Positions 1-35,750 of a stretch of DNA of 35,750 bases are shown here, piece after piece. The notes beneath the pieces are model-generated. The model worked only from the letters and a program-made list of their open reading frames with translations, had not been told where the DNA came from and did no database searches. Positions within the stretch are counted from its first letter, which is position 1; each line of letters opens with the position of its first letter. Both the position numbers and the translations under genes were made by a program. Source of the DNA: a virus (taxonomy: Duplodnaviria > Heunggongvirae > Uroviricota > Caudoviricetes); IMG/VR virus record IMGVR_UViG_2698536335_000014, positions 1 to 35,750 of that record. One strand, written 5' to 3'.

Positions 1-219
1 TCAAAGAGAGAGCGCCACCTGTCCTGATTTCATTGGATGCGGCTGAACCGGATTTGACTCTTTTGGCGTTGCAATCGAACGAACAAAAGTTTCATGGGTA
101 ACAAAAGTATGGCTGCAGTTAATGTTCTGGCACTGGTTGTAACGCTCTTTGGTCAATGAAGATACCTGAAAACTGCTGCGAGTATGGGCGGCACTTCCAC
201 ACAGTGGGCAAATCATCAT
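1..219 (-). CDS. ogr: Ogr/B-family zinc-finger late gene activator
   Basis: 72-aa product from ATG at 219 with SD ggggaga; MMICPLCGSAAH...CQNINCSHTF C4 zinc-finger pattern like P2 Ogr; track ORF starts at an upstream GTG. Confidence 0.8.
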   Translation of the reverse strand: MMICPLCGSAAHTRSSFQVSSLTKERYNQCQNINCSHTFVTHETFVRSIATPKESNPVQPHPMKSGQVALSL

Positions 220-309
220 TTTTCGAGTTCTCCCCATTTTTGCTAAATTCACAATAATGATACCGCATTATTCCATTTTGCAAACTTAAAAGTTCTCCAT
301 TGCGAAGAA

Positions 310-1410
310 TCATTCCATTTCGAAATCATCAATCCTCACTTCAAGCTCCAGACTGGTTGTAAAACCGTTATCGGGGCTGACGGTATGCGTCAGAGTCGTA
401 ATGGTCCATTCCGCATCATCTATCGGCTGTTTAAAGCCACTGACTTTCACTGGCATTTCCGTGTAGAGATCTGCCCGACCTTCTGCCAGTTGTAGCGAGA
501 ATGACGCAACGCCGCGTTGCAGGCGTTCCCACTGCATTTTCGCCGCCCGTTCGGCGTTGCTCCGGTTGGCATAGGTGCGATTAAGTACCAGCACGTTTTC
601 ATCTGTACCCACCAGGTAATCGCCCTGCTTCGCTTCCGGCTCTTTCTTCTGCTTCTTAGTCCTGCGCTTACGCTTCACCGTGGTGCTTTCATTCTTCGCG
701 GGTTCGCGGGTATGCAACCAGCTGGCAATTACGCCCGTGTAGGCTCCGCGATCTGCCAGGGTAAAGCGGTGACTGTCGCCGTCCTTACGTGTGATAGTGA
801 TAACCGGTAGTGGTTTACCGCTGGCGCTTTTACCCTGTCCCTGCCGGATGAATAACAGATTGCCATTTTTCACCGACGCAATAGCACCGTACTGGCGCGC
901 CAGCCGCATCAGAAAACTGCCGTCACTCTCATTGGTCTGGTCTATATGTTCCACGGGTTTATCTGACAGGTCTTTACCCAATGCCATCTTCAGTTTGTGC
1001 CGCACAGCTATTTCCTTCACCACTTCCCCAACGGTGGTCTTGTGCCACGACTTTTCACGGCGGGTATTCAGCGTTTCACGAAAATCAGCACTTCGCGCCC
1101 GGATAGTCAGGCGGTCCGGTGCGCCAGTGTGTTCAATCTCGTCCACCGTGAATGCCCCTTTCGGGAAAAGCGGCTGCCCCTTCCAGCCCAGCGCCAGCGT
1201 AATAACCGCACCACGGCGCGGCAGCACGATTTTTCCGTCGGCGTCGTCCAGCTCCAGATCAAGCTGGTCCGCTTCAAAGCCCCGATTGTCCGTCAGCGTC
1301 AAACTCATCAGGCGGTTATCCAGCACAGTGGTGATATCCCTGCCCTCAATACTGATGCTGAATGCGGGAGTTTTGTTGCCTTTGTTAAGCAGTTCAGAGC
1401 TGAAATTCAT
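310..1410 (-). CDS. D: tail protein gpD
   Basis: 366-aa ORF, ATG start, position between ogr and U as in P2; sequence resembles P2 gpD as I recall it. Confidence 0.85.
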   Translation of the reverse strand: MNFSSELLNKGNKTPAFSISIEGRDITTVLDNRLMSLTLTDNRGFEADQLDLELDDADGKIVLPRRGAVITLALGWKGQPLFPKGAFTVDEIEHTGAPDRLTIRARSADFRETLNTRREKSWHKTTVGEVVKEIAVRHKLKMALGKDLSDKPVEHIDQTNESDGSFLMRLARQYGAIASVKNGNLLFIRQGQGKSASGKPLPVITITRKDGDSHRFTLADRGAYTGVIASWLHTREPAKNESTTVKRKRRTKKQKKEPEAKQGDYLVGTDENVLVLNRTYANRSNAERAAKMQWERLQRGVASFSLQLAEGRADLYTEMPVKVSGFKQPIDDAEWTITTLTHTVSPDNGFTTSLELEVRIDDFEME

Positions 1411-1892
1411 GACAGCAGCCCTCCCACCGTTTTACTGATATCGCTTAAGGCAGACGTTGCTGTGTCCTGCAGATTATTCAGTTGCGCACTGAGATCACCG
1501 AATATATCGGACAGGGATTCATCCACCCGTTTGAGCGACAGGGTGAACTCAATCCGGCGCGGCATACCGTCGCGGAAAAACTCCGTTTTAGTCTGATTCA
1601 GTCCCTCAATCACATACATGCCATAAATCGTGCCACTGCCTTCAATCAGGGGCCATGCTTTCCCCTGTTCTGCCATCTGCTCCAGTGCCAGCAACGACAG
1701 CCTGCCACCTGTTATCTCCGGCATAAGAACACCGGAAAGCGTCAGCATGTCGTTGTCCGGTCCCAGAAACTGCGTGGACGGACGTCGGTTTACCCGGCTG
1801 TTTGCCGCATGTCGCCAGCTGCGTTGATACTGCAGCTCCTGATACGGTACGGTGCGCAGCATAAACACGTACAATCCCAGCACCATCATCAT
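1407..1892 (-). CDS. U: tail protein gpU
   Basis: 161-aa ORF overlapping D start by 4 nt; P2 gpU-like by position and sequence. Confidence 0.85.
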   Translation of the reverse strand: MMMVLGLYVFMLRTVPYQELQYQRSWRHAANSRVNRRPSTQFLGPDNDMLTLSGVLMPEITGGRLSLLALEQMAEQGKAWPLIEGSGTIYGMYVIEGLNQTKTEFFRDGMPRRIEFTLSLKRVDESLSDIFGDLSAQLNNLQDTATSALSDISKTVGGLLS

Positions 1893-4800
1893 GCGTCGTA
1901 TCCCCCCTGATCGCTGTAGTTACTCCTGGCTTTTGCCTTCAGCCTGCGTTCACGTTCATCAAGCTGGCGGGCCACCTCCCGCGCAATATCCTGCGCACTT
2001 TGTCCTGGCTGTGTCTGGATGATGATCTGCGTCGGTGCTTCAATCCGGTAAATGGGCGGCACAGTAGCTGCACGACTCACCATCGCTTCACCGCCTTTTG
2101 CGGGAAGCGCCAAAGGATGCAACGGTGGAAGCTCTGCTGGCGCGGCAGCAACACCCATCATTCCGGCGACAACGGCAGCCAGTGCAGCTGTATTTCTCCG
2201 GCTGGTCACGTTTGCCGGGCCGTTAACAATTTCCGGCCCGTTTTCACCGACGATGCCAAACTGCCCGCGCGGGATATAGCCGCCGCTGTCATACATCCCC
2301 GCAAAGCCATATCCCCATGACGGAAAATCACCCGATGGCATCATCACTTTACCGTCTGCATTCACCGTCGCAGGTTGCTGACGCGTCACGCTTTCCGGCA
2401 GTTTCGCCTTTGCAGCCTCTTTACTGACAATGCCGAGTTTCTCCAGCAACCAGGAAACGCCGGATTTCAGGGAGTCCAGCGGATGCATGACCATATTCAG
2501 CCCTTCTGCCAGTGCCTCCCCGAATCGTCGCCCCATTGCCGCTGCGCTCTGCAGTTCGGCAGAGGTCGACTTAACGGGCGTCAGCAGATCAGTAAACCAG
2601 CCCCACAGCGCCTGCACTTTGTCGCCAATCCACTGGAACACGGGCTTAAGCGGTTCGAACGCTGCACTGATGGGACCTGCCGCCGCTTTGAATCCTTCCA
2701 CCACGCCACCGAGAAATGCGGTGATGGGTTGCCAGTATTTCCAGACAACCAGCGCCACGCCCGCCAGTGCAGTAACCACAAGACCTATCGGACTGAGCAG
2801 AGCACCTAACAGACCAGATATGGCATACAGGGCAACGCGCAGCATCGCCAGTGGACCAGATGCCAGTACTCGCAGCACCGTGCCTGCGGCGGCCAGTCCA
2901 CCGCGCAGTGCCGCCAGAGGATTCATAAACATCACAGCAACAGCACGTAAACCGGATAATCCAGACCGCAAAAGTGCAACCGGCGCACCTGCTACAGTTT
3001 TCAGGACATTTCCCGTCAGTGATGCCGTGCGGCGCAAAGACGACAACGGCGCAGTAAGTAAACCTGCGGCGTTGCCCGATGAAGCAAGCCCGCGTCGCAG
3101 CAGTGCCAGTGGCGCGCCAGCCAGCCAGGACAACGCGCTGCTGGTTCGAGTTACTGCTGTCGTAACGGAAGATAACGTTTTGATACCCAACACAGAGAAT
3201 CCCAGACGGATCACTGCCAGCGGCCCCAGCACTGCAGCCAGCGCCACCGCTAAGGTGCCGAGGCCGACGGTAACCGCAGCCACAACAGCCGATGCTTTCA
3301 TCAGTGTGCCTGTCAGTTCCGGGTTAGCTTCCACCCAGCGACGCAACGCCCCCGTGACGCTTTTCACCGTGTACAGAATATCCATCAGCGGCTGGCGCAG
3401 CGTTTCGCCCAGGCTGCTGAAGGTGTTCTGCGCTCCGGTTTTGACCAGCAACCACTGCGCAGAAAGTGAATCCTTGTTAATGTCGGATTCTTTCTGCATG
3501 GAGCCGAGCGCATCATTGCCCGCTGTCAGTTTTAACTGACGCTGCAGTTCCGGCAGGTTGTTTGCCAGTTTCGCCGCGTCATCGCCAAACTCTTTACCAA
3601 ACAACATAGTCATGGCAGACAGGCGCTTGTCCTGCGGCAGCGCGTTTACCTTCTCCAGCACGCGCTGGATGGTTCCCATCGCATCCTTCGTCATCTGCTT
3701 TTCAATCACTTCAGGATTGAGTTTCAGCAGATTCATCCCTTCAAAGAAACTCTTGCTTTGCATGGTGGCAATGGACAATTCACGCACCATCGCGTTTGCT
3801 GCACTGGCTGCAACCTCTGGCGCAGCGCCCAGTGTCAGGAAGGTGGAACCCAGCGCCGCCGCTTTACGATAATCCAGACGGTCAGCCACACCGCCCAGAC
3901 GTTGCATCACATCAATGATGTCTGCCCCTTTCGACATGGCGTTATCATCCAGATAGTTCAGCGCATCACCGAGCTGTTCAATATTGCGGGTGGGGATTTT
4001 GTAGAGCTGGGCGATTTTCCCCAGACTTTCTGACAGTTCATCCGCTGGCAGCTCAAAGGCTGTTGCCGCCTTTGCTGCCGTACTGGCGAAGGCCAGCAGG
4101 TCACGTTTCTGATCTTCCCAGCTGTCGTCAGGGTTTGCGACGTTCATGCGCGCACCACCTTCAACCAGTGCAGCGAAGTCCACCGCACCGTTTTCCATTG
4201 GCAACTGTTCGCTGGCAGCCTTGATGGCATCCTGCATTTCATAAAAACGTGCAGTGCGGTTGCCATTATCGTCACGCAGACCATTGACCTGCTTTGCCAC
4301 ACCTTTCATGGCATCTTCCATGCTGGTATAGCTTTTTACTGCCGCCATCACTGGCGCACCCATTGCCAGCCCTGCAGCCGTGGTGGTGGCTCCGGCACCT
4401 GCAATACGATCACGCACCTCCAGCGAACGGGCATAACTGGCACGCGCTGCATTCATCCTGCGCTGAGCTTCCCCCAGTCGCTTCAGCCGCGCCTCCTGTT
4501 TCGAAAGTTCCTGGTTATAACGTGATGTTTCACGGGCTAAACGGGCAGTTGCTCCCGCATCGTCTTTCGCAGAAATTCCCGCCCGGTACAGTTCAGCACG
4601 CACAAGCGCCGTCTGCTGCTGCAGCTTTTTCTGGCGTTCTTCCAGGCGCTGAACAGCCAGCCGTTGACGGCCCAGAGCAACAACCTGACGTTGCGAAGGC
4701 GGCCCCATCGCTCCCAGTTCCTGACTGAGCAAATTTGCACGCTGGCGGGCATAGTTCAGCCTGTCGCCTAATTTCTGATTTTCTGCCTGCAGCTTTCGGA

Positions 4801-4966
4801 AGCTGTCCAGACTGCTCCCGGCCTGATCAAGCTGCTTTATTGCATCGCGGGATTTTTTGACAGCAGCAGCCAGTTCTCTTGAACTGGCCTGTGCAGATCG
4901 AAATGGGCGGGTGAGCTTGTCAACCGCATTAAGAATGACCTGCAGACGCAGGTTGTTATCACTCAT
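1889..4966 (-). CDS. T: tail tape measure protein gpT
   Basis: 1025-aa ORF with coiled-coil N-terminus and Ala/Gly/Leu-rich hydrophobic segments; directly downstream of E/E'. Confidence 0.9.
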   Translation of the reverse strand: MSDNNLRLQVILNAVDKLTRPFRSAQASSRELAAAVKKSRDAIKQLDQAGSSLDSFRKLQAENQKLGDRLNYARQRANLLSQELGAMGPPSQRQVVALGRQRLAVQRLEERQKKLQQQTALVRAELYRAGISAKDDAGATARLARETSRYNQELSKQEARLKRLGEAQRRMNAARASYARSLEVRDRIAGAGATTTAAGLAMGAPVMAAVKSYTSMEDAMKGVAKQVNGLRDDNGNRTARFYEMQDAIKAASEQLPMENGAVDFAALVEGGARMNVANPDDSWEDQKRDLLAFASTAAKAATAFELPADELSESLGKIAQLYKIPTRNIEQLGDALNYLDDNAMSKGADIIDVMQRLGGVADRLDYRKAAALGSTFLTLGAAPEVAASAANAMVRELSIATMQSKSFFEGMNLLKLNPEVIEKQMTKDAMGTIQRVLEKVNALPQDKRLSAMTMLFGKEFGDDAAKLANNLPELQRQLKLTAGNDALGSMQKESDINKDSLSAQWLLVKTGAQNTFSSLGETLRQPLMDILYTVKSVTGALRRWVEANPELTGTLMKASAVVAAVTVGLGTLAVALAAVLGPLAVIRLGFSVLGIKTLSSVTTAVTRTSSALSWLAGAPLALLRRGLASSGNAAGLLTAPLSSLRRTASLTGNVLKTVAGAPVALLRSGLSGLRAVAVMFMNPLAALRGGLAAAGTVLRVLASGPLAMLRVALYAISGLLGALLSPIGLVVTALAGVALVVWKYWQPITAFLGGVVEGFKAAAGPISAAFEPLKPVFQWIGDKVQALWGWFTDLLTPVKSTSAELQSAAAMGRRFGEALAEGLNMVMHPLDSLKSGVSWLLEKLGIVSKEAAKAKLPESVTRQQPATVNADGKVMMPSGDFPSWGYGFAGMYDSGGYIPRGQFGIVGENGPEIVNGPANVTSRRNTAALAAVVAGMMGVAAAPAELPPLHPLALPAKGGEAMVSRAATVPPIYRIEAPTQIIIQTQPGQSAQDIAREVARQLDERERRLKAKARSNYSDQGGYDA

Positions 4967-5395
4967 CGTTGGCCCCGCTTCTCTGAATCGCTTTATACCG
5001 CCATTCCAGCACTTCGGTCAGCGGCATAACGTCAGTAACGGATGGCGGCCAGTGAAAAATGGTGGCGATATCTGCCACCAGATCGTCAACCGTCAGGCTG
5101 TCGGTAAACCGGCAAGCACCGACTTCTTCAACAAAAAAGTGACAACCTCAACCGACATGGCAGTGAGATCTGCCGGGTCCATCTCTGCAATTTCCTGTGC
5201 AGTCAGTGCCGGACTGGAGATGCGGGGGATCACGGTCATCATCGCGTTTACATCCATATCCATAATGGCCTGCAGGCGTGTACCGCGCAGCGCACCGGAC
5301 TGCGGTTTACGCAGCACAATTTCGGTGATTTCTGTTTTACCGCGCTTGATGGGGGTATCCAGTTGAATGGTCTTTTCAGTCTGCTTATCGCTCAT
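4959..5395 (-). CDS. gpE+E' -1 programmed frameshift product (tail assembly chaperone)
   Basis: After a -1 slip at the TTTTTTG heptamer (minus strand, plus coords 5133-5139) the frame stays open to a TGA at 4959-4961, overlapping the T start codon, as in P2 E/E' and lambda G/GT. Confidence 0.6.
5093..5395 (-). CDS. E: tail assembly chaperone gpE
   Basis: 100-aa ORF upstream of T; contains slippery heptamer T-TTT-TTG in frame. Confidence 0.85.
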   Translation of the reverse strand: MSDKQTEKTIQLDTPIKRGKTEITEIVLRKPQSGALRGTRLQAIMDMDVNAMMTVIPRISSPALTAQEIAEMDPADLTAMSVEVVTFLLKKSVLAGLPTA

Positions 5396-5449
5396 TTTGC
5401 TGTCCTGTCAATTGGGTTCTGGCGCGGTATCCCGCGCCGTTCAGATATA

Positions 5450-5965
5450 TCAGAGGCCGAGGGCGTTGCGGTGCGCTTCCATCAGGTCCACACCGTCCAC
5501 AATTTCCACCATGTTGATAAGGTCCACTTCATAGAGCACCTCACCATTGATGGTCAGCTTCGCGTAGCTGTTGGTACTGGTCACTTTGGTGGTGTTGCTT
5601 TCGCCCGTCTTCCACTCGCCGGAATCCACTTCTTTGTGACGTCCACGCACGACAAGCTCCACGGCCTGCACTTCCCCGGTATCGTCACGCTGAATAGAGC
5701 CGGTAAAGCGCAGCTGGATGCCATCCACCGTGGCTTTACCCATCTGTTTAAACAGCAGCAATTCAGTACCACCAATGGAAAATTCTGTGTCCAGCGCACT
5801 GTCATCAAGCCCCAGGTCCACATCCACCGCACCCGGCATTCCGCCGCCGCGATACTTCTCATATTTGCGGGTAAATTTCGGCAGCGTCAGCGACTCAACG
5901 ATCCCCTGCCAGTTGTTCCCGTCGTTAAACAGGTTCAGGTGTTTTAATTTGCGTGGTAAAGCCAT
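5450..5965 (-). CDS. FII: tail tube protein gpFII
   Basis: 171-aa ORF, ATG start, P2 FII-like, downstream of FI. Confidence 0.9.
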   Translation of the reverse strand: MALPRKLKHLNLFNDGNNWQGIVESLTLPKFTRKYEKYRGGGMPGAVDVDLGLDDSALDTEFSIGGTELLLFKQMGKATVDGIQLRFTGSIQRDDTGEVQAVELVVRGRHKEVDSGEWKTGESNTTKVTSTNSYAKLTINGEVLYEVDLINMVEIVDGVDLMEAHRNALGL

Positions 5966-5974
5966 GTTGTCCCC

Positions 5975-7147
5975 TTACGCGCTGACCTGGCTGGCGAAAT
6001 TCACCAGGTACTGATCGGTGATGCGCTGACGCAGCATCAGGTTTTCAAGTGGCGGCACTGGCGTGTAGTCGTAGTCGATGGTGAGTTTTCCGGCTTTCAG
6101 CGTGTCTTTGTCGTTCACCGACTCATCCAGCCAGCAATCACCACCAATGAGATAGCCCTGACTGACCAGGCTGCGCATTTTGGCGCGGATACCTTCGATA
6201 ATGTCGCGGGCCAGCGACGGGTTAAGCGGTTTATCCACCGCCCACATGTGTGCTTCTGCCATCGTGTCCATCAGCACCTGCGCCGTGCGGGTGTAGTTTT
6301 CGAAGGCAAAGAGCGGGTCATCACTCAGGCAGCGGGAACCCCAGAAGCGGAAACCGTCTTTACGCACAAGCGTGGTGACGTCGTTCTGGTTCAGCAGACC
6401 TGCATCGGTTGCCGGGTCCTGCAGATCCCAGAACACATCTGCAGAAATTCCGGTGACACCGTTCACGCCCACGTTGGACAGGCTTTTGTGCCATCCGGTC
6501 TGCTCGTCAATTTTGGCGCGCAGACCAAGCGCACGGGCGGTGGTATATGCCGTTGCTTCGGCATTCAGCACCGTGTCCCAGCCAGTAAAGTCAGGCCAGA
6601 TCAGCATCCCTTCGCGCTGGCTGAAGTTTTCGCGGTAAGTGATCGCCTCCTGCACTGTCTTGCAGCCATACGCTGACAGGTAAGCAAATCCACGCAGGCT
6701 TTGCGCCACGCTTAGCAACTCAGTAGCTACCGCCTTGGTGTCGTGGCCTGGCACGCCGAGAATGCGCGGTTTAACGCCGAGCTGTGACTGGGCAGATAAC
6801 AGGGCTTTCATACCTGTTTTTTTACCTTCAGCAGTCACTGCGCCGATGATATTGGTCGTGGTTTCGTCTTCCGTTTCACCCTGCGGCACACGCACAACAA
6901 TGGTCACGGGTTTTGCCTGGTCAGCGATGGCATCCAGCGAACGGGCCAGAGTACCTGACTCACCCGCTTTACCGCTGGCAGTCAGCACATCAGTGATCAG
7001 CACGGGTTTATTAAGAGGAAACATTTTTGCATCGGCATCATCGCCCGTGCAGACCATACCCACGATGGCGGTGCTCACCGTGGTAATGGATCGAGTGCCT
7101 TCGTTGACTTCAACAACGCGCACCCCGTGGTGGTAATCCTGAGCCAT
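5975..7147 (-). CDS. FI: contractile tail sheath protein gpFI
   Basis: 390-aa ORF, ATG start, P2 FI-like. Confidence 0.9.
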
Positions 7148-7223
7148 AGTGGCGAACCTCCTGATTGGATTAGGCTTCGCCCTATGTTGAAGTGATTGTG
7201 CCTGACAAACAGCTAAGCGCAGT

Positions 7224-7241
7224 TGTACCGTTATTCACACA
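7224..7241 (-). promoter_or_regulatory. candidate Ogr-dependent late promoter element upstream of FI (TGT-N12-ACA)
   Basis: TGTACCGTTATTCACACA centred about 85 bp upstream of the FI ATG; near-identical to the element upstream of O (TGTACCGACAACCACACA). Confidence 0.5.
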
Positions 7242-7289
7242 AAATGACGGTATTTGTCTGCTTTCAGGGATAATCAAAATAAAGCTGAT

Positions 7290-7862
7290 TCAGGGAGATT
7301 TATTGCTCTTATTTGCCGGAAATTTTCGATAAATGGTAGAAACGCCTACATCAAAAATCAGTGCAATACGCTGTCTTGATTCTCCGGCCTCGAGTAAACG
7401 CCCAATCTGTGCCCACTGTTCGCTGGTCAACTTAGGACGGCGTCCACCTACTCTGCCCTTAGCACGAGCTGCAGCCAGCCCCGCCCTGGTACGTTCAACT
7501 ATCAGTTCGCGTTCCATTTCAGCCAGGGCACCCATGACATGAAAAAAGAAACGGCCCATTGGGGTGCTGGTATCAATACTGTCAGTCAGGCTTCGGAAAT
7601 TCACGCCACGCTGGCGCAGCTCTTCTATCAGCGTAACAAGATGCCGCATACTGCGCCCCAGTCTGTCCAGCTTCCAGACAACCAGCGTGTCTCCTGCCGA
7701 TAGTGTCCTGAGCAGCTTTTTCAGCCCCGGTCTGTCGGACTTGGTGCCACTGATTTTATCCTCAAAAATCCGCTCACATCCCGCACAGTTCAGTGCATTG
7801 CGTTGCAAATCGGTGTTCTGGTCATTTGTTGACACGCGTACATAGCCAATAAGCATGATCAT
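7290..7862 (-). CDS. serine DNA invertase (Hin/Gin/Cin/Pin family), copy 1
   Basis: 190 aa; N-terminal resolvase catalytic domain (GYVRVSTNDQ with catalytic Ser) and C-terminal HTH; ATG start. Confidence 0.9.
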   Translation of the reverse strand: MIMLIGYVRVSTNDQNTDLQRNALNCAGCERIFEDKISGTKSDRPGLKKLLRTLSAGDTLVVWKLDRLGRSMRHLVTLIEELRQRGVNFRSLTDSIDTSTPMGRFFFHVMGALAEMERELIVERTRAGLAAARAKGRVGGRRPKLTSEQWAQIGRLLEAGESRQRIALIFDVGVSTIYRKFPANKSNKSP

Positions 7863-7911
7863 CCCCCTGAATAAAAACCGGAGATGATGCCAGTTAGCCG
7901 TTATCTCTGCA

Positions 7912-7937
7912 TTTTCATAAACGTTGGTTTGGGAGAA
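7912..7937. other. invertase crossover site 1 (hix/gix/cix-like)
   Basis: TTTTCATAAACGTTGGTTTGGGAGAA, about 50 bp upstream of the invertase start; inverted relative to sites 2 and 3; imperfect dyad of the TTCTCCTAAACCAAGG type. Confidence 0.6.
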
Positions 7938-8285
7938 GCGGCGAAAAGGGATGTGGGCACAGGAGAAAATCAGATACCGGATATGTCATCCTGGAAAAGA
8001 AATCCGAGTTCTAATCGCTGGAGAAAATTGCCTGATGGAACCATCATTCAAATGGGAATATCAGCATCAGGGCCATTAGGCTCACCTGTAAATATCACCC
8101 TGCCGATATCTTTCAGCAATACCAATTATTGTGTTGTTGCATCGTACGATAATGCACGGTCAGGTGTGTCAACAATGGTTAGTTTTGCAGCATTACCTGT
8201 TTCACCATCGCAATTTTCCCTGATGTCATCTGTGACTGAGCAAGGAATAAATCCTTTTGCTTACTGGATTGCTTTTGGAGATTGA
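7938..8285 (+). CDS. alternative tail-fibre C-terminal variable segment (Sv'-like), no start of its own
   Basis: Open frame runs through site 1 (..GLGE|AAKRD..) in the same phase as H at site 3 (..GLGE|GSALP..); it would fuse to the H constant part after inversion. Confidence 0.55.
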   Translation, partial: AAKRDVGTGENQIPDMSSWKRNPSSNRWRKLPDGTIIQMGISASGPLGSPVNITLPISFSNTNYCVVASYDNARSGVSTMVSFAALPVSPSQFSLMSSVTEQGINPFAYWIAFGD

Positions 8286-8288
8286 TAA

Positions 8289-8708
8289 ATGGACAGATAC
8301 TTCTATTCACAAAAAGAAAATGGTTTTTTTACCGATTTAAATAAAGCACCTTCAGATGCTGTTGAGATAACCACGGATGAATGGCTGTCACTACTGGATG
8401 GTCAGGATAATGGCATGAAAATAGTCAGCAATCAGGAGGGATATCCGGTTTTGACAGAGCAACCACCTTTATCAAAAGAAAACCTTATTGCATTGGCAGA
8501 GTTGAAAAAAGGAAAACTTATTAATGAAGCCAACGAGCACATGAACAGCAGGCAATGGCCTGGTAAAGCGGCTATTGGTCGTCTGAAAGGTGAGGAACTG
8601 GCGCAATATAATTTGTGGCTGGATTATCTGGACGCACTGGAACTGGTTGATACCTCCAGTGCTCCAGATATTGAATGGCCTACGCCTCCGGCAGTTCAGG
8701 CCAGATGA
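8289..8708 (+). CDS. tail fibre assembly protein (U'/G-like), partner of the alternative fibre segment
   Basis: 139 aa; C-terminal motif (DTSSAPDIEWPTPP) shared with the convergent chaperone ORF at 8680-9282; ATG start 4 nt after the Sv' stop. Confidence 0.75.
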   Translation: MDRYFYSQKENGFFTDLNKAPSDAVEITTDEWLSLLDGQDNGMKIVSNQEGYPVLTEQPPLSKENLIALAELKKGKLINEANEHMNSRQWPGKAAIGRLKGEELAQYNLWLDYLDALELVDTSSAPDIEWPTPPAVQAR

Positions 8709-9282
8709 CATCCGGCGCGGTGCTGGTATCTGTTGCCGTCACCGCGTCAATGTAATCCAGCACGGCGTTAAGTCTGGTTGTTTCTGCCTGCGTCAGTTTA
8801 CGTCCGGCCTGTAATTTCAGCTGAATCAGACTAATGGAAGCCATTGCTGCATCAATCAGTGACTGGCGCTGTGCTTCTGCCGCGTCTACTGCGGCACTAT
8901 GCTGTGCCTCAGTATCTGTCACCCATTTCTCACCATCCCATTTATCGTATGGCGTTAACGGGACGATAGTGGTTGTATTTTCAGGGTAATCACCCGGAGC
9001 TGTGATTTCTTTTGATTCTCCCGTTTCGGTGTTATAGACAACTTCACCGCGATGGTCTGGCACATATTCCCATGAGTTAAAATCTGCAGAACGGCAGATT
9101 GCATAACCAGCTTTATGTGTAACTGGTGCATCTAAACAAGAACATGCCGGGATACCGACGCCAACCGCAAGATATTCAGTTGATGTGGAAATATATTCCC
9201 GCGTTTCACCATCATAATTATAAATGGTAATGTCTCCCGCTTTTATGGCAATGAGTTCGTTATTTAATACGGCTTTATTCAT
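8680..9282 (-). CDS. G: tail fibre assembly protein (gpG/U-like), full length
   Basis: 200 aa; ATG overlaps the stop of the upstream variable segment (TGATG); 3' end converges on and overlaps U'. Confidence 0.8.
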   Translation of the reverse strand: MNKAVLNNELIAIKAGDITIYNYDGETREYISTSTEYLAVGVGIPACSCLDAPVTHKAGYAICRSADFNSWEYVPDHRGEVVYNTETGESKEITAPGDYPENTTTIVPLTPYDKWDGEKWVTDTEAQHSAAVDAAEAQRQSLIDAAMASISLIQLKLQAGRKLTQAETTRLNAVLDYIDAVTATDTSTAPDVIWPELPEA

Positions 9283-9779
9283 CAGGCAGCTCTCACGATA
9301 TAATTAAAGGCAATGTTACGAGGACGGTTTTCGTTTGCAGTTGGAACAATTCTTGAAGCATCAAGGCCAATCACTTTTGGGTAAACAGCGCCATCTGTTC
9401 TTTCAGTCACCATACTTCTGATTAAGGAGAAATAACTATTGTTCGTTGAGGGATTCAAAGGCACCACTGCCCCCTTAAACGAGCCTACTGATTCCCATAT
9501 TGAATAATTTTCGGTGTTTACAGTCTTGAACTCACCATAGATATTACGTATGGCATCGCCCTGAGCGGATAATATTGCCCTCCCCGTATCCATACCACGT
9601 CCGTCATCCCAGCCACGAATAAACTCACCACGTAAATCAGGCAATTTATTTGTCGGGTAAGCCTTTGCCAGTTCTGGGTATTCTTCAGCAGAAAAAGCTG
9701 CTCCGTTGCATTTTAGCCAGCCTGTTGGCGGAGTGGCTGAGGGCCACGGAACAGGTACGCCAACAGGCAATGCTGAGCC
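9282..9779 (-). CDS. tail-fibre C-terminal variable segment A, copy inside the invertible segment (no start of its own)
   Basis: Identical to the C-terminal 166 aa of H (10979-12538); bounded upstream by site 2. Confidence 0.6.
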   Translation of the reverse strand, partial: GSALPVGVPVPWPSATPPTGWLKCNGAAFSAEEYPELAKAYPTNKLPDLRGEFIRGWDDGRGMDTGRAILSAQGDAIRNIYGEFKTVNTENYSIWESVGSFKGAVVPLNPSTNNSYFSLIRSMVTERTDGAVYPKVIGLDASRIVPTANENRPRNIAFNYIVRAA

Positions 9780-9805
9780 TTCTCCTAAACCAACGTTTAT
9801 GAAAA
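9780..9805. other. invertase crossover site 2
   Basis: TTCTCCTAAACCAACGTTTATGAAAA; its reverse complement matches site 1 except for one base. Confidence 0.6.
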
Positions 9806-9854
9806 TGCAGAGATAACGGCTAACTGGCATCATCTCCGGTTTTTATTCAGGGGG

Positions 9855-10427
9855 ATGATCATGCTTATTGGCTATGTACGCGTGTCAACAAATGACCAGA
9901 ACACCGATTTGCAACGCAATGCACTGAACTGTGCGGGATGTGAGCGGATTTTTGAGGATAAAATCAGTGGCACCAAGTCCGACAGACCGGGGCTGAAAAA
10001 GCTGCTCAGGACACTATCGGCAGGAGACACGCTGGTTGTCTGGAAGCTGGACAGACTGGGGCGCAGTATGCGGCATCTTGTTACGCTGATAGAAGAGCTG
10101 CGCCAGCGTGGCGTGAATTTCCGAAGCCTGACTGACAGTATTGATACCAGCACCCCAATGGGCCGTTTCTTTTTTCATGTCATGGGTGCCCTGGCTGAAA
10201 TGGAACGCGAACTGATAGTTGAACGTACCAGGGCGGGGCTGGCTGCAGCTCGTGCTAAGGGCAGAGTAGGTGGACGCCGTCCTAAGTTGACCAGCGAACA
10301 GTGGGCACAGATTGGGCGTTTACTCGAGGCCGGAGAATCAAGACAGCGTATTGCACTGATTTTTGATGTAGGCGTTTCTACCATTTATCGAAAATTTCCG
10401 GCAAATAAGAGCAATAAATCTCCCTGA
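9855..10427 (+). CDS. serine DNA invertase, copy 2 (protein identical to copy 1)
   Basis: 190-aa product identical to the 7290-7862 ORF; lies in the inverted duplication. Confidence 0.85.
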   Translation: MIMLIGYVRVSTNDQNTDLQRNALNCAGCERIFEDKISGTKSDRPGLKKLLRTLSAGDTLVVWKLDRLGRSMRHLVTLIEELRQRGVNFRSLTDSIDTSTPMGRFFFHVMGALAEMERELIVERTRAGLAAARAKGRVGGRRPKLTSEQWAQIGRLLEAGESRQRIALIFDVGVSTIYRKFPANKSNKSP

Positions 10428-10569
10428 ATCAGCTTTATTTTGATTATCCCTGAAAGCAGACAAATACCGTCATTTTGTGTGAATAACGGTACAACTGCGC
10501 TTAGCTGTTTGTCAGGCACAATCACTTCAACATAGGGCGAAGCCTAATCCAATCAGGAGGTTCGCCACT

Positions 10570-10691
10570 ATGGCTCAGGATTACCACCACGGGGTGCGCG
10601 TTGTTGAAGTCAACGAAGGCACTCGATCCATTACCACGGTGAGCACCGCCATCGTGGGTATGGTCTGCACGGGCGATGATGCCGATGCAAA
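10570..10691 (+). pseudogene. duplicated 5' fragment of FI (first ~40 codons, [17 protein letters not shown]...), truncated
   Basis: Exact inverted copy of the FI start region; ends at a breakpoint at 10691/10692. Confidence 0.75.
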
Positions 10692-10979
10692 CGGAGCTGT
10701 GATTTCTTTTGATTCTCCCGTTTCGGTGTTATAGACAACTTCACCGCGATGGTCTGGCACATATTCCCATGAGTTAAAATCTGCAGAACGGCAGATTGCA
10801 TAACCAGCTTTATGTGTAACTGGTGCATCTAAACAAGAACATGCCGGGATACCGACGCCAACCGCAAGATATTCAGTTGATGTGGAAATATATTCCCGCG
10901 TTTCACCATCATAATTATAAATGGTAATGTCTCCCGCTTTTATGGCAATGAGTTCGTTATTTAATACGGCTTTATTCAT
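10581..10979 (-). pseudogene. chimeric ORF: tail fibre assembly protein N-terminal 96 codons fused to antisense of the FI fragment
   Basis: Protein matches U through ..ESKEITAP, then reads through the breakpoint into sequence antisense to FI. Confidence 0.7.
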
Positions 10980-11502
10980 CAGGCAGCTCTCACGATATAA
11001 TTAAAGGCAATGTTACGAGGACGGTTTTCGTTTGCAGTTGGAACAATTCTTGAAGCATCAAGGCCAATCACTTTTGGGTAAACAGCGCCATCTGTTCTTT
11101 CAGTCACCATACTTCTGATTAAGGAGAAATAACTATTGTTCGTTGAGGGATTCAAAGGCACCACTGCCCCCTTAAACGAGCCTACTGATTCCCATATTGA
11201 ATAATTTTCGGTGTTTACAGTCTTGAACTCACCATAGATATTACGTATGGCATCGCCCTGAGCGGATAATATTGCCCTCCCCGTATCCATACCACGTCCG
11301 TCATCCCAGCCACGAATAAACTCACCACGTAAATCAGGCAATTTATTTGTCGGGTAAGCCTTTGCCAGTTCTGGGTATTCTTCAGCAGAAAAAGCTGCTC
11401 CGTTGCATTTTAGCCAGCCTGTTGGCGGAGTGGCTGAGGGCCACGGAACAGGTACGCCAACAGGCAATGCTGAGCCTTCTCCTAAACCAAGGTATGCGAG
11501 AA
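10692..11502. repeat. direct repeat copy 2 (U 5' part + variable segment A of H + site 3 half)
   Basis: Duplicate of 8995-9805. Confidence 0.8.
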
Positions 11503-12538
11503 GACCAGCTACATCCTTTCCACTCAAATTAGTCAGCGTATTGTCCAGCGGTTGTTTACCTGCCAGTGCATTAAGCATTGTCGTGGCAAAGTTCGGGTCA
11601 TTCCCCAGCGCCGCCGCCAGTTCGTTCAGTGTATCCAGTGCCGCAGGTGCAGAACCCACCATTGCCGCAATCGCCGATTTCACAAAAGCCGTAGTGGCAA
11701 TCTGTGTATTGTTGACCGACTGCGCCGCCGTGGGGGCTGTTGGCGTTCCGGTGAGTGCCGGACTCAACAGCGGCGCTTTCAGTGCCAGCGCATTATTAAT
11801 GGTGGTACTGAATTTCGGATCATTGTTAATGGCTACGGCTATTTCTTTCAGCGTGTCCAGCGTGGCTGGCGCACCATTAATAATAGCCGTCAGTGCAGCC
11901 TGAACAAACTCGGTGGTCGCAATCTGCGTGGTGTTATTCCCTGCTGCTGGCGTTGGCGCTTTGGGTGTCCCGGTAAACGTCGGACTTTCTTTGGGTGCAT
12001 ACTGTGAATGCGGGTCCGGTGCGGCAAGATGTTTTGCCATCTGATCATCCGCGTACACCTTCAGCTCCAGTGCCTTGTCATCCACATACTTGCGGGTTGC
12101 CAGCACTACAGCAGGGTCGATTTTCAGGGTGATATTGTCCGTGCTGCTGGTAATCAGCACCATGCGCACGGTCTGAGTGCGCCCGCTACCTTCAGCCAGT
12201 TGCGGCTTATAGCTTTCCGGGCAGTTGCCCACGGCAATCAATGCCCCGGACTCATCAAACAAGCCCACTTCACGTATCCACCAACCGCCCTCGTTTTCAG
12301 GGATCACCTGTTCGGCAATAATCTGACTGCTGTTCTGCGGGTCGATATAGAGCATATTCAGCGCAGCCCGGCGTTTCTCATTTACCAGTGCAGTCTGCTT
12401 TGAGTCTGGCGTTGGCAATACTCCGCCGCCATCGCCGACCGCCATATGGGTAATTTTTAGCGGCACACCGAGCGCGGCGGCGCTGGCAAGTTTCGCCGCG
12501 CCAATATCCGTCAGCAGGGTATAAAATTTTGTGCTCAT
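10979..12538 (-). CDS. H: tail fibre protein gpH (constant N-terminal part fused to variable segment A)
   Basis: 519 aa; N-terminus MSTKFYTLLTDIGAAKLA..MAVGDGGG resembles P2 gpH as I recall it; crossover site 3 lies inside the ORF at the constant/variable junction. Confidence 0.9.
   Translation of the reverse strand: MSTKFYTLLTDIGAAKLASAAALGVPLKITHMAVGDGGGVLPTPDSKQTALVNEKRRAALNMLYIDPQNSSQIIAEQVIPENEGGWWIREVGLFDESGALIAVGNCPESYKPQLAEGSGRTQTVRMVLITSSTDNITLKIDPAVVLATRKYVDDKALELKVYADDQMAKHLAAPDPHSQYAPKESPTFTGTPKAPTPAAGNNTTQIATTEFVQAALTAIINGAPATLDTLKEIAVAINNDPKFSTTINNALALKAPLLSPALTGTPTAPTAAQSVNNTQIATTAFVKSAIAAMVGSAPAALDTLNELAAALGNDPNFATTMLNALAGKQPLDNTLTNLSGKDVAGLLAYLGLGEGSALPVGVPVPWPSATPPTGWLKCNGAAFSAEEYPELAKAYPTNKLPDLRGEFIRGWDDGRGMDTGRAILSAQGDAIRNIYGEFKTVNTENYSIWESVGSFKGAVVPLNPSTNNSYFSLIRSMVTERTDGAVYPKVIGLDASRIVPTANENRPRNIAFNYIVRAA
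11477..11502. other. invertase crossover site 3, inside H at the constant/variable boundary
   Basis: TTCTCCTAAACCAAGGTATGCGAGAA; left half identical to site 2 and in the same orientation. Confidence 0.6.
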
Positions 12539-13140
12539 GGATTCACTCTCATTGTGTCAATAACATGGACCGCCCCGCCTTCATGCGCGGTGCCGCCAGA
12601 AATAATTGTTTCGTTGATATACGGATAGATCGTGATTTCTTCGCCAAGATAGCTGGCGGCCCCCACCCAATGCGGACCGCTGGTCTGCAGATTGATGGAC
12701 ATGCCGATCATGTGACGGCTACATGGTTTGGCATCGCTTATCAGCCGCTCAAGTTCCAGATAGGTATCTTCAGTGATGCCCTGGTCCTGCACGCCGATAT
12801 CCAGGCGAAACGTGCCCGGTGTTTCTCCGGTCTGCCACCACTCAATAATGCGGATCAGGAATCCGAACGGTTCCACCACCCGCCGCACGGCACTGGTAGT
12901 TCCTTTATGCTGATGAATATAAAAAGCATCCTTCACTACCTGGCGTTTGACGCTTTCTGTCCAGCCCTCGTCCCAGCGATCCACAGAGAACGCCCAGGCG
13001 AGATAAGGCAGGAAGCTGACCGGACAGGTAGCCGGATTCCACAAGTCACGCAGCGGCACCTGCAGATCAGAAATCCCGCTACAGGTTTGCGCCAGTCGGC
13101 GCTCCAGTGAAGTTGAACCCGGTGGCAGCAGACTATTCAT
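12535..13140 (-). CDS. I: baseplate protein gpI
   Basis: 201 aa, ATG start, overlaps H start; P2 gpI-like. Confidence 0.85.
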   Translation of the reverse strand: MNSLLPPGSTSLERRLAQTCSGISDLQVPLRDLWNPATCPVSFLPYLAWAFSVDRWDEGWTESVKRQVVKDAFYIHQHKGTTSAVRRVVEPFGFLIRIIEWWQTGETPGTFRLDIGVQDQGITEDTYLELERLISDAKPCSRHMIGMSINLQTSGPHWVGAASYLGEEITIYPYINETIISGGTAHEGGAVHVIDTMRVNP

Positions 13141-14041
13141 CCGTTCCTCCGTTGGTTACGCTCCACTGCGTACATGATGCCGCCTGTGTTTTGTTCAGGA
13201 CCACATCCGCCAGCGGAGAAGCCAGTTCCACACGTTGAACACCCTCAACATGCAGAGCAGCAAAGATGGCGCTACGGCGAATATCCCGACCAAGCCTCGT
13301 CTGGCTGGCAATGTACTTCTGCAGACTGGCTTTTGCCGCTGCCATTACCGGCTCTGCTTCCGGTCCCGGATAGAGAAAAATGGTGGCTTCCACGCGATAC
13401 GGGATGATTTCTGCGCTGCGAACCGTAAGACGGTCAGCCACCGGGCGGACGTTCTCACTGTTCAGAGCTTTTTCCACCACGTCCAGCAGGTCTTTTTCTG
13501 CAGTTCCATCGCCTTCGCGGCTAAGGACAGTCAGCACCACCTCTGCAGGTGCCGGGCTGGTTGCACTGGCATCCGCTACCCGACCGTCGGCGCTTCGGGC
13601 ATGAAATTCATAAGCTGCAGTTGGCCCCGCAACAGAAAGCCCTTCAAAGGCTGCAGGCACACGCAGGCGTAACGCTTCATCGCTTTCCATCACAGCTGCA
13701 ACGGGCGGCACAGCATCATTATCAGCAGGCGTCACCGTCAGGCGTGTCACGTTGTAGTTGGCAGCGAGCTGGTCAAGATCGCCGCCCATCGCGTAAGCCA
13801 CCATCACCGCCTGCGCGGCTTCGTTAATGCGCTGGCGCAGAAGCAACTCACGGTAAGCGTTCTCCTGCAACAATTTAGTGACGGGTTCAGATTCCAGTTC
13901 CAGCGTGCGGATCACGGCTTCCTGCTCATCTTTCGGATGAAGTGCAACAAATTGGGCCTTGCGTTCGGCAAGCAGCGTCTCAAAGTCCGGCACATCCACA
14001 ATCTGCGGTGCAGGCAACTGCGAAAGGTCAATCACTGCCAT
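13133..14041 (-). CDS. J: baseplate protein gpJ
   Basis: Start placed at the ATG at 14041 (MAVIDLSQLPAP..), which fits the P2 gpJ N-terminus as I recall it; the track ORF extends to an upstream non-ATG codon. Confidence 0.85.
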   Translation of the reverse strand: MAVIDLSQLPAPQIVDVPDFETLLAERKAQFVALHPKDEQEAVIRTLELESEPVTKLLQENAYRELLLRQRINEAAQAVMVAYAMGGDLDQLAANYNVTRLTVTPADNDAVPPVAAVMESDEALRLRVPAAFEGLSVAGPTAAYEFHARSADGRVADASATSPAPAEVVLTVLSREGDGTAEKDLLDVVEKALNSENVRPVADRLTVRSAEIIPYRVEATIFLYPGPEAEPVMAAAKASLQKYIASQTRLGRDIRRSAIFAALHVEGVQRVELASPLADVVLNKTQAASCTQWSVTNGGTDE

Positions 14042-14387
14042 TCTCTGCTCCTGTTGATACGGAAAGGGACACAGGCACACCGTTATTCCGCCGCCCGTTC
14101 AGCGCCACCACCATTGAACCGTCAAAATTGCTGTTAATGGTGATGGAATCCAGCGTCAGCCGTGGCTCCCAGCGACTCAGCGCCACATACACTGCCGACA
14201 TGACCTGCAGGCGTAACGCCGGATTTTGTGGCTGGTCTATCAGTGCCGACAGCAGGGAACCATATTCACGGCGAGCAATGCGGCTACCCTGCGGCGTCAG
14301 CAGAATGTCCCGCACCGACTGGCGCAGATGGTCAATATCAGTAATGGCTTTGCCGCTGGTATTGTTCATCCCACTATAAAGCGTCAT
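14028..14387 (-). CDS. W: baseplate protein gpW
   Basis: 119 aa, ATG start, between V and J. Confidence 0.8.
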   Translation of the reverse strand: MTLYSGMNNTSGKAITDIDHLRQSVRDILLTPQGSRIARREYGSLLSALIDQPQNPALRLQVMSAVYVALSRWEPRLTLDSITINSNFDGSMVVALNGRRNNGVPVSLSVSTGAENGSD

Positions 14388-14962
14388 ACCGGGCCTCCGG
14401 TTGTATCGCCGCCTTTCAGGACGCCAGTATGCTGATGCGCATCAACCACGATCCCGTTAGAACTCATCGCTCCGCCGCCCTGGGTAACTCCACCATTGAT
14501 CACCACTTCGCTGTTAATGCGCGTGCGGTCAGCCTCCAGTACAAACTCACTGGTTTTCAGGGTGATGTTGTCAGCGGCCTCAATGACCATTGATTTGATG
14601 CCCCTGACATACCAGCGCCCGGTGGCGGGTTCGTATTCAAACCAGCCACCGTCAGGATGTTCTGTCACGCAGGCGTCCGCCGACGTCGACGGTGGTGCGA
14701 ACTGATTCGAATAGACAGCGGGCAGCGCAAAGGCGGTCTCCAGATTGCCGCCCAGACTCAGCAGCACCACCTGCTCACCTTCCGATGGTTTCCACCATGT
14801 GCGGGCATTACCCGCGCGCAGCGTCAGCCAGTTAATCCAGTTGGTTTCAAGGTCGCCCGTTTTCACCCGACAAAGCCAGTTTTCCCGGTCCACTTCGGTG
14901 ACTACCCCAGTGCGGATCAGGTTGGTGATAAGGCGCATGATTTCGGTTAATTGTGCGTTCAT
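14384..14962 (-). CDS. V: baseplate spike/hub protein gpV
   Basis: 192 aa, ATG start; N-terminus resembles P2 gpV. Confidence 0.85.
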   Translation of the reverse strand: MNAQLTEIMRLITNLIRTGVVTEVDRENWLCRVKTGDLETNWINWLTLRAGNARTWWKPSEGEQVVLLSLGGNLETAFALPAVYSNQFAPPSTSADACVTEHPDGGWFEYEPATGRWYVRGIKSMVIEAADNITLKTSEFVLEADRTRINSEVVINGGVTQGGGAMSSNGIVVDAHQHTGVLKGGDTTGGPV

Positions 14963-15008
14963 AGGGAAAGGTTGCCATCAGGGGAAGAAAGGCGGCAGTG
15001 CTGCAACT

Positions 15009-15026
15009 TGTATCAGTGCTGATACA
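15009..15026 (-). promoter_or_regulatory. candidate Ogr-dependent late promoter element upstream of V (TGT-N12-ACA)
   Basis: TGTATCAGTGCTGATACA, a perfect dyad, between the S stop and the V start. Confidence 0.4.
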
Positions 15027-15030
15027 AAGA

Positions 15031-15477
15031 TCACCCCGCCAGCCATTGCAGAATCATGTCGCGGGTCATTGCCTCAACATCATCATTTACACCCAGCAGG
15101 CGGCGCTCTGCGTAACGGACCTCCGGTCCTTTGCGACTGACGCGATCACGCAGGCCGTAATGGTGAACACGGGCAATACGCTGCACCTTGCCTTCAAACT
15201 GTACGCTGGCAGAGTCGGCGCTGGCGGCAGTTTTCAGGTATTTTGTGGTGCGCAGCTTTGCAAACATCTGACGTTTGATGCGCCCCTTCTTGCTGCGTAC
15301 TGTTACCCTGCGCGGTTCATAACTGCTGCCATCAGGATTGCGCTGCATCCTGATATTCAGCTGCTGTGTCCGGCGCAGTTCCTGCGCCAGCTGGCGCATC
15401 ATGCGGCTTCTGGCGGCTGGTTCCAGATTCGCCAGCAAGGCACTCAACCAGTCGTCCACCTTCTGCAATTCAGCCAC
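15031..15477 (-). CDS. S: tail completion protein gpS
   Basis: 148 aa; listed start is GTG at 15477 overlapping the R stop; no nearby ATG, so the start is uncertain. Confidence 0.8.
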   Translation of the reverse strand: MAELQKVDDWLSALLANLEPAARSRMMRQLAQELRRTQQLNIRMQRNPDGSSYEPRRVTVRSKKGRIKRQMFAKLRTTKYLKTAASADSASVQFEGKVQRIARVHHYGLRDRVSRKGPEVRYAERRLLGVNDDVEAMTRDMILQWLAG

Positions 15478-15901
15478 GTTTCACCGTCCACATTTCTTCA
15501 GGTTCATCAGGTTCCGCTACCGCTTCAACGTTCGACACACTGCCGTCAGTGCTGACCAGCACACGCTCTGTCAGTTGCAGGTTAAGGCTGATATCACAGA
15601 CATCGTTGCGCAGAATATCCACCTCAAAGGTGAATAACTTTTCCCGTAACTCCGGGTTATTGATGGCATCGGGCTGGTTATCCCGCAACCACAGCAAAAC
15701 CGGGGCCATCAGCAGATTCTGGTCGCCGCTGAAATCCTCAATCACTGCGTTCAGGGTGTAACGGTACTCCCATGACATGGAGCTGGCCCCCGTGGCAACC
15801 AGCGAACCGTTATCCACAAACAGATGCAGTTTGTCCGGGTTATTGCGGACATAAGGCACCGCTTTATTGAGGGCGTGGCGCAGGGATTGTGGTTTGTTCA
15901 C
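15470..15901 (-). CDS. R: tail completion protein gpR
   Basis: Track ORF begins at TTG 15922; likelier start is the GTG at 15901 preceded by SD aggag, giving an N-terminus aligned with P2 gpR. Confidence 0.8.
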   Translation of the reverse strand: MNKPQSLRHALNKAVPYVRNNPDKLHLFVDNGSLVATGASSMSWEYRYTLNAVIEDFSGDQNLLMAPVLLWLRDNQPDAINNPELREKLFTFEVDILRNDVCDISLNLQLTERVLVSTDGSVSNVEAVAEPDEPEEMWTVKRG

Positions 15902-16154
15902 TGTTTCGCTCCTGACACGCAATAATCATGTCCACTTTGTCTGCACAGACCGCCCAGGCGGCCTCCGTTTCATCCAGCAATGCGTTCAGATCACCGTTAG
16001 TGCGCGGCGCTGTCTGATCCAGCCGACACGGCGTCACTCGCGGACAACCACTGACGGTAAGCTGCACCTCCGGTGAGTGCCGGACGTTCCCGCAGCCGGA
16101 TAATGTCAGCAGGCAAAGGAGTATCAGCCCAGCGGCGTAAATCCTCGTTCTCAC
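15864..16154 (-). CDS. lysC: outer-membrane spanin lipoprotein (LysC/Rz1-like)
   Basis: N-terminal signal peptide with lipobox LTLSGC; GTG start with SD gagga; begins inside the 3' part of lysB in another frame and extends into R. Confidence 0.7.
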   Translation of the reverse strand: MRTRIYAAGLILLCLLTLSGCGNVRHSPEVQLTVSGCPRVTPCRLDQTAPRTNGDLNALLDETEAAWAVCADKVDMIIACQERNSEQTTIPAPRPQ

Positions 16155-16425
16155 GTTTCAGTTCCTCGATCCGGCGTTGTCGTTGTCTCAGCTGTGCGCT
16201 GGTCTGTTCTGCTTCGGCATAGAGCCGCGCCTGCTCCCGGTTATTGGTTTCAGTCAGAATGGACAGGCTGATAAGCTGGCTGTTGCTCTTTGCCAGTGCC
16301 TGGCTTTTGCTCTGCAGCTCGTCTGCCTGCGTGCTGATGGTCTGGCTGGCATCAGCCAGCCGCCACGTCTGCCAGCCCAGCGCCGCCAGTAATAACGCCA
16401 GCACAACCAGCAGCAACCGGTTCAT
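15997..16425 (-). CDS. lysB: inner-membrane spanin (LysB/Rz-like)
   Basis: 142 aa; N-terminal transmembrane helix followed by a charged coiled coil; ATG start. Confidence 0.75.
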   Translation of the reverse strand: MNRLLLVVLALLLAALGWQTWRLADASQTISTQADELQSKSQALAKSNSQLISLSILTETNNREQARLYAEAEQTSAQLRQRQRRIEELKRENEDLRRWADTPLPADIIRLRERPALTGGAAYRQWLSASDAVSAGSDSAAH

Positions 16426-16799
16426 GCTGCTACCTGTTGCGCCATCTGATTACGGGTGATCCAGAAGGCAATAACGGTCAGTAGATAAAAGACCAGGGTA
16501 ATAGCCCACCCCGTCCAGGCGAGACTTACAACAATCAGCAATCGCATCACCCAACTGGTAAATACGTTTTCTTTTCGGGTAATTGTCTTCAGCAAAGATG
16601 CCCTTAACTCCTGCCAGAGCGGGCCATTCTTAATTAACGCAGCCAGTGCTACCGGAATTACCGCCCATGTCAGCAAACAGGCTACCCAAACGCCGGACGC
16701 TGCCAGTACCGGAAAAATCCCCTGCGGATACACTATTGCTGCGATTAACAGCGCCATCCATAACATCAGAAACAGTCCGCTGATTAATTTCTTTTTCAT
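16422..16799 (-). CDS. lysA: lysis accessory membrane protein (LysA-like)
   Basis: Start placed at ATG 16799 (MKKKLISG..), 1 nt after the endolysin stop, with SD gggag; multiple hydrophobic helices. Confidence 0.6.
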   Translation of the reverse strand: MKKKLISGLFLMLWMALLIAAIVYPQGIFPVLAASGVWVACLLTWAVIPVALAALIKNGPLWQELRASLLKTITRKENVFTSWVMRLLIVVSLAWTGWAITLVFYLLTVIAFWITRNQMAQQVAA

Positions 16800-16800
16800 T

Positions 16801-17313
16801 TCAGTTTGCTCCCTGTAAGCACCAGGCCATCTCCCGCGCACGGCGGTTATCCAGCCCCTGATTAAAAACACCTTTCACATAAACCCAGCGCGGCAACTGT
16901 CGGCACGCATCTGCCCAGCGCCGCTGATTGAGTAATTTCACCAGCGTGGAACTGCAGGCATTGCCCGTTCCCACGTTGAAGGCAAACGACACCGCAGCGT
17001 CATACACCTTCTGCGGCGGCTGTTGCTTCACACACCTTTCCAGCGCCCGCTCCACACGCAGCACGTTGGAGATCAGCCCTTCTGCTGCCTGTCGCTCCGT
17101 AATGGTTTTGCCGGGAATGACGCCTGACGTATTACCAATGCCGTCGGTCCAGACACCCGCGCTGCACTGATACGGCTGCAGACGACAACCTTCGTAATCG
17201 GCAATCAGTTTCAGCCCCTCCACGGAGGTGTGAAGCTGCTGAAAACCCGGCAGCGTGGCAGCAATAGCCAGCACGGCCCCGACAAGGCAGCGTTTAACGA
17301 TTGATGGATTCAT
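16801..17313 (-). CDS. endolysin, lysozyme type with N-terminal signal-anchor (SAR-like) segment
   Basis: 170 aa; hydrophobic N-terminus (LVGAVLAIAATL), then a YEGCRL..TDGIGNT lysozyme-like core; ATG with SD gggagg. Confidence 0.8.
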   Translation of the reverse strand: MNPSIVKRCLVGAVLAIAATLPGFQQLHTSVEGLKLIADYEGCRLQPYQCSAGVWTDGIGNTSGVIPGKTITERQAAEGLISNVLRVERALERCVKQQPPQKVYDAAVSFAFNVGTGNACSSTLVKLLNQRRWADACRQLPRWVYVKGVFNQGLDNRRAREMAWCLQGAN

Positions 17314-17509
17314 AGTCCTCCCGCGAGATCTGCCCGTCGCGCAGAAGCTGGTAGGCTTTGTGTTTGTAGTACCAGTTGATAGCCAGCATCAGCACACCAA
17401 TCATCAGGCCGCCCAGCGTTGAGGCATCCTTGATGGACAAATCGCCCAGCCAGGCCAGCACGACGGCGATGCAATACGTGATAAAGGCGCTGATTCGCTC
17501 AAGCGTCAT
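17294..17509 (-). CDS. putative holin
   Basis: 71 aa, two predicted transmembrane helices, charged C-terminus, immediately upstream of the endolysin. Confidence 0.6.
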   Translation of the reverse strand: MTLERISAFITYCIAVVLAWLGDLSIKDASTLGGLMIGVLMLAINWYYKHKAYQLLRDGQISREDYESINR

Positions 17510-17512
17510 AAT

Positions 17513-17716
17513 TCAGTCCCATAGCTGGACGGTCTGCACGGTGGTGGTGGTCGGAATGTCCGGCAGCTCCACCTGCAGCCCGTGAGGTAAAAAGGGGCCG
17601 TATTCGGCAAGCCCCGGATTTGCCTTCAGTACCTGCTCCGTGACACCCTGCGTGCGCCCGTAATGACGCCAGCAAAGCGCGTCCACCGTGTCATACTGAT
17701 GCGCACGCACTTTCAT
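17513..17716 (-). CDS. X: tail protein gpX
   Basis: 67 aa; sequence resembles P2 gpX as I recall it; ATG start overlapping the L stop. Confidence 0.85.
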   Translation of the reverse strand: MKVRAHQYDTVDALCWRHYGRTQGVTEQVLKANPGLAEYGPFLPHGLQVELPDIPTTTTVQTVQLWD

Positions 17717-18180
17717 CAGATAAGCTCCACTGTGCAGTGCGGCGCATCCTGCACCCGGCTGATGGCCCAGCGGGCGTCACGCCACAAATCACCGCTGGCT
17801 TCTGCCAGTTCTTCGCCCCGCTTCACACCGGATGCCGTGGCGTCATAGTCCTGGTATCGTTCGTTGAGCATGGCGCGTGCCCAGCAGTAAACCGCGTTGA
17901 AATAGTGCTGAATGCGCTCACTTTTGCCGTCCAGCTGCTCCGCCGGAACCTCAGCCAGCGAGGCATATCCCAGCATCTGCTGGCGTCTGCGAAACTCATA
18001 CAGCTCTGCGTTGACCTCTGAAATTGCCGACAGCGCAACCTGCTTTAAACGCGGCTGCGTCACCGTGCCGTCAGTGCGCATGACACTGCGAAACTCCGAC
18101 AGGTCCACATCAGGCCAGAACGGCGTGTTTCTGATGATTTCCGCTTGTTCCGGTGCCTGTTCTGGCGCAACAAACTTCAT
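17716..18180 (-). CDS. L: capsid completion protein gpL
   Basis: Start placed at ATG 18180 with SD aggaga (track ORF starts at an upstream GTG); C-terminus ..RCTVELI matches the P2 gpL end as I recall it. Confidence 0.8.
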   Translation of the reverse strand: MKFVAPEQAPEQAEIIRNTPFWPDVDLSEFRSVMRTDGTVTQPRLKQVALSAISEVNAELYEFRRRQQMLGYASLAEVPAEQLDGKSERIQHYFNAVYCWARAMLNERYQDYDATASGVKRGEELAEASGDLWRDARWAISRVQDAPHCTVELI

Positions 18181-18275
18181 GCTGCTTTCTCCTGAAATAA
18201 AGGGCGGTGGACGGGGTTTTGATGTGGCAGTGCCTTTCGCCACCCCGTGCCGCCCGTGCGCGGGGGCACGTTCTG

Positions 18276-18926
18276 TCAGCGGCTGTCATTGCGCAGTCTG
18301 CGCTCCAGCTGCTGTTTGTCTTTTTTCACGCCACAGCGGGGATCGAGCTGTAACGCATGGTTGAGATGATTAAGGGCGGAAGCCGGATTTCTTTCACTCA
18401 GGACAGCGCCAATCGCTTTATGCAGACGTGCCCGTGACTGGTCCGGCATATCCAGACCGTCTGTCAGCTCCAGCGTCTGCAGCAACAGATCAGCATCAAA
18501 GCCGGTGGCGGCAAGCATTGCGCTCTGCGCCGCGTCTGCCATTTCCTCAGCCAGCACGGTCTGCACGTTGCGGTTACCCAACGGCATCACCCAGCCATGA
18601 CGCAGGGCGTGACGCCCGATCTCCAGCGCCCCGGCATAATCTCCGGCATCAATGCGCCACAGCATCACGTACATCAGCACGTCATCCTGTTGAGCGCCTC
18701 CGCCAGCCAGGACACCCTCTGCCCAGGCGGCGTATTTCGGCAGCAGTTCCACCTTGATTTCCGCTTTTTTGACCGTGGACTGAACGCCCTTGAGACGGCG
18801 GCGGTCTTCCGCCAGTTGCAGCAGCATCAGGTCATAGCCCGACGCGTGGCGAACGCTGCCGCCTTCACGGGCGGCCTGTTCAGCCTGAACGCGCAGGCGA
18901 TGCTGCCGTGCGGGACTCAGGCTCAT
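18276..18926 (-). CDS. M: terminase small/endonuclease subunit gpM
   Basis: 216 aa, ATG start, P2 gpM-like by position and sequence. Confidence 0.8.
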   Translation of the reverse strand: MSLSPARQHRLRVQAEQAAREGGSVRHASGYDLMLLQLAEDRRRLKGVQSTVKKAEIKVELLPKYAAWAEGVLAGGGAQQDDVLMYVMLWRIDAGDYAGALEIGRHALRHGWVMPLGNRNVQTVLAEEMADAAQSAMLAATGFDADLLLQTLELTDGLDMPDQSRARLHKAIGAVLSERNPASALNHLNHALQLDPRCGVKKDKQQLERRLRNDSR

Positions 18927-18929
18927 GGG

Positions 18930-19988
18930 TTACGCTCCGACTTCTGCTGCGGCGGCGCTGAAATCGCCAATCTGGATGTTTTCCACCAGTGCAGCGCAGC
19001 GGTAGTCCTCAACCACATAGGCTTCGTTAACAGATTCAAAGTTTTCAATCCGGTCACGTTTCGGGTTGTCGATAACTGAACGGCGGCGGGTGTCTTCCTG
19101 CCAGTAGATGGACAAGTTATCCCGACGGGTGATCAGCAGCGCATTCGGCGGGAAGAACGGCGCACGCACGGCCTGCAGACCGCCCATGCGTTTCTGACTG
19201 ATGATCATATCGGCAGCCAGTTTTTCACTGTTTTCCTGCTCTTTGTTGACCAGCGGGAAATACTTGTCAGACAGCAGTTCACGACCGCAAATCACCACCA
19301 GATCGTCATCGTCCTGGTAGACCACATCGATAAGCTCATTGACGGCATCCATCACTACGGCGTCCAGGTTGGCATATTCGCCACCTTTCCCGACTTTCAC
19401 CGCGCCCGGAGTGGTTTCATCGCCCGTGGTGGTGCTGCCCATGACGTGATCCGGTGCATCCTCACGGATTTTCTGCAGCCAGCCTTTGTTTACATCCTGC
19501 AGCAGCGGGTTTTCACTACGGTTGGAGGTTTTCGCACGCTTCACGCCGTTAAAGCCGATCATGATGCGGTCCAGTGCCTGACGTTTCACGATGGCGTCAC
19601 GGATGCGCACCTGGAAATCCTGAAACTTCGCCCACAGGTCCAGCTTCGCGTAGGTCAGCACCGTGTCAAAGTTGGTCTGCTCGCATTTATATTCCACATC
19701 AACCATCAGCGTCGGATCGACAGGCTCACGCTCTTTCGCGGTGGTGTCAGTGGTTCCGGCAATGGTGCTGCCAACACCCAGCCCCAGCAACTGACCAGAC
19801 TGCTCAGTCACTGGCGTGACGTTAATCAGCGTCAGGAAAGCGGCGGACTGCTGGATCTGGTCTTCCAGCGTCTGCTGTACAGACGGCTCTACAGTGAACT
19901 TGCTGGACAGTTCTTCAACTGCTACACCGTTCAGACGCGCCAGCTGCTGCAGGTAAGCGTTAAAAGCAAAGCGGGTATTCTTCTTCAT
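18930..19988 (-). CDS. N: major capsid protein gpN
   Basis: 352 aa; long stretches resemble P2 gpN as I recall it (e.g. RFAFNAYL, KGWLQK). Confidence 0.9.
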   Translation of the reverse strand: MKKNTRFAFNAYLQQLARLNGVAVEELSSKFTVEPSVQQTLEDQIQQSAAFLTLINVTPVTEQSGQLLGLGVGSTIAGTTDTTAKEREPVDPTLMVDVEYKCEQTNFDTVLTYAKLDLWAKFQDFQVRIRDAIVKRQALDRIMIGFNGVKRAKTSNRSENPLLQDVNKGWLQKIREDAPDHVMGSTTTGDETTPGAVKVGKGGEYANLDAVVMDAVNELIDVVYQDDDDLVVICGRELLSDKYFPLVNKEQENSEKLAADMIISQKRMGGLQAVRAPFFPPNALLITRRDNLSIYWQEDTRRRSVIDNPKRDRIENFESVNEAYVVEDYRCAALVENIQIGDFSAAAAEVGA

Positions 19989-20004
19989 CGGGTTTTGTGC
20001 TCCA

Positions 20005-20838
20005 TCAGCAATTGGTCAGAGTGTCAGCGGGGGCGTTACCGCCTGTTGCACGCTGGCGGTAGTCCTGGCGGCTGTCTTCATGACTCAGCTTATTCACCAG
20101 TTCATTAAAGGCGGTTTGCTGCTTCTGCAGAGCAGACTCCAGTTCAGACAGGCGTTCTTCCTGCTCAGACAGAGATTTTTCGGTTCGCGCGCTCAGGTTT
20201 TGCTGCTCAGTGGCGACCAGCTCCACGGCCTTATGCACATCAGAGAACCGGGCGTCATCGGACTGCTCTTTTTTGGTGAACAGCGCCGTGACGCGGGAAA
20301 ACAGGGACGGTTTGTCATCCTGGATTTCTTCCAGTTCGATCACCGTTTCCTCTGCAGCGGTAAAAAGATTGGCGGGATTCTGCTTGCGGTTTGCCAGCGG
20401 GTTATGGGCTGTACTGGCGCTGAATGTCAGCATTTCCGTACCCAGACTGGCTGGATCATCAGTGGCGGCCAGGCCAACCAGGTAGGCTTTACCCGTATCA
20501 GCAAACTTCGGGCTGACTTCCATAGAGGTGAATAATTTCTGGCCTTTTTTCACCAGCTCCACCAGGGATTCCGTTGGCTCAACGTCGGCATACAGCGCCA
20601 TCTTGCCCGCCAGCGGACCTTCCGTGATTTCTTCAGCAAACAGCGCAGTCACCTTGCCGTAGCGGTTAAAGGTGCTGTCCGGCAGATAAGACTTGATGTG
20701 CTCAAGGTTAATCAGAGCGGTATACACCGCCGGGTTGTAGCTGGCTGCCATCTGTTCCAGCCATTCACGCTGGATTTCGCGTCCGTCGGTGGTGGCACCT
20801 TCCACCCCGATGCGAAAACGCTTTGCTTTCACTGTCAT
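20005..20838 (-). CDS. O: capsid scaffold protein gpO
   Basis: 277 aa, ATG start, first gene of the leftward late operon, divergent from P. Confidence 0.9.
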   Translation of the reverse strand: MTVKAKRFRIGVEGATTDGREIQREWLEQMAASYNPAVYTALINLEHIKSYLPDSTFNRYGKVTALFAEEITEGPLAGKMALYADVEPTESLVELVKKGQKLFTSMEVSPKFADTGKAYLVGLAATDDPASLGTEMLTFSASTAHNPLANRKQNPANLFTAAEETVIELEEIQDDKPSLFSRVTALFTKKEQSDDARFSDVHKAVELVATEQQNLSARTEKSLSEQEERLSELESALQKQQTAFNELVNKLSHEDSRQDYRQRATGGNAPADTLTNC

Positions 20839-20916
20839 GAGCCGTGCTCCGTTAGAAAAAACTTACTGGAGCCTTATGGTTGCGGTGATGGGGGCAGTGA
20901 AACAATGCGCGGTATT

Positions 20917-20934
20917 TGTACCGACAACCACACA
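20917..20934. promoter_or_regulatory. candidate Ogr-dependent late promoter element in the O/P divergent region
   Basis: TGTACCGACAACCACACA (TGT-N12-ACA), about 87 bp upstream of the O ATG. Confidence 0.45.
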
Positions 20935-20980
20935 AACCGCAGGCGGGGAAAGCCTTCATTCAAGGCTGTAGGTTTGTGCC

Positions 20981-22747
20981 ATGAACACCACACTGACACC
21001 CGCAGATCTCGATCCCCGTCGGCAGGCCATGCTGCTGTACTTTCAGGGATACCGCGTAGCCCGCATTGCTGAAATGCTGGGCGAGAAAGTTGCAACCGTT
21101 CACAGCTGGAAAAAACGCGACAAGTGGGGTGACTATGGGCCGCTGGATCAGATGCAGCTCACCACTGCCGCACGCTACTGCCAGCTCATTATGAAGGAGC
21201 ACAAAGAAGGGAAAGATTTCAAAGAGATTGACCTGCTGGCGCGCCAGTCGGAGCGCCATGCGCGGATCGGCAAGTTTAACAATGGCGGCAACGAAGCCGA
21301 CTTAAACCCTAACGTCGCCAACCGCAACAAAGGCCCGCGCCGTCAGCCGGAAAAGAACGTTTTCACCGATGAACAGATTGAGAAGCTGGAAGAAATCTTC
21401 CATTCCTCCATGTTCAACTACCAGCGCCACTGGTGGGAAGCCGGAAAAACCAACCGCATCCGCAACCTGCTGAAGTCACGCCAGATCGGCGCGACCTTCT
21501 ATTTTGCCCGTGAAGCCCTGATTGACGCCCTGCTAACCGGGCGTAACCAGATTTTCCTTTCCGCCAGCAAGGCTCAGGCCCACGTCTTTAAGCAGTACAT
21601 CATCGACTTCGCCAAAGAAGTGGAGGTGGAGCTGAAAGGCGATCCGATGGTGCTTCCTAACGGGGCCACGCTGTACTTCCTCGGCACCAATGCCCGCACG
21701 GCCCAGAGTTACCACGGCAACCTGTATCTGGATGAATATTTCTGGATACCGAAATTCCAGGAGCTGCGCAAAGTGGCTTCCGGTATGGCTATTCACAAAA
21801 AATGGCGACAAACCTATTTTTCCACGCCATCCAGCCTGACACACAGTGCTTATCCGTTCTGGTCCGGTGCGCTGTTCAACCGAGGGCGCAACAAAGCCGA
21901 TAAGGTGGACATCGACCTGTCCCACAGCAATCTGGCCCCCGGCCTGCTGTGCGCAGACGGGCAATACCGCCAGATAGTCACCGTGGAAGATGCGGTGCGC
22001 GGCGGCTGTAACCTGTTCGACCTCGACCAGTTGCGCATGGAGTACAGCCCGGACGAATACCAGAACCTGCTGATGTGTGAGTTCGTGGACGATCTCGCGT
22101 CCGTGTTCCCGCTCAGCGAGCTGCAGGCGTGTATGGTGGACAGTTGGGAAGTCTGGACCGACTTTCATGCACTGGCCCTGCGCCCGTTTGGCTGGCGCGA
22201 GGTGTGGATCGGTTATGACCCGGCAAAAGGTACGCAGAACGGCGACAGCGCCGGATGCGTGGTGATGGCACCGCCAGCCGTGCCAGGCGGTAAGTTTCGC
22301 ATTCTTGAGCGTCACCAGTGGCGCGGGATGGACTTCCGCGCCCAGGCTGACGCCATCAAAAAACTGACCGAACAGTACAACGTGACCTATATCGGCATCG
22401 ACTCAACAGGTGTCGGTCACGGGGTTTACGAGAACGTGAAAGCGTTCTTTCCTGCCGTCCGGGAGTTTGTCTACAACCCCAACGTTAAAAACGCCCTGGT
22501 ACTCAAAGCCTACGACATTATCAGTCACCGTCGTCTGGAGTTTGACGCCGGACACACCGACATAGCGCAGTCATTTATGGCAATCCGTCGCGCCACCACC
22601 GCCAGTGGCAACCGCCCGACCTATGAAGCCAGCCGCAGCGAAGAAGCCAGCCACGCCGATCTGGCCTGGGCAACGATGCACGCACTGTTTAACGAACCGC
22701 TGCAGGGCGAGTCCGCCAATACCAGCAATATTGTGGAGATTTTTTGA
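20981..22747 (+). CDS. P: terminase large (ATPase) subunit gpP
   Basis: 588 aa, ATG start; P2 gpP-like. Confidence 0.9.
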   Translation: MNTTLTPADLDPRRQAMLLYFQGYRVARIAEMLGEKVATVHSWKKRDKWGDYGPLDQMQLTTAARYCQLIMKEHKEGKDFKEIDLLARQSERHARIGKFNNGGNEADLNPNVANRNKGPRRQPEKNVFTDEQIEKLEEIFHSSMFNYQRHWWEAGKTNRIRNLLKSRQIGATFYFAREALIDALLTGRNQIFLSASKAQAHVFKQYIIDFAKEVEVELKGDPMVLPNGATLYFLGTNARTAQSYHGNLYLDEYFWIPKFQELRKVASGMAIHKKWRQTYFSTPSSLTHSAYPFWSGALFNRGRNKADKVDIDLSHSNLAPGLLCADGQYRQIVTVEDAVRGGCNLFDLDQLRMEYSPDEYQNLLMCEFVDDLASVFPLSELQACMVDSWEVWTDFHALALRPFGWREVWIGYDPAKGTQNGDSAGCVVMAPPAVPGGKFRILERHQWRGMDFRAQADAIKKLTEQYNVTYIGIDSTGVGHGVYENVKAFFPAVREFVYNPNVKNALVLKAYDIISHRRLEFDAGHTDIAQSFMAIRRATTASGNRPTYEASRSEEASHADLAWATMHALFNEPLQGESANTSNIVEIF

Positions 22748-23784
22748 TGGGAAAGAGTAAGAAAAACCGCGCTGCGGCGACGAATCAGCTCAAGCATAAA
22801 AGCCAGACTTCAGCCGAAGCATTCAGCTTCGGTGATCCCGTTCCTGTACTTGACCGCCGCGAACTGCTGGACTATGTGGAATGCGTACAGACAGATCGCT
22901 GGTATGAGCCTCCTGTCAGCTTTGACGGACTGGCGCGCACCTTCCGCGCTGCCGTGCATCACAGTTCACCAATTGCGGTGAAATGCAACATTCTGACCAG
23001 CACCTACATCCCTCACCCGCTGCTCAGCCAGCAGGCTTTTTCGCGTTTTGTACAGGACTATCTGGTTTTTGGTAACGCCTACCTGGAAAAACGCACGAAC
23101 CGCTTCGGAGAGGTCATCGCTCTTGAGCCTGCGCTGGCAAAATACACCCGACGCGGGTTAGACCTGGATACCTACTGGTTTGTGCAATATGGTATGACAA
23201 CCCAGCCGTATCAGTTCACGAAAGGCAGCATCTTTCATCTGTTGGAACCGGACATCAACCAGGAGATCTACGGCCTGCCCGGTTATCTTTCTGCCATTCC
23301 GTCCGCTCTGCTCAACGAGTCCGCCACGCTGTTCCGCCGGAAGTATTACATTAACGGTAGTCATGCAGGCTTCATCATGTACATGACCGATGCCGCGCAA
23401 AACCAGGAGGATGTGAACAACCTCCGCAACGCAATGAAAAGCGCCAAAGGTCCAGGCAACTTCCGCAACTTGTTTATGTACTCGCCTAACGGTAAAAAAG
23501 ACGGGCTTCAGATCATCCCATTGTCAGAAGTCGCGGCGAAGGATGAATTTCTTAACATCAAGAACGTGAGTCGGGATGACATGATGGCAGCGCATCGCGT
23601 GCCGCCGCAAATGATGGGGATTATGCCTAATAATGTCGGGGGGTTTGGGGATGTGGAAAAAGCCGCTCGCGTTTTTGTACGTAACGAACTGCAGCCATTG
23701 CAGAAACGTATGTGCGAACTGAACGAATGGATTGAGGAAAAAGTAATAAATTTTGAAGCGTATCAGCTCTCAATTGAGCAATAA
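22747..23784 (+). CDS. Q: portal protein gpQ
   Basis: ATG at 22747 overlaps the P stop (TGATG); track ORF starts at TTG 22744; P2 gpQ-like. Confidence 0.9.
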   Translation: MGKSKKNRAAATNQLKHKSQTSAEAFSFGDPVPVLDRRELLDYVECVQTDRWYEPPVSFDGLARTFRAAVHHSSPIAVKCNILTSTYIPHPLLSQQAFSRFVQDYLVFGNAYLEKRTNRFGEVIALEPALAKYTRRGLDLDTYWFVQYGMTTQPYQFTKGSIFHLLEPDINQEIYGLPGYLSAIPSALLNESATLFRRKYYINGSHAGFIMYMTDAAQNQEDVNNLRNAMKSAKGPGNFRNLFMYSPNGKKDGLQIIPLSEVAAKDEFLNIKNVSRDDMMAAHRVPPQMMGIMPNNVGGFGDVEKAARVFVRNELQPLQKRMCELNEWIEEKVINFEAYQLSIEQ

Positions 23785-23818
23785 CTCTCAAATAGCTGAA
23801 TAAGCCCGCAAAAGCTAA

Positions 23819-23840
23819 CCTATAGATCAGGGTCTATAGG
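23819..23840. terminator. candidate bidirectional hairpin terminator between convergent Q and the cargo operon
   Basis: cctataga-tcaggg-tctatagg: 8-bp perfect stem, 6-nt loop, followed by TTTAT; overlaps the stop codon of the 215-aa ORF. Confidence 0.35.
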
Positions 23841-24467
23841 TTTATGATGTAATGATACAGGATAATGCACAACTTGATAATCCAGCTTACTTACAGTATG
23901 AAGGTGCTGACTATAAAAAACCAAGGGGTTTTTTGGGCAATCAATAATATTAACGGATTTACAAGCATGAATCCTAGGTGCATTCTTTGATAAGAATGTT
24001 TTCCATGAATCCATCATGTCAGAACAGGAAGCGTTTTTCGTATAAATAATTAAACCACCCGAAGAGCTATTTATAGTCCCAGTACTATACCGCTCGGTAA
24101 GTTGTGCATAACCTTTAAAAAGATATAAATATGAAGAATGTTTTTTAGCTTCCCCATGCCAGATATAATCTGCAAGGGTAATAGATATATCACAATGTCC
24201 TCTCTGGTTCTTCTCGTGACTGGCTTCGAGCCCCAGATATCTATTTTCAATATACGAAAGCAAATATAGAGTTAACTGATCTTCAGAGAGATCAAAGTTA
24301 ATTTTATTGCCATTTTGCTCTAATTTACTTACAGCGTAATCCAGCTCCTTTCGAACAAGACTGTTGAAATTAGAATAGGACTCCAACGCAAATTGAATCC
24401 TTTGAATGGCAAAGTGAACCTTCTGCAAATGAAAGTTTTTCTCCAAATCATCCAGACTTGTAAGCAT
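23820..24467 (-). CDS. hypothetical protein, third gene of the AT-rich cargo operon
   Basis: 215 aa, ATG start overlapping the upstream stop (translational coupling); no motif I recognise. Confidence 0.7.
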   Translation of the reverse strand: MLTSLDDLEKNFHLQKVHFAIQRIQFALESYSNFNSLVRKELDYAVSKLEQNGNKINFDLSEDQLTLYLLSYIENRYLGLEASHEKNQRGHCDISITLADYIWHGEAKKHSSYLYLFKGYAQLTERYSTGTINSSSGGLIIYTKNASCSDMMDSWKTFLSKNAPRIHACKSVNIIDCPKNPLVFYSQHLHTVSKLDYQVVHYPVSLHHKPIDPDL

Positions 24468-24895
24468 TAGTACGCCCCTTCCTTTGTGAAATTAATAACT
24501 GTAAAGAAAGGAAATACATATTTTTTGTAGTCTGGCACAATCTCACCAGTATATGGATGCTCTAAACCTTGATTATCTTCAGCATCAATCACGTCCGCAA
24601 TGCTTATATTAACTGGATCGAAACCATCGTCTATAAATTGATAGTTTAATTTCAAAAAATTAACTTTTGGATTACACAAAACTTGGATAGCCAAGTAAAT
24701 ATCATGCTCATCCACTTTAGCGCCCCCCTTATTCGAAATCGCTATATCAAATAAAAGGTTATAACTAATGAATATATTAGGAGAGCGAGCTGCTAACTTT
24801 GCAAGTTTTTCATAAAACATGCACGCCAAAACTCCCACTTCTGGGCGTTCTGAGCATATGTCTTGTATAGTCTTTGCCAAGTTAGCATCCTTCAT
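24467..24895 (-). CDS. hypothetical protein, second gene of the AT-rich cargo operon
   Basis: 142 aa, ATG start 12 bp downstream of the first gene; no motif I recognise. Confidence 0.7.
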   Translation of the reverse strand: MKDANLAKTIQDICSERPEVGVLACMFYEKLAKLAARSPNIFISYNLLFDIAISNKGGAKVDEHDIYLAIQVLCNPKVNFLKLNYQFIDDGFDPVNISIADVIDAEDNQGLEHPYTGEIVPDYKKYVFPFFTVINFTKEGAY

Positions 24896-24907
24896 TTTTG
24901 TCTCCAG

Positions 24908-26014
24908 CTATAGTATCAGCTTCGTAAGCGTTTCGAAATCATCACGAGAGATACATTTACTAAGTATAGCAAAATTCACTGGTGAACCAGAGCTTCCACT
25001 AAGGTACCGTCTTAGCGTTCCTGGTATAGTAAGTTCTACATTGTCCGCTAACTGTAGTAAAGGATTTGTTCGCTCAACCCTGATGCCTATCCTATAAAGT
25101 CCGATATTGCCTACGGCTTTAATACCTTCTTGATTGAAGATATCTTGTCTCAAATCTTTAGTGGAGTCAGTTTTCCTTTCCTTATGTGTTGTCCCTTCAG
25201 GGGTAAGGAATGAAAGCTCAAAAACTTTATAATTAAGAGTTGAGTATGGTTTTTGATCTTGCTTAAAGATTGGTTCAATCAAGGGAAAGAAATCTCTTTC
25301 TTTTGATGCAAACTCAGCACCTATAATATTATAAAGTTCTCTTACTACAGTACTCTTTGCAAACAAGACGCTCTCACCTATTGTATTAATACCTGCATCT
25401 ATCAAAATAGAGATAGTAGAGTTGGTCTTATTAAAAATGCACACATCAAAACATTGATGCTTTTCTTTTTTAGTAGCAATGATCTCTTCGTAGCCACTGT
25501 ACTGCGGTAAACTTTTAGGCGAAATCCGCTCTCTAATTTTTTGCTCTCTAACGGAACTAAATAGAGCTAAAGCCTGATTATTGCTCTCAGAATAATGAAC
25601 TAAGTTTATTTTATTCTTCCCCGACGCATTAATTTCCTGCTCAGAAAGGATTACATCTGAGGCGACAGAAGGCTGTTCAGATAAATCCCACTTTAATTTC
25701 ATAGCCTTTGTTAGCGAGGAAATTATTTGGTTGTCTACTGATAAACAAAAAAAAGCTTTATCACCGTAGACCAATTGACCAAATATTAAATTATTTACAG
25801 ACCTTATGATATCATTAAATTTATTTAAATTCTTTTCCTTTAATTCTGTTAATTCTTCCAGTATTTTTCCATGAGTAGCATCTCTACCTTTACCACGAGC
25901 TAATCCAAGAGCTGAAATAACAGGTTTTGCCACGTTCCATGGAAATCTCGTGATTAGTGTCAAAATGGATTTCATTTCTGCTTCACTAAGTACTACTGGG
26001 ACATTTCCTGTCAT
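24908..26014 (-). CDS. hypothetical protein, first gene of the AT-rich cargo operon
   Basis: Track ORF starts at GTG 26041; first ATG at 26014 (MTGNVPV..); about 370 aa; no Walker A, HEPN or other motif I recognise. Confidence 0.7.
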   Translation of the reverse strand: MTGNVPVVLSEAEMKSILTLITRFPWNVAKPVISALGLARGKGRDATHGKILEELTELKEKNLNKFNDIIRSVNNLIFGQLVYGDKAFFCLSVDNQIISSLTKAMKLKWDLSEQPSVASDVILSEQEINASGKNKINLVHYSESNNQALALFSSVREQKIRERISPKSLPQYSGYEEIIATKKEKHQCFDVCIFNKTNSTISILIDAGINTIGESVLFAKSTVVRELYNIIGAEFASKERDFFPLIEPIFKQDQKPYSTLNYKVFELSFLTPEGTTHKERKTDSTKDLRQDIFNQEGIKAVGNIGLYRIGIRVERTNPLLQLADNVELTIPGTLRRYLSGSSGSPVNFAILSKCISRDDFETLTKLIL

Positions 26015-26157
26015 CTTAATTACCTGTTGAAATTGCAACACAAGGTCGTCTTCGGGAGATCAATGGGAGTATTCCAATAACTTACCCAGGTATAGGAGTG
26101 CTTTCAAGTCTAAGACTATCTTCTGTCTAACAGCGCATGTTTTCATCTAAGCGCGCG

Positions 26158-26176
26158 CTCGTATCCCCGCCACGCC
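26158..26176 (-). other. candidate cos cohesive-end sequence
   Basis: Minus strand reads GGCGTGGCGGGGATACGAG; the first 13 nt match the GC-rich 19-nt cohesive end of 186/P2 as I recall it (GGCGTGGCGGGGAAAGCAT / GGCGAGGCGGGGAAAGCAC); sits in a 416-bp non-coding gap. Confidence 0.45.
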
Positions 26177-26457
26177 TGCCCGCTTTATGTAGTGGTTTTC
26201 ATGCACCTGCATGACATGAGTAAAAGCCCGCCGGTTCTGGCAGGTCTCTGCAAAAACGAGCCTCAATTGATCATGCGATTTCATGCAGCATAGTCATGCA
26301 CAGCCAAGGGAAGCGTAAATCCGTATCAGAATGACCGCTGAAAAGCGAATCATAAGGGTTTACAAAGATGAAACTCCGCTGTGAGCGAAAAGCGGACGTT
26401 GGAAGTTTAAAACTCGCGAACTACTCAGCGTCCATTGATGCGTATTGTGTAACGTGA

Positions 26458-27102
26458 TTAACCACAGATGATATTGAAACGTTCTCCGGAAATCTTGACC
26501 ATAATGTCAGACAGTTTGCTGACGGCATGGGCTTCAGATGATCCCAGAGCGTCAGGCTGAACAGCTATTACCGAAGCTCCACTTGCCAGCCCTGCTTTTA
26601 TACCCGCAGATGCATCCTCAAATACCACGCATTCACCAGGCTCAAGGCCCAAAGCCAAAGCTGCTTTGATGTAACCCTCGGGACTTGGTTTTCCCGTCAT
26701 TACATCTTCTGCACACACCATTACTATGGGTAAGGGGAGATTAGCCGCTTTCATCCTGTTTTCGGCAAGCATTCTGCCTGCAGAAGTGACAAGTGCCCAG
26801 CTATCCGGTGGCAGTTTTGATAAGAGTGCAGCGGCCCCTTTTACTTCAGTAACGCCTTCTGTCGTGTTGATTTCAACCTCTTCGAGTGAGGCCGCGATTT
26901 TATTGGTTTTCTCACCTGCACCAATAAAATGCGTTAGTGTATCAATCGTTTGCCGCCCGTGTGCGTAAGCAATCACAGCCTGAGAATCAAGACCGTATTC
27001 TGCACAAAAATCTCTCCAGACGCTTTCCACTACGGCTGTTGAATCAACCAGCGTACCGTCCATATCGAATAAAAAACCCTTAGCGTTGAATATCATTGCC
27101 AT
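26458..27102 (-). CDS. HAD-superfamily phosphatase (YfbT-like sugar phosphatase / beta-phosphoglucomutase family)
   Basis: 214 aa; N-terminal FDMDGTLVDS motif (DxDGT) and conserved C-terminal E-D-A-G motif; resembles E. coli YfbT as I recall it. Confidence 0.8.
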   Translation of the reverse strand: MAMIFNAKGFLFDMDGTLVDSTAVVESVWRDFCAEYGLDSQAVIAYAHGRQTIDTLTHFIGAGEKTNKIAASLEEVEINTTEGVTEVKGAAALLSKLPPDSWALVTSAGRMLAENRMKAANLPLPIVMVCAEDVMTGKPSPEGYIKAALALGLEPGECVVFEDASAGIKAGLASGASVIAVQPDALGSSEAHAVSKLSDIMVKISGERFNIICG

Positions 27103-27125
27103 TCCTTAATGGTTGCAGAAGAAAG

Positions 27126-27764
27126 TTAATCAAACCATGTTTTTTCATCACCTTTCGCTACTCTCAGGCTGACAGCAATCTGCTCAGGCACAATTCTTGA
27201 AAGCGACAATTCAGGCAGGTCGTTGACATCAAAAAAATCAGCATCGAGTGACTCATGGCTGATTGACAGGCTGCCACCTACTTCTTCACAGAGAAAAATC
27301 AGCTTGTAAACATGCCAGGGTAAAGGCGGATGGCCGTGAAGATTACGATCCCAAACTCCCAATAGTTTAGTCACTCTGACTTTTAATCCGGTTTCTTCTT
27401 CGACCTCTCGACGCACAGCTTCAGAAGGTGTATCTCCAACATCTGCCCATCCGCCAGGAAGACTCCATAATCCATCTGCAGCCTCTTTCACCATCAGAAT
27501 ACGATTATTACGCAGGATAAACGCACGCACATCTGTTTTGGGCGTCGCGTAACCCGTTTCCGATACATGAAACAAATCATTGCGGCTAATATCAAACTGC
27601 GAACTCAGCAGTCCAGCGGCAATTTCACGCAAGGCTTCATAGCGTTCCTTGTCAAAGACGTCTTTTGAATAGGTCAGGCCTGACTGCGCGAGGGCCTTTA
27701 GTCTCTGGGCAACAAAAATAAGCTTTTCTTGGGTCAACACTTCAGACATGTTTTTCATCTTCAT
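27126..27764 (-). CDS. NUDIX hydrolase
   Basis: 212 aa; Nudix box GGWADVGDTPSEAVRREVEEETGL (GX5EX7REUXEEXGU pattern). Confidence 0.85.
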   Translation of the reverse strand: MKMKNMSEVLTQEKLIFVAQRLKALAQSGLTYSKDVFDKERYEALREIAAGLLSSQFDISRNDLFHVSETGYATPKTDVRAFILRNNRILMVKEAADGLWSLPGGWADVGDTPSEAVRREVEEETGLKVRVTKLLGVWDRNLHGHPPLPWHVYKLIFLCEEVGGSLSISHESLDADFFDVNDLPELSLSRIVPEQIAVSLRVAKGDEKTWFD

Positions 27765-27840
27765 TTATGTATTCAGAGTTCCTGTTAAGGATACTGCTCA
27801 ATTCAATGAAGAATAACAAATGCATCTGGCACCTGCTATG

Positions 27841-27862
27841 TCCGCTTCTGGCACAAAGCGGA
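27841..27862. terminator. possible hairpin downstream of the DinI-like gene
   Basis: tccgctt-ctggcaca-aagcgga: 7-bp stem; no clear U-tract. Confidence 0.25.
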
Positions 27863-27951
27863 CGATCATTTATCAAAATGACCGCCCACCTTATTTCACT
27901 CGTTGTCCAAACTAACCTCCATCAGAATAAATTCTCTTGGGGCAACGTTTC

Positions 27952-28185
27952 TTAATGCAGCCAGCTGTCGTCTTCCCACACCTTCTGCATAATTTTCATC
28001 ACTTGTTTTCTTTCTTCGTCCAGTTGCAGTCCTGTCAGTTCCACACCGTTAGAGCTACCTTTGCGGATGCGAATTACCGTTTTGGGATACAGGGGGCGCA
28101 GATTGCGGTAAAGCTCGGATTCAAGGGCGTCCAGGATAGACTGGCTAATCTTCTGCTCTTTATCGATCATTATTTCAATGCGCAT
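27952..28185 (-). CDS. DinI-family protein (Tum C-terminal-domain-like)
   Basis: ATG 28185 with SD gaggtg; MRIEIMIDK...WEDDSWL resembles E. coli DinI as I recall it (MRIEVTIAK...WESADDWF). Confidence 0.8.
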   Translation of the reverse strand: MRIEIMIDKEQKISQSILDALESELYRNLRPLYPKTVIRIRKGSSNGVELTGLQLDEERKQVMKIMQKVWEDDSWLH

Positions 28186-28195
28186 AAAAGTCACC

Positions 28196-28384
28196 TCAGC
28201 TGATGACATCCATTGAGCGGTTGTATTCGTGGGTTCTGATTTTTGCCATGAGTTCATCTGTTAGTTCAGAAACCCACTGCAGAGCCAGCCCCTTCTCTTC
28301 ATCACTACACTCACTAGCCGCTACAAGCTTAAGAAAAAAATCAATGCGCTGGAGCTTCAAAGACTCCAAAAAATAGTCCTGCAT
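28196..28384 (-). CDS. small SOS-regulated protein (possible Tum-like antirepressor component)
   Basis: 62 aa from ATG 28384 with strong SD aggagg; a LexA box lies 44 bp upstream; first gene of a two-gene operon with the DinI-like gene. Confidence 0.5.
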   Translation of the reverse strand: MQDYFLESLKLQRIDFFLKLVAASECSDEEKGLALQWVSELTDELMAKIRTHEYNRSMDVIS

Positions 28385-28427
28385 CTTTCCTCCTATGACA
28401 CCACAAGAAATACTGTATGTATAACCA

Positions 28428-28443
28428 CTGTTTATATTTACAG
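28428..28443. promoter_or_regulatory. LexA box (SOS operator)
   Basis: CTGTTTATATTTACAG fits CTGT-N8-ACAG with an AT-rich spacer, upstream of the 62-aa/DinI-like operon. Confidence 0.6.
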
Positions 28444-28537
28444 TATATAATAATCTTACTGATGTAAAACGTTTTTTTACGTTCATCAGCCTGATATGCC
28501 TGGTATTATTAAGAGCACGAATTGTTAACCCGCGTAA

Positions 28538-30952
28538 TTAATACAGATCCCGCCACTTATCATCTTCCTGCAAACGCTGGTTCCGATAGAAGATACGCAG
28601 GCCTGATCCTGACGGAATACTGCCACCGCGAAGGAGTAAATCGACCTCTTTCTCGCTGCCGTCAAATCCTCTGGACTTCAGTTCATAGACAAGCTGCTGT
28701 CGCTGATGGTCTGTAATTCGCTGTTTGTAGTCTTTACGCCGTTTCGGTTTCACCAGGCGTAATCTTGCTGTCAGTTCCCGGCGCTCTTTTTTGCTCATAC
28801 TGTGCAGGTAATCGTGCAACTCCTTGTCATTCATACGGGTGATATCCGTTCTGGTATCCCCATCAGCTGATTTGTCTTTCCCTTGTTGGGGCAAATTTTC
28901 AGTAAGGGGACAGTTATTGCCACGAGTCCAAGGGGCGCAAGCGCCCTGGTCGGCTGCCGCCTCCTGAACGTCAACGGCTTTACGAACCATTTTCCACTTC
29001 ACTGCATGAGTGCAGATCTTGCCCTCTGCAATGGGTGACCAGATGCCATAAATACGAATGCCGTGATCGCCATAGGCGGTCGGCTCTTCGTTGATTTCAT
29101 AAGCGGTTCTGATGAGGTGATATTTACGGGGAACCAGTACGCCGCCCTGCTTCATGATGTAGGTGGCAAAACAACCAGCATCAGCAGCAGCCAGGATGGC
29201 ATCAAGGCGCGGGTTATCCAGTACCGGCGCACCTGCTTTTTTGTCCCCCTTTTGCCTTGCCGCCTGACCAGCCAGCAATCGCAGTTCACGGTAAGCCTGA
29301 CGCCCCGGAATGCCAAAGAAGCGGAATTGCTGAACACGATGCAAAGACGCCCAGGCATTCACGTATTCAGCGTTATCACGCAGAGATTTACCCGTTTCCT
29401 TGCTGATCTCGCCAGCCAGACCACGCCCGTCAATGTTCTTACTGATGTATTTCGCTATGTAGCTTGTCGGCGTTCCTTTGCGCGGGTTAATCAGCTCAGA
29501 CTTAAAGCGCGGCCCCGTGTTATTGCCCAGCTCCTCGCGGTCTTCACGGATAGCAAACTTACGCAACAATGCTGTAATGGCGCGGCGGTCTTTTTTGCGC
29601 ATGAAACACAACAGGTGCCAGTGAACGGCGCCGTCGTGATGCGGCTCAGCCACCCGCACGCCATACCAGCGCAACCCGGCTTTGTGCATCGCCTTACGAA
29701 ATGCAGCAAACATACCGACCAGATAATCGCTGCTTTGTCTTACCGTCGCATTTGTCCAGGTCGGGTTGGGCCTGCCGTTATTTAGCGTGGAATGGAAACG
29801 TGACGGACAGGTGATGGTGTAGAAAACGGCGCAGTCACCGCGCATTTCCGCGATAAGCTCCAGACCTTTAACACAGGCCATCATCTCATTGCGGCGATGC
29901 GCAGGGTTGCTGCTGCTGGCGTTTACCACATCCTCCATGTCTAGCGTGTCGCCGTCTTCGTTCACCAGTTCATGAGAACGGAAAAACTCCAGCGACTTAC
30001 GGCGCTGCTCACGTTTATGCAACACGGCTTCATAGCTGACATAGGGAGATGCTTTTTTGCTGACAAGGCAGACAGCACGCAACTGCTCTTCCCGCCATTC
30101 GCAACGCATCTTCCATAATTTCCGATACCACCAGTCGGCGCACAACATACGCGCCAGCGAACCCGGAATGAGTTCATAGGGCACGGGTTTACGGCGGTTT
30201 CTTTTCCGGCGGAGTTGCTCAAACGCAGGCGGGATGACATCCAGACGCAGGGTTTCCGCTGCCACCCTTTCCCATGTATTGCGGATTTCTTCTGGCTTAA
30301 CGTCATCGGTGGCATACAAATCGCCACAAGCGGCATCAAGGCACATACTCATATGCGCAGCTACCAGGGTGGACAGGCGTTTCACCTGATCCTGACTCAT
30401 TTCAGGCAGGATCAGCAGGCCGTCCAGCCCTTCATGGCTTGCCATAAAGCGAAAAGATGCAGACAGCTGACTGTCGCGTACATGCTCCAGTCGTTCCAGA
30501 CATGGCTTAATCGTCTCACGTAAGTAGCGGGAATAAGCCTTTGGCCTGCCCAGGCTGCTGAAGTATTCAATACGTTGCATCAGCGGCTTGCTGATATGGG
30601 AAGGCTGGGCGTTGACGTCCGCCAGAATGACCATATCCGGATTAAAACGCTGCTGCTCATGCGCCAGCTTTGCCCGACTAATGAGCTTATCCTGTTCCAT
30701 TTCGCGCTGGACAGGATCACGGGATTCATTAAAGAAATAACGCTCCCAGACCTGATCACTCAGCGCCTCACGGCGCAGCTGTTCCTGCTCGTTATCGGCA
30801 GCGTACAGAGTGATCAGGTTTGAAAGCGTAGAAACCGGCGCAACTTCCACCGGGTCCAGATAAGGGTTAATGGCCTTTTTCGAGCTGTTCCATGAGAACG
30901 ATGCGGCAGCTTCGTTAAAGCCGCAGCAGTTGTTCATATCGGCATGACTCAT
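28538..30952 (-). CDS. A: replication initiation endonuclease gpA (rolling-circle initiator)
   Basis: 804 aa, ATG start overlapping the dam stop; P2/186 A-like by size and position; ori expected inside the coding region. Confidence 0.85.
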
Positions 30953-31806
30953 GCACGTACTCCGTACACGGCAGAACTATCCACGCCACGCGAATAATCA
31001 AATCCCACCCAGCAGCGCGGCCCGGAAACAGCAATGATTTCTGTTGCTGATTTACCCTCGCCAGCTGCCACACCGATGCTGCGTTTTGCCTTGATGTAGT
31101 GGTGAGTAAAATTGCGATACAGCGAACGGATCAGGGATGTGTCACTGTTAGAAACAATGACCGGATGTCCTTCTGATGACCGATGTTCAAGAACAGATGC
31201 CAGGTGATACTGGTCATCTTCAGTGAAGCCGTCAGTGTGATAGCCGGAAAACGTACCGTCATACGGCGGATCGCAATACACCACATCCCCCGCCTTCAAC
31301 ATCGCCAGCGTTTCATCAAAGCTGGCGCAGATAAACGTTGCTCGCTGGGCCTTTTCTGCAAATGCGCGAATTTCTTTTTCAGGGAAATACGGATTTTTAT
31401 AATTACCGTAGGGAATGTTGAAATGCCCGCTCTTGTTATAGCGACATAAACCACGGTAACCGTGACGATTGAGATACAGGAAATATACCGCTTTCATGAA
31501 ATCAGTAATTTCAGTTGAGTAATTAAACTCCTGCCTTATGTTGTAATAAGCCACCTCCCTGTTTGCGTTCTCAAATAAAACTCTGGCGCGAGATATAAAC
31601 GATTCACAATCAGCGGCAACCTTTTTATAGAGGTTGATTAAATCAGGATTAATATCCGCAACCAGATAGCTGGGATAATCCGTCTCCATCATCACAGCAC
31701 AGGAACCCGCGAAAGGTTCAACCAGTCGCGGGCCAGCAGGAAGATGTTTTTTCAGTTCGGACATTATGGCAGTTTTATTTCCCGCCCATTTCAGGATGGT
31801 GCTCAT
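30949..31806 (-). CDS. dam: DNA adenine methyltransferase (Dam family)
   Basis: Start at ATG 31806 ([11 protein letters not shown]..); motifs VEPFAGS (SAM binding) and DPPY (catalytic). Confidence 0.85.
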
Positions 31807-32030
31807 ACAGCACCTCCGTTGTAATGTTTGCCTTTCAGCTCTGCGATTTCCTGACAGGTAATGCAAAGCTGCACACCCGGAATGGCACGGCGGCGTGCTG
31901 GCGGAATTGGCGCTTCACACTCAATGCAAAGCACGCGGGACACGCCCGGCGTTTTGGCACGGGCAGCACGGATATGGCGTTGGCGTTCTTCTTCAACGCG
32001 CTGCTGTACGAGATCCATTGCATCAGCCAT
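31803..32030 (-). CDS. TraR/DksA-family C4 zinc-finger protein
   Basis: 75 aa; CIECEAPIP...CITCQ four-cysteine motif. Confidence 0.75.
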   Translation of the reverse strand: MADAMDLVQQRVEEERQRHIRAARAKTPGVSRVLCIECEAPIPPARRRAIPGVQLCITCQEIAELKGKHYNGGAV

Positions 32031-32263
32031 TAGTGGATCTCCTGCGCTTCGTTCTGGATTGCTTCAGCAGTCACACGAAGCAGTTCTGCCGCTTCGACGT
32101 GGGTTAGCTGGCGGGATGTGATATGACACGCCAGGCTATCAAGGCGAGCTGCCATTGCTTCAGCCCTTGCCCGGCGTTCTTCCAGACGAGCCTCTGTCAG
32201 TAAAATATTAAGCCCTGCGTCATCCGGTCCGGTTTTGGTCGAGAGGGTTTCAATATTACGCAT
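32030..32263 (-). CDS. hypothetical early protein
   Basis: ATG 32263 with SD aggaga (track ORF starts 6 nt upstream at TTG); 77 aa. Confidence 0.5.
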   Translation of the reverse strand: MRNIETLSTKTGPDDAGLNILLTEARLEERRARAEAMAARLDSLACHITSRQLTHVEAAELLRVTAEAIQNEAQEIH

Positions 32264-32330
32264 AATCAATTCTCCTGAATTTAGATAAAGGGATGCCCGG
32301 CGGGTTTACGCCATTAATTTCATTAGTTGG

Positions 32331-32672
32331 TTAATTCGGCATGGTTAGCCGTCTGGGAAATAAGCTCACCACTGCACGAAAATGATTCATTGCTTTAATC
32401 AACTCCCGCTTTTCGTCAGTGGTCAGCTCATTAATGCTGATGCTATGACGTTCAGCTGGAATTTTTGCCATAAAGAATATGGCAGCCAGTGCCCGTTTAT
32501 TTTGTTCGCTATTAATATCCCGTGAATCACGCATATCTTTAATAAACCGCTCAAGCTCTGACTCAATATTCAGGCCAAAAACTTTCGCCCTTAACTCCGC
32601 AATGTGATTAAGTCCATTCAGGCGTTCACCGGGGCTTAATGGAACAGTCGCCGCAGTGCCTTCAATAGCCAT
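32331..32672 (-). CDS. hypothetical early protein
   Basis: 113 aa, ATG start, in the rightward early operon. Confidence 0.5.
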   Translation of the reverse strand: MAIEGTAATVPLSPGERLNGLNHIAELRAKVFGLNIESELERFIKDMRDSRDINSEQNKRALAAIFFMAKIPAERHSISINELTTDEKRELIKAMNHFRAVVSLFPRRLTMPN

Positions 32673-32836
32673 TTGTTCCCCCGTTTTTTCGTAGATAGTT
32701 CTGCCAGCAATTCATCTTGTGAACGGCACGGATGCCAGCGTTTACCATCCTCCCCCATGATCCAGCCGTGACCGTAATGCATTGCCGGGCTTTGTTTAAC
32801 CAGCAGCGATGCAAATGATGGTTCTTTCGTCAGCAT
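32636..32836 (-). CDS. hypothetical early protein
   Basis: ATG 32836 with SD gaggtg (track ORF starts at GTG 32866); 66 aa. Confidence 0.45.
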   Translation of the reverse strand: MLTKEPSFASLLVKQSPAMHYGHGWIMGEDGKRWHPCRSQDELLAELSTKKRGNKWLLKALRRLFH

Positions 32837-32843
32837 AAGCACC

Positions 32844-33353
32844 TCACAGCAAACCAAATGAAGCACCGAGGCCAGTCACGGTATCAACTGCACTCGCCAT
32901 CGCAGGATTAGCCTGTAAACGGGCCTGCAATGAAACAGCCGCCAGCGCCATCAGTCGTGTTACAGAGTTAATGCTGCTGATAGCATCACGACGACCGGCA
33001 CAGGTTTTTACATCGCCAGACACCGCACCTGCAGCAACACGCCCGATCTCTGCGGTTGCACTCATGACGTAATGTGGCAGTTTCTCTTTTGCCACCTCAT
33101 TAATCGGTACACATGGCAGACAATGAATCTGTGCCAGAAAACCATCTACCAGCGTTGAATCTTCAGTCAGATCGGTAAGCAGCCAGATTTCTGGTGCGGT
33201 TAATAAATGAGGCTGAGCTGGGTTCAGCTTGTTCCGCAGAATCTGCACATTCATGCCTGCACGTTCTGCCAGTTGCACCAGATTGTGGCGCAGTGCAAAT
33301 GCACGACAGGCTTCATCAAAATGTGGATGTTTGGAAACTTGGTAATCAAACAT
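32844..33353 (-). CDS. CII-like lysogeny establishment regulator (186 CII family)
   Basis: ATG 33353; about 169 aa, the size and position of 186 CII downstream of apl; assignment by synteny. Confidence 0.55.
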
Positions 33354-33385
33354 GGTCAATGCCTCTGATGTATTTCAGAATCGAA

Positions 33386-33607
33386 CTAATTAAGGTTTAG
33401 ATTGCATTCTGAAAGCGCATCAACGGTCATTGCTGCTATGTTGATCATCACTTTTTCGCGTTTTTTATCTTTGCGCAGACGGTGACGGATAAGGCGTCCA
33501 TCAGCCAACATGTCATTGATGGTATCGATGGATAGCCCTGTCAGCTCGCTATAGCGTTCAATAGTCACATGAGGCGTGGTAAGAGTGATTGAAATGTTAG
33601 GTCTCAT
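33386..33607 (-). CDS. Apl/Cox-like excisionase-type transcriptional regulator
   Basis: 73 aa, first gene of the lytic early operon, divergent from cI. Confidence 0.5.
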
Positions 33608-33726
33608 GATGCAACATTCCTCGTTTAATGATGATTAATCAGGACGAATACGGATCGTTTGTATTTTGTGAACACCATAAACATACGATCGCACGTTGAA
33701 ATCGTCAAGATAAAAGTTCACTTGGA
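33608..33726. promoter_or_regulatory. lysis-lysogeny switch region (early lytic and lysogenic promoters with operators)
   Basis: 119-bp AT-rich intergenic region between divergent apl and cI starts. Confidence 0.5.
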
Positions 33727-33732
33727 GTGACC

Positions 33733-34302
33733 ATGAATTTGGAGAAAGGCGGACGAGGCGCCATAGAGCGCATGGTAGAAGCTTATGGATTCAAGACTCG
33801 ACAGGCGTTGTGCGATCATTTAGGAATCTCTAAAAGTACACTCGCCACACGCTACATGCGTGACTCATTCCCAGCAGAATGGGTAATCCAGTGCGCCCTT
33901 GAAACAGGCACCTCGCTTAATTGGCTCACAACCGGGCATGGTTCAAAGCAAACTTCAGGTAATACAAATACTATGGAAGTTGCTAAATATGTATTATCTG
34001 ATGGGGCCTTGTGTGAAGACGGTTTTTATATTTTCGATAGAGAATTTCTACCGTCGGCATTCAAGAATCTTTTTGTAATCACAGATAATAATTCTGAATT
34101 TATTTGTGATAAGGAATTTGATGATATACGTGATGGTAAATGGGTAATAAGTATTGATGGCGAAATAACGATCCGTGACATTACTCGTTTACCCGGTGGA
34201 AGAATCTTCGTCGAGGGTGGAAACAGAGCCTTTGAATGTAAGATAGAAGACATTGAAATAATTGGTAAAATTATAAGTTTAACAGTCAAGTATGTTAAAT
34301 AG
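33733..34302 (+). CDS. cI: CI immunity repressor (186 CI type)
   Basis: ATG 33733 with SD ggag (track start is GTG 33727); 189 aa; upstream of int on the same strand. Confidence 0.7.
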   Translation: MNLEKGGRGAIERMVEAYGFKTRQALCDHLGISKSTLATRYMRDSFPAEWVIQCALETGTSLNWLTTGHGSKQTSGNTNTMEVAKYVLSDGALCEDGFYIFDREFLPSAFKNLFVITDNNSEFICDKEFDDIRDGKWVISIDGEITIRDITRLPGGRIFVEGGNRAFECKIEDIEIIGKIISLTVKYVK

Positions 34303-34317
34303 TACCGGGAGGAAATT

Positions 34318-34509
34318 ATGCTTGGTAAGGTATTTTTTGTGGTTTTGTCATGTTCTTTGTTATTAAACCCACTAGCTACCTATGCTAGAAATTATCCCTG
34401 CTCAGGGAAAAAGGGAGGTGTTTCTCACTGTACCTCTGATGGCAAATTCGTTTGCAATGATGGAACTATTAGTAAATCCAAAAAAATCTGTACTAAAAAC
34501 TCACGATAA
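34318..34509 (+). CDS. small secreted cysteine-rich protein (moron in the cI-int operon)
   Basis: 63 aa, ATG with strong SD gggagg; N-terminal signal peptide ([23 protein letters not shown]) then a mature peptide with 5 Cys; AT-rich. Confidence 0.5.
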
Positions 34510-34697
34510 CTTTTGCTTTTATATCTGCGCCTAAAATAAAAATGAGCCACAGGTTAACCGCAAAAGTTACATGATCACATAGCAAAAAGAATAGCCTACT
34601 TCATTATGGCTTCAGTGAGATGTATGGTCGCAGGATTTCATACATTGACACTGGTTATACATACAGTAAAAATGCTCTCTATTGGAGGGCATTTTTT

Positions 34698-35750
34698 ATG
34701 GCTGTACGAAAACTCACCACAGGAAAATGGCTTTGCGAATGTTACCCCGCCGGACGTAGTGGGCGTCGTGTGCGTAAACAATTCGCCACCAAAGGCGAAG
34801 CACTGGCTTTTGAGCGTCACACGATGGAAGAAACCGAAGCAAAGCCCTGGCTAGGTGAATCAGTGGATCGTCGAACACTGAAAGACGTGGTTGAGCTATG
34901 GTTCAAACTACATGGTAAATCACTGACTGCTGGGCAGCATGTCTATGACAAATTGCTGCTGATGGTTGACGCTCTGGGCAATCCCCTTGCAACTGATCTA
35001 ACCTCTAAAATGTTTGCCCACTATCGAGATAAACGCCTGACAGGTGAGATCTACTTCAGCGAGAAATGGAAGAAAGGAGCAAGCCCGGTCACCATTAACC
35101 TGGAGCAAAGCTATCTAAGTAGTGTTTTTAGCGAACTATCCCGCCTGGGCGAATGGTCGTATCCGAACCCACTGGAGAACATGCGAAAATTCACCATCGC
35201 AGAAAAAGAGATGGCATGGCTTACCCATGAGCAGATTGTTGAATTACTGGCTGATTGCAAACGTCAGGACCCAATTCTGGCACTGGTAGTTAAGATATGC
35301 TTAAGCACAGGCGCACGCTGGCGAGAAGCCGTAAATCTTACTCGTTCACAGGTGACCAAATACCGAATTACCTTTGTAAGAACGAAGGGGAAGAAAAACA
35401 GAAGCATCCCTATCAGTAAAGAGCTTTACGAAGAGATCATGGCGCTTGATGGGTTCAATTTCTTCACAGACTGCTATTTTCAATTTTTATCCGTGATGGA
35501 AAAAACGTCTATCGTGCTCCCTCGCGGTCAACTCACACACGTTCTGCGCCATACGTTTGCGGCGCACTTCATGATGTCGGGTGGAAACATTCTGGCCTTA
35601 CAAAAAATTCTCGGACACCACGATATAAAAATGACTATGCGTTACGCACATCTGGCACCGGATCATCTGGAAACGGCGCTCCGTTTCAATCCTCTGGCAA
35701 CGCTGCCAAGTGGCGACAAAGTGGCGGCAGCGGTTGGCATTACCCCGTAA
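34698..35750 (+). CDS. int: tyrosine integrase (P2 Int family)
   Basis: ATG 34698 with SD ggaggg; MAVRKLTTGKW.. resembles the P2 Int N-terminus; C-terminal region carries R..HxxR..Y catalytic residues (LRHTFAAHF..MRYAHL). Confidence 0.9.
   Translation: MAVRKLTTGKWLCECYPAGRSGRRVRKQFATKGEALAFERHTMEETEAKPWLGESVDRRTLKDVVELWFKLHGKSLTAGQHVYDKLLLMVDALGNPLATDLTSKMFAHYRDKRLTGEIYFSEKWKKGASPVTINLEQSYLSSVFSELSRLGEWSYPNPLENMRKFTIAEKEMAWLTHEQIVELLADCKRQDPILALVVKICLSTGARWREAVNLTRSQVTKYRITFVRTKGKKNRSIPISKELYEEIMALDGFNFFTDCYFQFLSVMEKTSIVLPRGQLTHVLRHTFAAHFMMSGGNILALQKILGHHDIKMTMRYAHLAPDHLETALRFNPLATLPSGDKVAAAVGITP

Follow-up and report, generated by a model that had tools for sequence, protein, structure and literature searches.

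The tail-fibre region of the window (the whole stretch analysed, 35,750 nt) appears to carry two invertase genes and three crossover sites, a layout which, judged by comparison of assemblies, is almost certainly an artefact of scaffolding a mixed-orientation culture; the duplication itself is not genuine. The real locus is an ordinary tail-fibre inversion switch of the Pin/Gin/Cin type in a P2/186-like prophage, with one serine invertase, two inverted 26-bp sites, one beside the invertase and one inside the fibre gene H, and a flippable segment of 1.87 kb made up of two convergent cassettes, each pairing a fibre C-terminus with a dedicated assembly chaperone. Both orientations of this segment would have been present side by side in the source culture. 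The pipeline would then have retained the alternative junction (Sv, hybrid site, invertase, 5′ end of the sheath gene) and placed it in the main scaffold, by a single-N join, beside the normal piece running from H through the site and Sv to the chaperone. The outcome would be an apparent extra 1697 nt, which would account for the second invertase gene, the third site and the repetition of the fibre module.

Repeats, crossover sites and genes of the locus

The initial annotation had described an invertible core flanked by identical invertase genes in inverted orientation, each with a crossover site, and this description proved correct: the arms of a 913-nt inverted repeat (7026-7938 and 9779-10691) each contain the same invertase gene and differ by one mismatch (G at 7931 versus 9786), located within the crossover site. 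This inverted repeat lies in N-free sequence, an observation that counts against an artefact, and it follows that part of the duplication was written by the pipeline as continuous sequence. The third, directly oriented site that had been reported inside H is also there; however, the repeat at that position is not the short site only, as it extends over 802 nt (copies at 8995-9796 and 10692-11493), again with one mismatch (9794/11491) within the crossover site. Since the mismatches of both repeats fall within the site, the homologies are free of mismatches as far as the AA/TT dinucleotide at its centre. Each of the three sites of the window (s1 to s3, Table 1) is intact, their AA/TT centres are compatible, and the half-site TTGGTTTRGGAGAA was counted 3 times where 0 occurrences were expected.

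Table 1. Features of the tail-fibre region, in window coordinates.
Feature	Position	Strand	Remarks
Tail sheath gene (P2 FI type)	5975-7147	-	Pfam Phage_sheath_1/1C, PHROG 23; annotated 'phage tail sheath protein' in L001
DNA invertase (serine recombinase), canonical place beside sheath gene	7290-7862	-	Pfam Resolvase + HTH_7; PHROG 125
Silent alternative fibre C-terminus Sv′ (gp53-like_C)	7884-8285	+	Pfam Gp53-like_C
Crossover site 1 (s1)	7912-7937	+	TTTTCATAAACG TT GGTTTGGGAGAA; invertase-proximal
Tail-fibre assembly chaperone, alternative cassette	8289-8708	+	Pfam Caudo_TAP, PHROG 188
Full-length tail-fibre assembly chaperone (200 aa, 'tfaE'-type), Collar-type cassette	8680-9282	-	Pfam Caudo_TAP, PHROG 105
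Collar-type variable fibre C-terminus Sv, first copy	9282-9779	-	Pfam Collar; identical to 10979-11476
Crossover site 2 (s2)	9780-9805		Hybrid: Sv half + invertase half
Flipped-orientation extension	9794-10690	+	Reverse complement of 7027-7923
Second invertase ORF	9855-10427	+	Identical to 7290-7862(-)
Scaffold gap	10691		'N' in CXZX01000009.1, 'A' in window
Second copy: chaperone 5′ 288 nt + Sv	10692-11490	-	Begins right after gap
Tail fibre gene H (519 aa)	10979-12538	-	Pfam Phage_tail_fib + Collar
Crossover site 3 (s3)	11477-11502		TTCTCCTAAACC AA GGTATGCGAGAA; normal fibre-side site, inside H

The invertase is a small serine recombinase with a Resolvase catalytic domain and a C-terminal HTH (Pfam Resolvase, 2.4e-53; HTH_7, 5.8e-16; PHROG 125 'DNA invertase', E 1.5e-101). 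The closest solved structure is 'DNA-invertase' 3uj3/4m6f (PDB 3uj3, E 7e-93), which we take to be Mu Gin. Sites s1 and s3 are inverted 26-bp sequences that conform to the dix consensus and share the same AA/TT centre. The constant part of H runs up to the site and is followed by Sv; as the site lies in the fibre gene, inversion exchanges the C-terminus in frame; both cassettes carry a Caudo_TAP chaperone. The flipped-orientation extension contains the second invertase, the region upstream of the sheath gene and the 5′ end of that gene (10570-10690), and stops at the gap; the piece that is duplicated includes the first 122 nt of the sheath gene (7026-7147). The second copy of the chaperone 5′ end and Sv creates a chimeric ORF of 132 aa (10581-10979). 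A look-up of the exact product found no public record with this ORF, and the same look-up gave no match for a cargo ORF of 377 aa. A promoter and terminator scan of the region added nothing.

Origin of the extra piece and the scaffold gap

Comparison with close prophages, which had been proposed as a check, showed one invertase and two sites in each of the 9 closest complete genomes. The nearest relatives have the canonical locus in either orientation, and each junction type was found at 100% identity in complete genomes. In one orientation the annotated fibre, the product of the same H gene as in the window, is 519 aa long (L001, L004), whereas in the other, where flipping has joined Sv′ to H, it is 469 aa (L002, L003). 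Two genomes from the same study and site, LD22-1 and LD26-1, have flanks that are 99.97% identical but differ in the orientation of the 1.88-kb segment. On these genome comparisons the switch is therefore active, and it is of a kind already known.

Removal of 9794-11490 (1697 nt) made the locus colinear with the canonical prophages (L001-L004), in agreement with the earlier proposal that the usual module would return if the DNA between sites 2 and 3 were deleted. These 1697 bases match the invertase-side junction of a flipped segment exactly, and the canonical locus together with this junction piece reproduces the window base for base. Site 2 is the exact recombinant expected at the invertase side of a flipped segment, and two genomes with the flipped form, LD26-1 and AST262, have its junction with 100% identity. 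Both junction types are thus present within this one assembly, and since the extra piece is the flipped junction, the culture that was sequenced would have held both orientations. The 'third site inside intact H' is the ordinary fibre-side site of the canonical switch.

The window is an integrated provirus whose ends coincide exactly with two stops, that of ogr (base 1) and that of the integrase (base 35750), and it sits inside a bacterial scaffold of 137 kb. Contig CXZX01000009.1 of GCA_001277675.1 corresponds base for base to window positions 3282-10690 and 10692-15833; the sole difference in 12,552 bases is at 10691, which is 'N' in the contig and 'A' in the window. Because the public contig has N there, 10691|10692 is a scaffold join: a single-N gap and not sequence. 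It is the only non-canonical junction in the window and shows no microhomology. The junction was absent from all 5,426 complete E. coli genomes searched, closed long-read genomes included, and its 30-mer was not found in the genome, viral or metagenome contigs searched. That base 10691 of the window itself reads A, not N, counts against an artefact.

The same pattern was seen in at least five unrelated IMG/VR scaffolds (L015, L023, L066, L084 and L086), in which pieces of the switch are duplicated at 100% identity and all abut a single N. A precedent comes from the prophage fibre switch of EC958, for which about 50% of the reads had the other orientation and gave rise to spurious contigs, and the genome paper (Forde et al. 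2014, PMC4134206) predicts artefactual duplications when alternate contigs are merged. As for the program step responsible, it was probably edge extension or gap closing from both sides of the gap. Gap closers add bases one by one to both gap edges, and closure needs the extensions to overlap (PMC3446322). The gap-size rule of GapFiller alone would not permit extensions of ~800-900 nt, which counts against an artefact.

Alternative explanations and wider meaning

The initial annotation had left open whether the layout was an assembly artefact from a mixed-orientation population or a real rearrangement, namely an inverted-duplication intermediate. Both the single-N join and the exact match between extra piece and flipped junction uphold the former and speak against a genuine three-site, two-invertase system. 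Such a system could in principle have arisen by a 1697-bp head-to-tail tandem duplication followed by inversion: the tandem unit (sheath 5′ end, invertase, site, Sv, chaperone 5′ end) would arise in the flipped orientation, and the invertase would then invert the DNA between the site of the first copy and the site in H. This path gives the window base for base, and the intact sites with their compatible centres would allow it; that two plausible biological steps formally reach the same structure counts against an artefact. However, a real junction would have been spanned by reads and assembled, whereas this one is N in the public record, is missing from the complete genomes and contig collections searched, and has counterparts at N in five unrelated scaffolds. 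We dropped this exact formal route since the junction is N, and regard it as very unlikely. An equally slim chance is given to the idea that the isolate truly carries the 1.7-kb duplication and that the N marks an assembly failure at a true junction. Were that so, the module would cycle through four interconvertible arrangements, and in two of them the fibre gene and its full-length chaperone would lie apart.

Other origins were considered as well. The invertase could have recombined at cryptic (quasi) sites, one in the sheath gene (~7026) and one in the chaperone gene (~8995), to yield a genuine inverted duplication, and the contig ends of the independent scaffold L023, which fall within 13-31 nt of both positions, looked like hot spots. 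These ends are N joins, however, and the parental sequence at 7026 and 8995 is unlike the Din consensus and has no common central dinucleotide, so this candidate was rejected and has a negligible probability. Related loci have no mosaic boundary at 7026, which also argues against the cryptic sites. For repeat or mosaic boundaries as an origin of the two end points, the relatives give a divided picture, with a shared boundary at 8961 and none at 7026. Scarcely any weight can be given either to an untrimmed end overlap of a circular phage contig that was rotated afterwards: such an overlap typically shows up as a tandem duplication, and a tandem-duplication form exists here, but the explanation is contradicted by provirus ends that coincide with gene ends within the 137-kb bacterial scaffold.

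The main value of the scaffolding artefact is as a caution. Invertible phage tail-fibre segments that flip frequently in culture produce artefactual duplications in scaffolded draft genomes, with additional invertase genes, additional sites and truncated or chimeric ORFs, and these pass into provirus and viral-contig collections. Once the gap character is lost, as in the window, the artefact resembles a novel multi-site recombination system. The artefact itself also shows that this Pin-type switch underwent inversion in the culture used for sequencing.

Comparison with known inversion systems

The locus closely resembles Pin and the P segment of E. coli e14, with a serine invertase of about 190 aa and two convergent cassettes of fibre C-terminus and chaperone, the latter annotated tfaE in relatives. 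The reverse complement of site 1 (TTCTCCCAAACC AA CGTTTATGAAAA) is identical to e14 pixR in the Din-family site table (PMC3241671), and site 3 shares the left half of pixL bar one base. Unlike the defective e14, the P2/186-like prophage that carries the switch here is intact, with fibre gene H on one side of the switch and the sheath gene on the other, and the apparent second invertase and third site are artefacts. As in the Gin/G segment of Mu and the Cin/C segment of P1, one site is at the boundary between the constant and variable parts of the fibre and the other beside the invertase, and inversion exchanges the fibre C-terminus plus its chaperone, although the phage backbones differ. At the central dinucleotide the sites have AA, like cix, pix and hix, whereas gix of Mu Gin has GA (PMC3241671). 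By analogy with Hin/Gin, as described in PMC3798978, a Fis-dependent recombinational enhancer would be expected in the 5′ part of the invertase gene.

In EC958, too, mixed orientations within one culture led to extra contigs, and the Phi2 sites (..ACCTT GGTTTAGGAGAA and ..AAACGTT GGTTTGGGGGAA) resemble those described here (PMC4134206); there the alternate contigs remained separate, whereas here one was merged into the scaffold. The likeness to p15B Min and R64-type shufflons, with more than two sites and four possible arrangements, exists on paper only: in those systems distinct cassettes lie between the sites, whereas the third site here is owed solely to a duplicate of 100% identity, which stops at the N of a scaffold gap.

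Repeats and crossover sites in the switch region

The window is a P2/186-like provirus, trimmed exactly to two stop codons: that of the ogr gene at base 1 and that of the integrase gene at base 35750. The two identical, inverted invertase genes and three crossover sites described in the initial annotation are visible in the window sequence and were confirmed as a property of it. Both invertase ORFs lie within a 913-nt inverted repeat, and the half-site common to the three sites occurred three times, against zero expected. A second, direct repeat of 802 nt takes in the entire variable fibre C-terminus and nt 1-288 of the chaperone gene. Each repeat has a single mismatch, and since this falls within a crossover site, neither homology is broken before the central AA/TT dinucleotide. 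When related loci were aligned, a sharply bounded conserved block emerged over the 3' portion of the chaperone gene (window 8646-8961), with 29 alignments starting at 8646 and 31 ending at 8961; this mosaic boundary divides the conserved C-terminal domain of the chaperone from its cassette-specific N-terminal part.

Features of the switch region, with rows 1-11 in gene order along the minus strand
Row	Feature	Position (strand)	Size	Remarks
1	Fibre gene H	10979-12538(-)	519 aa	Phage_tail_fib + Collar
2	Chimeric ORF		132 aa	96 aa of chaperone, then read-through
3	Sheath gene 5' end			antisense
4	Invertase	9855-10427(+)	190 aa	antisense; identical to row 10
5	Site 2	9780-9805	26 bp
6	Collar-type C-terminus			promoterless
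7	Chaperone	8680-9282(-)	200 aa	full length
8	Alternative chaperone + gp53-like C-terminus		139 aa + 133 aa	convergent
9	Site 1	7912-7937	26 bp
10	Invertase	7290-7862(-)	190 aa
11	Sheath gene	5975-7147(-)
	Site 3	11477-11502	26 bp	inside H
	Inverted repeat	7026-7938 / 9779-10691	913 nt
	Direct repeat	8995-9796 / 10692-11493	802 nt

The junction at 10691|10692 and the origin of the extra DNA

The only junction without a counterpart in the canonical locus was 10691|10692, where the 5' end of the sheath gene, in antisense, abuts nt 288 of the chaperone gene, with no microhomology at the join. Look-up of the 183-aa ORF at 9282-9833 identified contig CXZX01000009.1 (137 kb; NCBI GCA_001277675.1), which has the same two-invertase gene order and agrees at every base with window 3282-10690 and 10692-15833; the sole difference is an N at position 10691, where the window has A. 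Because the public record has N at exactly that position, 10691|10692 is a single-N scaffold join, that is, two sequence ends put next to each other without continuity supported by reads. The junction was found in 0 of 5,426 complete E. coli genomes, and was not found in species-representative genome contigs, IMG/VR or JGI metagenome contigs; look-up of the chimeric ORF placed it on no record.

Comparison with closely related prophages, suggested in the initial annotation, showed that one invertase and two sites, in a region of 4,204 nt versus 5,901 in the window, are present in the nine complete E. coli genomes nearest to it (99.1-99.7 % identity). Removal of 9794-11490 (1697 nt) makes the window colinear with all nine, bearing out the prediction that deletion between sites 2 and 3 would restore the canonical arrangement. 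Site 2 is the exact hybrid site expected on the invertase side after one inversion, and all of 8995-10691 is what the flipped orientation has as its invertase-side junction. The N at the junction and the flipped-junction identity of the extra piece support the alternative raised in the initial annotation, that the two-invertase, three-site layout arose artefactually in the assembly of a population with mixed orientations; for a new system with three sites and two invertases there is no support, its novel junction being a single N in the public assembly.

A simulation in which the canonical locus was flipped, 1697 nt from 7026 duplicated, and the product flipped between the outer sites gave the window base for base, and a real tandem duplication followed by inversion had therefore been a serious candidate. 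However, it needs the assembler to have failed at precisely the one true novel junction, and we consider it very improbable. Recombination at a cryptic site, which is without sequence support, is less credible still. An untrimmed circular overlap, of equally slight probability, was ruled out by the chromosomal context, as the provirus ends at the ogr and integrase stops and lies in a 137-kb contig.

As to how the artefact might arise, about half of the reads over an EC958 prophage fibre switch were in the alternative orientation (Forde et al., PMC4134206), and gap-closing programs extend both gap edges base by base, closing only if the extensions overlap (PMC3446322). Extensions running into different orientations would, we infer, leave a residual single N between them. 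Among about 115 IMG/VR loci retrieved around related invertases, five scaffolds (L015, L023, L066, L084 and L086) had 100 %-identical duplicated switch pieces with 2-3 invertase copies (up to three in L066), and every odd junction was a single N. These scaffolds come from isolate genomes and belong to the same artefact class as the window, the main value of which is as a warning for draft-genome and provirus collections.

Possible hybrid inversion systems, and cargo genes of the prophage and its relatives

Locus L125 (CP044257.1, a complete 4.76-Mb chromosome; positions 7914-7939 and 8896-8921) has the fibre cassette pair of the window without the fibre constant part. The pair is bordered by the phage invertase/sheath side and by a second resolvase, whose neighbours are a gene for flagellin and one of Flag1_repress (fljA) type. 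The junction site, TTCTCCCAAACC AA GGTTTTTGATAA, is a hybrid of the phage half-site and the right half of hixL, with an intact hixR after it and no N. The arrangement looks like a real, large-scale rearrangement of the chromosome through cross-recombination of a prophage fibre switch with the hin-fljBA switch. Two N-free IMG/VR contigs (L080 3562-6558 and L025 3441-6564) have a fibre cassette with a different invertase gene on each side, the two being in inverted orientation and about 83-86 % alike, and no fibre constant part. The second invertase adjoins a GIY-YIG protein and lies beside an EcoRII-C/cytosine methylase pair in L080, with an AraC regulator instead in L025. At these loci two inversion systems may genuinely have recombined.

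A three-gene cassette (23820-26041(-); 377/368, 142 and 215 aa) lies in the window between the portal gene and the replication region; neither Pfam nor PADLOC gave a match for it. Entries for the 215-aa protein occur in 463 index blocks of the public assembly collection, from which 25 contigs carrying it were examined, and in 6/6 places among the matches listed it occupied this P2-type variable hotspot. At 26458-27764(-) a HAD-family hydrolase (214 aa) adjoins a NUDIX hydrolase (212 aa), which has a weak match (E 7e-10) to PDC-S07, a candidate defence model of PADLOC. Close relatives (L122 11547-12552, L130 19574-20648, L133 19450-20648, L132 1-1241, L131/L133 1-1472) carry differing cargo at the same two positions, one following the tail-completion genes and the other next to the repressor, that is, at putative defence-type hotspots; examples are OLD-like AAA_15/AAA_21/TOPRIM, SIR2_2, KAP NTPase and SNIPE/T5orf172.

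The canonical switch and its relation to known systems

What the locus really contains is a Din-family inversion switch of canonical form, a kind already known. Its invertase has Resolvase and HTH_7 domains, and the closest solved structure is 'DNA-invertase' 3uj3. The switch is active in nature: complete genomes contain each of the two junction types at 100 % identity, and LD22-1 and LD26-1, two isolates from the same study with 99.97 %-identical flanks, differ by a flip of the segment. Both junction types are present in this one assembly and therefore the sequenced culture itself was mixed.

In the Hin and Gin systems a Fis-bound enhancer helps the invertase to pair two inverted sites, and the DNA is cut at the central dinucleotide, rotated and religated; by analogy, the invertase here would act on its two inverted sites in this way. 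Inversion flips 1.87 kb, so that the Collar-type end of H (its last ~166 residues), along with the 200-aa chaperone, is exchanged for the gp53-like C-terminus with the 139-aa chaperone. The two orientations give fibres of 519 aa and 469 aa. Site 3 matches the Din-family consensus and shares its AA centre with site 1, which is identical to pixR of e14 (PMC3241671).

Follow-up and report, generated by a model that had tools for sequence, protein, structure and literature searches.

The window, that is the whole stretch of 35,750 nt that was analysed, holds a P2-like prophage of E. coli in which the tail-fibre genes adjoin a gene for a DNA invertase. This Pin-like serine invertase, with catalytic Ser9, is encoded on the minus strand (7290-7856; 188 amino acids counted from MLIGY, the open reading frame extending to 7862), and its gene lies just outside the first of three 26-bp crossover sites, with the start 68 bp from the site centre. 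Site 1 (7912-7937) separates the invertase gene from the silent cassette Sv'. The invertible segment proper, 1866 bp in length (7926-9791), corresponds to a block of about 1.87 kb that near-isogenic genomes carry in opposite orientations. According to open reading frames and Pfam matches, it contains Sv' (7926-8285; Gp53-like_C domain) and U' (8289-8708; Caudo_TAP domain) on the plus strand and U (8680-9282; Caudo_TAP domain) and Sv (9282-9791; Collar domain) on the minus strand. Beyond Sv come site 2 (9780-9805), an extra stretch of 1697 bp (9794-11490) and site 3 (11477-11502), which is located inside the gene for tail fibre H (10979-12538, minus strand). H combines a P2-type fibre N-terminal domain with a Collar domain; its constant N-terminal part, Sc (11491-12538, minus strand; residues 1 to about 349), carries the Pfam Phage_tail_fib N-terminal domain and is collinear in flipped and unflipped genomes.

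All three sites were found where an earlier reading of the letters by themselves (the sequence-only reading) had placed them. Site 1 reads TTTTCATAAACG TT GGTTTGGGAGAA, with the core TT at 7924-7925, and its reverse complement is TTCTCCCAAACC AA CGTTTATGAAAA; site 2 reads TTCTCCTAAACC AA CGTTTATGAAAA, and site 3 reads TTCTCCTAAACC AA GGTATGCGAGAA, with the core AA at 11489-11490. Sites 1 and 3 are the real sites, equivalent to pixR and pixL, respectively, and lie on opposite strands, that is in inverted orientation; site 3 is also present in unflipped complete genomes. The outer half of site 3, GGTATGCGAGAA, belongs to the constant side and the inner half, TTCTCCTAAACC, to the Sv side. Site 2 is a recombinant junction composed of this inner half and of the outer half of site 1, and the stretch that we regard as artefactual starts here. 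The claim that the sites share the 14-nt half-site TTCTCCTAAACCAA held exactly for sites 2 and 3, but in site 1, where it lies on the opposite strand, there is one mismatch, C for T at position 7. When up to two mismatches were allowed, the half-site matched three times in the window (0.19 expected; none of 100 shuffles reached three), and, with sites 2 and 3 lying inside a 100%-identical duplication of 799 bp, only two of these occurrences are independent.

The sites were aligned to the reference sequences of hix, gix, cix, pix, mix, nix and bix given in Table 3 of PMC3241671. This alignment, which had been named as a check, bore out the suspected resemblance to hix/gix/cix: sites 1, 2 and 3 keep every one of the 14 columns that do not vary among hixL, gixL, cixL, cixR, pixL and pixR, the central AA included. 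The reverse complement of site 1 equals pixR of e14 in full (26 of 26), site 2 agrees with pixR at 25 of 26 positions, and pixR was located in the e14 element of K-12 as well; site 3 agrees with both pixL and cixR at 22 of 26 positions. The core dinucleotide AA (TT on the other strand) is identical in the three sites and is the same in hix, cix and pix; religation after a 180-degree rotation requires an identical central dinucleotide in both sites.

Recombination at the site centre had been predicted to exchange the C-terminal part of the fibre in frame, and this was found to be the case. The fibre frame passes through the residues GLGE on both variable parts, giving ..YLGLGE|GSALPVG.. in H (residue 351) and ..GLGE|AAKRDVG.. 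in the alternative form. Sc joined to Sv yields a protein of 519 amino acids, followed by chaperone U, and Sc joined to Sv' yields one of 469 amino acids, followed by chaperone U'; an in-silico fusion of Sc with Sv' equals the annotated 469-aa tail protein of strain AST262 except for one residue. The two variable domains are indeed unrelated, with a BLASTP E value of 2.0 and with different Pfam families (Collar versus Gp53-like_C). By analogy with Mu and P1, it is a reasonable inference that the two tips would provide two host-range specificities.

The invertase matched the Pfam domains Resolvase (2.4e-53) and HTH_7 (5.8e-16) as well as the Gin structure 3uj3 (E = 6.7e-93). Counted from the MLIGY start, its identity amounts to 85% with PinE, 74% with Gin and 77% with Cin, and the residues S9, K46, Q150, R153 and L154 are invariant across the four proteins. 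In Hin, K47, R48 and K51 as well as Q151, R154 and L155 are contacts to Fis/enhancer and are reported to be specific to Fis-dependent invertases (PMC3798978). The invertase of the window possesses all of the counterparts, namely K46, K47 and R50 for the former group and Q150, R153 and L154 for the latter, so that an intact open reading frame retains both the catalytic and the Fis-contact residues.

In P1, a recombinational (Fis) enhancer is annotated at nt 19-90 of cin, and the equivalent stretch of the window would be 7767-7838 (minus strand). Two candidate G-N13-C motifs are found in it, at gene nt 22-36 and 71-85, with their starts 49 nt apart, the first of which is not conserved in cin. 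The stretch is 88, 74 and 76% identical to pin, gin and cin, respectively, which is no excess over the rest of the gene after allowing for coding. When third-codon-position identity was compared between nt 19-90 and the remainder of the invertase gene, an excess was absent with respect to gin (0.42 versus 0.42) and cin (0.46 versus 0.41), and the excess with respect to pinE (0.71 versus 0.56) was small and based on 24 positions only. Conservation of the candidate enhancer is therefore inseparable from coding constraint, and the argument for Fis dependence comes solely from the protein residues and from family membership. Most likely, the switch would need Fis together with an enhancer located early in the invertase gene.

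Both orientations of the segment occur in natural genomes. The prophage is present in opposite orientations in two pairs of complete genomes, LD22-1 versus LD26-1 and 10035776-3 versus AST262, and in both pairs the flanks are collinear at an identity of at least 99.96% while the 1.87-kb middle block is inverted. Unflipped genomes carry TTCTCCT..GGTATG[C/T]GAGAA and TTCTCCC..CGTTTATGAAAA, whereas flipped genomes carry TTCTCCC..GGTATG[C/T]GAGAA and TTCTCCT..CGTTTATGAAAA. Since the T or C at position 7 of the inner half-site is carried along with the inverted segment and the outer halves remain where they are, exchange takes place within AAACCAA, a stretch of 7 bp, which is consistent with a cut at the central AA. 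Site 2 of the window has exactly the sequence found between Sv and the invertase in the flipped genomes AST262 and LD26-1, and in AST262 the flipped junction was recovered at 100% identity. Junctions were counted with 500-bp probes against complete E. coli genomes at a coverage of at least 80%; Sv'|Sc was found in 18 genomes, Sv'|invertase in 92, Sv|Sc in 396 and Sv|invertase in 850. RecA-mediated inversion as the source of both orientations was rejected for the canonical locus, where the 26-bp sites are the only inverted homology.

LD26-1 and LD22-1 share their source and place (faeces, Dafeng) and have near-equal chromosome lengths and an equal number of annotated features. They form a natural pair for phenotype testing.

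The extra 1697 bp, by which canonical genomes are shorter here, lie outside the real locus and consist of two parts that meet at 10691|10692, each a 100%-identical repeat of sequence found elsewhere in the window. Positions 9794-10690 are the reverse complement of 7027-7923, a stretch with the invertase gene and the intergenic region that ends 122 nt into the sheath gene. Positions 10692-11490 are a direct copy of 8995-9793, covering Sv together with the first 288 nt of U. At their full extent, the perfect repeats comprise an inverted one of 905 bp (7026-7930 with 9787-10691) and a direct one of 799 bp (8995-9793 with 10692-11490). Both parts of the extra sequence start at a crossover site and run towards the joint, where the parental sequences have neither microhomology nor a core dinucleotide in common; an invertase event at secondary (quasi) sites was rejected on this ground as the origin of the joint. 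The closest complete E. coli genomes (99.6-99.7% identity) have 4002 bp where the window spans 5701 bp. A 500-bp probe across the joint was covered in none of 5426 complete E. coli genomes, from which the duplicated layout was likewise absent, and a look-up of the chimeric 132-aa open reading frame gave no match.

Exact-pattern scans of viral, genome and metagenome contig collections with the 32-nt joint sequence also gave no match, and the reason became clear from the public record itself. By means of the exact 519-aa H protein, the same duplicated gene order was found on contig CXZX01000009.1 of GCA_001277675.1, which over 17,560 nt differs from the window at a single position. This position is an N, it corresponds to 10691 of the window, where the window shows an A, and it falls exactly at the joint, which explains why the exact scans were empty. 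An N at the only non-homologous junction of the extra sequence indicates that the junction is a gap placeholder in a scaffolded draft and not sequenced DNA, a gap which the A in the window conceals. Site 2 must stem from real flipped molecules, as in the unflipped state k-mers connecting Sv with the invertase flank do not exceed 7 nt. Being the exact flipped-state junction, site 2 indicates that the draft combines reads of both orientations, and the presence of both states' junctions in a single draft assembly means that the segment switched within one culture.

It is very probable, in our judgement, that the locus is a two-site tail-fibre switch of the Pin/e14 type (Din family) in a P2-like E. 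coli prophage, and that the third site and the second invertase are artefacts of a draft of mixed orientation. On the minus strand of the window, the real order would be Sc of H, site 3, Sv and U, then in the opposite direction U' and Sv', followed by site 1, the invertase gene and the tail sheath gene. On the model of Hin, Gin and Cin, dimers of the invertase would bind the two inverted 26-bp sites and would most likely be joined by Fis on an enhancer in the 5' end of their own gene. Both sites would then be cut with a 2-bp stagger at the central AA/TT, one pair of subunits would rotate by 180 degrees and the ends would be religated, leaving the 1866-bp segment inverted. One orientation is expected to produce Sc+Sv, a fibre of 519 amino acids with a collar-type tip, together with U, and the other Sc+Sv', a fibre of 469 amino acids with a gp53-like tip, together with U'. 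As for the draft, a culture containing both orientations might have caused contigs to break at the crossover sites; the left contig would have been extended from flipped-state reads (Sv|invertase) and the right contig from unflipped-state reads (Sc|Sv-U), and the two could then have been joined over a placeholder of one N. Such a history of mixed reads would be the simplest account of the extra sequence, and mixed orientations in clonal E. coli cultures have been documented, P2-like prophages included (PMC4272514).

Much of what the sequence-only reading had proposed is upheld by the natural flipped genomes, namely that the sites define how the fibre switches; the three-site architecture is not, as site 2 and the second invertase copy belong to a stretch absent from the 5426 genomes and containing the N. 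If that architecture were real, an inverted duplication would have generated a shufflon-like locus with three pix sites, at which several inversions and one deletion would be possible. The window does read through the joint without an N, the site pairs 1/2 and 1/3 are inverted and could in principle recombine, and true three-site switches exist in P2-like prophages of EPEC E2348/69 (PMC4272514). However, the public source record has its N exactly at the sole non-homologous joint, which shows neither microhomology nor a shared core dinucleotide, and both repeats are 100% identical. Neither the 5426 complete E. coli genomes (joint or duplicated layout) nor the viral, genome and metagenome collections (joint) contain this arrangement, in which, moreover, chaperone U would be truncated directly after H as the chimeric 132-aa frame. 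Site 2 is also precisely the product expected from site 1 and site 3. In a shufflon-like locus, one real genome would contain at least three functional crossover sites; in canonical complete genomes there are exactly two, together with one invertase, in the order sheath, invertase, Sv', U', U, H. We therefore regard a real layout with three sites and two invertases as very unlikely. It is likewise very unlikely that the N of the source record is a single uncalled base and that the strain carries a real inverted duplication with a three-site, two-invertase locus; if this were true, a new shufflon-like arrangement would have been caught just after arising from a simple Pin-type switch.

One may also suppose that the sites are relics, that the invertase is inactive and that the two orientations arose by rare homologous or illegitimate recombination, as could be suggested by the related prophage L011, which has lost site 1 and the N-terminus of the invertase. 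Yet the canonical locus offers no inverted homology besides the two 26-bp sites, whose length is insufficient for efficient RecA recombination, and in two independent genome pairs the breakpoints fall within at most 7 bp around the site centre. The invertase frame is intact and has all catalytic and Fis-contact residues, and the draft assembly contains the junctions of both states, indicating switching within one culture. Relic sites are thus a very unlikely alternative to a two-site Pin-type switch.

The locus is an ordinary member of the classic Din family, a Pin-type tail-fibre switch. Among the closest known systems is the P segment of e14 in K-12 (PinE, pixL/pixR), which has the same arrangement of a constant fibre part, a site, an Sv-TfaE-like cassette, a TfaP-like-Sv' cassette, a second site and an invertase gene. 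Here pixL and pixR are at equivalent places, and pixR is fully matched by site 1. Identities amount to 85-87% between the invertase and PinE, 92.5% between U and TfaE, 58% between Sv and StfE, 55% between U' and TfaP and 30% between Sv' and StfP. In contrast to e14, which is a defective lambdoid element, the host element in the window is an intact P2-like myovirus prophage, its constant part is a P2 H-type N-terminus, and site 3 departs from pixL at 4 of 26 positions. The G segment of Mu (Gin, gix) and the C segment of P1 (Cin, cix) resemble the locus in having a 74-77% identical serine invertase, inverted 26-bp sites and an Sc part with Sv/U and Sv'/U' as its alternative cassettes; the enhancer near the start of the invertase gene, which is annotated in P1, has a candidate equivalent in the window. 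The segment of the window is nevertheless shorter (1.87 kb versus about 3 to 4.2 kb), its variable domains are unrelated to S of Mu and P1, and its core is AA, as in hix, cix and pix, whereas the gix core is GA. With Hin/hix of Salmonella flagellar phase variation, the locus shares the recombinase subfamily, the site consensus, the Fis-contact residues and, presumably, control by Fis and enhancer, but Hin flips a promoter whereas here coding cassettes are swapped.

Among P2-like elements, prophages of EPEC E2348/69 possess invertible tail-fibre loci whose variants coexist in clonal cultures (PMC4272514; Goldberg et al., 2014), and they are similar to the present case in their invertase, inverted repeats and alternative fibre C-termini. 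One EPEC locus has three true repeats and four variants (PMC4272514), whereas the real locus of the window is of the simple two-variant type. Several P2-like phage records also have an annotated invertase at the equivalent position. The window itself was not found in the phage collection, its best match there reaching 67% query coverage at 93% identity.

Tail-fibre segments that invert are already known from P2-like prophages of E. coli (PMC4272514). The biological interest of one more presumed host-range switch of the Pin/Gin type, in a P2-like prophage common in E. coli, is small; the natural pairs of flipped and unflipped genomes do locate the crossover to within 7 bp. In practical terms the case matters more: when an invertible segment is mixed in a sequenced culture, scaffolded drafts can acquire phantom duplications, in this instance an additional invertase gene, a third site and a truncated chaperone, which readers of the raw sequence will mistake for architecture. 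Such a phantom duplication can at the same time serve as evidence of an active switch in the culture concerned.

The open reading frame of the silent cassette (7884-8285, plus strand) starts at an ATG located 42 nt outside the crossover site, and its N-terminus MMPVSRYLCIFINVGLGE is encoded by the flank on the invertase side. Either cassette therefore gains the same leader when it adjoins the invertase gene (7884-8285 on the plus strand and 9282-9833 on the minus strand of the window). RefSeq annotates such leader-bearing cassette frames as proteins, and stfE of K-12 is marked as a pseudogene.

The related prophage L011 (GCA_012342255.1) encodes an identical H protein. At 10650-10712 of L011, equivalent to 7447-8160 of the window, 714 bp are gone, so that Sv' lacks its 5' part, site 1 is absent and the invertase gene is short of its first 139 codons; the junction shows a 2-bp microhomology (TG). 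The prophage would be locked in the Sv orientation. Some 1.4 kb of the tape-measure gene (3604-5018 of the window) are likewise missing from L011, and the losses are either real deletions or assembly faults.

Position 1 of the window is the stop codon of ogr (minus strand) and position 35750 is the stop codon of the integrase gene; the window is thus a whole P2-like prophage cut at gene boundaries, and the att sites lie outside it. In PSS-11, the related prophage is flanked by ybjL and rcdA. The window carries a cargo region (23691-27942) between portal gene Q and replication gene A, at the place that old/tin occupy in P2. Nothing corresponds to this region in the PSS-11 prophage, which is collinear elsewhere and has AIPR and HNH genes at this point. 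In the window, three minus-strand open reading frames of the region (23820-24467, 24467-24895 and 24908-26041) had no Pfam or PADLOC match; they are followed by genes for a HAD hydrolase (26458-27102) and for a NUDIX protein (27126-27764) with a weak match to PADLOC PDC-S07 (6.6e-10). Region 23691-27942 is a possible uncharacterised defence cargo.

Follow-up and report, generated by a model that had tools for sequence, protein, structure and literature searches.

A breakpoint reported in the invertible tail-fibre locus of a P2-like E. coli prophage falls on a placeholder base and most probably is not real

Inversion switches of the Din family (Hin, Gin, Cin and Pin) are described from the G segment of phage Mu, the C segment of P1, the P segment of e14 and the P2-like phage 500465-1. 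The locus analysed here has the same parts: a serine invertase beside the segment, crossover sites of 26 bp that are inverted and laid out 12-2-12, a fibre N-terminus kept constant outside the segment, and a choice of two fibre C-termini that each come with their own Tfa chaperone. Multiple-inversion systems, such as Min of plasmid p15B and the R64 shufflon, are conserved in nature and have several different fibre or pilin modules; the R64 shufflon uses a tyrosine recombinase.

Duplications that exist only in assemblies form a separate body of knowledge. Where a gap separates the members of a duplicated pair on one scaffold, this is a recognised hallmark of false duplication and, in the ‘heterotype’ class of eukaryotic assemblies, two versions of a locus stand side by side with a gap between them (PMC9516828). 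Tools that extend gap edges work from both sides and close the gap only on an overlap of at least 10 nt, and scaffolding and gap-filling tools have been called greedy and liable to make false joins (PMC3446322; PMC5320598). Majority-rule extension stalls at repeat boundaries where alternatives occur in equal ratio, leaving gaps open (PMC3446322).

A P2-like prophage of E. coli makes up the stretch of DNA analysed (35,750 nt, hereafter the window), and its source record is contig CXZX01000009.1 (137,329 bp) of the draft assembly GCA_001277675.1. This record was found through an exact look-up of the tail-fibre protein H, and its gene order, double invertase included, is identical to that of the window. 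The region in question belongs to the tail-gene block, which reads on the minus strand, and comprises the following features.

5975–7147, minus strand: FI tail sheath gene, intact, 390 aa (Pfam Phage_sheath_1, Phage_sheath_1C and Gp18_domIII_N)
7290–7862, minus strand: serine DNA invertase, native copy, 190-aa ORF (Pfam matches on the identical protein at 9855–10427)
7884–8285, plus strand: Hv', alternative tail-fibre C-terminal module, 133-aa ORF (Pfam Gp53-like_C)
7912–7937: crossover site s1, TTTTCATAAACG-TT-GGTTTGGGAGAA, invertase-side half plus segment half
8289–8708, plus strand: Tfa', cognate tail-fibre assembly chaperone, 139 aa (Pfam Caudo_TAP)
8680–9282, minus strand: tail-fibre assembly chaperone, intact, U/G-type, 200 aa (Pfam Caudo_TAP, residues 78–199)
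9282–9833, minus strand: Hv tail-fibre C-terminal module in flipped-state context, 183-aa ORF (Pfam Collar)
9780–9805: crossover site s2, TTCTCCTAAACC-AA-CGTTTATGAAAA, segment half of s3 joined through the core to the invertase-side half of s1 in reverse complement
9794–10690, plus strand: inverted second copy of 7027–7923, 100% complementary to the native copy
9855–10427, plus strand: second invertase copy, protein identical to the native copy
10570–10689, plus strand: FI start, 40 codons, part of the inverted copy
10691: placeholder base at a probably unclosed join, ‘A’ in the window and ‘N’ in CXZX01000009.1
10692–11490, minus strand: direct second copy of 8995–9793, 799 nt, 100% identical, offset 1697
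10979–12538, minus strand: tail-fibre gene H, 519 aa (Pfam Phage_tail_fib and Collar)
11477–11502: crossover site s3, TTCTCCTAAACC-AA-GGTATGCGAGAA, segment half plus constant-H half

The domain content is that of a two-state fibre switch. The invertase matches Pfam Resolvase (2.4e-53) and HTH_7 (5.8e-16) in the copy at 9855–10427, and relatives also carry it beside the sheath gene, in the same position. H consists of the constant N-terminal part fused to the Hv module. The two opposed modules are a Collar domain with the 200-aa Caudo_TAP protein and a Gp53-like_C domain with the 139-aa Caudo_TAP protein. Hv' is silent in the orientation found in the window and is fused to constant H in flipped-state relatives, where the proteins reach 468–469 aa. 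The three sites, each of 26 bp, have the common 12-2-12 layout; s1 and s3 stand in inverted orientation at the ends of the invertible segment, inside the fibre gene, and s2 is a recombinant form. Judged by its half-sites, s2 is the normal flipped-state junction, exactly what the invertase would make when the segment flips. Invertase domains, inverted crossover sites, two fibre tips with their chaperones and the occurrence of both orientations in nature are all found here, and without the 1,697 extra bp the locus is an ordinary Hin/Gin/Cin/Pin-type switch of P2-like phages. In this collapsed form its layout is collinear with that of phage 500465-1 and of sibling prophages that are ∼97–99.9% identical across the locus.

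The extra 1,697 bp consist of an inverted copy of 7026–7925 (the FI 5' end and the invertase) followed by a direct copy of 8995–9793. Their left end is s2. The inverted duplicate at 9779–10691 matches 7026–7938 over 913 nt with one mismatch, 7931 (G) against 9786 (T), which falls inside a crossover half-site; 7027–7930 and 9787–10690 are perfect inverted copies. It thereby contains, in 9794–10690, the second invertase (9855–10427), the FI upstream region and FI codons 1–40 (10570–10689). The direct copy holds chaperone codons 1–96, the 5' part of the 200-aa chaperone gene recurring at 10692–10979, and the Hv module as far as the crossover core. This truncated chaperone copy has lost the Caudo_TAP domain (residues 78–199 of the intact protein) and has no Pfam match. 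As for the 183-aa Hv ORF at 9282–9833, it is without a constant part, and an identical 183-aa product adjoins the invertase in many normal flipped-state genomes.

At 10691/10692 the two copies meet within FI codon 41 on one side and after codon 96 of the 200-aa chaperone gene on the other, in agreement with a preliminary description that had the inverted duplicate stopping about 40 codons into FI and joining chaperone codon 96. It is the only non-canonical join; the window otherwise contains an unflipped left junction, a reversed flipped left junction and an unflipped right junction. For this join, the earlier statement that crossover-site sequence is missing and that the invertase did not make it is borne out. 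The 1 bp of microhomology that had been counted there disappears when contexts are compared: FI reads ...GCAAA/AATG, the chaperone gene ...CACC/CGGAG and the junction ...GCAAA/CGGAG, which leaves 0 bp, and position 10691 is in addition a placeholder base. Two ORFs cross the break, one of 132 aa (10581–10979, minus strand) and one of 54 aa (10570–10734, plus strand). The 132-aa chimeric ORF pointed out earlier is therefore present in the window, but it depends on the placeholder base.

Comparison with the source record bears directly on this base. Over the range compared (window 2979–35750), all bases agree with CXZX01000009.1 except 10691, where the window has ‘A’ and the contig, at its position 45955, has ‘N’; the surrounding contig sequence reads ...GATGCCGATGCAANCGGAGCTG.... 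The difference at 10691 is the single one between 2979 and 20538, and a second stretch of the contig, covering window 18538–35750 and, beyond it, 5.2 kb of flanking DNA of E. coli type (glyS, glyQ, ysaB, yiaH and yiaA/B), has 0 N and 0 mismatches. The sole N in ∼38 kb of the contig thus coincides with the reported breakpoint, whereas the chance of a single N in ∼38 kb landing there is ∼1 in 40,000. As supplied, the window contains no N anywhere along its length while the record has one, so that the N appears to have been replaced by ‘A’ during preparation of the window. The public gene table of the record calls a 54-aa gene across the N and no 132-aa gene, and an exact look-up of the 54-aa and 132-aa junction translations of the window found neither on record. 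Since a 54-aa gene is called across the N and yet the window's translation of it is absent, the N is present in the indexed record. An N exactly at the breakpoint implies that the join was never sequenced through, and the 10691/10692 junction is not confirmed as a sequenced object. This is what a junction unspanned by reads, the outcome that the preliminary description itself had named as counting against its claim, would predict.

Related phages and prophages (their loci are numbered L001 onwards) have the normal gene order, sheath, invertase, Hv', Tfa', Tfa and H, as found in Escherichia phage 500465-1 and Klebsiella phage KP12. Both segment orientations are observed, the unflipped state in L001 and L005 and the flipped state in L008, L011, L013, L017, L019 and L020, and many genomes, both draft and complete, normally have the flipped arrangement, with an identical, silent 183-aa module beside the invertase. 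Proteins identical to H occur in the normally arranged loci L004 and L005, and both loci are single-copy. L005 is 99.8–99.9% identical to the window throughout, and L004 is 99.9% identical from the tail genes through the segment and 97.4% identical through H and the genes beyond. The preliminary description raised the question of whether related genomes carry the same junction, and none of the collections searched does. The queries were a 200-nt stretch, a 28-mer and a pattern with a gap; no place in 5,426 complete E. coli genomes or in 50,697 phage records covered both junction halves, and neither exact nor gapped patterns found the junction in GTDB species genomes, IMG/VR or JGI metagenomes. 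Among 5.8 billion protein clusters no protein spans the junction; the matches cover only the first 96 residues, that is the chaperone part, and the one match with 99% coverage of the chimeric protein (P0017) has an unrelated tail.

Several relatives show changes of their own at or near this locus. Relative to the window, L004 (GCA_012342255.1, AASHHO010000034.1) has two deletions, 3603–5019 and 7446–8161. The former, of 1.4 kb, lies inside the tape-measure gene; the latter takes out 715 bp and with them the N-terminus of the invertase, s1 and the beginning of Hv', so that the tail-fibre switch of L004 is locked in the unflipped state. In L018 (CP044257.1, locus 7569–11048, a complete genome), what follows the P2-type invertible segment is not constant H but a second invertase, of resolvase type, together with a gene for flagellin and a Flag1_repress (fljA-like) gene, an arrangement that may reflect recombination between two different invertase systems. 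In L010 (GCA_018044205.1, ABACMX010000021.1, locus 1–3500) and L016 (CP020835.1), early-region prophage genes (DUF2732, Fil, CP76-type and methyltransferase) directly adjoin the invertible segment or baseplate genes that are truncated; either the DNA has been extensively rearranged or deleted, or the same locus has again been misassembled.

Outside the tail block, the portal and replication genes are separated by a block of cargo genes, at 23820–26041 and 26458–27764. P2-like phages usually carry accessory or defence genes at this location. The first part (minus strand) consists of three consecutive genes of 215, 142 and 377 aa for which no Pfam or PADLOC match was found. The second part encodes a HAD-type hydrolase (214 aa) and a Nudix protein (212 aa), the latter with a weak match to the candidate defence family PDC-S07 (6.6e-10). 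At the end of the window (34620–35750, together with L012 1–6255), the prophage adjoins yiaA/B-yiaH-ysaB-glyQS, with the integrase at that end, whereas the close relatives L008–L011 adjoin ybjL-ybjM-grxA; the differing flanks indicate that the lineage uses different integration sites.

Collectively, these data make it probable that the breakpoint is an unclosed join of two contig ends in a draft assembly, with a false duplication beside the gap. The serine invertase flips the 1.87-kb segment (∼7926–9791) between its 26-bp sites, and the sequenced culture would have been mixed, with both segment orientations present. The sequence on the left would leave the segment through the flipped-state junction and run ∼900 bp backwards through the invertase into the FI start; that on the right would begin ∼800 bp inside the unflipped segment and go on into H. 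A scaffolder or gap-filler would then have set the two ends side by side, leaving a single N between them, and preparation of the window would have converted that N to ‘A’. What results would be a false duplication of 1,697 bp, with an extra copy of the invertase and a pair of ORFs existing only on paper. The N at the join, the exact repeats, the match of s2 to the flipped-state junction and the two orientations in relatives are observations, from which we infer the mixed culture and the assembly step responsible. In favour of an artefact, the sequence on either side of the N recurs with 100% identity <4 kb away, the junction was found in one assembly only, and relatives ∼97–99.9% identical across the locus are single-copy.

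The likeness to heterotype false duplications is close: two versions of a locus again stand side by side with a gap between them. Here the versions would be the two orientations of an invertible segment, and the copies are identical to neighbouring sequence. Unlike in eukaryotes, the heterogeneity would come from site-specific inversion in a clonal culture and not from two haplotypes, which accounts for one duplicated block being inverted, and the gap is a single N, unlike the gaps of eukaryotic false duplications.

Some points do not sit easily with an assembly artefact, and the main rival, a real 1.7-kb tandem duplication followed by programmed inversion, draws on them; it is a possible reading, although clearly the less probable. 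Simple gap-filling would need a gap estimate of ∼1.7 kb where the pieces should adjoin, which is not obviously expected, and reads of the flipped state must win one extension and reads of the unflipped state the other. Stalls exactly at 7026/7027 and 8995 are natural if these are true repeat boundaries, as a real duplication would make them, and homology boundaries among E. coli genomes show no clear pile-up of alignment ends at 7026 or 8995 that could explain the contig ends (a single match, H217, ends at 8995). In the duplication route, 1,697 bp would have been tandemly duplicated by illegitimate recombination while the segment was flipped, the block extending from FI codon 41 across the invertase gene and the crossover site to chaperone codon 96. 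The invertase would then have inverted everything between the outermost sites, giving the order seen in the window, and the assembler would have rebuilt both copies but stalled at the novel joint, with a 50:50 branch for each extension, leaving the N. A simulation of these two steps from a collapsed 34,053-bp ancestor (flipping the segment, tandemly duplicating 1,697 bp composed of 7026–7925 and the reverse complement of 8995–9791, and inverting between the outer sites) gives all 35,750 bases of the window. A single non-homologous joint suffices, the half-site polymorphism (7931 G against 9786 T) is distributed as the route predicts, and the ending of both extensions exactly at the joint is explained. 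What weighs against this history is that its joint is an N in the source record and hence without sequence support, that a k-mer assembler normally passes a real joint by means of spanning reads, that the joint occurs in no other genome or protein collection searched, and that the perfect identity of both copies gives no sign of age.

Explanations in a single step fare far worse. Illegitimate recombination or template switching, producing an inverted duplication in an unflipped prophage with no part played by the invertase, would fit the lack of crossover-site sequence and the 0 bp of homology at 10691/10692, but it is very improbable: a direct inverted duplication would take two novel joints, whereas only one is novel. 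The other joint, 9792/9793, lies exactly on the 2-bp core of a 26-bp site, which chance would not produce, and is the normal flipped-state junction of many genomes; the N at the join speaks against this event as well. Slighter still is the probability of an in-vitro chimera from library preparation or amplification that was taken into the consensus. Amplification chimeras typically join pieces of one neighbourhood, and both sides of the join do come from the same 4-kb neighbourhood, but a chimeric read yields a called base and not an N, and lone chimeric reads are usually outvoted in the consensus. Two further candidates were rejected by reasoning: a PacBio fold-back from a missed adapter, because the join is not a symmetric palindrome and has the polarity of a tandem duplication in the flipped state, and intermolecular recombination by the invertase, because 10691/10692 has no site sequence. 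Under every explanation, heterogeneity generated by the invertase is essential to the structure. Of the three origins proposed in the preliminary description (illegitimate recombination, template switching and an assembly chimera), the last is the one that fits the N, and the other two are disfavoured; its contrast with invertase action overlooked the other end of the duplicate, where 9780–9805 is the exact crossover junction expected of the flipped state. Its observation is confirmed in part and its interpretation supported in part.

A breakpoint that is probably an unclosed assembly join, and most probably not a real feature, carries a caution for the reading of raw sequence: once a single N had silently become a base, the breakpoint looked convincing and came with a chimeric ORF and a count of microhomology. 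When raw sequence is scanned, the positions of N should be kept alongside it, and invertible segments, which are heterogeneous in any culture, are likely spots for false duplications in draft assemblies. Were the duplication real, the third crossover site and second invertase gene would turn a two-state switch into a four-isomer system. A real duplication across the crossover site, giving such a tail-fibre system, is a tentative prospect, with a likelihood well short of that of the artefact. As written, the window has three sites and could switch among four isomers, a likeness to the multi-site systems of Min of p15B and the R64 shufflon that holds only if the duplication is real; unlike their modules, the extra module here is a truncated copy of identical sequence, attached by way of an N and found in one assembly only. 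Two of the isomers would express normal fibres, and the other two would place the truncated chaperone and a second copy of the FI promoter facing into H. Such a locus would then show one way in which simple inversion systems could give rise to multi-site ones such as Min of p15B.

Follow-up and report, generated by a model that had tools for sequence, protein, structure and literature searches.

A rare three-gene cassette beside cos in a P2-like prophage combines a predicted PD-(D/E)xK nuclease with an RdgC-fold protein and is a candidate anti-phage defence system

Introduction

What is the function of three adjacent genes that lie between portal gene Q and the cos site of a P2-like prophage? 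The question arises from their position. Rousset et al. (2022; PMC9122126) defined the stretch from gpA to gpQ around the cos site of P2-like phages as a hotspot for anti-phage systems. Here, we analyse a stretch of 35,750 nucleotides (IMG/VR record IMGVR_UViG_2698536335_000014), referred to as the window, in which this position is occupied by three genes designated gA, gB, and gC and collectively termed the trio. We ask whether these genes belong to the phage backbone or are cargo, what their products resemble, and which role best accounts for their anatomy and distribution.

Results

The trio fills the slot between Q and cos

The window contains a P2-like prophage in reverse reading. Genes for the tail, lysis, and capsid are followed by terminase P and portal gene Q; on the other side of the trio and cos lie a HAD/NUDIX gene pair, a DinI-like gene, gpA, a Dam-like methylase, CII, CI, and the integrase. 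The coordinates of the features that delimit or compose the locus are collected in Table 1.

Table 1 Features of the locus between terminase P and the Dam-like methylase (window coordinates)
Feature	Positions	Strand	Remarks
Terminase P	20981-22747	+	
Portal gene Q	22744-23784	+	One boundary of the cargo slot; convergent with gC across a 35-bp spacer
gC	23820-24467	-	215 aa; predicted PD-(D/E)xK nuclease of BamHI/OkrAI-like fold, proposed effector
gB	24467-24895	-	142 aa; acidic, proposed connector of the DNA-engaging partner and the nuclease
gA	24908-26014	-	368 aa from ATG; proposed DNA-binding sensor or platform
Upstream non-coding region	26015-26150	-	From cos to the start of gA
cos core variant GGCGTGGCGGGGATACGAG	26158-26176	-	Other boundary of the cargo slot; read from sequence
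Replication endonuclease gpA	28538-30952	-	
D12 (Dam-like) methylase	30949-31866		

The three open reading frames are tightly coupled on the minus strand. gA and gB are separated by 12 bp, and the stop codon of gB and the start codon of gC share one base at position 24467. An open frame of 368 codons would arise by chance with a probability of ~1e-11 in DNA of 36% GC, in which ~7% of random codons are stops, and homologues with identities as low as 23-36% were found for each of the three proteins. The improbable length of the frames in AT-rich DNA, together with these distant homologues, shows that gA, gB, and gC are real genes. The longest reading frame of gA begins at a GTG and spans 24908-26041 (377 aa). 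However, the RefSeq/GenBank annotation uses the ATG at 26014, and the residues 'MTG..' that begin there are kept in 33 homologues; we therefore take this ATG as the true start. An AGGTAA ribosome-binding site can be read 7 nucleotides ahead of it. A consensus scan upstream of gA found no strong sigma-70 promoter; a weak candidate consists of TTGAAA (26107-26102) and TAAGTT (26084-26079) separated by 17 nucleotides.

The cos boundary required closer definition. A search for P2 cos that allowed up to three mismatches returned no match, because 5 of the 19 bases of the core variant in the window, GGCGTGGCGGGGATACGAG (26176-26158), depart from the P2 cos sequence. Of 5,426 complete E. coli genomes, 1,291 contain the block that surrounds this core (~26150-26404), and pFR109, a clone made by Rousset et al., carries cos on an almost identical stretch. 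The presence of a cos-type core within a conserved, cos-bearing block places the trio between the stop codon of Q and cos.

The trio is rare and replaceable cargo

The GC content of gA, gB, and gC is 0.356, 0.357, and 0.356, respectively, as compared with 0.512 for Q, 0.569 for P, and 0.512 for the full window. Among the 5,426 genomes of E. coli, approximately 1,209 carry the type of Q gene found in the window, but the trio accompanies it in just 6 of these, in all of which Q is 99.9-100% identical. These six genomes part from the window sequence just beyond cos. The trio also occurs in Klebsiella phage KP12.

Inspection of sister prophages revealed that the Q-proximal slot is variable. One harbors the reverse transcriptase and effector of retron St85 in this position, a second contains IS1 and three other genes, and in a third the slot is filled by another three hypothetical genes. 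The far side of cos assorts independently: prophages without the trio, Peduovirus P24C9 among them, carry the HAD and NUDIX pair at 99.5-99.8% identity. From these observations, we conclude that the trio is horizontally acquired, rare, and replaceable cargo and is not a conserved set of structural or packaging genes.

A preliminary description of the window, made by reading the sequence, had anticipated much of this picture. It proposed three tightly coupled minus-strand genes between Q and cos, a base composition richer in AT than that of the backbone, and horizontal acquisition into a P2-like hotspot, all of which the analysis confirms. A survey of synteny, which it had recommended, revealed the variable slot described above; conservation of the three proteins as structural or packaging components of most P2-like phages, which it had named as evidence to the contrary, was not seen.

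Library searches link the trio to no named defence family

Neither Pfam nor NCBIfam contains a match for gA, gB, or gC, and the members of all three alignments gave only scattered chance hits when compared with Pfam. In PHROGs, the trio matches families of unknown function exclusively. Comparison with PADLOC-DB 2.0.0 (2023) yielded no match; a single hit to Cas9 (E = 0.11) was spurious. Thus, the trio corresponds to no named defence family in PADLOC-DB 2.0.0, Pfam, or NCBIfam. The lack of a PADLOC match fits novelty and a role outside defence equally well.

gA corresponds to WP_032254892, which is listed as 'hypothetical' in Table S5A of Rousset et al. among the loci of the P2 hotspot; its locus falls outside the set of systems that these authors cloned. 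No description of the cassette emerged from literature searches, whose coverage was incomplete, that used RefSeq accessions or addressed RdgC-like defence proteins, accessory nucleases of Type ISP enzymes, and BamHI-like systems of three components; a preprint about the modular discovery of defence systems in E. coli does not mention it.

gC is a predicted restriction-endonuclease-fold nuclease

Despite this lack of annotation, gC displays a clear PD-(D/E)xK signature. The predicted core has the order alpha-beta-beta-beta-alpha-beta; strand 2 opens with an acidic residue, and strand 3 contains the (D/E)xK element. The catalytic signature is invariant, and E62, D93, E106, and K108 are the putative catalytic residues. 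Structurally, gC best matches Type II restriction enzymes and McrC; HamA and SduA are further neighbors. A sequence-profile search of the PDB with gC returned nothing useful. By fold and signature, we assign gC as a restriction-endonuclease-fold nuclease and propose that it carries out metal-dependent cleavage of DNA, a putative activity.

gA is predicted to adopt an RdgC fold

gA begins with a helical region (residues ~1-84), in which R23, W26, G43, T47, and K50 are kept among close homologues, and continues into an RdgC-like alpha/beta body. Two independent methods assign gA to the RdgC / Iml3-Chl4 fold, with similarity that extends across both domains; the structure also matches TBP-like proteins. 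Characterised members of this fold form ring- or horseshoe-shaped dimers that bind DNA nonspecifically with respect to sequence, and we infer that gA binds DNA. The pI of gA (8.7) is only suggestive in this regard. TM-scores between gA and models of phage RdgC proteins are low (0.3-0.45). The RdgC model of Pfam (PF04381) matches neither gA nor any of 28 diverse relatives, no sequence similarity to RdgC or lambda RexA was detected, and a sequence-profile search of the PDB with gA gave nothing useful. Moreover, gA differs from RdgC in its extra N-terminal helical region of ~85 amino acids, in its residence on mobile elements, and in its constant association with gB and gC. A profile search with gA retrieved 424 clusters at 50% identity, nearly all of them full-length (340-380 amino acids).

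The assignments of gC and gA change one part of the preliminary description. It had considered the three proteins unrecognisable and devoid of a nuclease motif, neither of which survives the detection of a PD-(D/E)xK signature in gC and an RdgC fold in gA. Its broader suggestion, that the locus is a candidate novel anti-phage system, is sustained as regards mobile cargo with a candidate role in defence.

The RdgC fold also invites an explanation in which the trio serves the phage as a recombination or replication accessory, combining an RdgC-like modulator of RecA with a structure-specific nuclease that aids phage DNA metabolism or acts near cos. RdgC inhibits RecA functions (PMC11077077), RdgC-like 'recombination-associated' proteins are encoded by lytic phages, and the trio adjoins cos, with a DinI-like gene not far away. 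Nevertheless, we consider such a role improbable. Over 99% of related P2-like prophages lack the trio, its place is taken by unrelated cargo that includes a retron, and its composition is foreign. In addition, the trio is found in contexts other than phages and is linked by fusion to restriction enzymes, as detailed below.

gB and gC form a module with alternative partners

gB is an acidic protein (pI 4.7) with two conserved motifs, FIDD and HPxTGE, and seven residues that are invariant in the alignment (A69, L73, F87, D89, P114, G117, and E118). It matches phrog_11490 in PHROGs and nothing in Pfam, NCBIfam, or, by profile search, the PDB. Information about its role comes from its neighbors. 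At every gA locus with enough flanking DNA, homologues of gB and gC follow directly downstream in the same order, and the stop and start codons at the junction of gB and gC usually overlap. As an ancient unit, the cassette keeps the order gA-gB-gC across Alpha- and Gammaproteobacteria, from Enterobacterales to Bradyrhizobium; hosts of the trio comprise Serratia, Pantoea, Rosenbergiella, Alteromonas, Candidatus Schmidhempelia, and Bradyrhizobium, in addition to several metagenomic contigs.

A search for related loci with the gC alignment identified 9 loci. Among 17 gC loci in all, 11 are complete trios and 6 lack gA. In each of the latter, a gB domain forms the extreme C-terminus of the protein encoded upstream, and gC follows directly. 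The fusion partner in three genera (Sneathiella, a Rhizobiales bacterium, and Roseivivax) is a Type ISP enzyme of ~1,770 amino acids that bears the gB domain after Type_ISP_C; the Roseivivax protein was assigned to Type ISP by its size and the position of its gB-like domain. In one example, the gB domain occupies residues 1655-1777 of an open frame of 1,784 residues (called protein, 1,773 aa; i-E 2e-10). Another partner is a ResIII helicase of 1,026 amino acids, again with gB at its extreme C-terminus. Because gC was never seen without gB, gB and gC can be regarded as a two-part module whose partner is gA at some loci and a DNA translocase at others. This alternation argues that gB may couple the nuclease physically to a DNA-engaging partner. 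The evidence for such an adaptor role consists of gene order and the fusions; alternatively, gB could be an inhibitor of gC.

Inhibition by gB is the premise of the main rival to a defence function, in which the trio constitutes a tripartite toxin-antitoxin or addiction module. Here, gC would be a DNase toxin, gB its direct inhibitor, and gA a regulator or DNA-bound anchor; the module would mainly stabilise the prophage or island and exclude phages secondarily. We judge this explanation unlikely, although it overlaps with defence in that many toxin-antitoxin systems act in defence. The trio departs in gene order from the usual antitoxin-toxin pair of two genes, the large gA protein is strictly co-conserved, and the fusion of gB to the C-terminus of a 1,770-residue Type ISP enzyme is easier to understand as docking than as immunity.

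Trios are also found outside P2 hotspots. At one locus, the trio is flanked by an integrase on one side and a SIR2_2 gene on the other; another trio shares its element with two integrases, a TraI_2 relaxase, and ArdC. Individual trios adjoin an HNH_2 protein or BrnTA, or lie near an MmeI-like methyltransferase or PRTase-CE/NADAR genes, and the helicase-fusion locus adjoins a DUF4011-helicase-REase gene. Two trios are located amid housekeeping genes and have no defence neighbor. In this small sample of ~25 loci, the contexts of the trio follow the pattern of mobile defence cargo. The ArdC gene near one trio, and the HAD and NUDIX pair that occupies the slot adjacent to the trio in the window, would accord with a tool of counter-defence or superinfection that phages direct against the immunity of hosts or rivals. 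We regard this as highly improbable, since trios are present on chromosomes and islands outside phages, coupled to restriction enzymes, and a nuclease effector suits an attack on DNA better than the inhibition of immunity.

The trio differs from known systems

In comparing the trio with characterised systems, we considered first its closest counterpart by location. The hp + hp + hp system of E. coli E1114, cloned as pFR109, protects against phage P1 (Rousset et al. 2022; PMC9122126). Like the trio, it is a three-gene locus devoid of recognised domains that occupies the P2 hotspot near cos (gpA to gpQ), a likeness of location alone and not of membership. Its proteins contain 333, 359, and 227 amino acids, as compared with 368, 142, and 215 for the trio, and the orientation of the cloned fragment indicates that it apparently lies on the gpA side of cos, whereas the trio lies on the Q side. 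We presume that it is the system later listed as Rst_3HP. The preliminary description had left room for the trio to be a published system of three hypothetical proteins. Identity with hp + hp + hp is rejected: all-against-all BLASTP produced E values above 4, and with hhalign the probability was below 1% when Hp2 and Hp3 were compared with the gA profile and Hp1 with the gC profile. Gene order differs as well.

A second counterpart is RexAB, which, like the trio, is encoded by a prophage and whose sensor, lambda RexA, has an RdgC-type DNA-binding fold (PMC11077077), the fold assigned to gA. RexAB includes the polytopic membrane partner RexB; the trio has no such component. The top hydropathy values over 19 residues are 1.43, 0.90, and 0.52 for gA, gB, and gC, respectively, and no transmembrane segment is present, which excludes identity with RexAB.

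gC shares 5-13% identity with the BamHI / OkrAI / BglII / BstYI group. These enzymes differ from the trio, which has no cognate methyltransferase and in which gC depends on gB and on either gA or a motor enzyme. With no methyltransferase in the cassette, the trio is not a Type II restriction-modification system. The D12 methylase encoded in the window was considered as a cognate enzyme and rejected; it is a backbone gene that is also found in the retron-bearing sister prophage, which lacks the trio. Type ISP enzymes of the LlaGI / LlaBIII type that carry a gB-like domain and are followed by gC represent a sister architecture. They share with the trio the gB-gC module alone: the Mrr nuclease, helicase, methyltransferase, and Type_ISP_C domains that define Type ISP are absent from the trio, as is a target-recognition domain, which precludes that identity. 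A profile search of the PDB found no gB-like domain in the solved LlaBIII structure.

The trio could also be a modification-dependent (Type IV-like) or sequence-directed restriction complex in which gA serves as the recognition subunit and infection is not sensed. In favor of this possibility are the resemblance of gC to Type II enzymes and McrC, the lack of a methyltransferase in the cassette, and the association of the module with Type ISP enzymes. However, gA matches RdgC and TBP-like proteins, and none of the known modified-base reader folds was found in it; furthermore, unlike McrBC, the trio has no NTPase. We assign such a complex a low probability and note that it is a sub-case of the defence function rather than a true alternative. 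HamAB (Hachiman), Shedu, McrBC, and P2 Old each pair a PD-(D/E)xK or related nuclease with a DNA-engaging component. The trio lacks their helicase or NTPase, and the partners belong to unrelated families; the likeness to Hachiman, Shedu, and McrBC is one of logic only.

Discussion

The current results lead us to propose, with moderate confidence, that the trio is a self-contained, mobile cassette whose most likely role is to cleave DNA and thereby protect the lysogen from other phages or from DNA that invades it. The best reading of the cassette is that of a previously undescribed defence system composed of a sensor, an adaptor, and a nuclease. Anatomy and context form the basis of this proposal: a predicted nuclease, an RdgC fold, residence in a defence hotspot, rarity, the occupation of the same slot by a retron, and foreign base composition.

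These considerations suggest a model in which gA, probably as a dimer, binds DNA and recognises a feature of the invader, such as free ends or intermediates of replication or recombination. The choice of these triggers draws on the RdgC ring and on the classical model of lambda RexA. gB would dock gC onto the DNA-engaging partner, which is gA in the trio and a translocating restriction enzyme elsewhere. Recognition would then release or position gC for cutting of DNA, and either the invader would be destroyed or the infected cell killed. Inasmuch as the cassette contains no methyltransferase, protection of self would stem from regulated activation and not from modification.

It is possible, and we advance it only tentatively, that gB-gC is a portable nuclease plug-in for unrelated proteins that track DNA, namely an RdgC-like ring of gA, Type ISP enzymes, and a ResIII helicase, and that it defines a new and widespread immune family. 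According to this extension of the model, the gA ring threads onto free ends or replication intermediates and thereby distinguishes an invader from the circular chromosome without recourse to methylation. The trio would then amount to a Rex-like sensor that is wired to a nuclease rather than to a membrane channel.

If confirmed, the cassette would represent a new and fairly widespread immune family, with 424 clusters of gA at 50% identity in Alpha- and Gammaproteobacteria, and would provide the first function for three protein families that have no annotation in Pfam, NCBIfam, or PHROGs. The DNA-binding fold of RdgC and RexA would also be tied to a nuclease effector. The means by which RexA detects infection has puzzled researchers for decades, and a soluble system that is simpler but shares this fold could bring the question within reach of experiment. 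The presence of gB-gC on Type ISP enzymes suggests an unrecognised route by which restriction enzymes gain a second nuclease. Finally, cassettes of this kind in the P2-like prophages of E. coli and Klebsiella would affect the host range of phages and, with it, phage therapy.

Domain fusions of gB and carriers of the trio

The gA-gB-gC trio, which encodes an RdgC-fold protein (gA), a small acidic protein (gB), and a predicted PD-(D/E)xK nuclease (gC), is present with 98.4% identity in Klebsiella phage KP12 (OM835953.1). Although that record is classified as Vequintavirinae, the gene content of KP12 is that of a P2-like phage, and the taxonomy line therefore looks wrong.

An additional domain homologous to gB, ~125 amino acids long, is appended to the C-terminus of Type ISP restriction-modification enzymes and of a ResIII helicase. 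These fusions were found in Sneathiella (loci L005, L006, and L012), Rhizobiales (L013), Roseivivax (L015; assigned to Type ISP from protein size and the position of the gB-like domain), and Pararhizobium (L016). Each gB-fused gene is directly followed by a gene for a gC-type nuclease that overlaps its stop codon. In the literature searched, we found no description of Type ISP enzymes with a C-terminal gB-like domain and an adjoining gC-type gene.

Backbone and tail-fibre region

Immediately upstream of the replication endonuclease gene lies a D12-class methyltransferase gene, which also occurs in a sister prophage that lacks the trio and is therefore part of the phage backbone. In the tail-fibre region, each arm of a perfect inverted repeat contains one of two identical DNA invertase genes. 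The enclosed segment comprises the C-terminus of the tail fibre, two tail-fibre assembly genes, and an ORF with a Collar domain. Invertible tail-fibre segments usually have one invertase and short crossover sites; duplication of the invertase within long perfect arms is unusual, and the arrangement could be genuine or an effect of assembly. The window has a second patch of strongly AT-rich DNA (GC 0.352), between the CI repressor and integrase genes.

Features of the window and of related prophages
Feature	Sequence	Position	Strand
Inverted repeat arms, 839 nt	window	7100-7938 and 9779-10617	
Enclosed segment, 1,840 nt	window	7939-9778	
DNA invertase, Resolvase/HTH_7, 190 aa	window	7290-7862	-
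DNA invertase, Resolvase/HTH_7, 190 aa	window	9855-10427	+
HAD-family phosphatase (214 aa) and NUDIX hydrolase (212 aa), gpA side of cos	window	26458-27764	
D12-class (Dam-like) adenine methyltransferase	window	30949-31866	
CI repressor, flanking AT-rich patch	window	33727-34302	
AT-rich patch	window	34001-34500	
Integrase, flanking AT-rich patch	window	from 34620	
Q-proximal slot, sister P2-like prophages	L019	6048-8077	
	L020	6112-8770	
	L021	6115-7978	

Other cargo around cos

Across cos from the trio, the HAD-family phosphatase and NUDIX hydrolase genes form a second cargo cassette that assorts independently of it. Genomes without the trio, namely those of Peduovirus P24C9 and phage 10W and of several E. 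coli prophages, have the pair with 99.5-99.8% identity. It might function in degradation of a nucleotide signal or in metabolism.

The Q-proximal slot, the interval between portal gene Q and cos that harbors the trio, differs in content among the three sister prophages. One encodes a retron St85 reverse transcriptase with its effector, another contains IS1 with a hypothetical/STAS-like/hypothetical set, and the remaining one encodes three different hypothetical proteins of 171, 215, and 231 amino acids. The latter two sets are additional uncharacterised candidates.

Follow-up and report, generated by a model that had tools for sequence, protein, structure and literature searches.

In coliphage 186, the SOS module consists of a LexA-repressed promoter that drives the DinI-related antirepressor Tum. 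Cargo in the Z/fun region of phage P2 was reportedly described by Nilsson, Karlsson and Haggard-Ljungquist in 2004 (Mol Biol Evol 21:1). The old/tin locus of P2, between gpQ and gpA and proximal to cos, is a hotspot of anti-phage systems (Rousset et al. 2022, PMC9122126; PMC13586616). The substrates established for the Nudix_N family of hydrolases are CDP-choline and UDP-MurNAc(-Ala) and do not include signalling nucleotides (PMC3655063). Here, a locus in which a NUDIX hydrolase gene and a HAD phosphatase gene lie in a P2-like prophage is compared with these systems.

The window, the whole stretch of 35,750 nt that was analysed, contains a P2-like prophage with gpA (Phage_GPA, E 2e-126), portal, terminase and Dam methylase genes, and this prophage is 96% identical to the Klebsiella phages KP12 and 4LV2017. 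Two enzyme genes were found on the minus strand exactly where an earlier annotation (the sequence-only reading) had placed them, and Pfam confirmed the domains of both: a NUDIX hydrolase with a helical Nudix_N domain (27126-27764, 212 aa as listed) and a HAD-IA phosphatase (26458-27102, 214 aa as listed). Both ORFs were intact, and every catalytic motif was present in the translations. The location is the same as that of the P2 old/tin hotspot, from the portal gene on the gene Q side (22744-23784) to the replication gene gpA (28538-30952), with variable genes next to cos between conserved flanks. The pair differs from the cargo of that hotspot in its position beyond the cos-like site towards gpA, within a sub-slot that follows a DinI-like gene, and in matching no known or candidate defence system. 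The description of the locus as variable and defence-rich held, as it coincides with the published hotspot (PMC9122126) and its relatives carry a retron (4LV2017) or DprA (E2348/69). In the parts of the P2 hotspot tables of Rousset 2022 (PMC9122126) that were covered, there was no 'NUDIX' entry, and the N-terminal peptides of the pair and of three neighbouring genes had no counterpart.

As had been proposed, the pair is accessory cargo and not phage backbone: KP12 and 4LV2017 share both flanks with the window and have a 225-aa lipoprotein gene instead, and E. coli P2-like prophages have a small DUF8087/hypothetical gene in the same slot. Conservation at this position among relatives was divided, with the flanks kept and the pair absent from the slot of KP12, 4LV2017 and E2348/69. 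The G+C content of the two genes was 0.45-0.48 (about 47%), against about 0.55 in the structural-gene backbone. Like a moron, the pair lies between genes that are adjacent in relatives and deviates in composition, although it arrived by replacement and not by simple insertion.

The mobile unit extends beyond the two genes to a palindrome on either side. Copies of this cassette, made up of palindrome A, NUDIX, HAD and palindrome B (26375-27863, minus strand, 1,489 bp), with an identity of 99.3% or more along precisely that stretch were present in 22 of 5,426 complete E. coli genomes (0.4%), in three phage records and in 11 IMG/VR contigs. No close copy was found among the PLSDB plasmids. Its ends were identical in five contexts distributed over P2-like prophages, lambdoid prophages and one island: the slot between cos and the DinI-like gene, as in the window; the Z/fun slot between the tail-fibre assembly gene G and the sheath gene FI; the lambdoid nin region, between a DUF977 gene and hokD; the end of a lambdoid prophage, beside paoABCD; and an integrase/ankyrin island. 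Peduovirus P24C9 and phage 10W, which represent the Z/fun context, are among the phage records that hold the full cassette. When the concatenated lambdoid flanks were compared with E. coli genomes, no contiguous 'empty site' was found, and the slot was always occupied.

Palindrome A forms the upstream boundary (27840-27863, minus strand, 24 nt) and reads GTCCGCTT-TGTGCCAG-AAGCGGAC in an 8-8-8 arrangement. Palindrome B, the downstream boundary (26375-26398, minus strand, 24 nt), reads GTCCGCTT-TTCGCTCA-CAGCGGA(G), and its reverse complement resembles A. Two such palindromes occurred in the window where 0.05 were expected, with folds of -8.4 kcal/mol (z -4.0) for A and -5.8 kcal/mol (z -2.9) for B. 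The switch from backbone to cargo sequence fell among the few bases at the centre of each palindrome: the outer arm differed by backbone, while the loop and inner arm travelled with the cargo, the interior of which was at least 99.3% identical. In E2348/69, the slot holds another gene between B-like and A-like sites, and the homology shared with the window extends into the palindromes; this type of arrangement was common to 132 E. coli genomes. A and B likewise surround the Z-region cargo of P2-EC67 and P2, and fun(Z) of P2 is itself bracketed by B and A. The same cargo was present in different backbones (five for the cassette) and different cargo in the same backbone (E2348/69), with the junction inside the palindrome, and six more pairs with the same cargo in different backbones were found in IMG/VR.

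Matches to the A-loop in IMG/VR numbered 117, of which 81 were full palindromes, and neighbouring sites were co-oriented in 97 of 99 pairs. There were 59 A-to-B intervals of 0.45-4 kb, which fell into 39 cargo clusters, and 16 B-to-A doublets with the two sites 16-28 bp apart. The cassette has the form of these intervals, with A at one end, B at the other, the same orientation and a distance in the same range. The clusters bounded by A and B included DarTG, PD-T7-1, PD-T7-5, type IV restriction enzymes and HEPN/TIR proteins, and the bounded cargo also included LysR regulators, ChaC, GNATs, glyoxalase and dehydrogenase. No recombinase consistently adjacent to A or B sites was identified, and a full-text literature search for the palindrome sequence gave no match. 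The palindromes were also considered as E. coli REP/BIME elements or integron attC sites and as hairpin ends of the IS200/IS605 or RAYT type. The former were dropped on a consensus unlike either, as we take those consensus sequences to be, and the latter on a crossover at the palindrome centre, not beside the hairpin, with no such transposase gene nearby.

These junctions suggest exchange at its two palindromes as the way in which the cassette moves into recipient slots, where A and B already surround other cargo. Short-homology recombination at conserved 24-mers could yield the same junctions. We propose tentatively, and with somewhat more doubt than confidence, that A and B may be the crossover sites of an uncharacterised site-directed cassette-exchange system. 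Such a system would be common to P2-like phages, lambdoid phages, genomic islands and some enterobacterial chromosomes, and it would swap the gene sets between co-oriented A and B as units, by exchange at the central GC of the 24-mer. Tandem cassettes would be parted by B-spacer-A doublets of about 65 nt. The cargo shuttled in this way would be the anti-phage systems named above as well as metabolic operons, with the NUDIX-HAD cassette as a recent and traceable passenger.

The cassette is a captured host operon, since NUDIX-HAD operons about 85-90% identical to it occur in non-phage chromosomal contexts. The HAD proteins of the enterobacterial chromosomal operons, which lie between the same 24-nt palindromes, had identities of 72-89%, and one non-phage contig (L119) was 89.7% identical over window positions 27864-26365, palindrome to palindrome. 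Two other relatives (L016 and L120) have the gene order GGACT-NUDIX-HAD, and in a further two the pair lies beside integrases. Palindrome B was also present downstream of the HAD gene in L016, L119 and L120, and the palindromes recurred, like REP elements, at other intergenic sites of L120 (4 copies) and L009 (3 copies). The dS values of the two genes were similar (0.57 and 0.52, with dN/dS of 0.10 and 0.17), from which it follows that NUDIX and HAD were inherited together. In comparisons with chromosomal orthologues, dN/dS was about 0.1 for NUDIX and 0.11-0.17 for HAD, and in chromosomal lineages the pair was kept together under purifying selection across dS > 2. Because each gene also occurs alone (NUDIX without HAD in contig L009 and in Pseudescherichia vulneris; HAD without NUDIX in four contigs), the coupling is lineage-specific, and any functional coupling is putative.

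A conserved host fragment at this position without the prophage, which the sequence-only reading had named as the finding that would speak against it, was not encountered in that literal form; the pair is nevertheless a host-derived operon that also exists outside phages. Our main reading, to which we assign a probability of roughly 60%, is that the two genes are a host-derived operon carried by temperate phages as a discrete, horizontally mobile cassette. One enterobacterial chromosomal NUDIX-HAD unit entered the phage gene pool, and the captured unit, almost unchanged, now occupies at least five slots.

Within 18 full copies of the cassette, the variable sites were 1 nonsynonymous and 3 synonymous in NUDIX and 7 of each kind in HAD. 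Both reading frames were intact in 18 of about 23 copies. The decayed copies included a remnant in phage 11W, an internal deletion of HAD and an IS3 insertion with removal of the NUDIX gene; in one genome the NUDIX gene was annotated merely as an N-terminal-domain protein. The decayed copies and the 7:7 ratio in HAD are signs of weak selection on the cassette. They bear on the possibility that the cassette is a neutral hitch-hiker, decaying and of no benefit, which persists and spreads just by sitting between exchange-prone palindromes that move many ordinary chromosomal genes. Decay or disruption in at least four lineages is consistent with this explanation, as are the low prevalence, the HAD substitutions within the clone (half of them nonsynonymous) and the phage-borne copies, which all belong to one recent clone: the NUDIX subfamily in phages was confined to 11 of 2.9 million IMG/VR contigs, all 100% identical. 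We consider a purely neutral passenger unlikely, however, given that most copies keep both frames, that the NUDIX protein is nearly invariant and that the pair is under purifying selection in chromosomal lineages; limited space in the P2-type capsid would, as a matter of general reasoning, also select against useless DNA. In our view, the pair is best regarded as accessory cargo of the moron type, with a value that is modest or conditional.

The NUDIX protein matched the Pfam families NUDIX (E 7.9e-19, residues 77-184) and Nudix_N (E 7.6e-18, residues 14-61), so that the PF12535 helical domain precedes the PF00293 Nudix fold in a protein of about 200-210 aa overall. Translation likely starts at 27749 (MSEV..., 207 aa), as in all chromosomal orthologues. 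In sequence searches of the PDB, it matched the B. cereus CDP-Chase (3q1p/6nch, E 7e-50), an S. suis protein (3o8s, E 4e-42) and the S. pneumoniae UDP-X diphosphatase (4hfq, E 2e-37), with similarity along the full length to the first and the last of these. The motifs of the Nudix_N family outside the Nudix box are G-U-x-ar-x2-D-x-ar-D-x-[ED]-R-ar, YxTP and LPxLS (PMC3655063). All four family motifs were present, as the helix-loop-helix GLTYSKDVFDKERY, the hinge YATP, LPELS and the extended Nudix box GWADVGDTPSEAVRREVEEETGL, and the first three were invariant across the enterobacterial NUDIX homologues. In the Nudix box, GGWADVGDTPSEAVRREVEEETGL, whose REUxEE core holds the catalytic glutamates, residues R119, E120, E123 and E124 were invariant in the alignment of enterobacterial homologues. 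On domain order and motifs, NUDIX is assigned to the CDP-Chase/UDP-X diphosphatase family; CDP-Chase (3q1p/6nch) and the UDP-X diphosphatase SP_1669 (4hfq) have the same order, Nudix_N then NUDIX, in about 205-212 aa.

NUDIX differs from the published family in several respects. Its Nudix box has R in place of the K of the family motif, and a WDRNLHGHPPxPWHVYK block is strongly conserved in the enterobacterial clade only. It comes from Enterobacterales and their phages, whereas the Nudix_N family was stated to be restricted to Gram-positive bacteria (PMC3655063). The search returned 5,366 homologues at E <= 1e-10, the closest in Cedecea, Pseudescherichia, Leclercia, Pantoea, Enterobacter and Kluyvera, and the Gram-positive restriction is a taxonomic claim overtaken by later sampling, not a structural criterion. 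An asymmetric homodimer and 3'-5' RNA exonuclease activity are further features of the family that the cassette NUDIX may share. Homologues are labelled 'ADP-ribose pyrophosphatase YjhB' in the source databases, a COG-style name with no assay behind it.

The HAD protein matched HAD_2 end to end (E 5.5e-22, profile positions 2-178 of 178) and Hydrolase (E 2.4e-16) in Pfam, and it belongs to PHROG 8468. Its true start is likely the second ATG, at 27096 (212 aa), which lies 8 nt after AAGGA and is the start used by RefSeq. Motifs I-IV read DMDGT, LVTSAG, GKPSPE and FEDASAG in the translation, with the catalytic positions at D13-M-D15-G-T17, T106/S107, K138 and E161-D162. The best NCBIfam match was PRK11587 'sugar phosphatase' (NF008610, YfbT/HxpA), at 189.2 bits (E 6e-56) against an equivalog cut-off of 282 bits; TIGR01509 (HAD-SF-IA-v3) was matched at 59.6 bits against a cut-off of 29.4 bits, and the NCBIfam search of the enzyme pair gave no equivalog match. 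HAD shares motifs I-IV and a similar size with YfbT/HxpA (HAD subfamily IA, beta-phosphoglucomutase-like), but by its score under the cut-off it is classed as a YfbT-related paralogue, not an orthologue. The best PDB match was the yeast glycerol-3-phosphatase 2qlt (E 1.6e-22). For both enzymes of the cassette, alignment along the full length of solved homologues establishes the fold. Close relatives of HAD (at least 57% identity) were rare and nearly all from metagenome contigs, and the next relatives (about 50-55% identity) were mostly actinobacterial. A search with the HAD protein among GTDB species-representative genomes gave no close relative (best 54%, Leifsonia).

Characterised members of the Nudix_N family carry out CDP-choline or UDP-MurNAc-type hydrolysis (PMC3655063), which the cassette NUDIX may share. 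Judged by family membership, the likeliest chemistry of the pair would be cleavage by NUDIX of an NDP-linked alcohol or sugar, most probably CDP-X or UDP-X, to NMP and X-phosphate, after which the YfbT-like HAD would strip the phosphate to give X and Pi and would thereby make the degradation irreversible. Against a firm substrate assignment stand the S. suis homologue, for which a screen of 74 compounds yielded no convincing substrate (PMC5158307), and the YfbT score of HAD under the equivalog cut-off. The enzymes themselves are ordinary, and their role in the phage or lysogen is left to conjecture. A link to NAD+ reconstitution pathways was dropped, as the NARP3 paper names Nudix just as a domain of KVP40 NatV.

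In an anti-phage role or in superinfection exclusion, the pair would drain UDP-glucose, UDP-GlcNAc/MurNAc or CDP-alcohol, and competing phages would lose their receptor (LPS, capsule or wall decoration) or the sugar donor for DNA modification. The family's substrates are indeed cell-envelope precursors (PMC3655063), the cassette lies in defence-rich hotspots (PMC9122126), a different HAD-type hydrolase with a transmembrane protein protects against T7 (PMC9122126), NUDIX has a weak PADLOC match, and the same A/B sites bound known defence systems. The cargo shared with the palindromes is mixed, however, with the LysR regulators, ChaC, GNATs, glyoxalase and dehydrogenase beside the defence systems, so guilt by association is weak. 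PADLOC gave no real match for the pair and five neighbours and nothing for HAD; the sole PADLOC-DB 2.0 match of NUDIX was to the candidate PDC-S07, at 36.8 bits, and reflects a generic Nudix domain. The nearest relatives are chromosomal genes in ordinary metabolic neighbourhoods, the cassette is present in few E. coli genomes with several decayed copies, and in every context it is co-oriented with lytic or SOS transcription, with no lysogenic promoter found. We regard a defensive function as improbable. Of the earlier suggestion of a moron or a defence or anti-defence component, the cargo or moron-like part stands, and nothing was found that links the pair to defence or anti-defence.

The surroundings of the cassette agree with its proposed place between cos and an SOS module, with a cos-like 19-mer on one side and a LexA box and DinI-like gene on the other. 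The 19-mer (26158-26176), whose reverse complement reads GGCGTGGCGGGGATACGAG, lies within a segment conserved with KP12 and 4LV2017 and shares 14 of 19 bases (5 mismatches) with what we take to be the P2 cos overhang; it is a putative cos. No site in the window matched the presumed P2 cos 19-mer pattern with <= 3 mismatches. Between the cassette and the 19-mer, in the conserved segment, is a terminator-like GC hairpin followed by a T run (26227-26244, minus strand). Palindrome B has no T run, and this hairpin, the nearest of its kind, is outside the cassette.

The DinI-like gene (27952-28185, minus strand; 77 aa from the ATG at 28185; Pfam DinI, E 2.4e-22; PHROG 189) is directly upstream of the cassette on the same strand, and this 234-nt gene also features in the annotations of KP12 and E2348/69. 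It is preceded by a small ORF (28196-28384, minus strand; 62 aa; PHROG 698), for which the annotations of KP12, 4LV2017 and E2348/69 give a gene of 189 nt. This ORF is the first gene past a LexA-box palindrome, CTGTTTATATTTACAG (28428-28443), 44 nt upstream of its ATG. The box is the single perfect CTGT-N8-ACAG in the window, a putative LexA site with weak promoter hexamers. A scan for sigma-70-like promoters at 25900-28600 found none, and Rfam at E up to 1 matched nothing at 26000-28600, so there is no riboswitch or known RNA upstream. The cassette is probably transcribed upon SOS induction in this prophage, because it is co-oriented with and directly downstream of the operon of LexA box, small ORF and DinI-like gene and upstream of that operon's likely terminator; transcription would have to read through palindrome A and a weak hairpin at 27839-27813, which is assumed. 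As in coliphage 186, a LexA box and then a DinI-family gene lie just past gene A, towards cos. Unlike in 186, the DinI-like protein is short, at 77 aa, and behind a separate 62-aa ORF, and its antirepressor role is putative.

A position behind a LexA box, co-oriented with lytic transcripts in every context, would also suit counter-defence on induction or lytic growth, in which NUDIX would hydrolyse an ADPR-derived or other pyrophosphate signal (ADPR, cyclic ADPR isomers, NAD-derived) and HAD would strip the phosphate, and Nudix and phosphatase pairs that process ADPR derivatives in virus-host conflicts have been predicted by comparative genomics (PMC9503650), in line with the YjhB label of the homologues. 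We judge counter-defence very unlikely. CDP-choline and UDP-MurNAc are what the characterised Nudix_N enzymes hydrolyse (PMC3655063), and although the S. suis enzyme was deposited as an ADPR pyrophosphatase, a screen of 74 substrates revealed no preference of that kind and only weak turnover of dinucleotide polyphosphates (PMC5158307); HAD is sugar-phosphatase-like and not nucleotidase-like, and the NUDIX subfamily is near-absent from phages apart from the one clone.

The enzymes matter little in themselves, as one more metabolic-type moron and as evidence that a Nudix family once described as exclusive to Gram-positive bacteria is common among Enterobacterales. The captured operon is useful as a tracer: near-identical in five unrelated contexts, it marks the exact cut-and-join points of hotspot cargo, which are two conserved palindromes that also bracket P2 fun(Z) and numerous established defence systems. 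Should A and B indeed be acted on by a specific mechanism, that mechanism would account for the quick spread of defence and accessory genes between chromosomes and P2-like and lambdoid phages, and the cargo of thousands of prophages could be delimited, and searched for defence candidates, by a simple rule read from the sequence. It would also be the mechanism listed as unknown in recent work on the P2/P4 hotspots (PMC13586616).

Like phage morons, the cassette is present or absent between conserved neighbours, deviates in G+C and is co-oriented with the flanking transcription. Unlike them, it has no detected promoter of its own, and its ends are palindromes common to many cargos and not a promoter/terminator pair. 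Passenger modules of Tn3-family transposons are exchanged at res site I (PMC7157771), and in Photorhabdus a 24-bp palindrome is duplicated around a ParE/RelE operon (PMC13617665). In these systems and, more loosely, in integron arrays, cargo is delimited by short palindromic sites, as it is by A and B. The A/B half-site presumably resembles a resolvase half-site, the likeness to the Tn3 and Photorhabdus sites being one of description. No resolvase or integrase is tied to A or B, unlike in Tn3 res exchange and integrons, and there is no similarity to attC. As in Tn3 res exchange, the hybrid A/B sites show exchange at the site centre, and B-spacer-A doublets lie between tandem cassettes. A further counterpart is the P2 Z/fun cargo annotated with 'left/right inverted repeats' (GenBank AJ512683, AJ512685). 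In P2-EC67, palindrome A closes and palindrome B opens the annotated inverted repeats, and the cassette occupies that exact slot in P24C9. The sites are the same, and the cargo described here is also found at the slot between cos and the DinI-like gene, in lambdoid prophages, in an island and in chromosomes.

Two intact, adjacent minus-strand ORFs were found where the sequence-only reading had placed a NUDIX hydrolase and a HAD phosphatase. The NUDIX gene (27126-27764, -) encodes 212 aa with matches to Nudix_N (E 7.6e-18) and NUDIX (E 7.9e-19), and the HAD-type hydrolase gene (26458-27102, -) encodes 214 aa with a match to HAD_2 (E 5.5e-22). The 23-nt spacer between them contains AAGGA, placed 8 nt ahead of the HAD gene's second ATG; judging by this spacing, the HAD product is likely to be 212 aa, starting at 27096 as in RefSeq, and the NUDIX product is likely to be 207 aa, starting at 27749 as in all chromosomal orthologues. 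Reading along the minus strand from the gpA gene, the order is a perfect LexA-box palindrome (28428-28443, the sole one in the window), a 62-aa ORF (28196-28384, -; PHROG 698, a function-unknown group), a 77-aa DinI-family gene (27952-28185, -), palindrome A (27840-27863, -), NUDIX, HAD, palindrome B (26375-26398, -), a terminator-like hairpin beyond it (26227-26244, -) and a putative cos-like 19-mer (26158-26176) in a block conserved with relatives. The 19-mer shares 14 of 19 bases with the P2 cos overhang. The earlier location of the pair between cos and an SOS module was accurate, as it sits between this 19-mer and the LexA-box and DinI-family genes. The LexA box, 62-aa ORF and DinI-family gene, just past the gpA gene, are conserved in Klebsiella phages KP12 and 4LV2017 and in the prophage of E. 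coli E2348/69, and they resemble the Tum module of phage 186, which is under SOS control.

The host element is a P2-like prophage with gpA (28538-30952), Dam methylase, CI repressor, portal, terminase and tail genes, whose backbone is 96% identical to KP12 and 4LV2017. It also has an invertible tail-fibre segment. A 913-bp perfect inverted repeat (7026-7938 and 9779-10691) surrounds 1.8 kb of tail-fibre C-terminal and assembly genes, both arms carry an identical 190-aa serine invertase gene (Resolvase and HTH_7), and a 109-nt perfect direct repeat lies at 8995-9103 and 10692-10800. The 913-bp repeat is either a real duplicated invertase flanking an invertible host-range segment or an artefact of mixed-orientation assembly.

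The cos-proximal P2 hotspot is already known (PMC9122126). Three genes (23820-26041, -) of 215, 142 and 377 aa, which overlap or abut, separate the window's portal gene from its cos-like site. They are AT-rich (G+C ~36% versus 55% in the backbone), lack known domains, gave no hit in Pfam, NCBIfam or PADLOC, and group solely with PHROGs 9664, 11490 and 12777, all function-unknown. KP12 has the same genes and 4LV2017 has a retron there instead. They are a candidate three-gene defence system, and their N-terminal peptides had no match in the accessible part of the Rousset 2022 supplements (PMC9122126). In the E2348/69 P2-like prophage a DprA gene occupies the portal side of cos (locus L133, 1-813), probably as part of the DprA-PRTase system whose defence role Rousset 2022 validated, and thus illustrates turnover on the portal side of the hotspot.

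The NUDIX-HAD cassette (26375-27863, -) ends in two 24-nt palindromes that share their arms and differ in the loop: A reads GTCCGCTT-TGTGCCAG-AAGCGGAC and B reads GTCCGCTT-TTCGCTCA-CAGCGGA(G). Two such palindromes were observed in the window versus 0.05 expected, and both were computed to fold stably as single strands. Across the five contexts in which the cassette was found, its interior was near-invariant and the outer arm of each palindrome followed the backbone. In EPEC E2348/69 another small gene, encoded on the opposite strand, fills the cos-DinI slot between B-like and A-like sites; homology to the window extends into the palindromes (26150-26400 and 27841-28300), and this layout was found in 132 E. 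coli genomes. With the same backbone and different cargo (E2348/69 versus the window), differences start at loop base 5, inward; with the same cargo on different backbones, they lie in the outer arm and also, in one case, at loop base 1. These patterns place the exchange point in the palindrome centre, which for A would be the central few bases, where TGTG meets CCAG, and would be similar for B. The annotated 'left/right inverted repeats' of the P2-EC67 Z-region insert contain A and B, and in P2 the fun(Z) gene is flanked by B and A. Records of inverted repeats at P2 Z-region inserts date from 2003-2004; the paper that accompanied them refers to site-specific recombination in its title.

The description of the pair as cargo was borne out by KP12 and 4LV2017, which share both flanks and carry another gene in between. 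KP12 shares the window's 23001-26299 and everything from 27954 on, and a 225-aa lipoprotein gene replaces the pair, as it does in 4LV2017. This predicted lipoprotein (MKINNVALPISLAVILTGC...; PHROG 1353; L003 6351-7028 in KP12 and L004 6067-6744 in 4LV2017) has no Pfam match, and A/B palindromes are absent around its gene. The cassette core (26375-27863) was found at ≥99.3% identity in 22 of 5,426 complete E. coli genomes; it also occurs in Peduovirus P24C9, in phage 10W and in 11 IMG/VR contigs out of 2.9 million, and no close copy was found among PLSDB plasmids. In the P2 Z/fun slot the cassette stands between gene G (tail-fibre assembly) and gene FI (sheath); in the lambdoid nin region its neighbours are a DUF977 gene and hokD. 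The other contexts are a lambdoid prophage end adjoining paoABCD, an integrase/ankyrin island, and the cos-DinI slot, for which the window is the only example among the copies found. Escherichia phage 11W carries in its Z/fun slot a gapped remnant of 70-88% identity (L115, 1501-2831), annotated merely as 'similar to hypothetical protein', so the cassette has resided in P2-like phages long enough to erode. One further copy has an internal HAD deletion, and in another an IS3 insertion has removed the NUDIX gene. Variable sites in 18 full copies comprise 1 nonsynonymous and 3 synonymous in NUDIX and 7 and 7 in HAD.

NUDIX homologues number in the thousands, the nearest named ones (~70% identity) being chromosomal genes of Cedecea, Pseudescherichia, Leclercia, Pantoea and relatives; close relatives of the HAD gene are rare. 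More distant homologues of each gene are found singly. Among non-phage contigs, the pair adjoins integrases in two (L011, L012), and in a third (L119) it sits between an epimerase/short-chain dehydrogenase pair and biotin carboxylase. The latter aligns to window 27864-26365 at 89.7%, palindrome to palindrome, and synonymous divergence is similar for the two genes (0.57 and 0.52), both of which are under purifying selection (dN/dS 0.10 and 0.17). These chromosomal pairs, the end-to-end match and the matched divergence indicate that the phage cassette is a host operon recently captured from an enterobacterium. A GGACT-family (gamma-glutamyl cyclotransferase-like) gene lies directly 5' of NUDIX-HAD, within the palindrome-bounded unit, in two other non-phage contigs (L016 4982-5317 and L120 3083-3409), and the three genes may represent an ancestral operon. 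Donor-like chromosomal contigs carry the same palindromes at further intergenic positions; L120 has 4 of them within 7.9 kb.

Both proteins belong to known enzyme families. The NUDIX protein aligned over its full length to B. cereus CDP-Chase (E 7e-50), S. suis 3O8S (E 4e-42) and S. pneumoniae UDP-X diphosphatase (E 2e-37), and it has every motif defining the CDP-Chase/UDP-X diphosphatase family. Activities described for the Nudix_N family are hydrolysis of CDP-choline, UDP-MurNAc and UDP-MurNAc-L-Ala, and 3'-5' RNA exonuclease (PMC3655063); the S. suis member showed only weak activity, on dinucleotide polyphosphates (PMC5158307). A 2013 description limited the family to Gram-positive bacteria (PMC3655063), whereas we found it widespread in Enterobacterales, where WDRNLHGHPPxPWHVYK is an invariant block peculiar to the enterobacterial clade. 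The HAD protein is nearest to YfbT-type sugar phosphatases, below the equivalog cut-off (189 versus 282 bits), and its nearest solved structure is yeast glycerol-3-phosphatase. Taken together, the families and the conserved adjacency of the two genes are most simply read as a two-step breakdown in which NUDIX would convert NDP-X to NMP and X-phosphate, and HAD would convert X-phosphate to X and phosphate. A search of the cassette and its surroundings found no sigma-70-type promoter. The cassette is co-oriented with the LexA-box operon and upstream of that operon's likely terminator. SOS-dependent read-through would be the most economical expectation from this arrangement; elsewhere, too, the cassette points in the direction of early or late lytic transcription.

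IMG/VR was scanned for one exact 16-mer (A loop plus inner arm), giving at least 119 stretches; the loci were selected for the presence of the A loop, and related phages were counted more than once. Among the matches listed, 81 of 117 A-loop occurrences had the full palindrome, and 262 palindromes of two loop classes were present in 1.09 Mb. Their arrangement, among the same matches, is highly ordered: 97 of 99 neighbouring classified pairs were co-oriented, A was followed by B at 455-3988 bp (n = 59), and B was closely followed by A at 16-28 bp (n = 16), the close pairs being doublets that separate tandem cassettes. The 59 A-to-B intervals from these matches group into 39 different cargo clusters, each with 1-4 genes. 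Several cargos each occur with two different backbones, the palindrome being the junction. Cargo among the matches listed includes defence-type genes (PD-T7-1, PD-T7-5, PDC-S06, PDC-S35, type IV restriction enzymes, DarT/DarG, Aga nuclease, NsnA, HEPN, TIR, GmrSD and Mrr proteins) and chromosomal-type genes (LysR regulators, ChaC, GNAT acetyltransferases, glyoxalase, zinc dehydrogenase and HxlR). Four IMG/VR loci (L150, L159, L233 and L234; e.g. L150 979-3960) contain two to four short cassettes in tandem, with B-spacer-A doublets of ~65 nt between them and a loosely conserved spacer (CCTTCAGCTCAGT...).

The A/B system carries defence genes as well as housekeeping-type ones, so the position of the pair is by itself a poor guide to its role, and the analysis neither bore out nor eliminated the defence, anti-defence or nucleotide-pool moron roles raised in the sequence-only reading. 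Our preferred reading, at a probability of roughly 0.6, is an accessory operon of host origin, carried as a cassette, whose enzymes would degrade NDP-X. A neutral passenger, ranked second, is unlikely, and a defence or exclusion function is more doubtful still. Counter-defence comes last, as a very improbable role.

The accessory operon itself is of less potential interest than the A/B syntax around it. A full-text search of the available papers gave no match to the palindrome sequence, and the latest large study of P2/P4 hotspots, in which the palindromes are unmentioned, treats as unsettled how these hotspots exchange genes with other mobile elements (PMC13586616). In layout, the tandem arrays recall integron arrays or REP doublets. 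Tn3-family transposons are known to exchange passenger modules at res site I (PMC7157771), and in Photorhabdus a 24-bp palindrome duplicated around a toxin-antitoxin operon has recently been noted (PMC13617665); both systems, whose palindromes may be the same as A and B, likewise use short palindromes as cargo boundaries.

Follow-up and report, generated by a model that had tools for sequence, protein, structure and literature searches.

A probable SOS-induction operon of the split tumA-tumB type in a Fels-2/186-like prophage

The closest described relatives of the locus examined here are the induction systems of phages 186, PSP3 and Fels-2. In 186, the antirepressor is Tum (146 aa), a protein under the control of LexA that binds CI and whose second half resembles DinI (PMC3121763), and the p95-tum unit mediates UV induction of 186 by CI sequestration (PMC7708051). 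[quoted passage not shown] In the PSP3 record, tumA is labelled "UV induction of prophage" and the gene downstream of it is a DinI homologue; the 186 record holds a separate 77-aa DinI-like "truncated Tum" that begins at an internal GTG start. The same logic, in which a LexA-repressed small antirepressor lies beside a dinI homologue and acts on a non-cleavable repressor, is found for GfoA, GftA and FsoA of the Gifsy/Fels-1 phages and for AntC of N15 (PMC3121763), although in these systems dinI comes first, the phages are lambdoid and the repressor belongs to another family.

In this study, we have explored a locus of this kind in a stretch of viral DNA of 35,750 nucleotides (hereafter the window), the whole of which is a P2/186-like (Peduoviridae) prophage. 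Along the window we found tail and head genes, P and Q (terminase and portal), a cargo region, the tum module, gene A, a Dam methylase gene, cII (32844..33359), an Apl/Cox-like ORF (33386..33607), cI and int, and the host is most probably E. coli. We report on the anatomy and conservation of the module, on the homology of its products to Tum and DinI, and on the 186-type CI encoded in the same prophage (Table 1). Based on these results, we consider it quite probable that this locus serves a Fels-2/186-like (Peduoviridae) E. coli prophage as its SOS-induction operon, in a split tumA-tumB form of 186 tum, and that it works by the mechanism proposed below. Such a system has already been described for 186, PSP3 and Fels-2 and is very common. 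The first-pass annotation of this DNA had given the anatomy of the module correctly, but the strand has to be corrected, as the whole module (27952-28445 region) is on the minus strand of the window.

Table 1. Coordinates of the SOS module and of the genes that bear on its interpretation (window positions)
Feature	Coordinates	Strand	Remarks
-35 hexamer TTTACA, putative	28463..28468	-	Read from the sequence; equivalent of the p95 SOS promoter
-10 hexamer TACTGT, putative	28440..28445	-	Bases 1-6 of the LexA box, as in 186 p95
LexA (SOS) box, predicted, 20 nt, TACTGTAAATATAAACAGTG	28426..28445	-	Core CTGT-N8-ACAG at 28428..28443
Shine-Dalgarno AGGAGG, first cistron	28389..28394	-	4 nt 5' of ATG 28384; kept in relatives
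tumA-like gene, 62 aa + stop	28196..28384	-	Presumed antirepressor; remote homologue of the 186 Tum N-terminal half
Shine-Dalgarno GAGGTGA, second cistron	28191..28197	-	Overlaps the tumA stop; 5 nt 5' of the second ATG
tumB / dinI-like gene, 77 aa + stop	27952..28185	-	Pfam DinI PF06183
Two stem-loops (27894..27853 and 27839..27813)	27813..27894	-	3' of the dinI-like stop; candidate terminators, probably partial
cI, 186-type immunity repressor	33727..34302	+	Pfam Phage_CI_repr and Phage_CI_C; presumed TumA target
Replication gene A, P2 gpA-like	28538..30952	-	Upstream neighbour; fixes the genomic position of the module

The module lies directly downstream of gene A, which is the position of tum in 186, of tumA/tumB in PSP3 and of the corresponding locus in Fels-2; the gene A product of the window is 89% identical to the gpA-like protein of Fels-2 and 35% identical to 186 A. 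In Fels-2 of Salmonella LT2 (STM2728 / STM2726.1), the DNA is 97.6% identical across a stretch that takes in the end of gene A, the promoter and both genes; the LexA box is identical, gene order and location after A are the same, and TumA and DinI are 98% and 99% identical, respectively. The two prophages differ in their downstream cargo genes and in CI, which is 41% identical overall, 71% in the N-terminal domain and 27% in the C-terminal domain. The primary paper on Fels-2 tum is reportedly that of Bunny et al. from 2002. Klebsiella and E. coli also have Elveevirus/Felsduovirus prophages with the same locus. PSP3 is alike in having two cistrons after gene A behind a LexA box, but its TumA is related at the profile level only, the promoter sequence upstream of its box is unrelated, and its intercistronic gap is 3 nt as against 10 nt in the window. 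Finally, 186 shares with the window the LexA box over a TACTGT -10 hexamer, the place after gene A and the type of CI, and the two halves of its Tum correspond to TumA (N-terminal half) and to the DinI-like product (C-terminal half); the difference is that in 186 both halves form one polypeptide.

The first ORF extends from its ATG (28384..28382) to a TGA (28198..28196) and the second from an ATG at 28185 to a stop that ends at 27952, which leaves a gap of exactly 10 nt (28195..28186), as had been claimed at first pass. The strong Shine-Dalgarno sequences ascribed to both ORFs were also found (AGGAGG and GAGGTGA). Longer mechanical ORFs (96 aa from 28486 and 101 aa from 28257) were rejected as genes, being mere extensions of these two; the 96-aa version would enclose its own promoter and LexA box, and the 77-aa form of the second ORF begins with MRIE, exactly as E. 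coli DinI does. When compared with relatives at dS of about 1, both short ORFs have dN/dS values of 0.05-0.08 (0.07-0.08 for the tumA-like gene and 0.05-0.08 for the dinI-like gene), which corresponds to strong purifying selection and argues that both are real genes. This bears on the idea that the module is a decaying remnant, conserved through recent common descent alone and coding for products without function. The idea draws on the fact that most of the E. coli and Klebsiella matches are more than 95% identical, an identity which is not by itself proof of constraint. We regard it as very improbable, because the low dN/dS was obtained against relatives at that degree of divergence, higher values (0.34-0.48) appear only against the IS-disrupted prophage 500465-1, and the prophage in the window has intact A, cI, cII, int and structural genes.

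The presumed control site of these genes was examined in the same way. The CTGT-N8-ACAG pattern occurs once in the window, at 28428..28443, with 43 nt between its last base (28428) and the ATG at 28384, which agrees with the earlier placement of a box 44 bp upstream of the 62-aa ORF. On its own this core is weak evidence for a LexA site, as 0.51 occurrences are expected by chance per window and at least one match was obtained in 41 of 100 shuffles. Motif scoring, which the first-pass annotation had put forward as a check, was more discriminating: with the 20-mer consensus TACTGTATATATATACAGTA and up to 3 mismatches allowed, the sole match in the window is at 28426..28445 (with 3 mismatches), and none of the 100 shuffles contained a match. 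In neither the core-pattern nor the 20-mer search was a second LexA box found elsewhere in the window, and an Rfam search of 27500..28700 gave no match. The box, in the form TACTG-N10-CAGT, stands 18-48 nt 5' of the start codon in 14/14 relatives examined, including 186, PSP3 and ESSI-2; the distance is 40-48 nt in 11 Fels-2-type relatives and 18-23 nt before the equivalent gene in the distant relatives ESSI-2, ESSI2_ev040, 186 and PSP3.

The promoter was assigned by analogy with p95 of 186, for which the record annotates a LexA site and a -10 hexamer, TACTGT, at the start of the box, in the arrangement TTCACA, 18 nt, TACTGT. In the window, the putative TTTACA and TACTGT hexamers are separated by 17 nt. 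None of the 11 Fels-2-type relatives has lost the former, not even the divergent ones with drifted flanks, and the latter is invariant across all relatives. In the three most diverged Fels-2-type relatives (SopEPhi, ST437phi4.1 and MLG42), the -35 hexamer and the box persist as conserved islands in otherwise drifted sequence, as do the Shine-Dalgarno sequence and a short element downstream of the box. As the predicted LexA box covers the -10 hexamer, LexA should occlude RNA polymerase. The -10 hexamer itself matches the consensus at only three of six positions, which explains why a generic sigma-70 scan of 27000..29000 reported no promoter. Both this silence and the expected frequency of the 16-nt core could be taken to mean that the box is a chance match in AT-rich intergenic DNA, and that the ORFs are expressed constitutively or by read-through from gene A in the early lytic transcript. 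There is little to recommend such a reading, and we give it scarcely any weight, since the 20-mer match is unique and absent from all shuffles, the box is a conserved island in diverged relatives, and each relative examined has one at the orthologous position, as is also true of the characterised p95 of 186.

The second ORF is unambiguously, by its sequence, a member of the DinI family. It matches Pfam DinI (PF06183) with an E-value of 1.3e-22 and 80.4 bits against a cut-off of 24.2, over profile positions 1-63 of 63, in accordance with what had been noted of it at first pass. It also aligns over its full length with the structure of E. coli chromosomal DinI (PDB 1ghh, E 3.6e-6), with which it shares the Pfam family. 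Among phage proteins, PSP3 TumB has 77% identity to it and the C-terminal half of 186 Tum (residues 70-146) has 41%; its match in the phrog_189 profile extends from 71 to 148 out of 151 positions. The product of 186 tum had been described to us as having DinI-like homology, which is right for its second half and not for the protein as a whole. On the NCBIfam DinI equivalog model (NF007893) the second ORF scores 42 bits against a cut-off of 111, close to the 44.5 bits of the 186 Tum C-terminal half, which indicates a phage paralogue rather than an orthologue of host DinI. We see this protein as a probable accessory, with RecA filaments as its likely point of action. In ESSI-2 and ESSI2_ev040, the tumA-like gene and its LexA box are kept and the dinI gene is absent, and non-polar dinI deletions in Gifsy prophages leave induction unaffected (PMC3121763), both of which fit an accessory role. 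The overlap of the second Shine-Dalgarno sequence with the tumA stop makes translational coupling of the two cistrons possible. The idea of a structured coupling element was dropped, since a hairpin over this Shine-Dalgarno sequence is no more stable than those of shuffled sequences (z -0.5).

The first ORF was more difficult to place. The 62-aa protein is 98% identical to STM2728 of Fels-2, and it gave no match in Pfam, NCBIfam or the PDB sequences; among PHROGs it falls in phrog_698 and matches only families of unknown function. It belongs to a small family of short proteins (66 clusters at 50% identity); among the family members listed, none was as long as a DinI fusion should be. No alignment of the 62-aa protein to 186 Tum or to PSP3 TumA was obtained by pairwise BLASTP, and a tblastn search of 50,697 phage records did not reach 186 or PSP3. 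A relationship emerged when profiles were compared. Using hhalign, 27 distant members of the 62-aa family were matched to 18 sequences of the 186 Tum N-terminal half / PSP3 TumA family with a probability of 96.2% and an E-value of 2.1e-9 over 52 columns, with R13, C26 and the A-L..[IV].E[LI] motif lying within the core of the alignment. The conserved core shared with the N-terminal half of Tum can be written R-[IV]-[ED] ... C ... AL..[IV].E[LI]. We therefore describe the 62-aa protein as a remote homologue of the N-terminal half of Tum, a link that comes from one profile-profile comparison of short helical proteins. Together with the likeness of the second ORF to TumB, the position after gene A and the near-identity with the Fels-2 locus, this match speaks for the earlier suggestion that the equivalent of tum is here divided into two cistrons. 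An AF2 model of TumA (pLDDT 85.8) predicts a two-helix hairpin, with helices H2-23 and H28-61 and with the conserved cysteine in the loop of the hairpin. A Foldseek search of this model against BFVD returned nothing below an E-value of 0.4, and a two-helix hairpin is too generic a fold for such a search to be informative. In the searchable literature, no experimental work was found for this allele or for Fels-2-type TumA itself. By analogy with the described antirepressors, the most likely role of this first small protein is to inactivate the phage repressor.

The repressor that it would act on is encoded in the same prophage. The CI of the window matches Pfam Phage_CI_repr (E 2.8e-33) and Phage_CI_C (E 2.7e-27) and is 33% identical to 186 CI. 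Peptidase_S24 is matched at a sub-threshold level, with 16 bits where 23 are required, and on that account an antirepressor would be needed for SOS induction. We compared the early operon cII-A-tumA-dinI of the window with those of 813R9, Kp4860-7, Kp4845-2, Cartapus and Kp4865-2, which are phages of E. coli and Klebsiella. The operons are mostly 92-100% identical, with DinI identity falling to 84-87% in Cartapus and Kp4845-2. The CIs of these five phages are only 37-54% identical to that of the window, and Apl is replaced in most of them. The cI-apl intergenic regions also have few 9-mers in common with that of the window, 8 at most (in 813R9). In seven phages whose TumA proteins are at least 98% identical, the pairs of CI are 36-59% identical, except for one near-identical pair. 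It can be remarked that identical TumA proteins beside divergent CIs are unexpected for a specific inhibitor, unless a conserved N-terminal domain is what is contacted.

These observations have to be weighed against another explanation, in which the operon is indeed LexA-controlled and the 62-aa protein is a partner or regulator of DinI, or an SOS accessory (for example, a moron that modulates host RecA/SOS), with the prophage being induced by another route. The company that one TumA allele keeps with such different CIs could be read in this way, as could the lack of any domain or structure match for the protein, its place in a PHROG of unknown function and its lack of pairwise similarity to 186 Tum or PSP3 TumA. 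Several findings make this explanation unlikely. The profile-profile match to the N-terminal half of Tum is significant and spans the conserved core, and the genomic position and the promoter architecture are those of tum/tumA. The ESSI-2-type phages keep a LexA-boxed tumA-like gene in the absence of dinI, which means that the role of this gene cannot depend on DinI. In addition, the Peptidase_S24 match of CI is sub-threshold, and no other LexA box was found in the window.

If the 62-aa protein is instead an antirepressor, as we favor, the distribution of conserved positions in CI gives an indication of what it might contact. In ten phages with a Fels-2-type TumA, 36 of about 65 positions in the CI N-terminal domain are invariant, among them those of the helix-turn-helix region (SKST.A.R..RD.FPA.W.IQC.LETG.SL.WL). 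In phages with this type of TumA, the identity of CI to that of the window is only 25-41% in the linker and C-terminal domain. The CIs of 186 and PSP3 differ at most of these invariant N-terminal positions. Across 14 phages, a small and phylogenetically non-independent sample in which N-terminal domains are generally more conserved, TumA identity correlates with that of the CI N-terminal domain (Spearman 0.83, Mantel p of about 0.0006) and far less with that of the C-terminal domain (Spearman 0.36, p of about 0.05). This correlation is a lead rather than a demonstration, and it suggests that TumA contacts the DNA-binding domain of CI. A possible hypothesis, which we advance tentatively and rate somewhat below an even chance, would be that Fels-2-type TumA recognises the conserved N-terminal domain of CI, so that one invariant allele serves many CI variants, with linkers and C-terminal oligomerisation domains that are now only 26-41% identical, and related prophages can be cross-induced. 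That a TumA allele is shared across phages with divergent CIs is, in our opinion, a modestly new point.

Beyond the dinI-like gene, similarity to Fels-2 and to the Klebsiella phages stops at the dinI stop codon. The downstream cargo of the window consists of NUDIX and HAD hydrolase genes, which form a separately exchanged block, and the two stem-loops lie between this block and the dinI-like gene. The intergenic RNA (27960..27765) has a folding z-score of -4.0, and the second hairpin (27839..27813) was flagged as terminator-like; the U-tracts of both stem-loops are short. These structures may terminate the SOS transcript, and because of the short U-tracts some read-through into the NUDIX/HAD genes is possible. 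In 186 the operon runs on past a partial terminator into orf97, whereas the downstream genes of the window are unrelated to it. We considered whether the NUDIX/HAD genes could belong to the SOS operon in the manner of orf97, and we view this as possible.

Based on all these elements, we propose the following sequence of events, in which LexA binding, SOS inducibility and the interaction of TumA with CI are inferred from homology and published work. As long as the lysogen is undamaged, host LexA would sit on the box over the -10 hexamer and keep the promoter shut. Upon DNA damage, activated RecA would provoke the self-cleavage of LexA, which would allow the two-gene transcript to be made. TumA, as a 62-aa helical hairpin, would then bind the non-cleavable 186-type CI and block its binding to the operator; the early lytic promoter would fire, and the prophage would be induced, excise and replicate. 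The DinI-like TumB would act as an accessory, probably on RecA filaments, by tuning the strength or the duration of the SOS response.

The module is widespread, being found in 1,125 of 5,426 complete E. coli genomes (21%), and the immunity region of the window is found in 658 of the same 5,426. In E. coli genomes, it is annotated as a "hypothetical protein" followed by a "DinI-like family protein". A LexA-controlled antirepressor is the textbook alternative to lambda-type repressor cleavage, and in this regard the locus in itself matters little. Nevertheless, RefSeq, PHROGs and almost all phage records still list the 62-aa gene as a "hypothetical protein", even though it very probably encodes the trigger of induction, and the profile-level link to the N-terminal half of Tum would justify the name TumA-like.

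In conclusion, the association of one TumA allele with many CI variants that share only their N-terminal domain offers a testable guess at the contact surface of the antirepressor. If this guess is true, a co-resident or incoming Fels-2-like phage could cross-induce prophages with different CI variants, and a cause other than escape from the antirepressor would lie behind the diversification of the C-terminal part of CI. Such predicted cross-induction would have a bearing on the dynamics of prophages in E. coli, Klebsiella and Salmonella.

The divergence of the CI repressor runs opposite to what might have been anticipated. As the comparison of the window cI with L004-L015 shows, the N-terminal helix-turn-helix domain of CI is strongly conserved in Fels-2-type phages, with 36 invariant positions, while the linkers and C-terminal domains are very divergent (25-41% identity to the window CI). 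One might have expected the DNA-binding domain to vary most, the reverse of this pattern. Unlike the C-terminal part of CI, the remaining early operon of these phages is mostly 92-100% identical.

At the SOS module, an element of the form GGTTAT-N4-TACAG lies directly downstream of the LexA box and is kept in all Fels-2-type relatives. A similar motif, ACATACAG, is found upstream of the -35 of p95 (the SOS promoter of tum in phage 186) in both 186 (L002, 6985-7000) and PSP3 (L003, 7040-7055). The element does not constitute a second CTG-N10-CAG box.

The TumA-like protein of the window differs from its distant homologues in that it is devoid of their conserved C-terminal tail, approximately K-N-P-Q-x-G-G-x-x-G-G-x-x-[LF]-Q, which is present in the homologous proteins P0147, P0149, P0152, P0155, P0172, P0177 and P0181, and also in the TumA-like genes of phages ESSI-2 and ESSI2_ev040 (L014 and L015). 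In these two phages, the only two phage examples of the tailed form examined, a downstream dinI-like gene is absent.

The similarity of the window to the Salmonella prophage Fels-2 stops at the dinI stop codon, and a mosaic cargo region occupies the interval up to the portal gene Q. Its NUDIX and HAD hydrolase genes share 99.5% identity with Peduovirus P24C9 and E. coli phage 10W, and the three genes to which no function is assigned match Klebsiella phage KP12 at 98% identity. PADLOC gave a weak match of the NUDIX protein to PDC-S07 (E 7e-10). The slot between cI and int is also filled differently among relatives: PSP3 has a DUF2511 protein there, and 813R9 encodes a 'chromosome segregation ATPase'. 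In the window it holds a 63-aa ORF whose N-terminus resembles a signal peptide and which contains several cysteines; Pfam returned no match for it.

Features of the window discussed in this part
Feature	Position	Strand	Remark
Inverted repeat	7026-7938 and 9779-10691		913 nt, perfect (100% complementary)
Mosaic cargo region	23785-27951		flanked by portal gene Q and dinI-like gene
Three genes of unknown function	23820..26041		
HAD hydrolase gene	26458..27102		within cargo region
NUDIX hydrolase gene	27126..27764		within cargo region
GGTTAT-N4-TACAG element	28400-28425		
cI	33727-34302	+	
63-aa ORF	34318-34509	+	between cI and int

Each arm of the inverted repeat carries one complete 190-aa DNA invertase gene of the Gin/Cin type (Pfam Resolvase and HTH_7), and the 1,840-nt segment between the arms holds ORFs of the tail-fibre region. 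Fels-2 has only one invertase. The repeat could reflect a genuine duplication, or it could be an artefact that arose when an invertible segment was assembled.

Finally, in the relative Escherichia phage 500465-1, where gene A is interrupted by IS21-family genes, dN/dS of tumA and dinI is raised to 0.34-0.48, as compared to 0.05-0.08 elsewhere. The rise is consistent with relaxed constraint on the two genes in what may be a decaying prophage.
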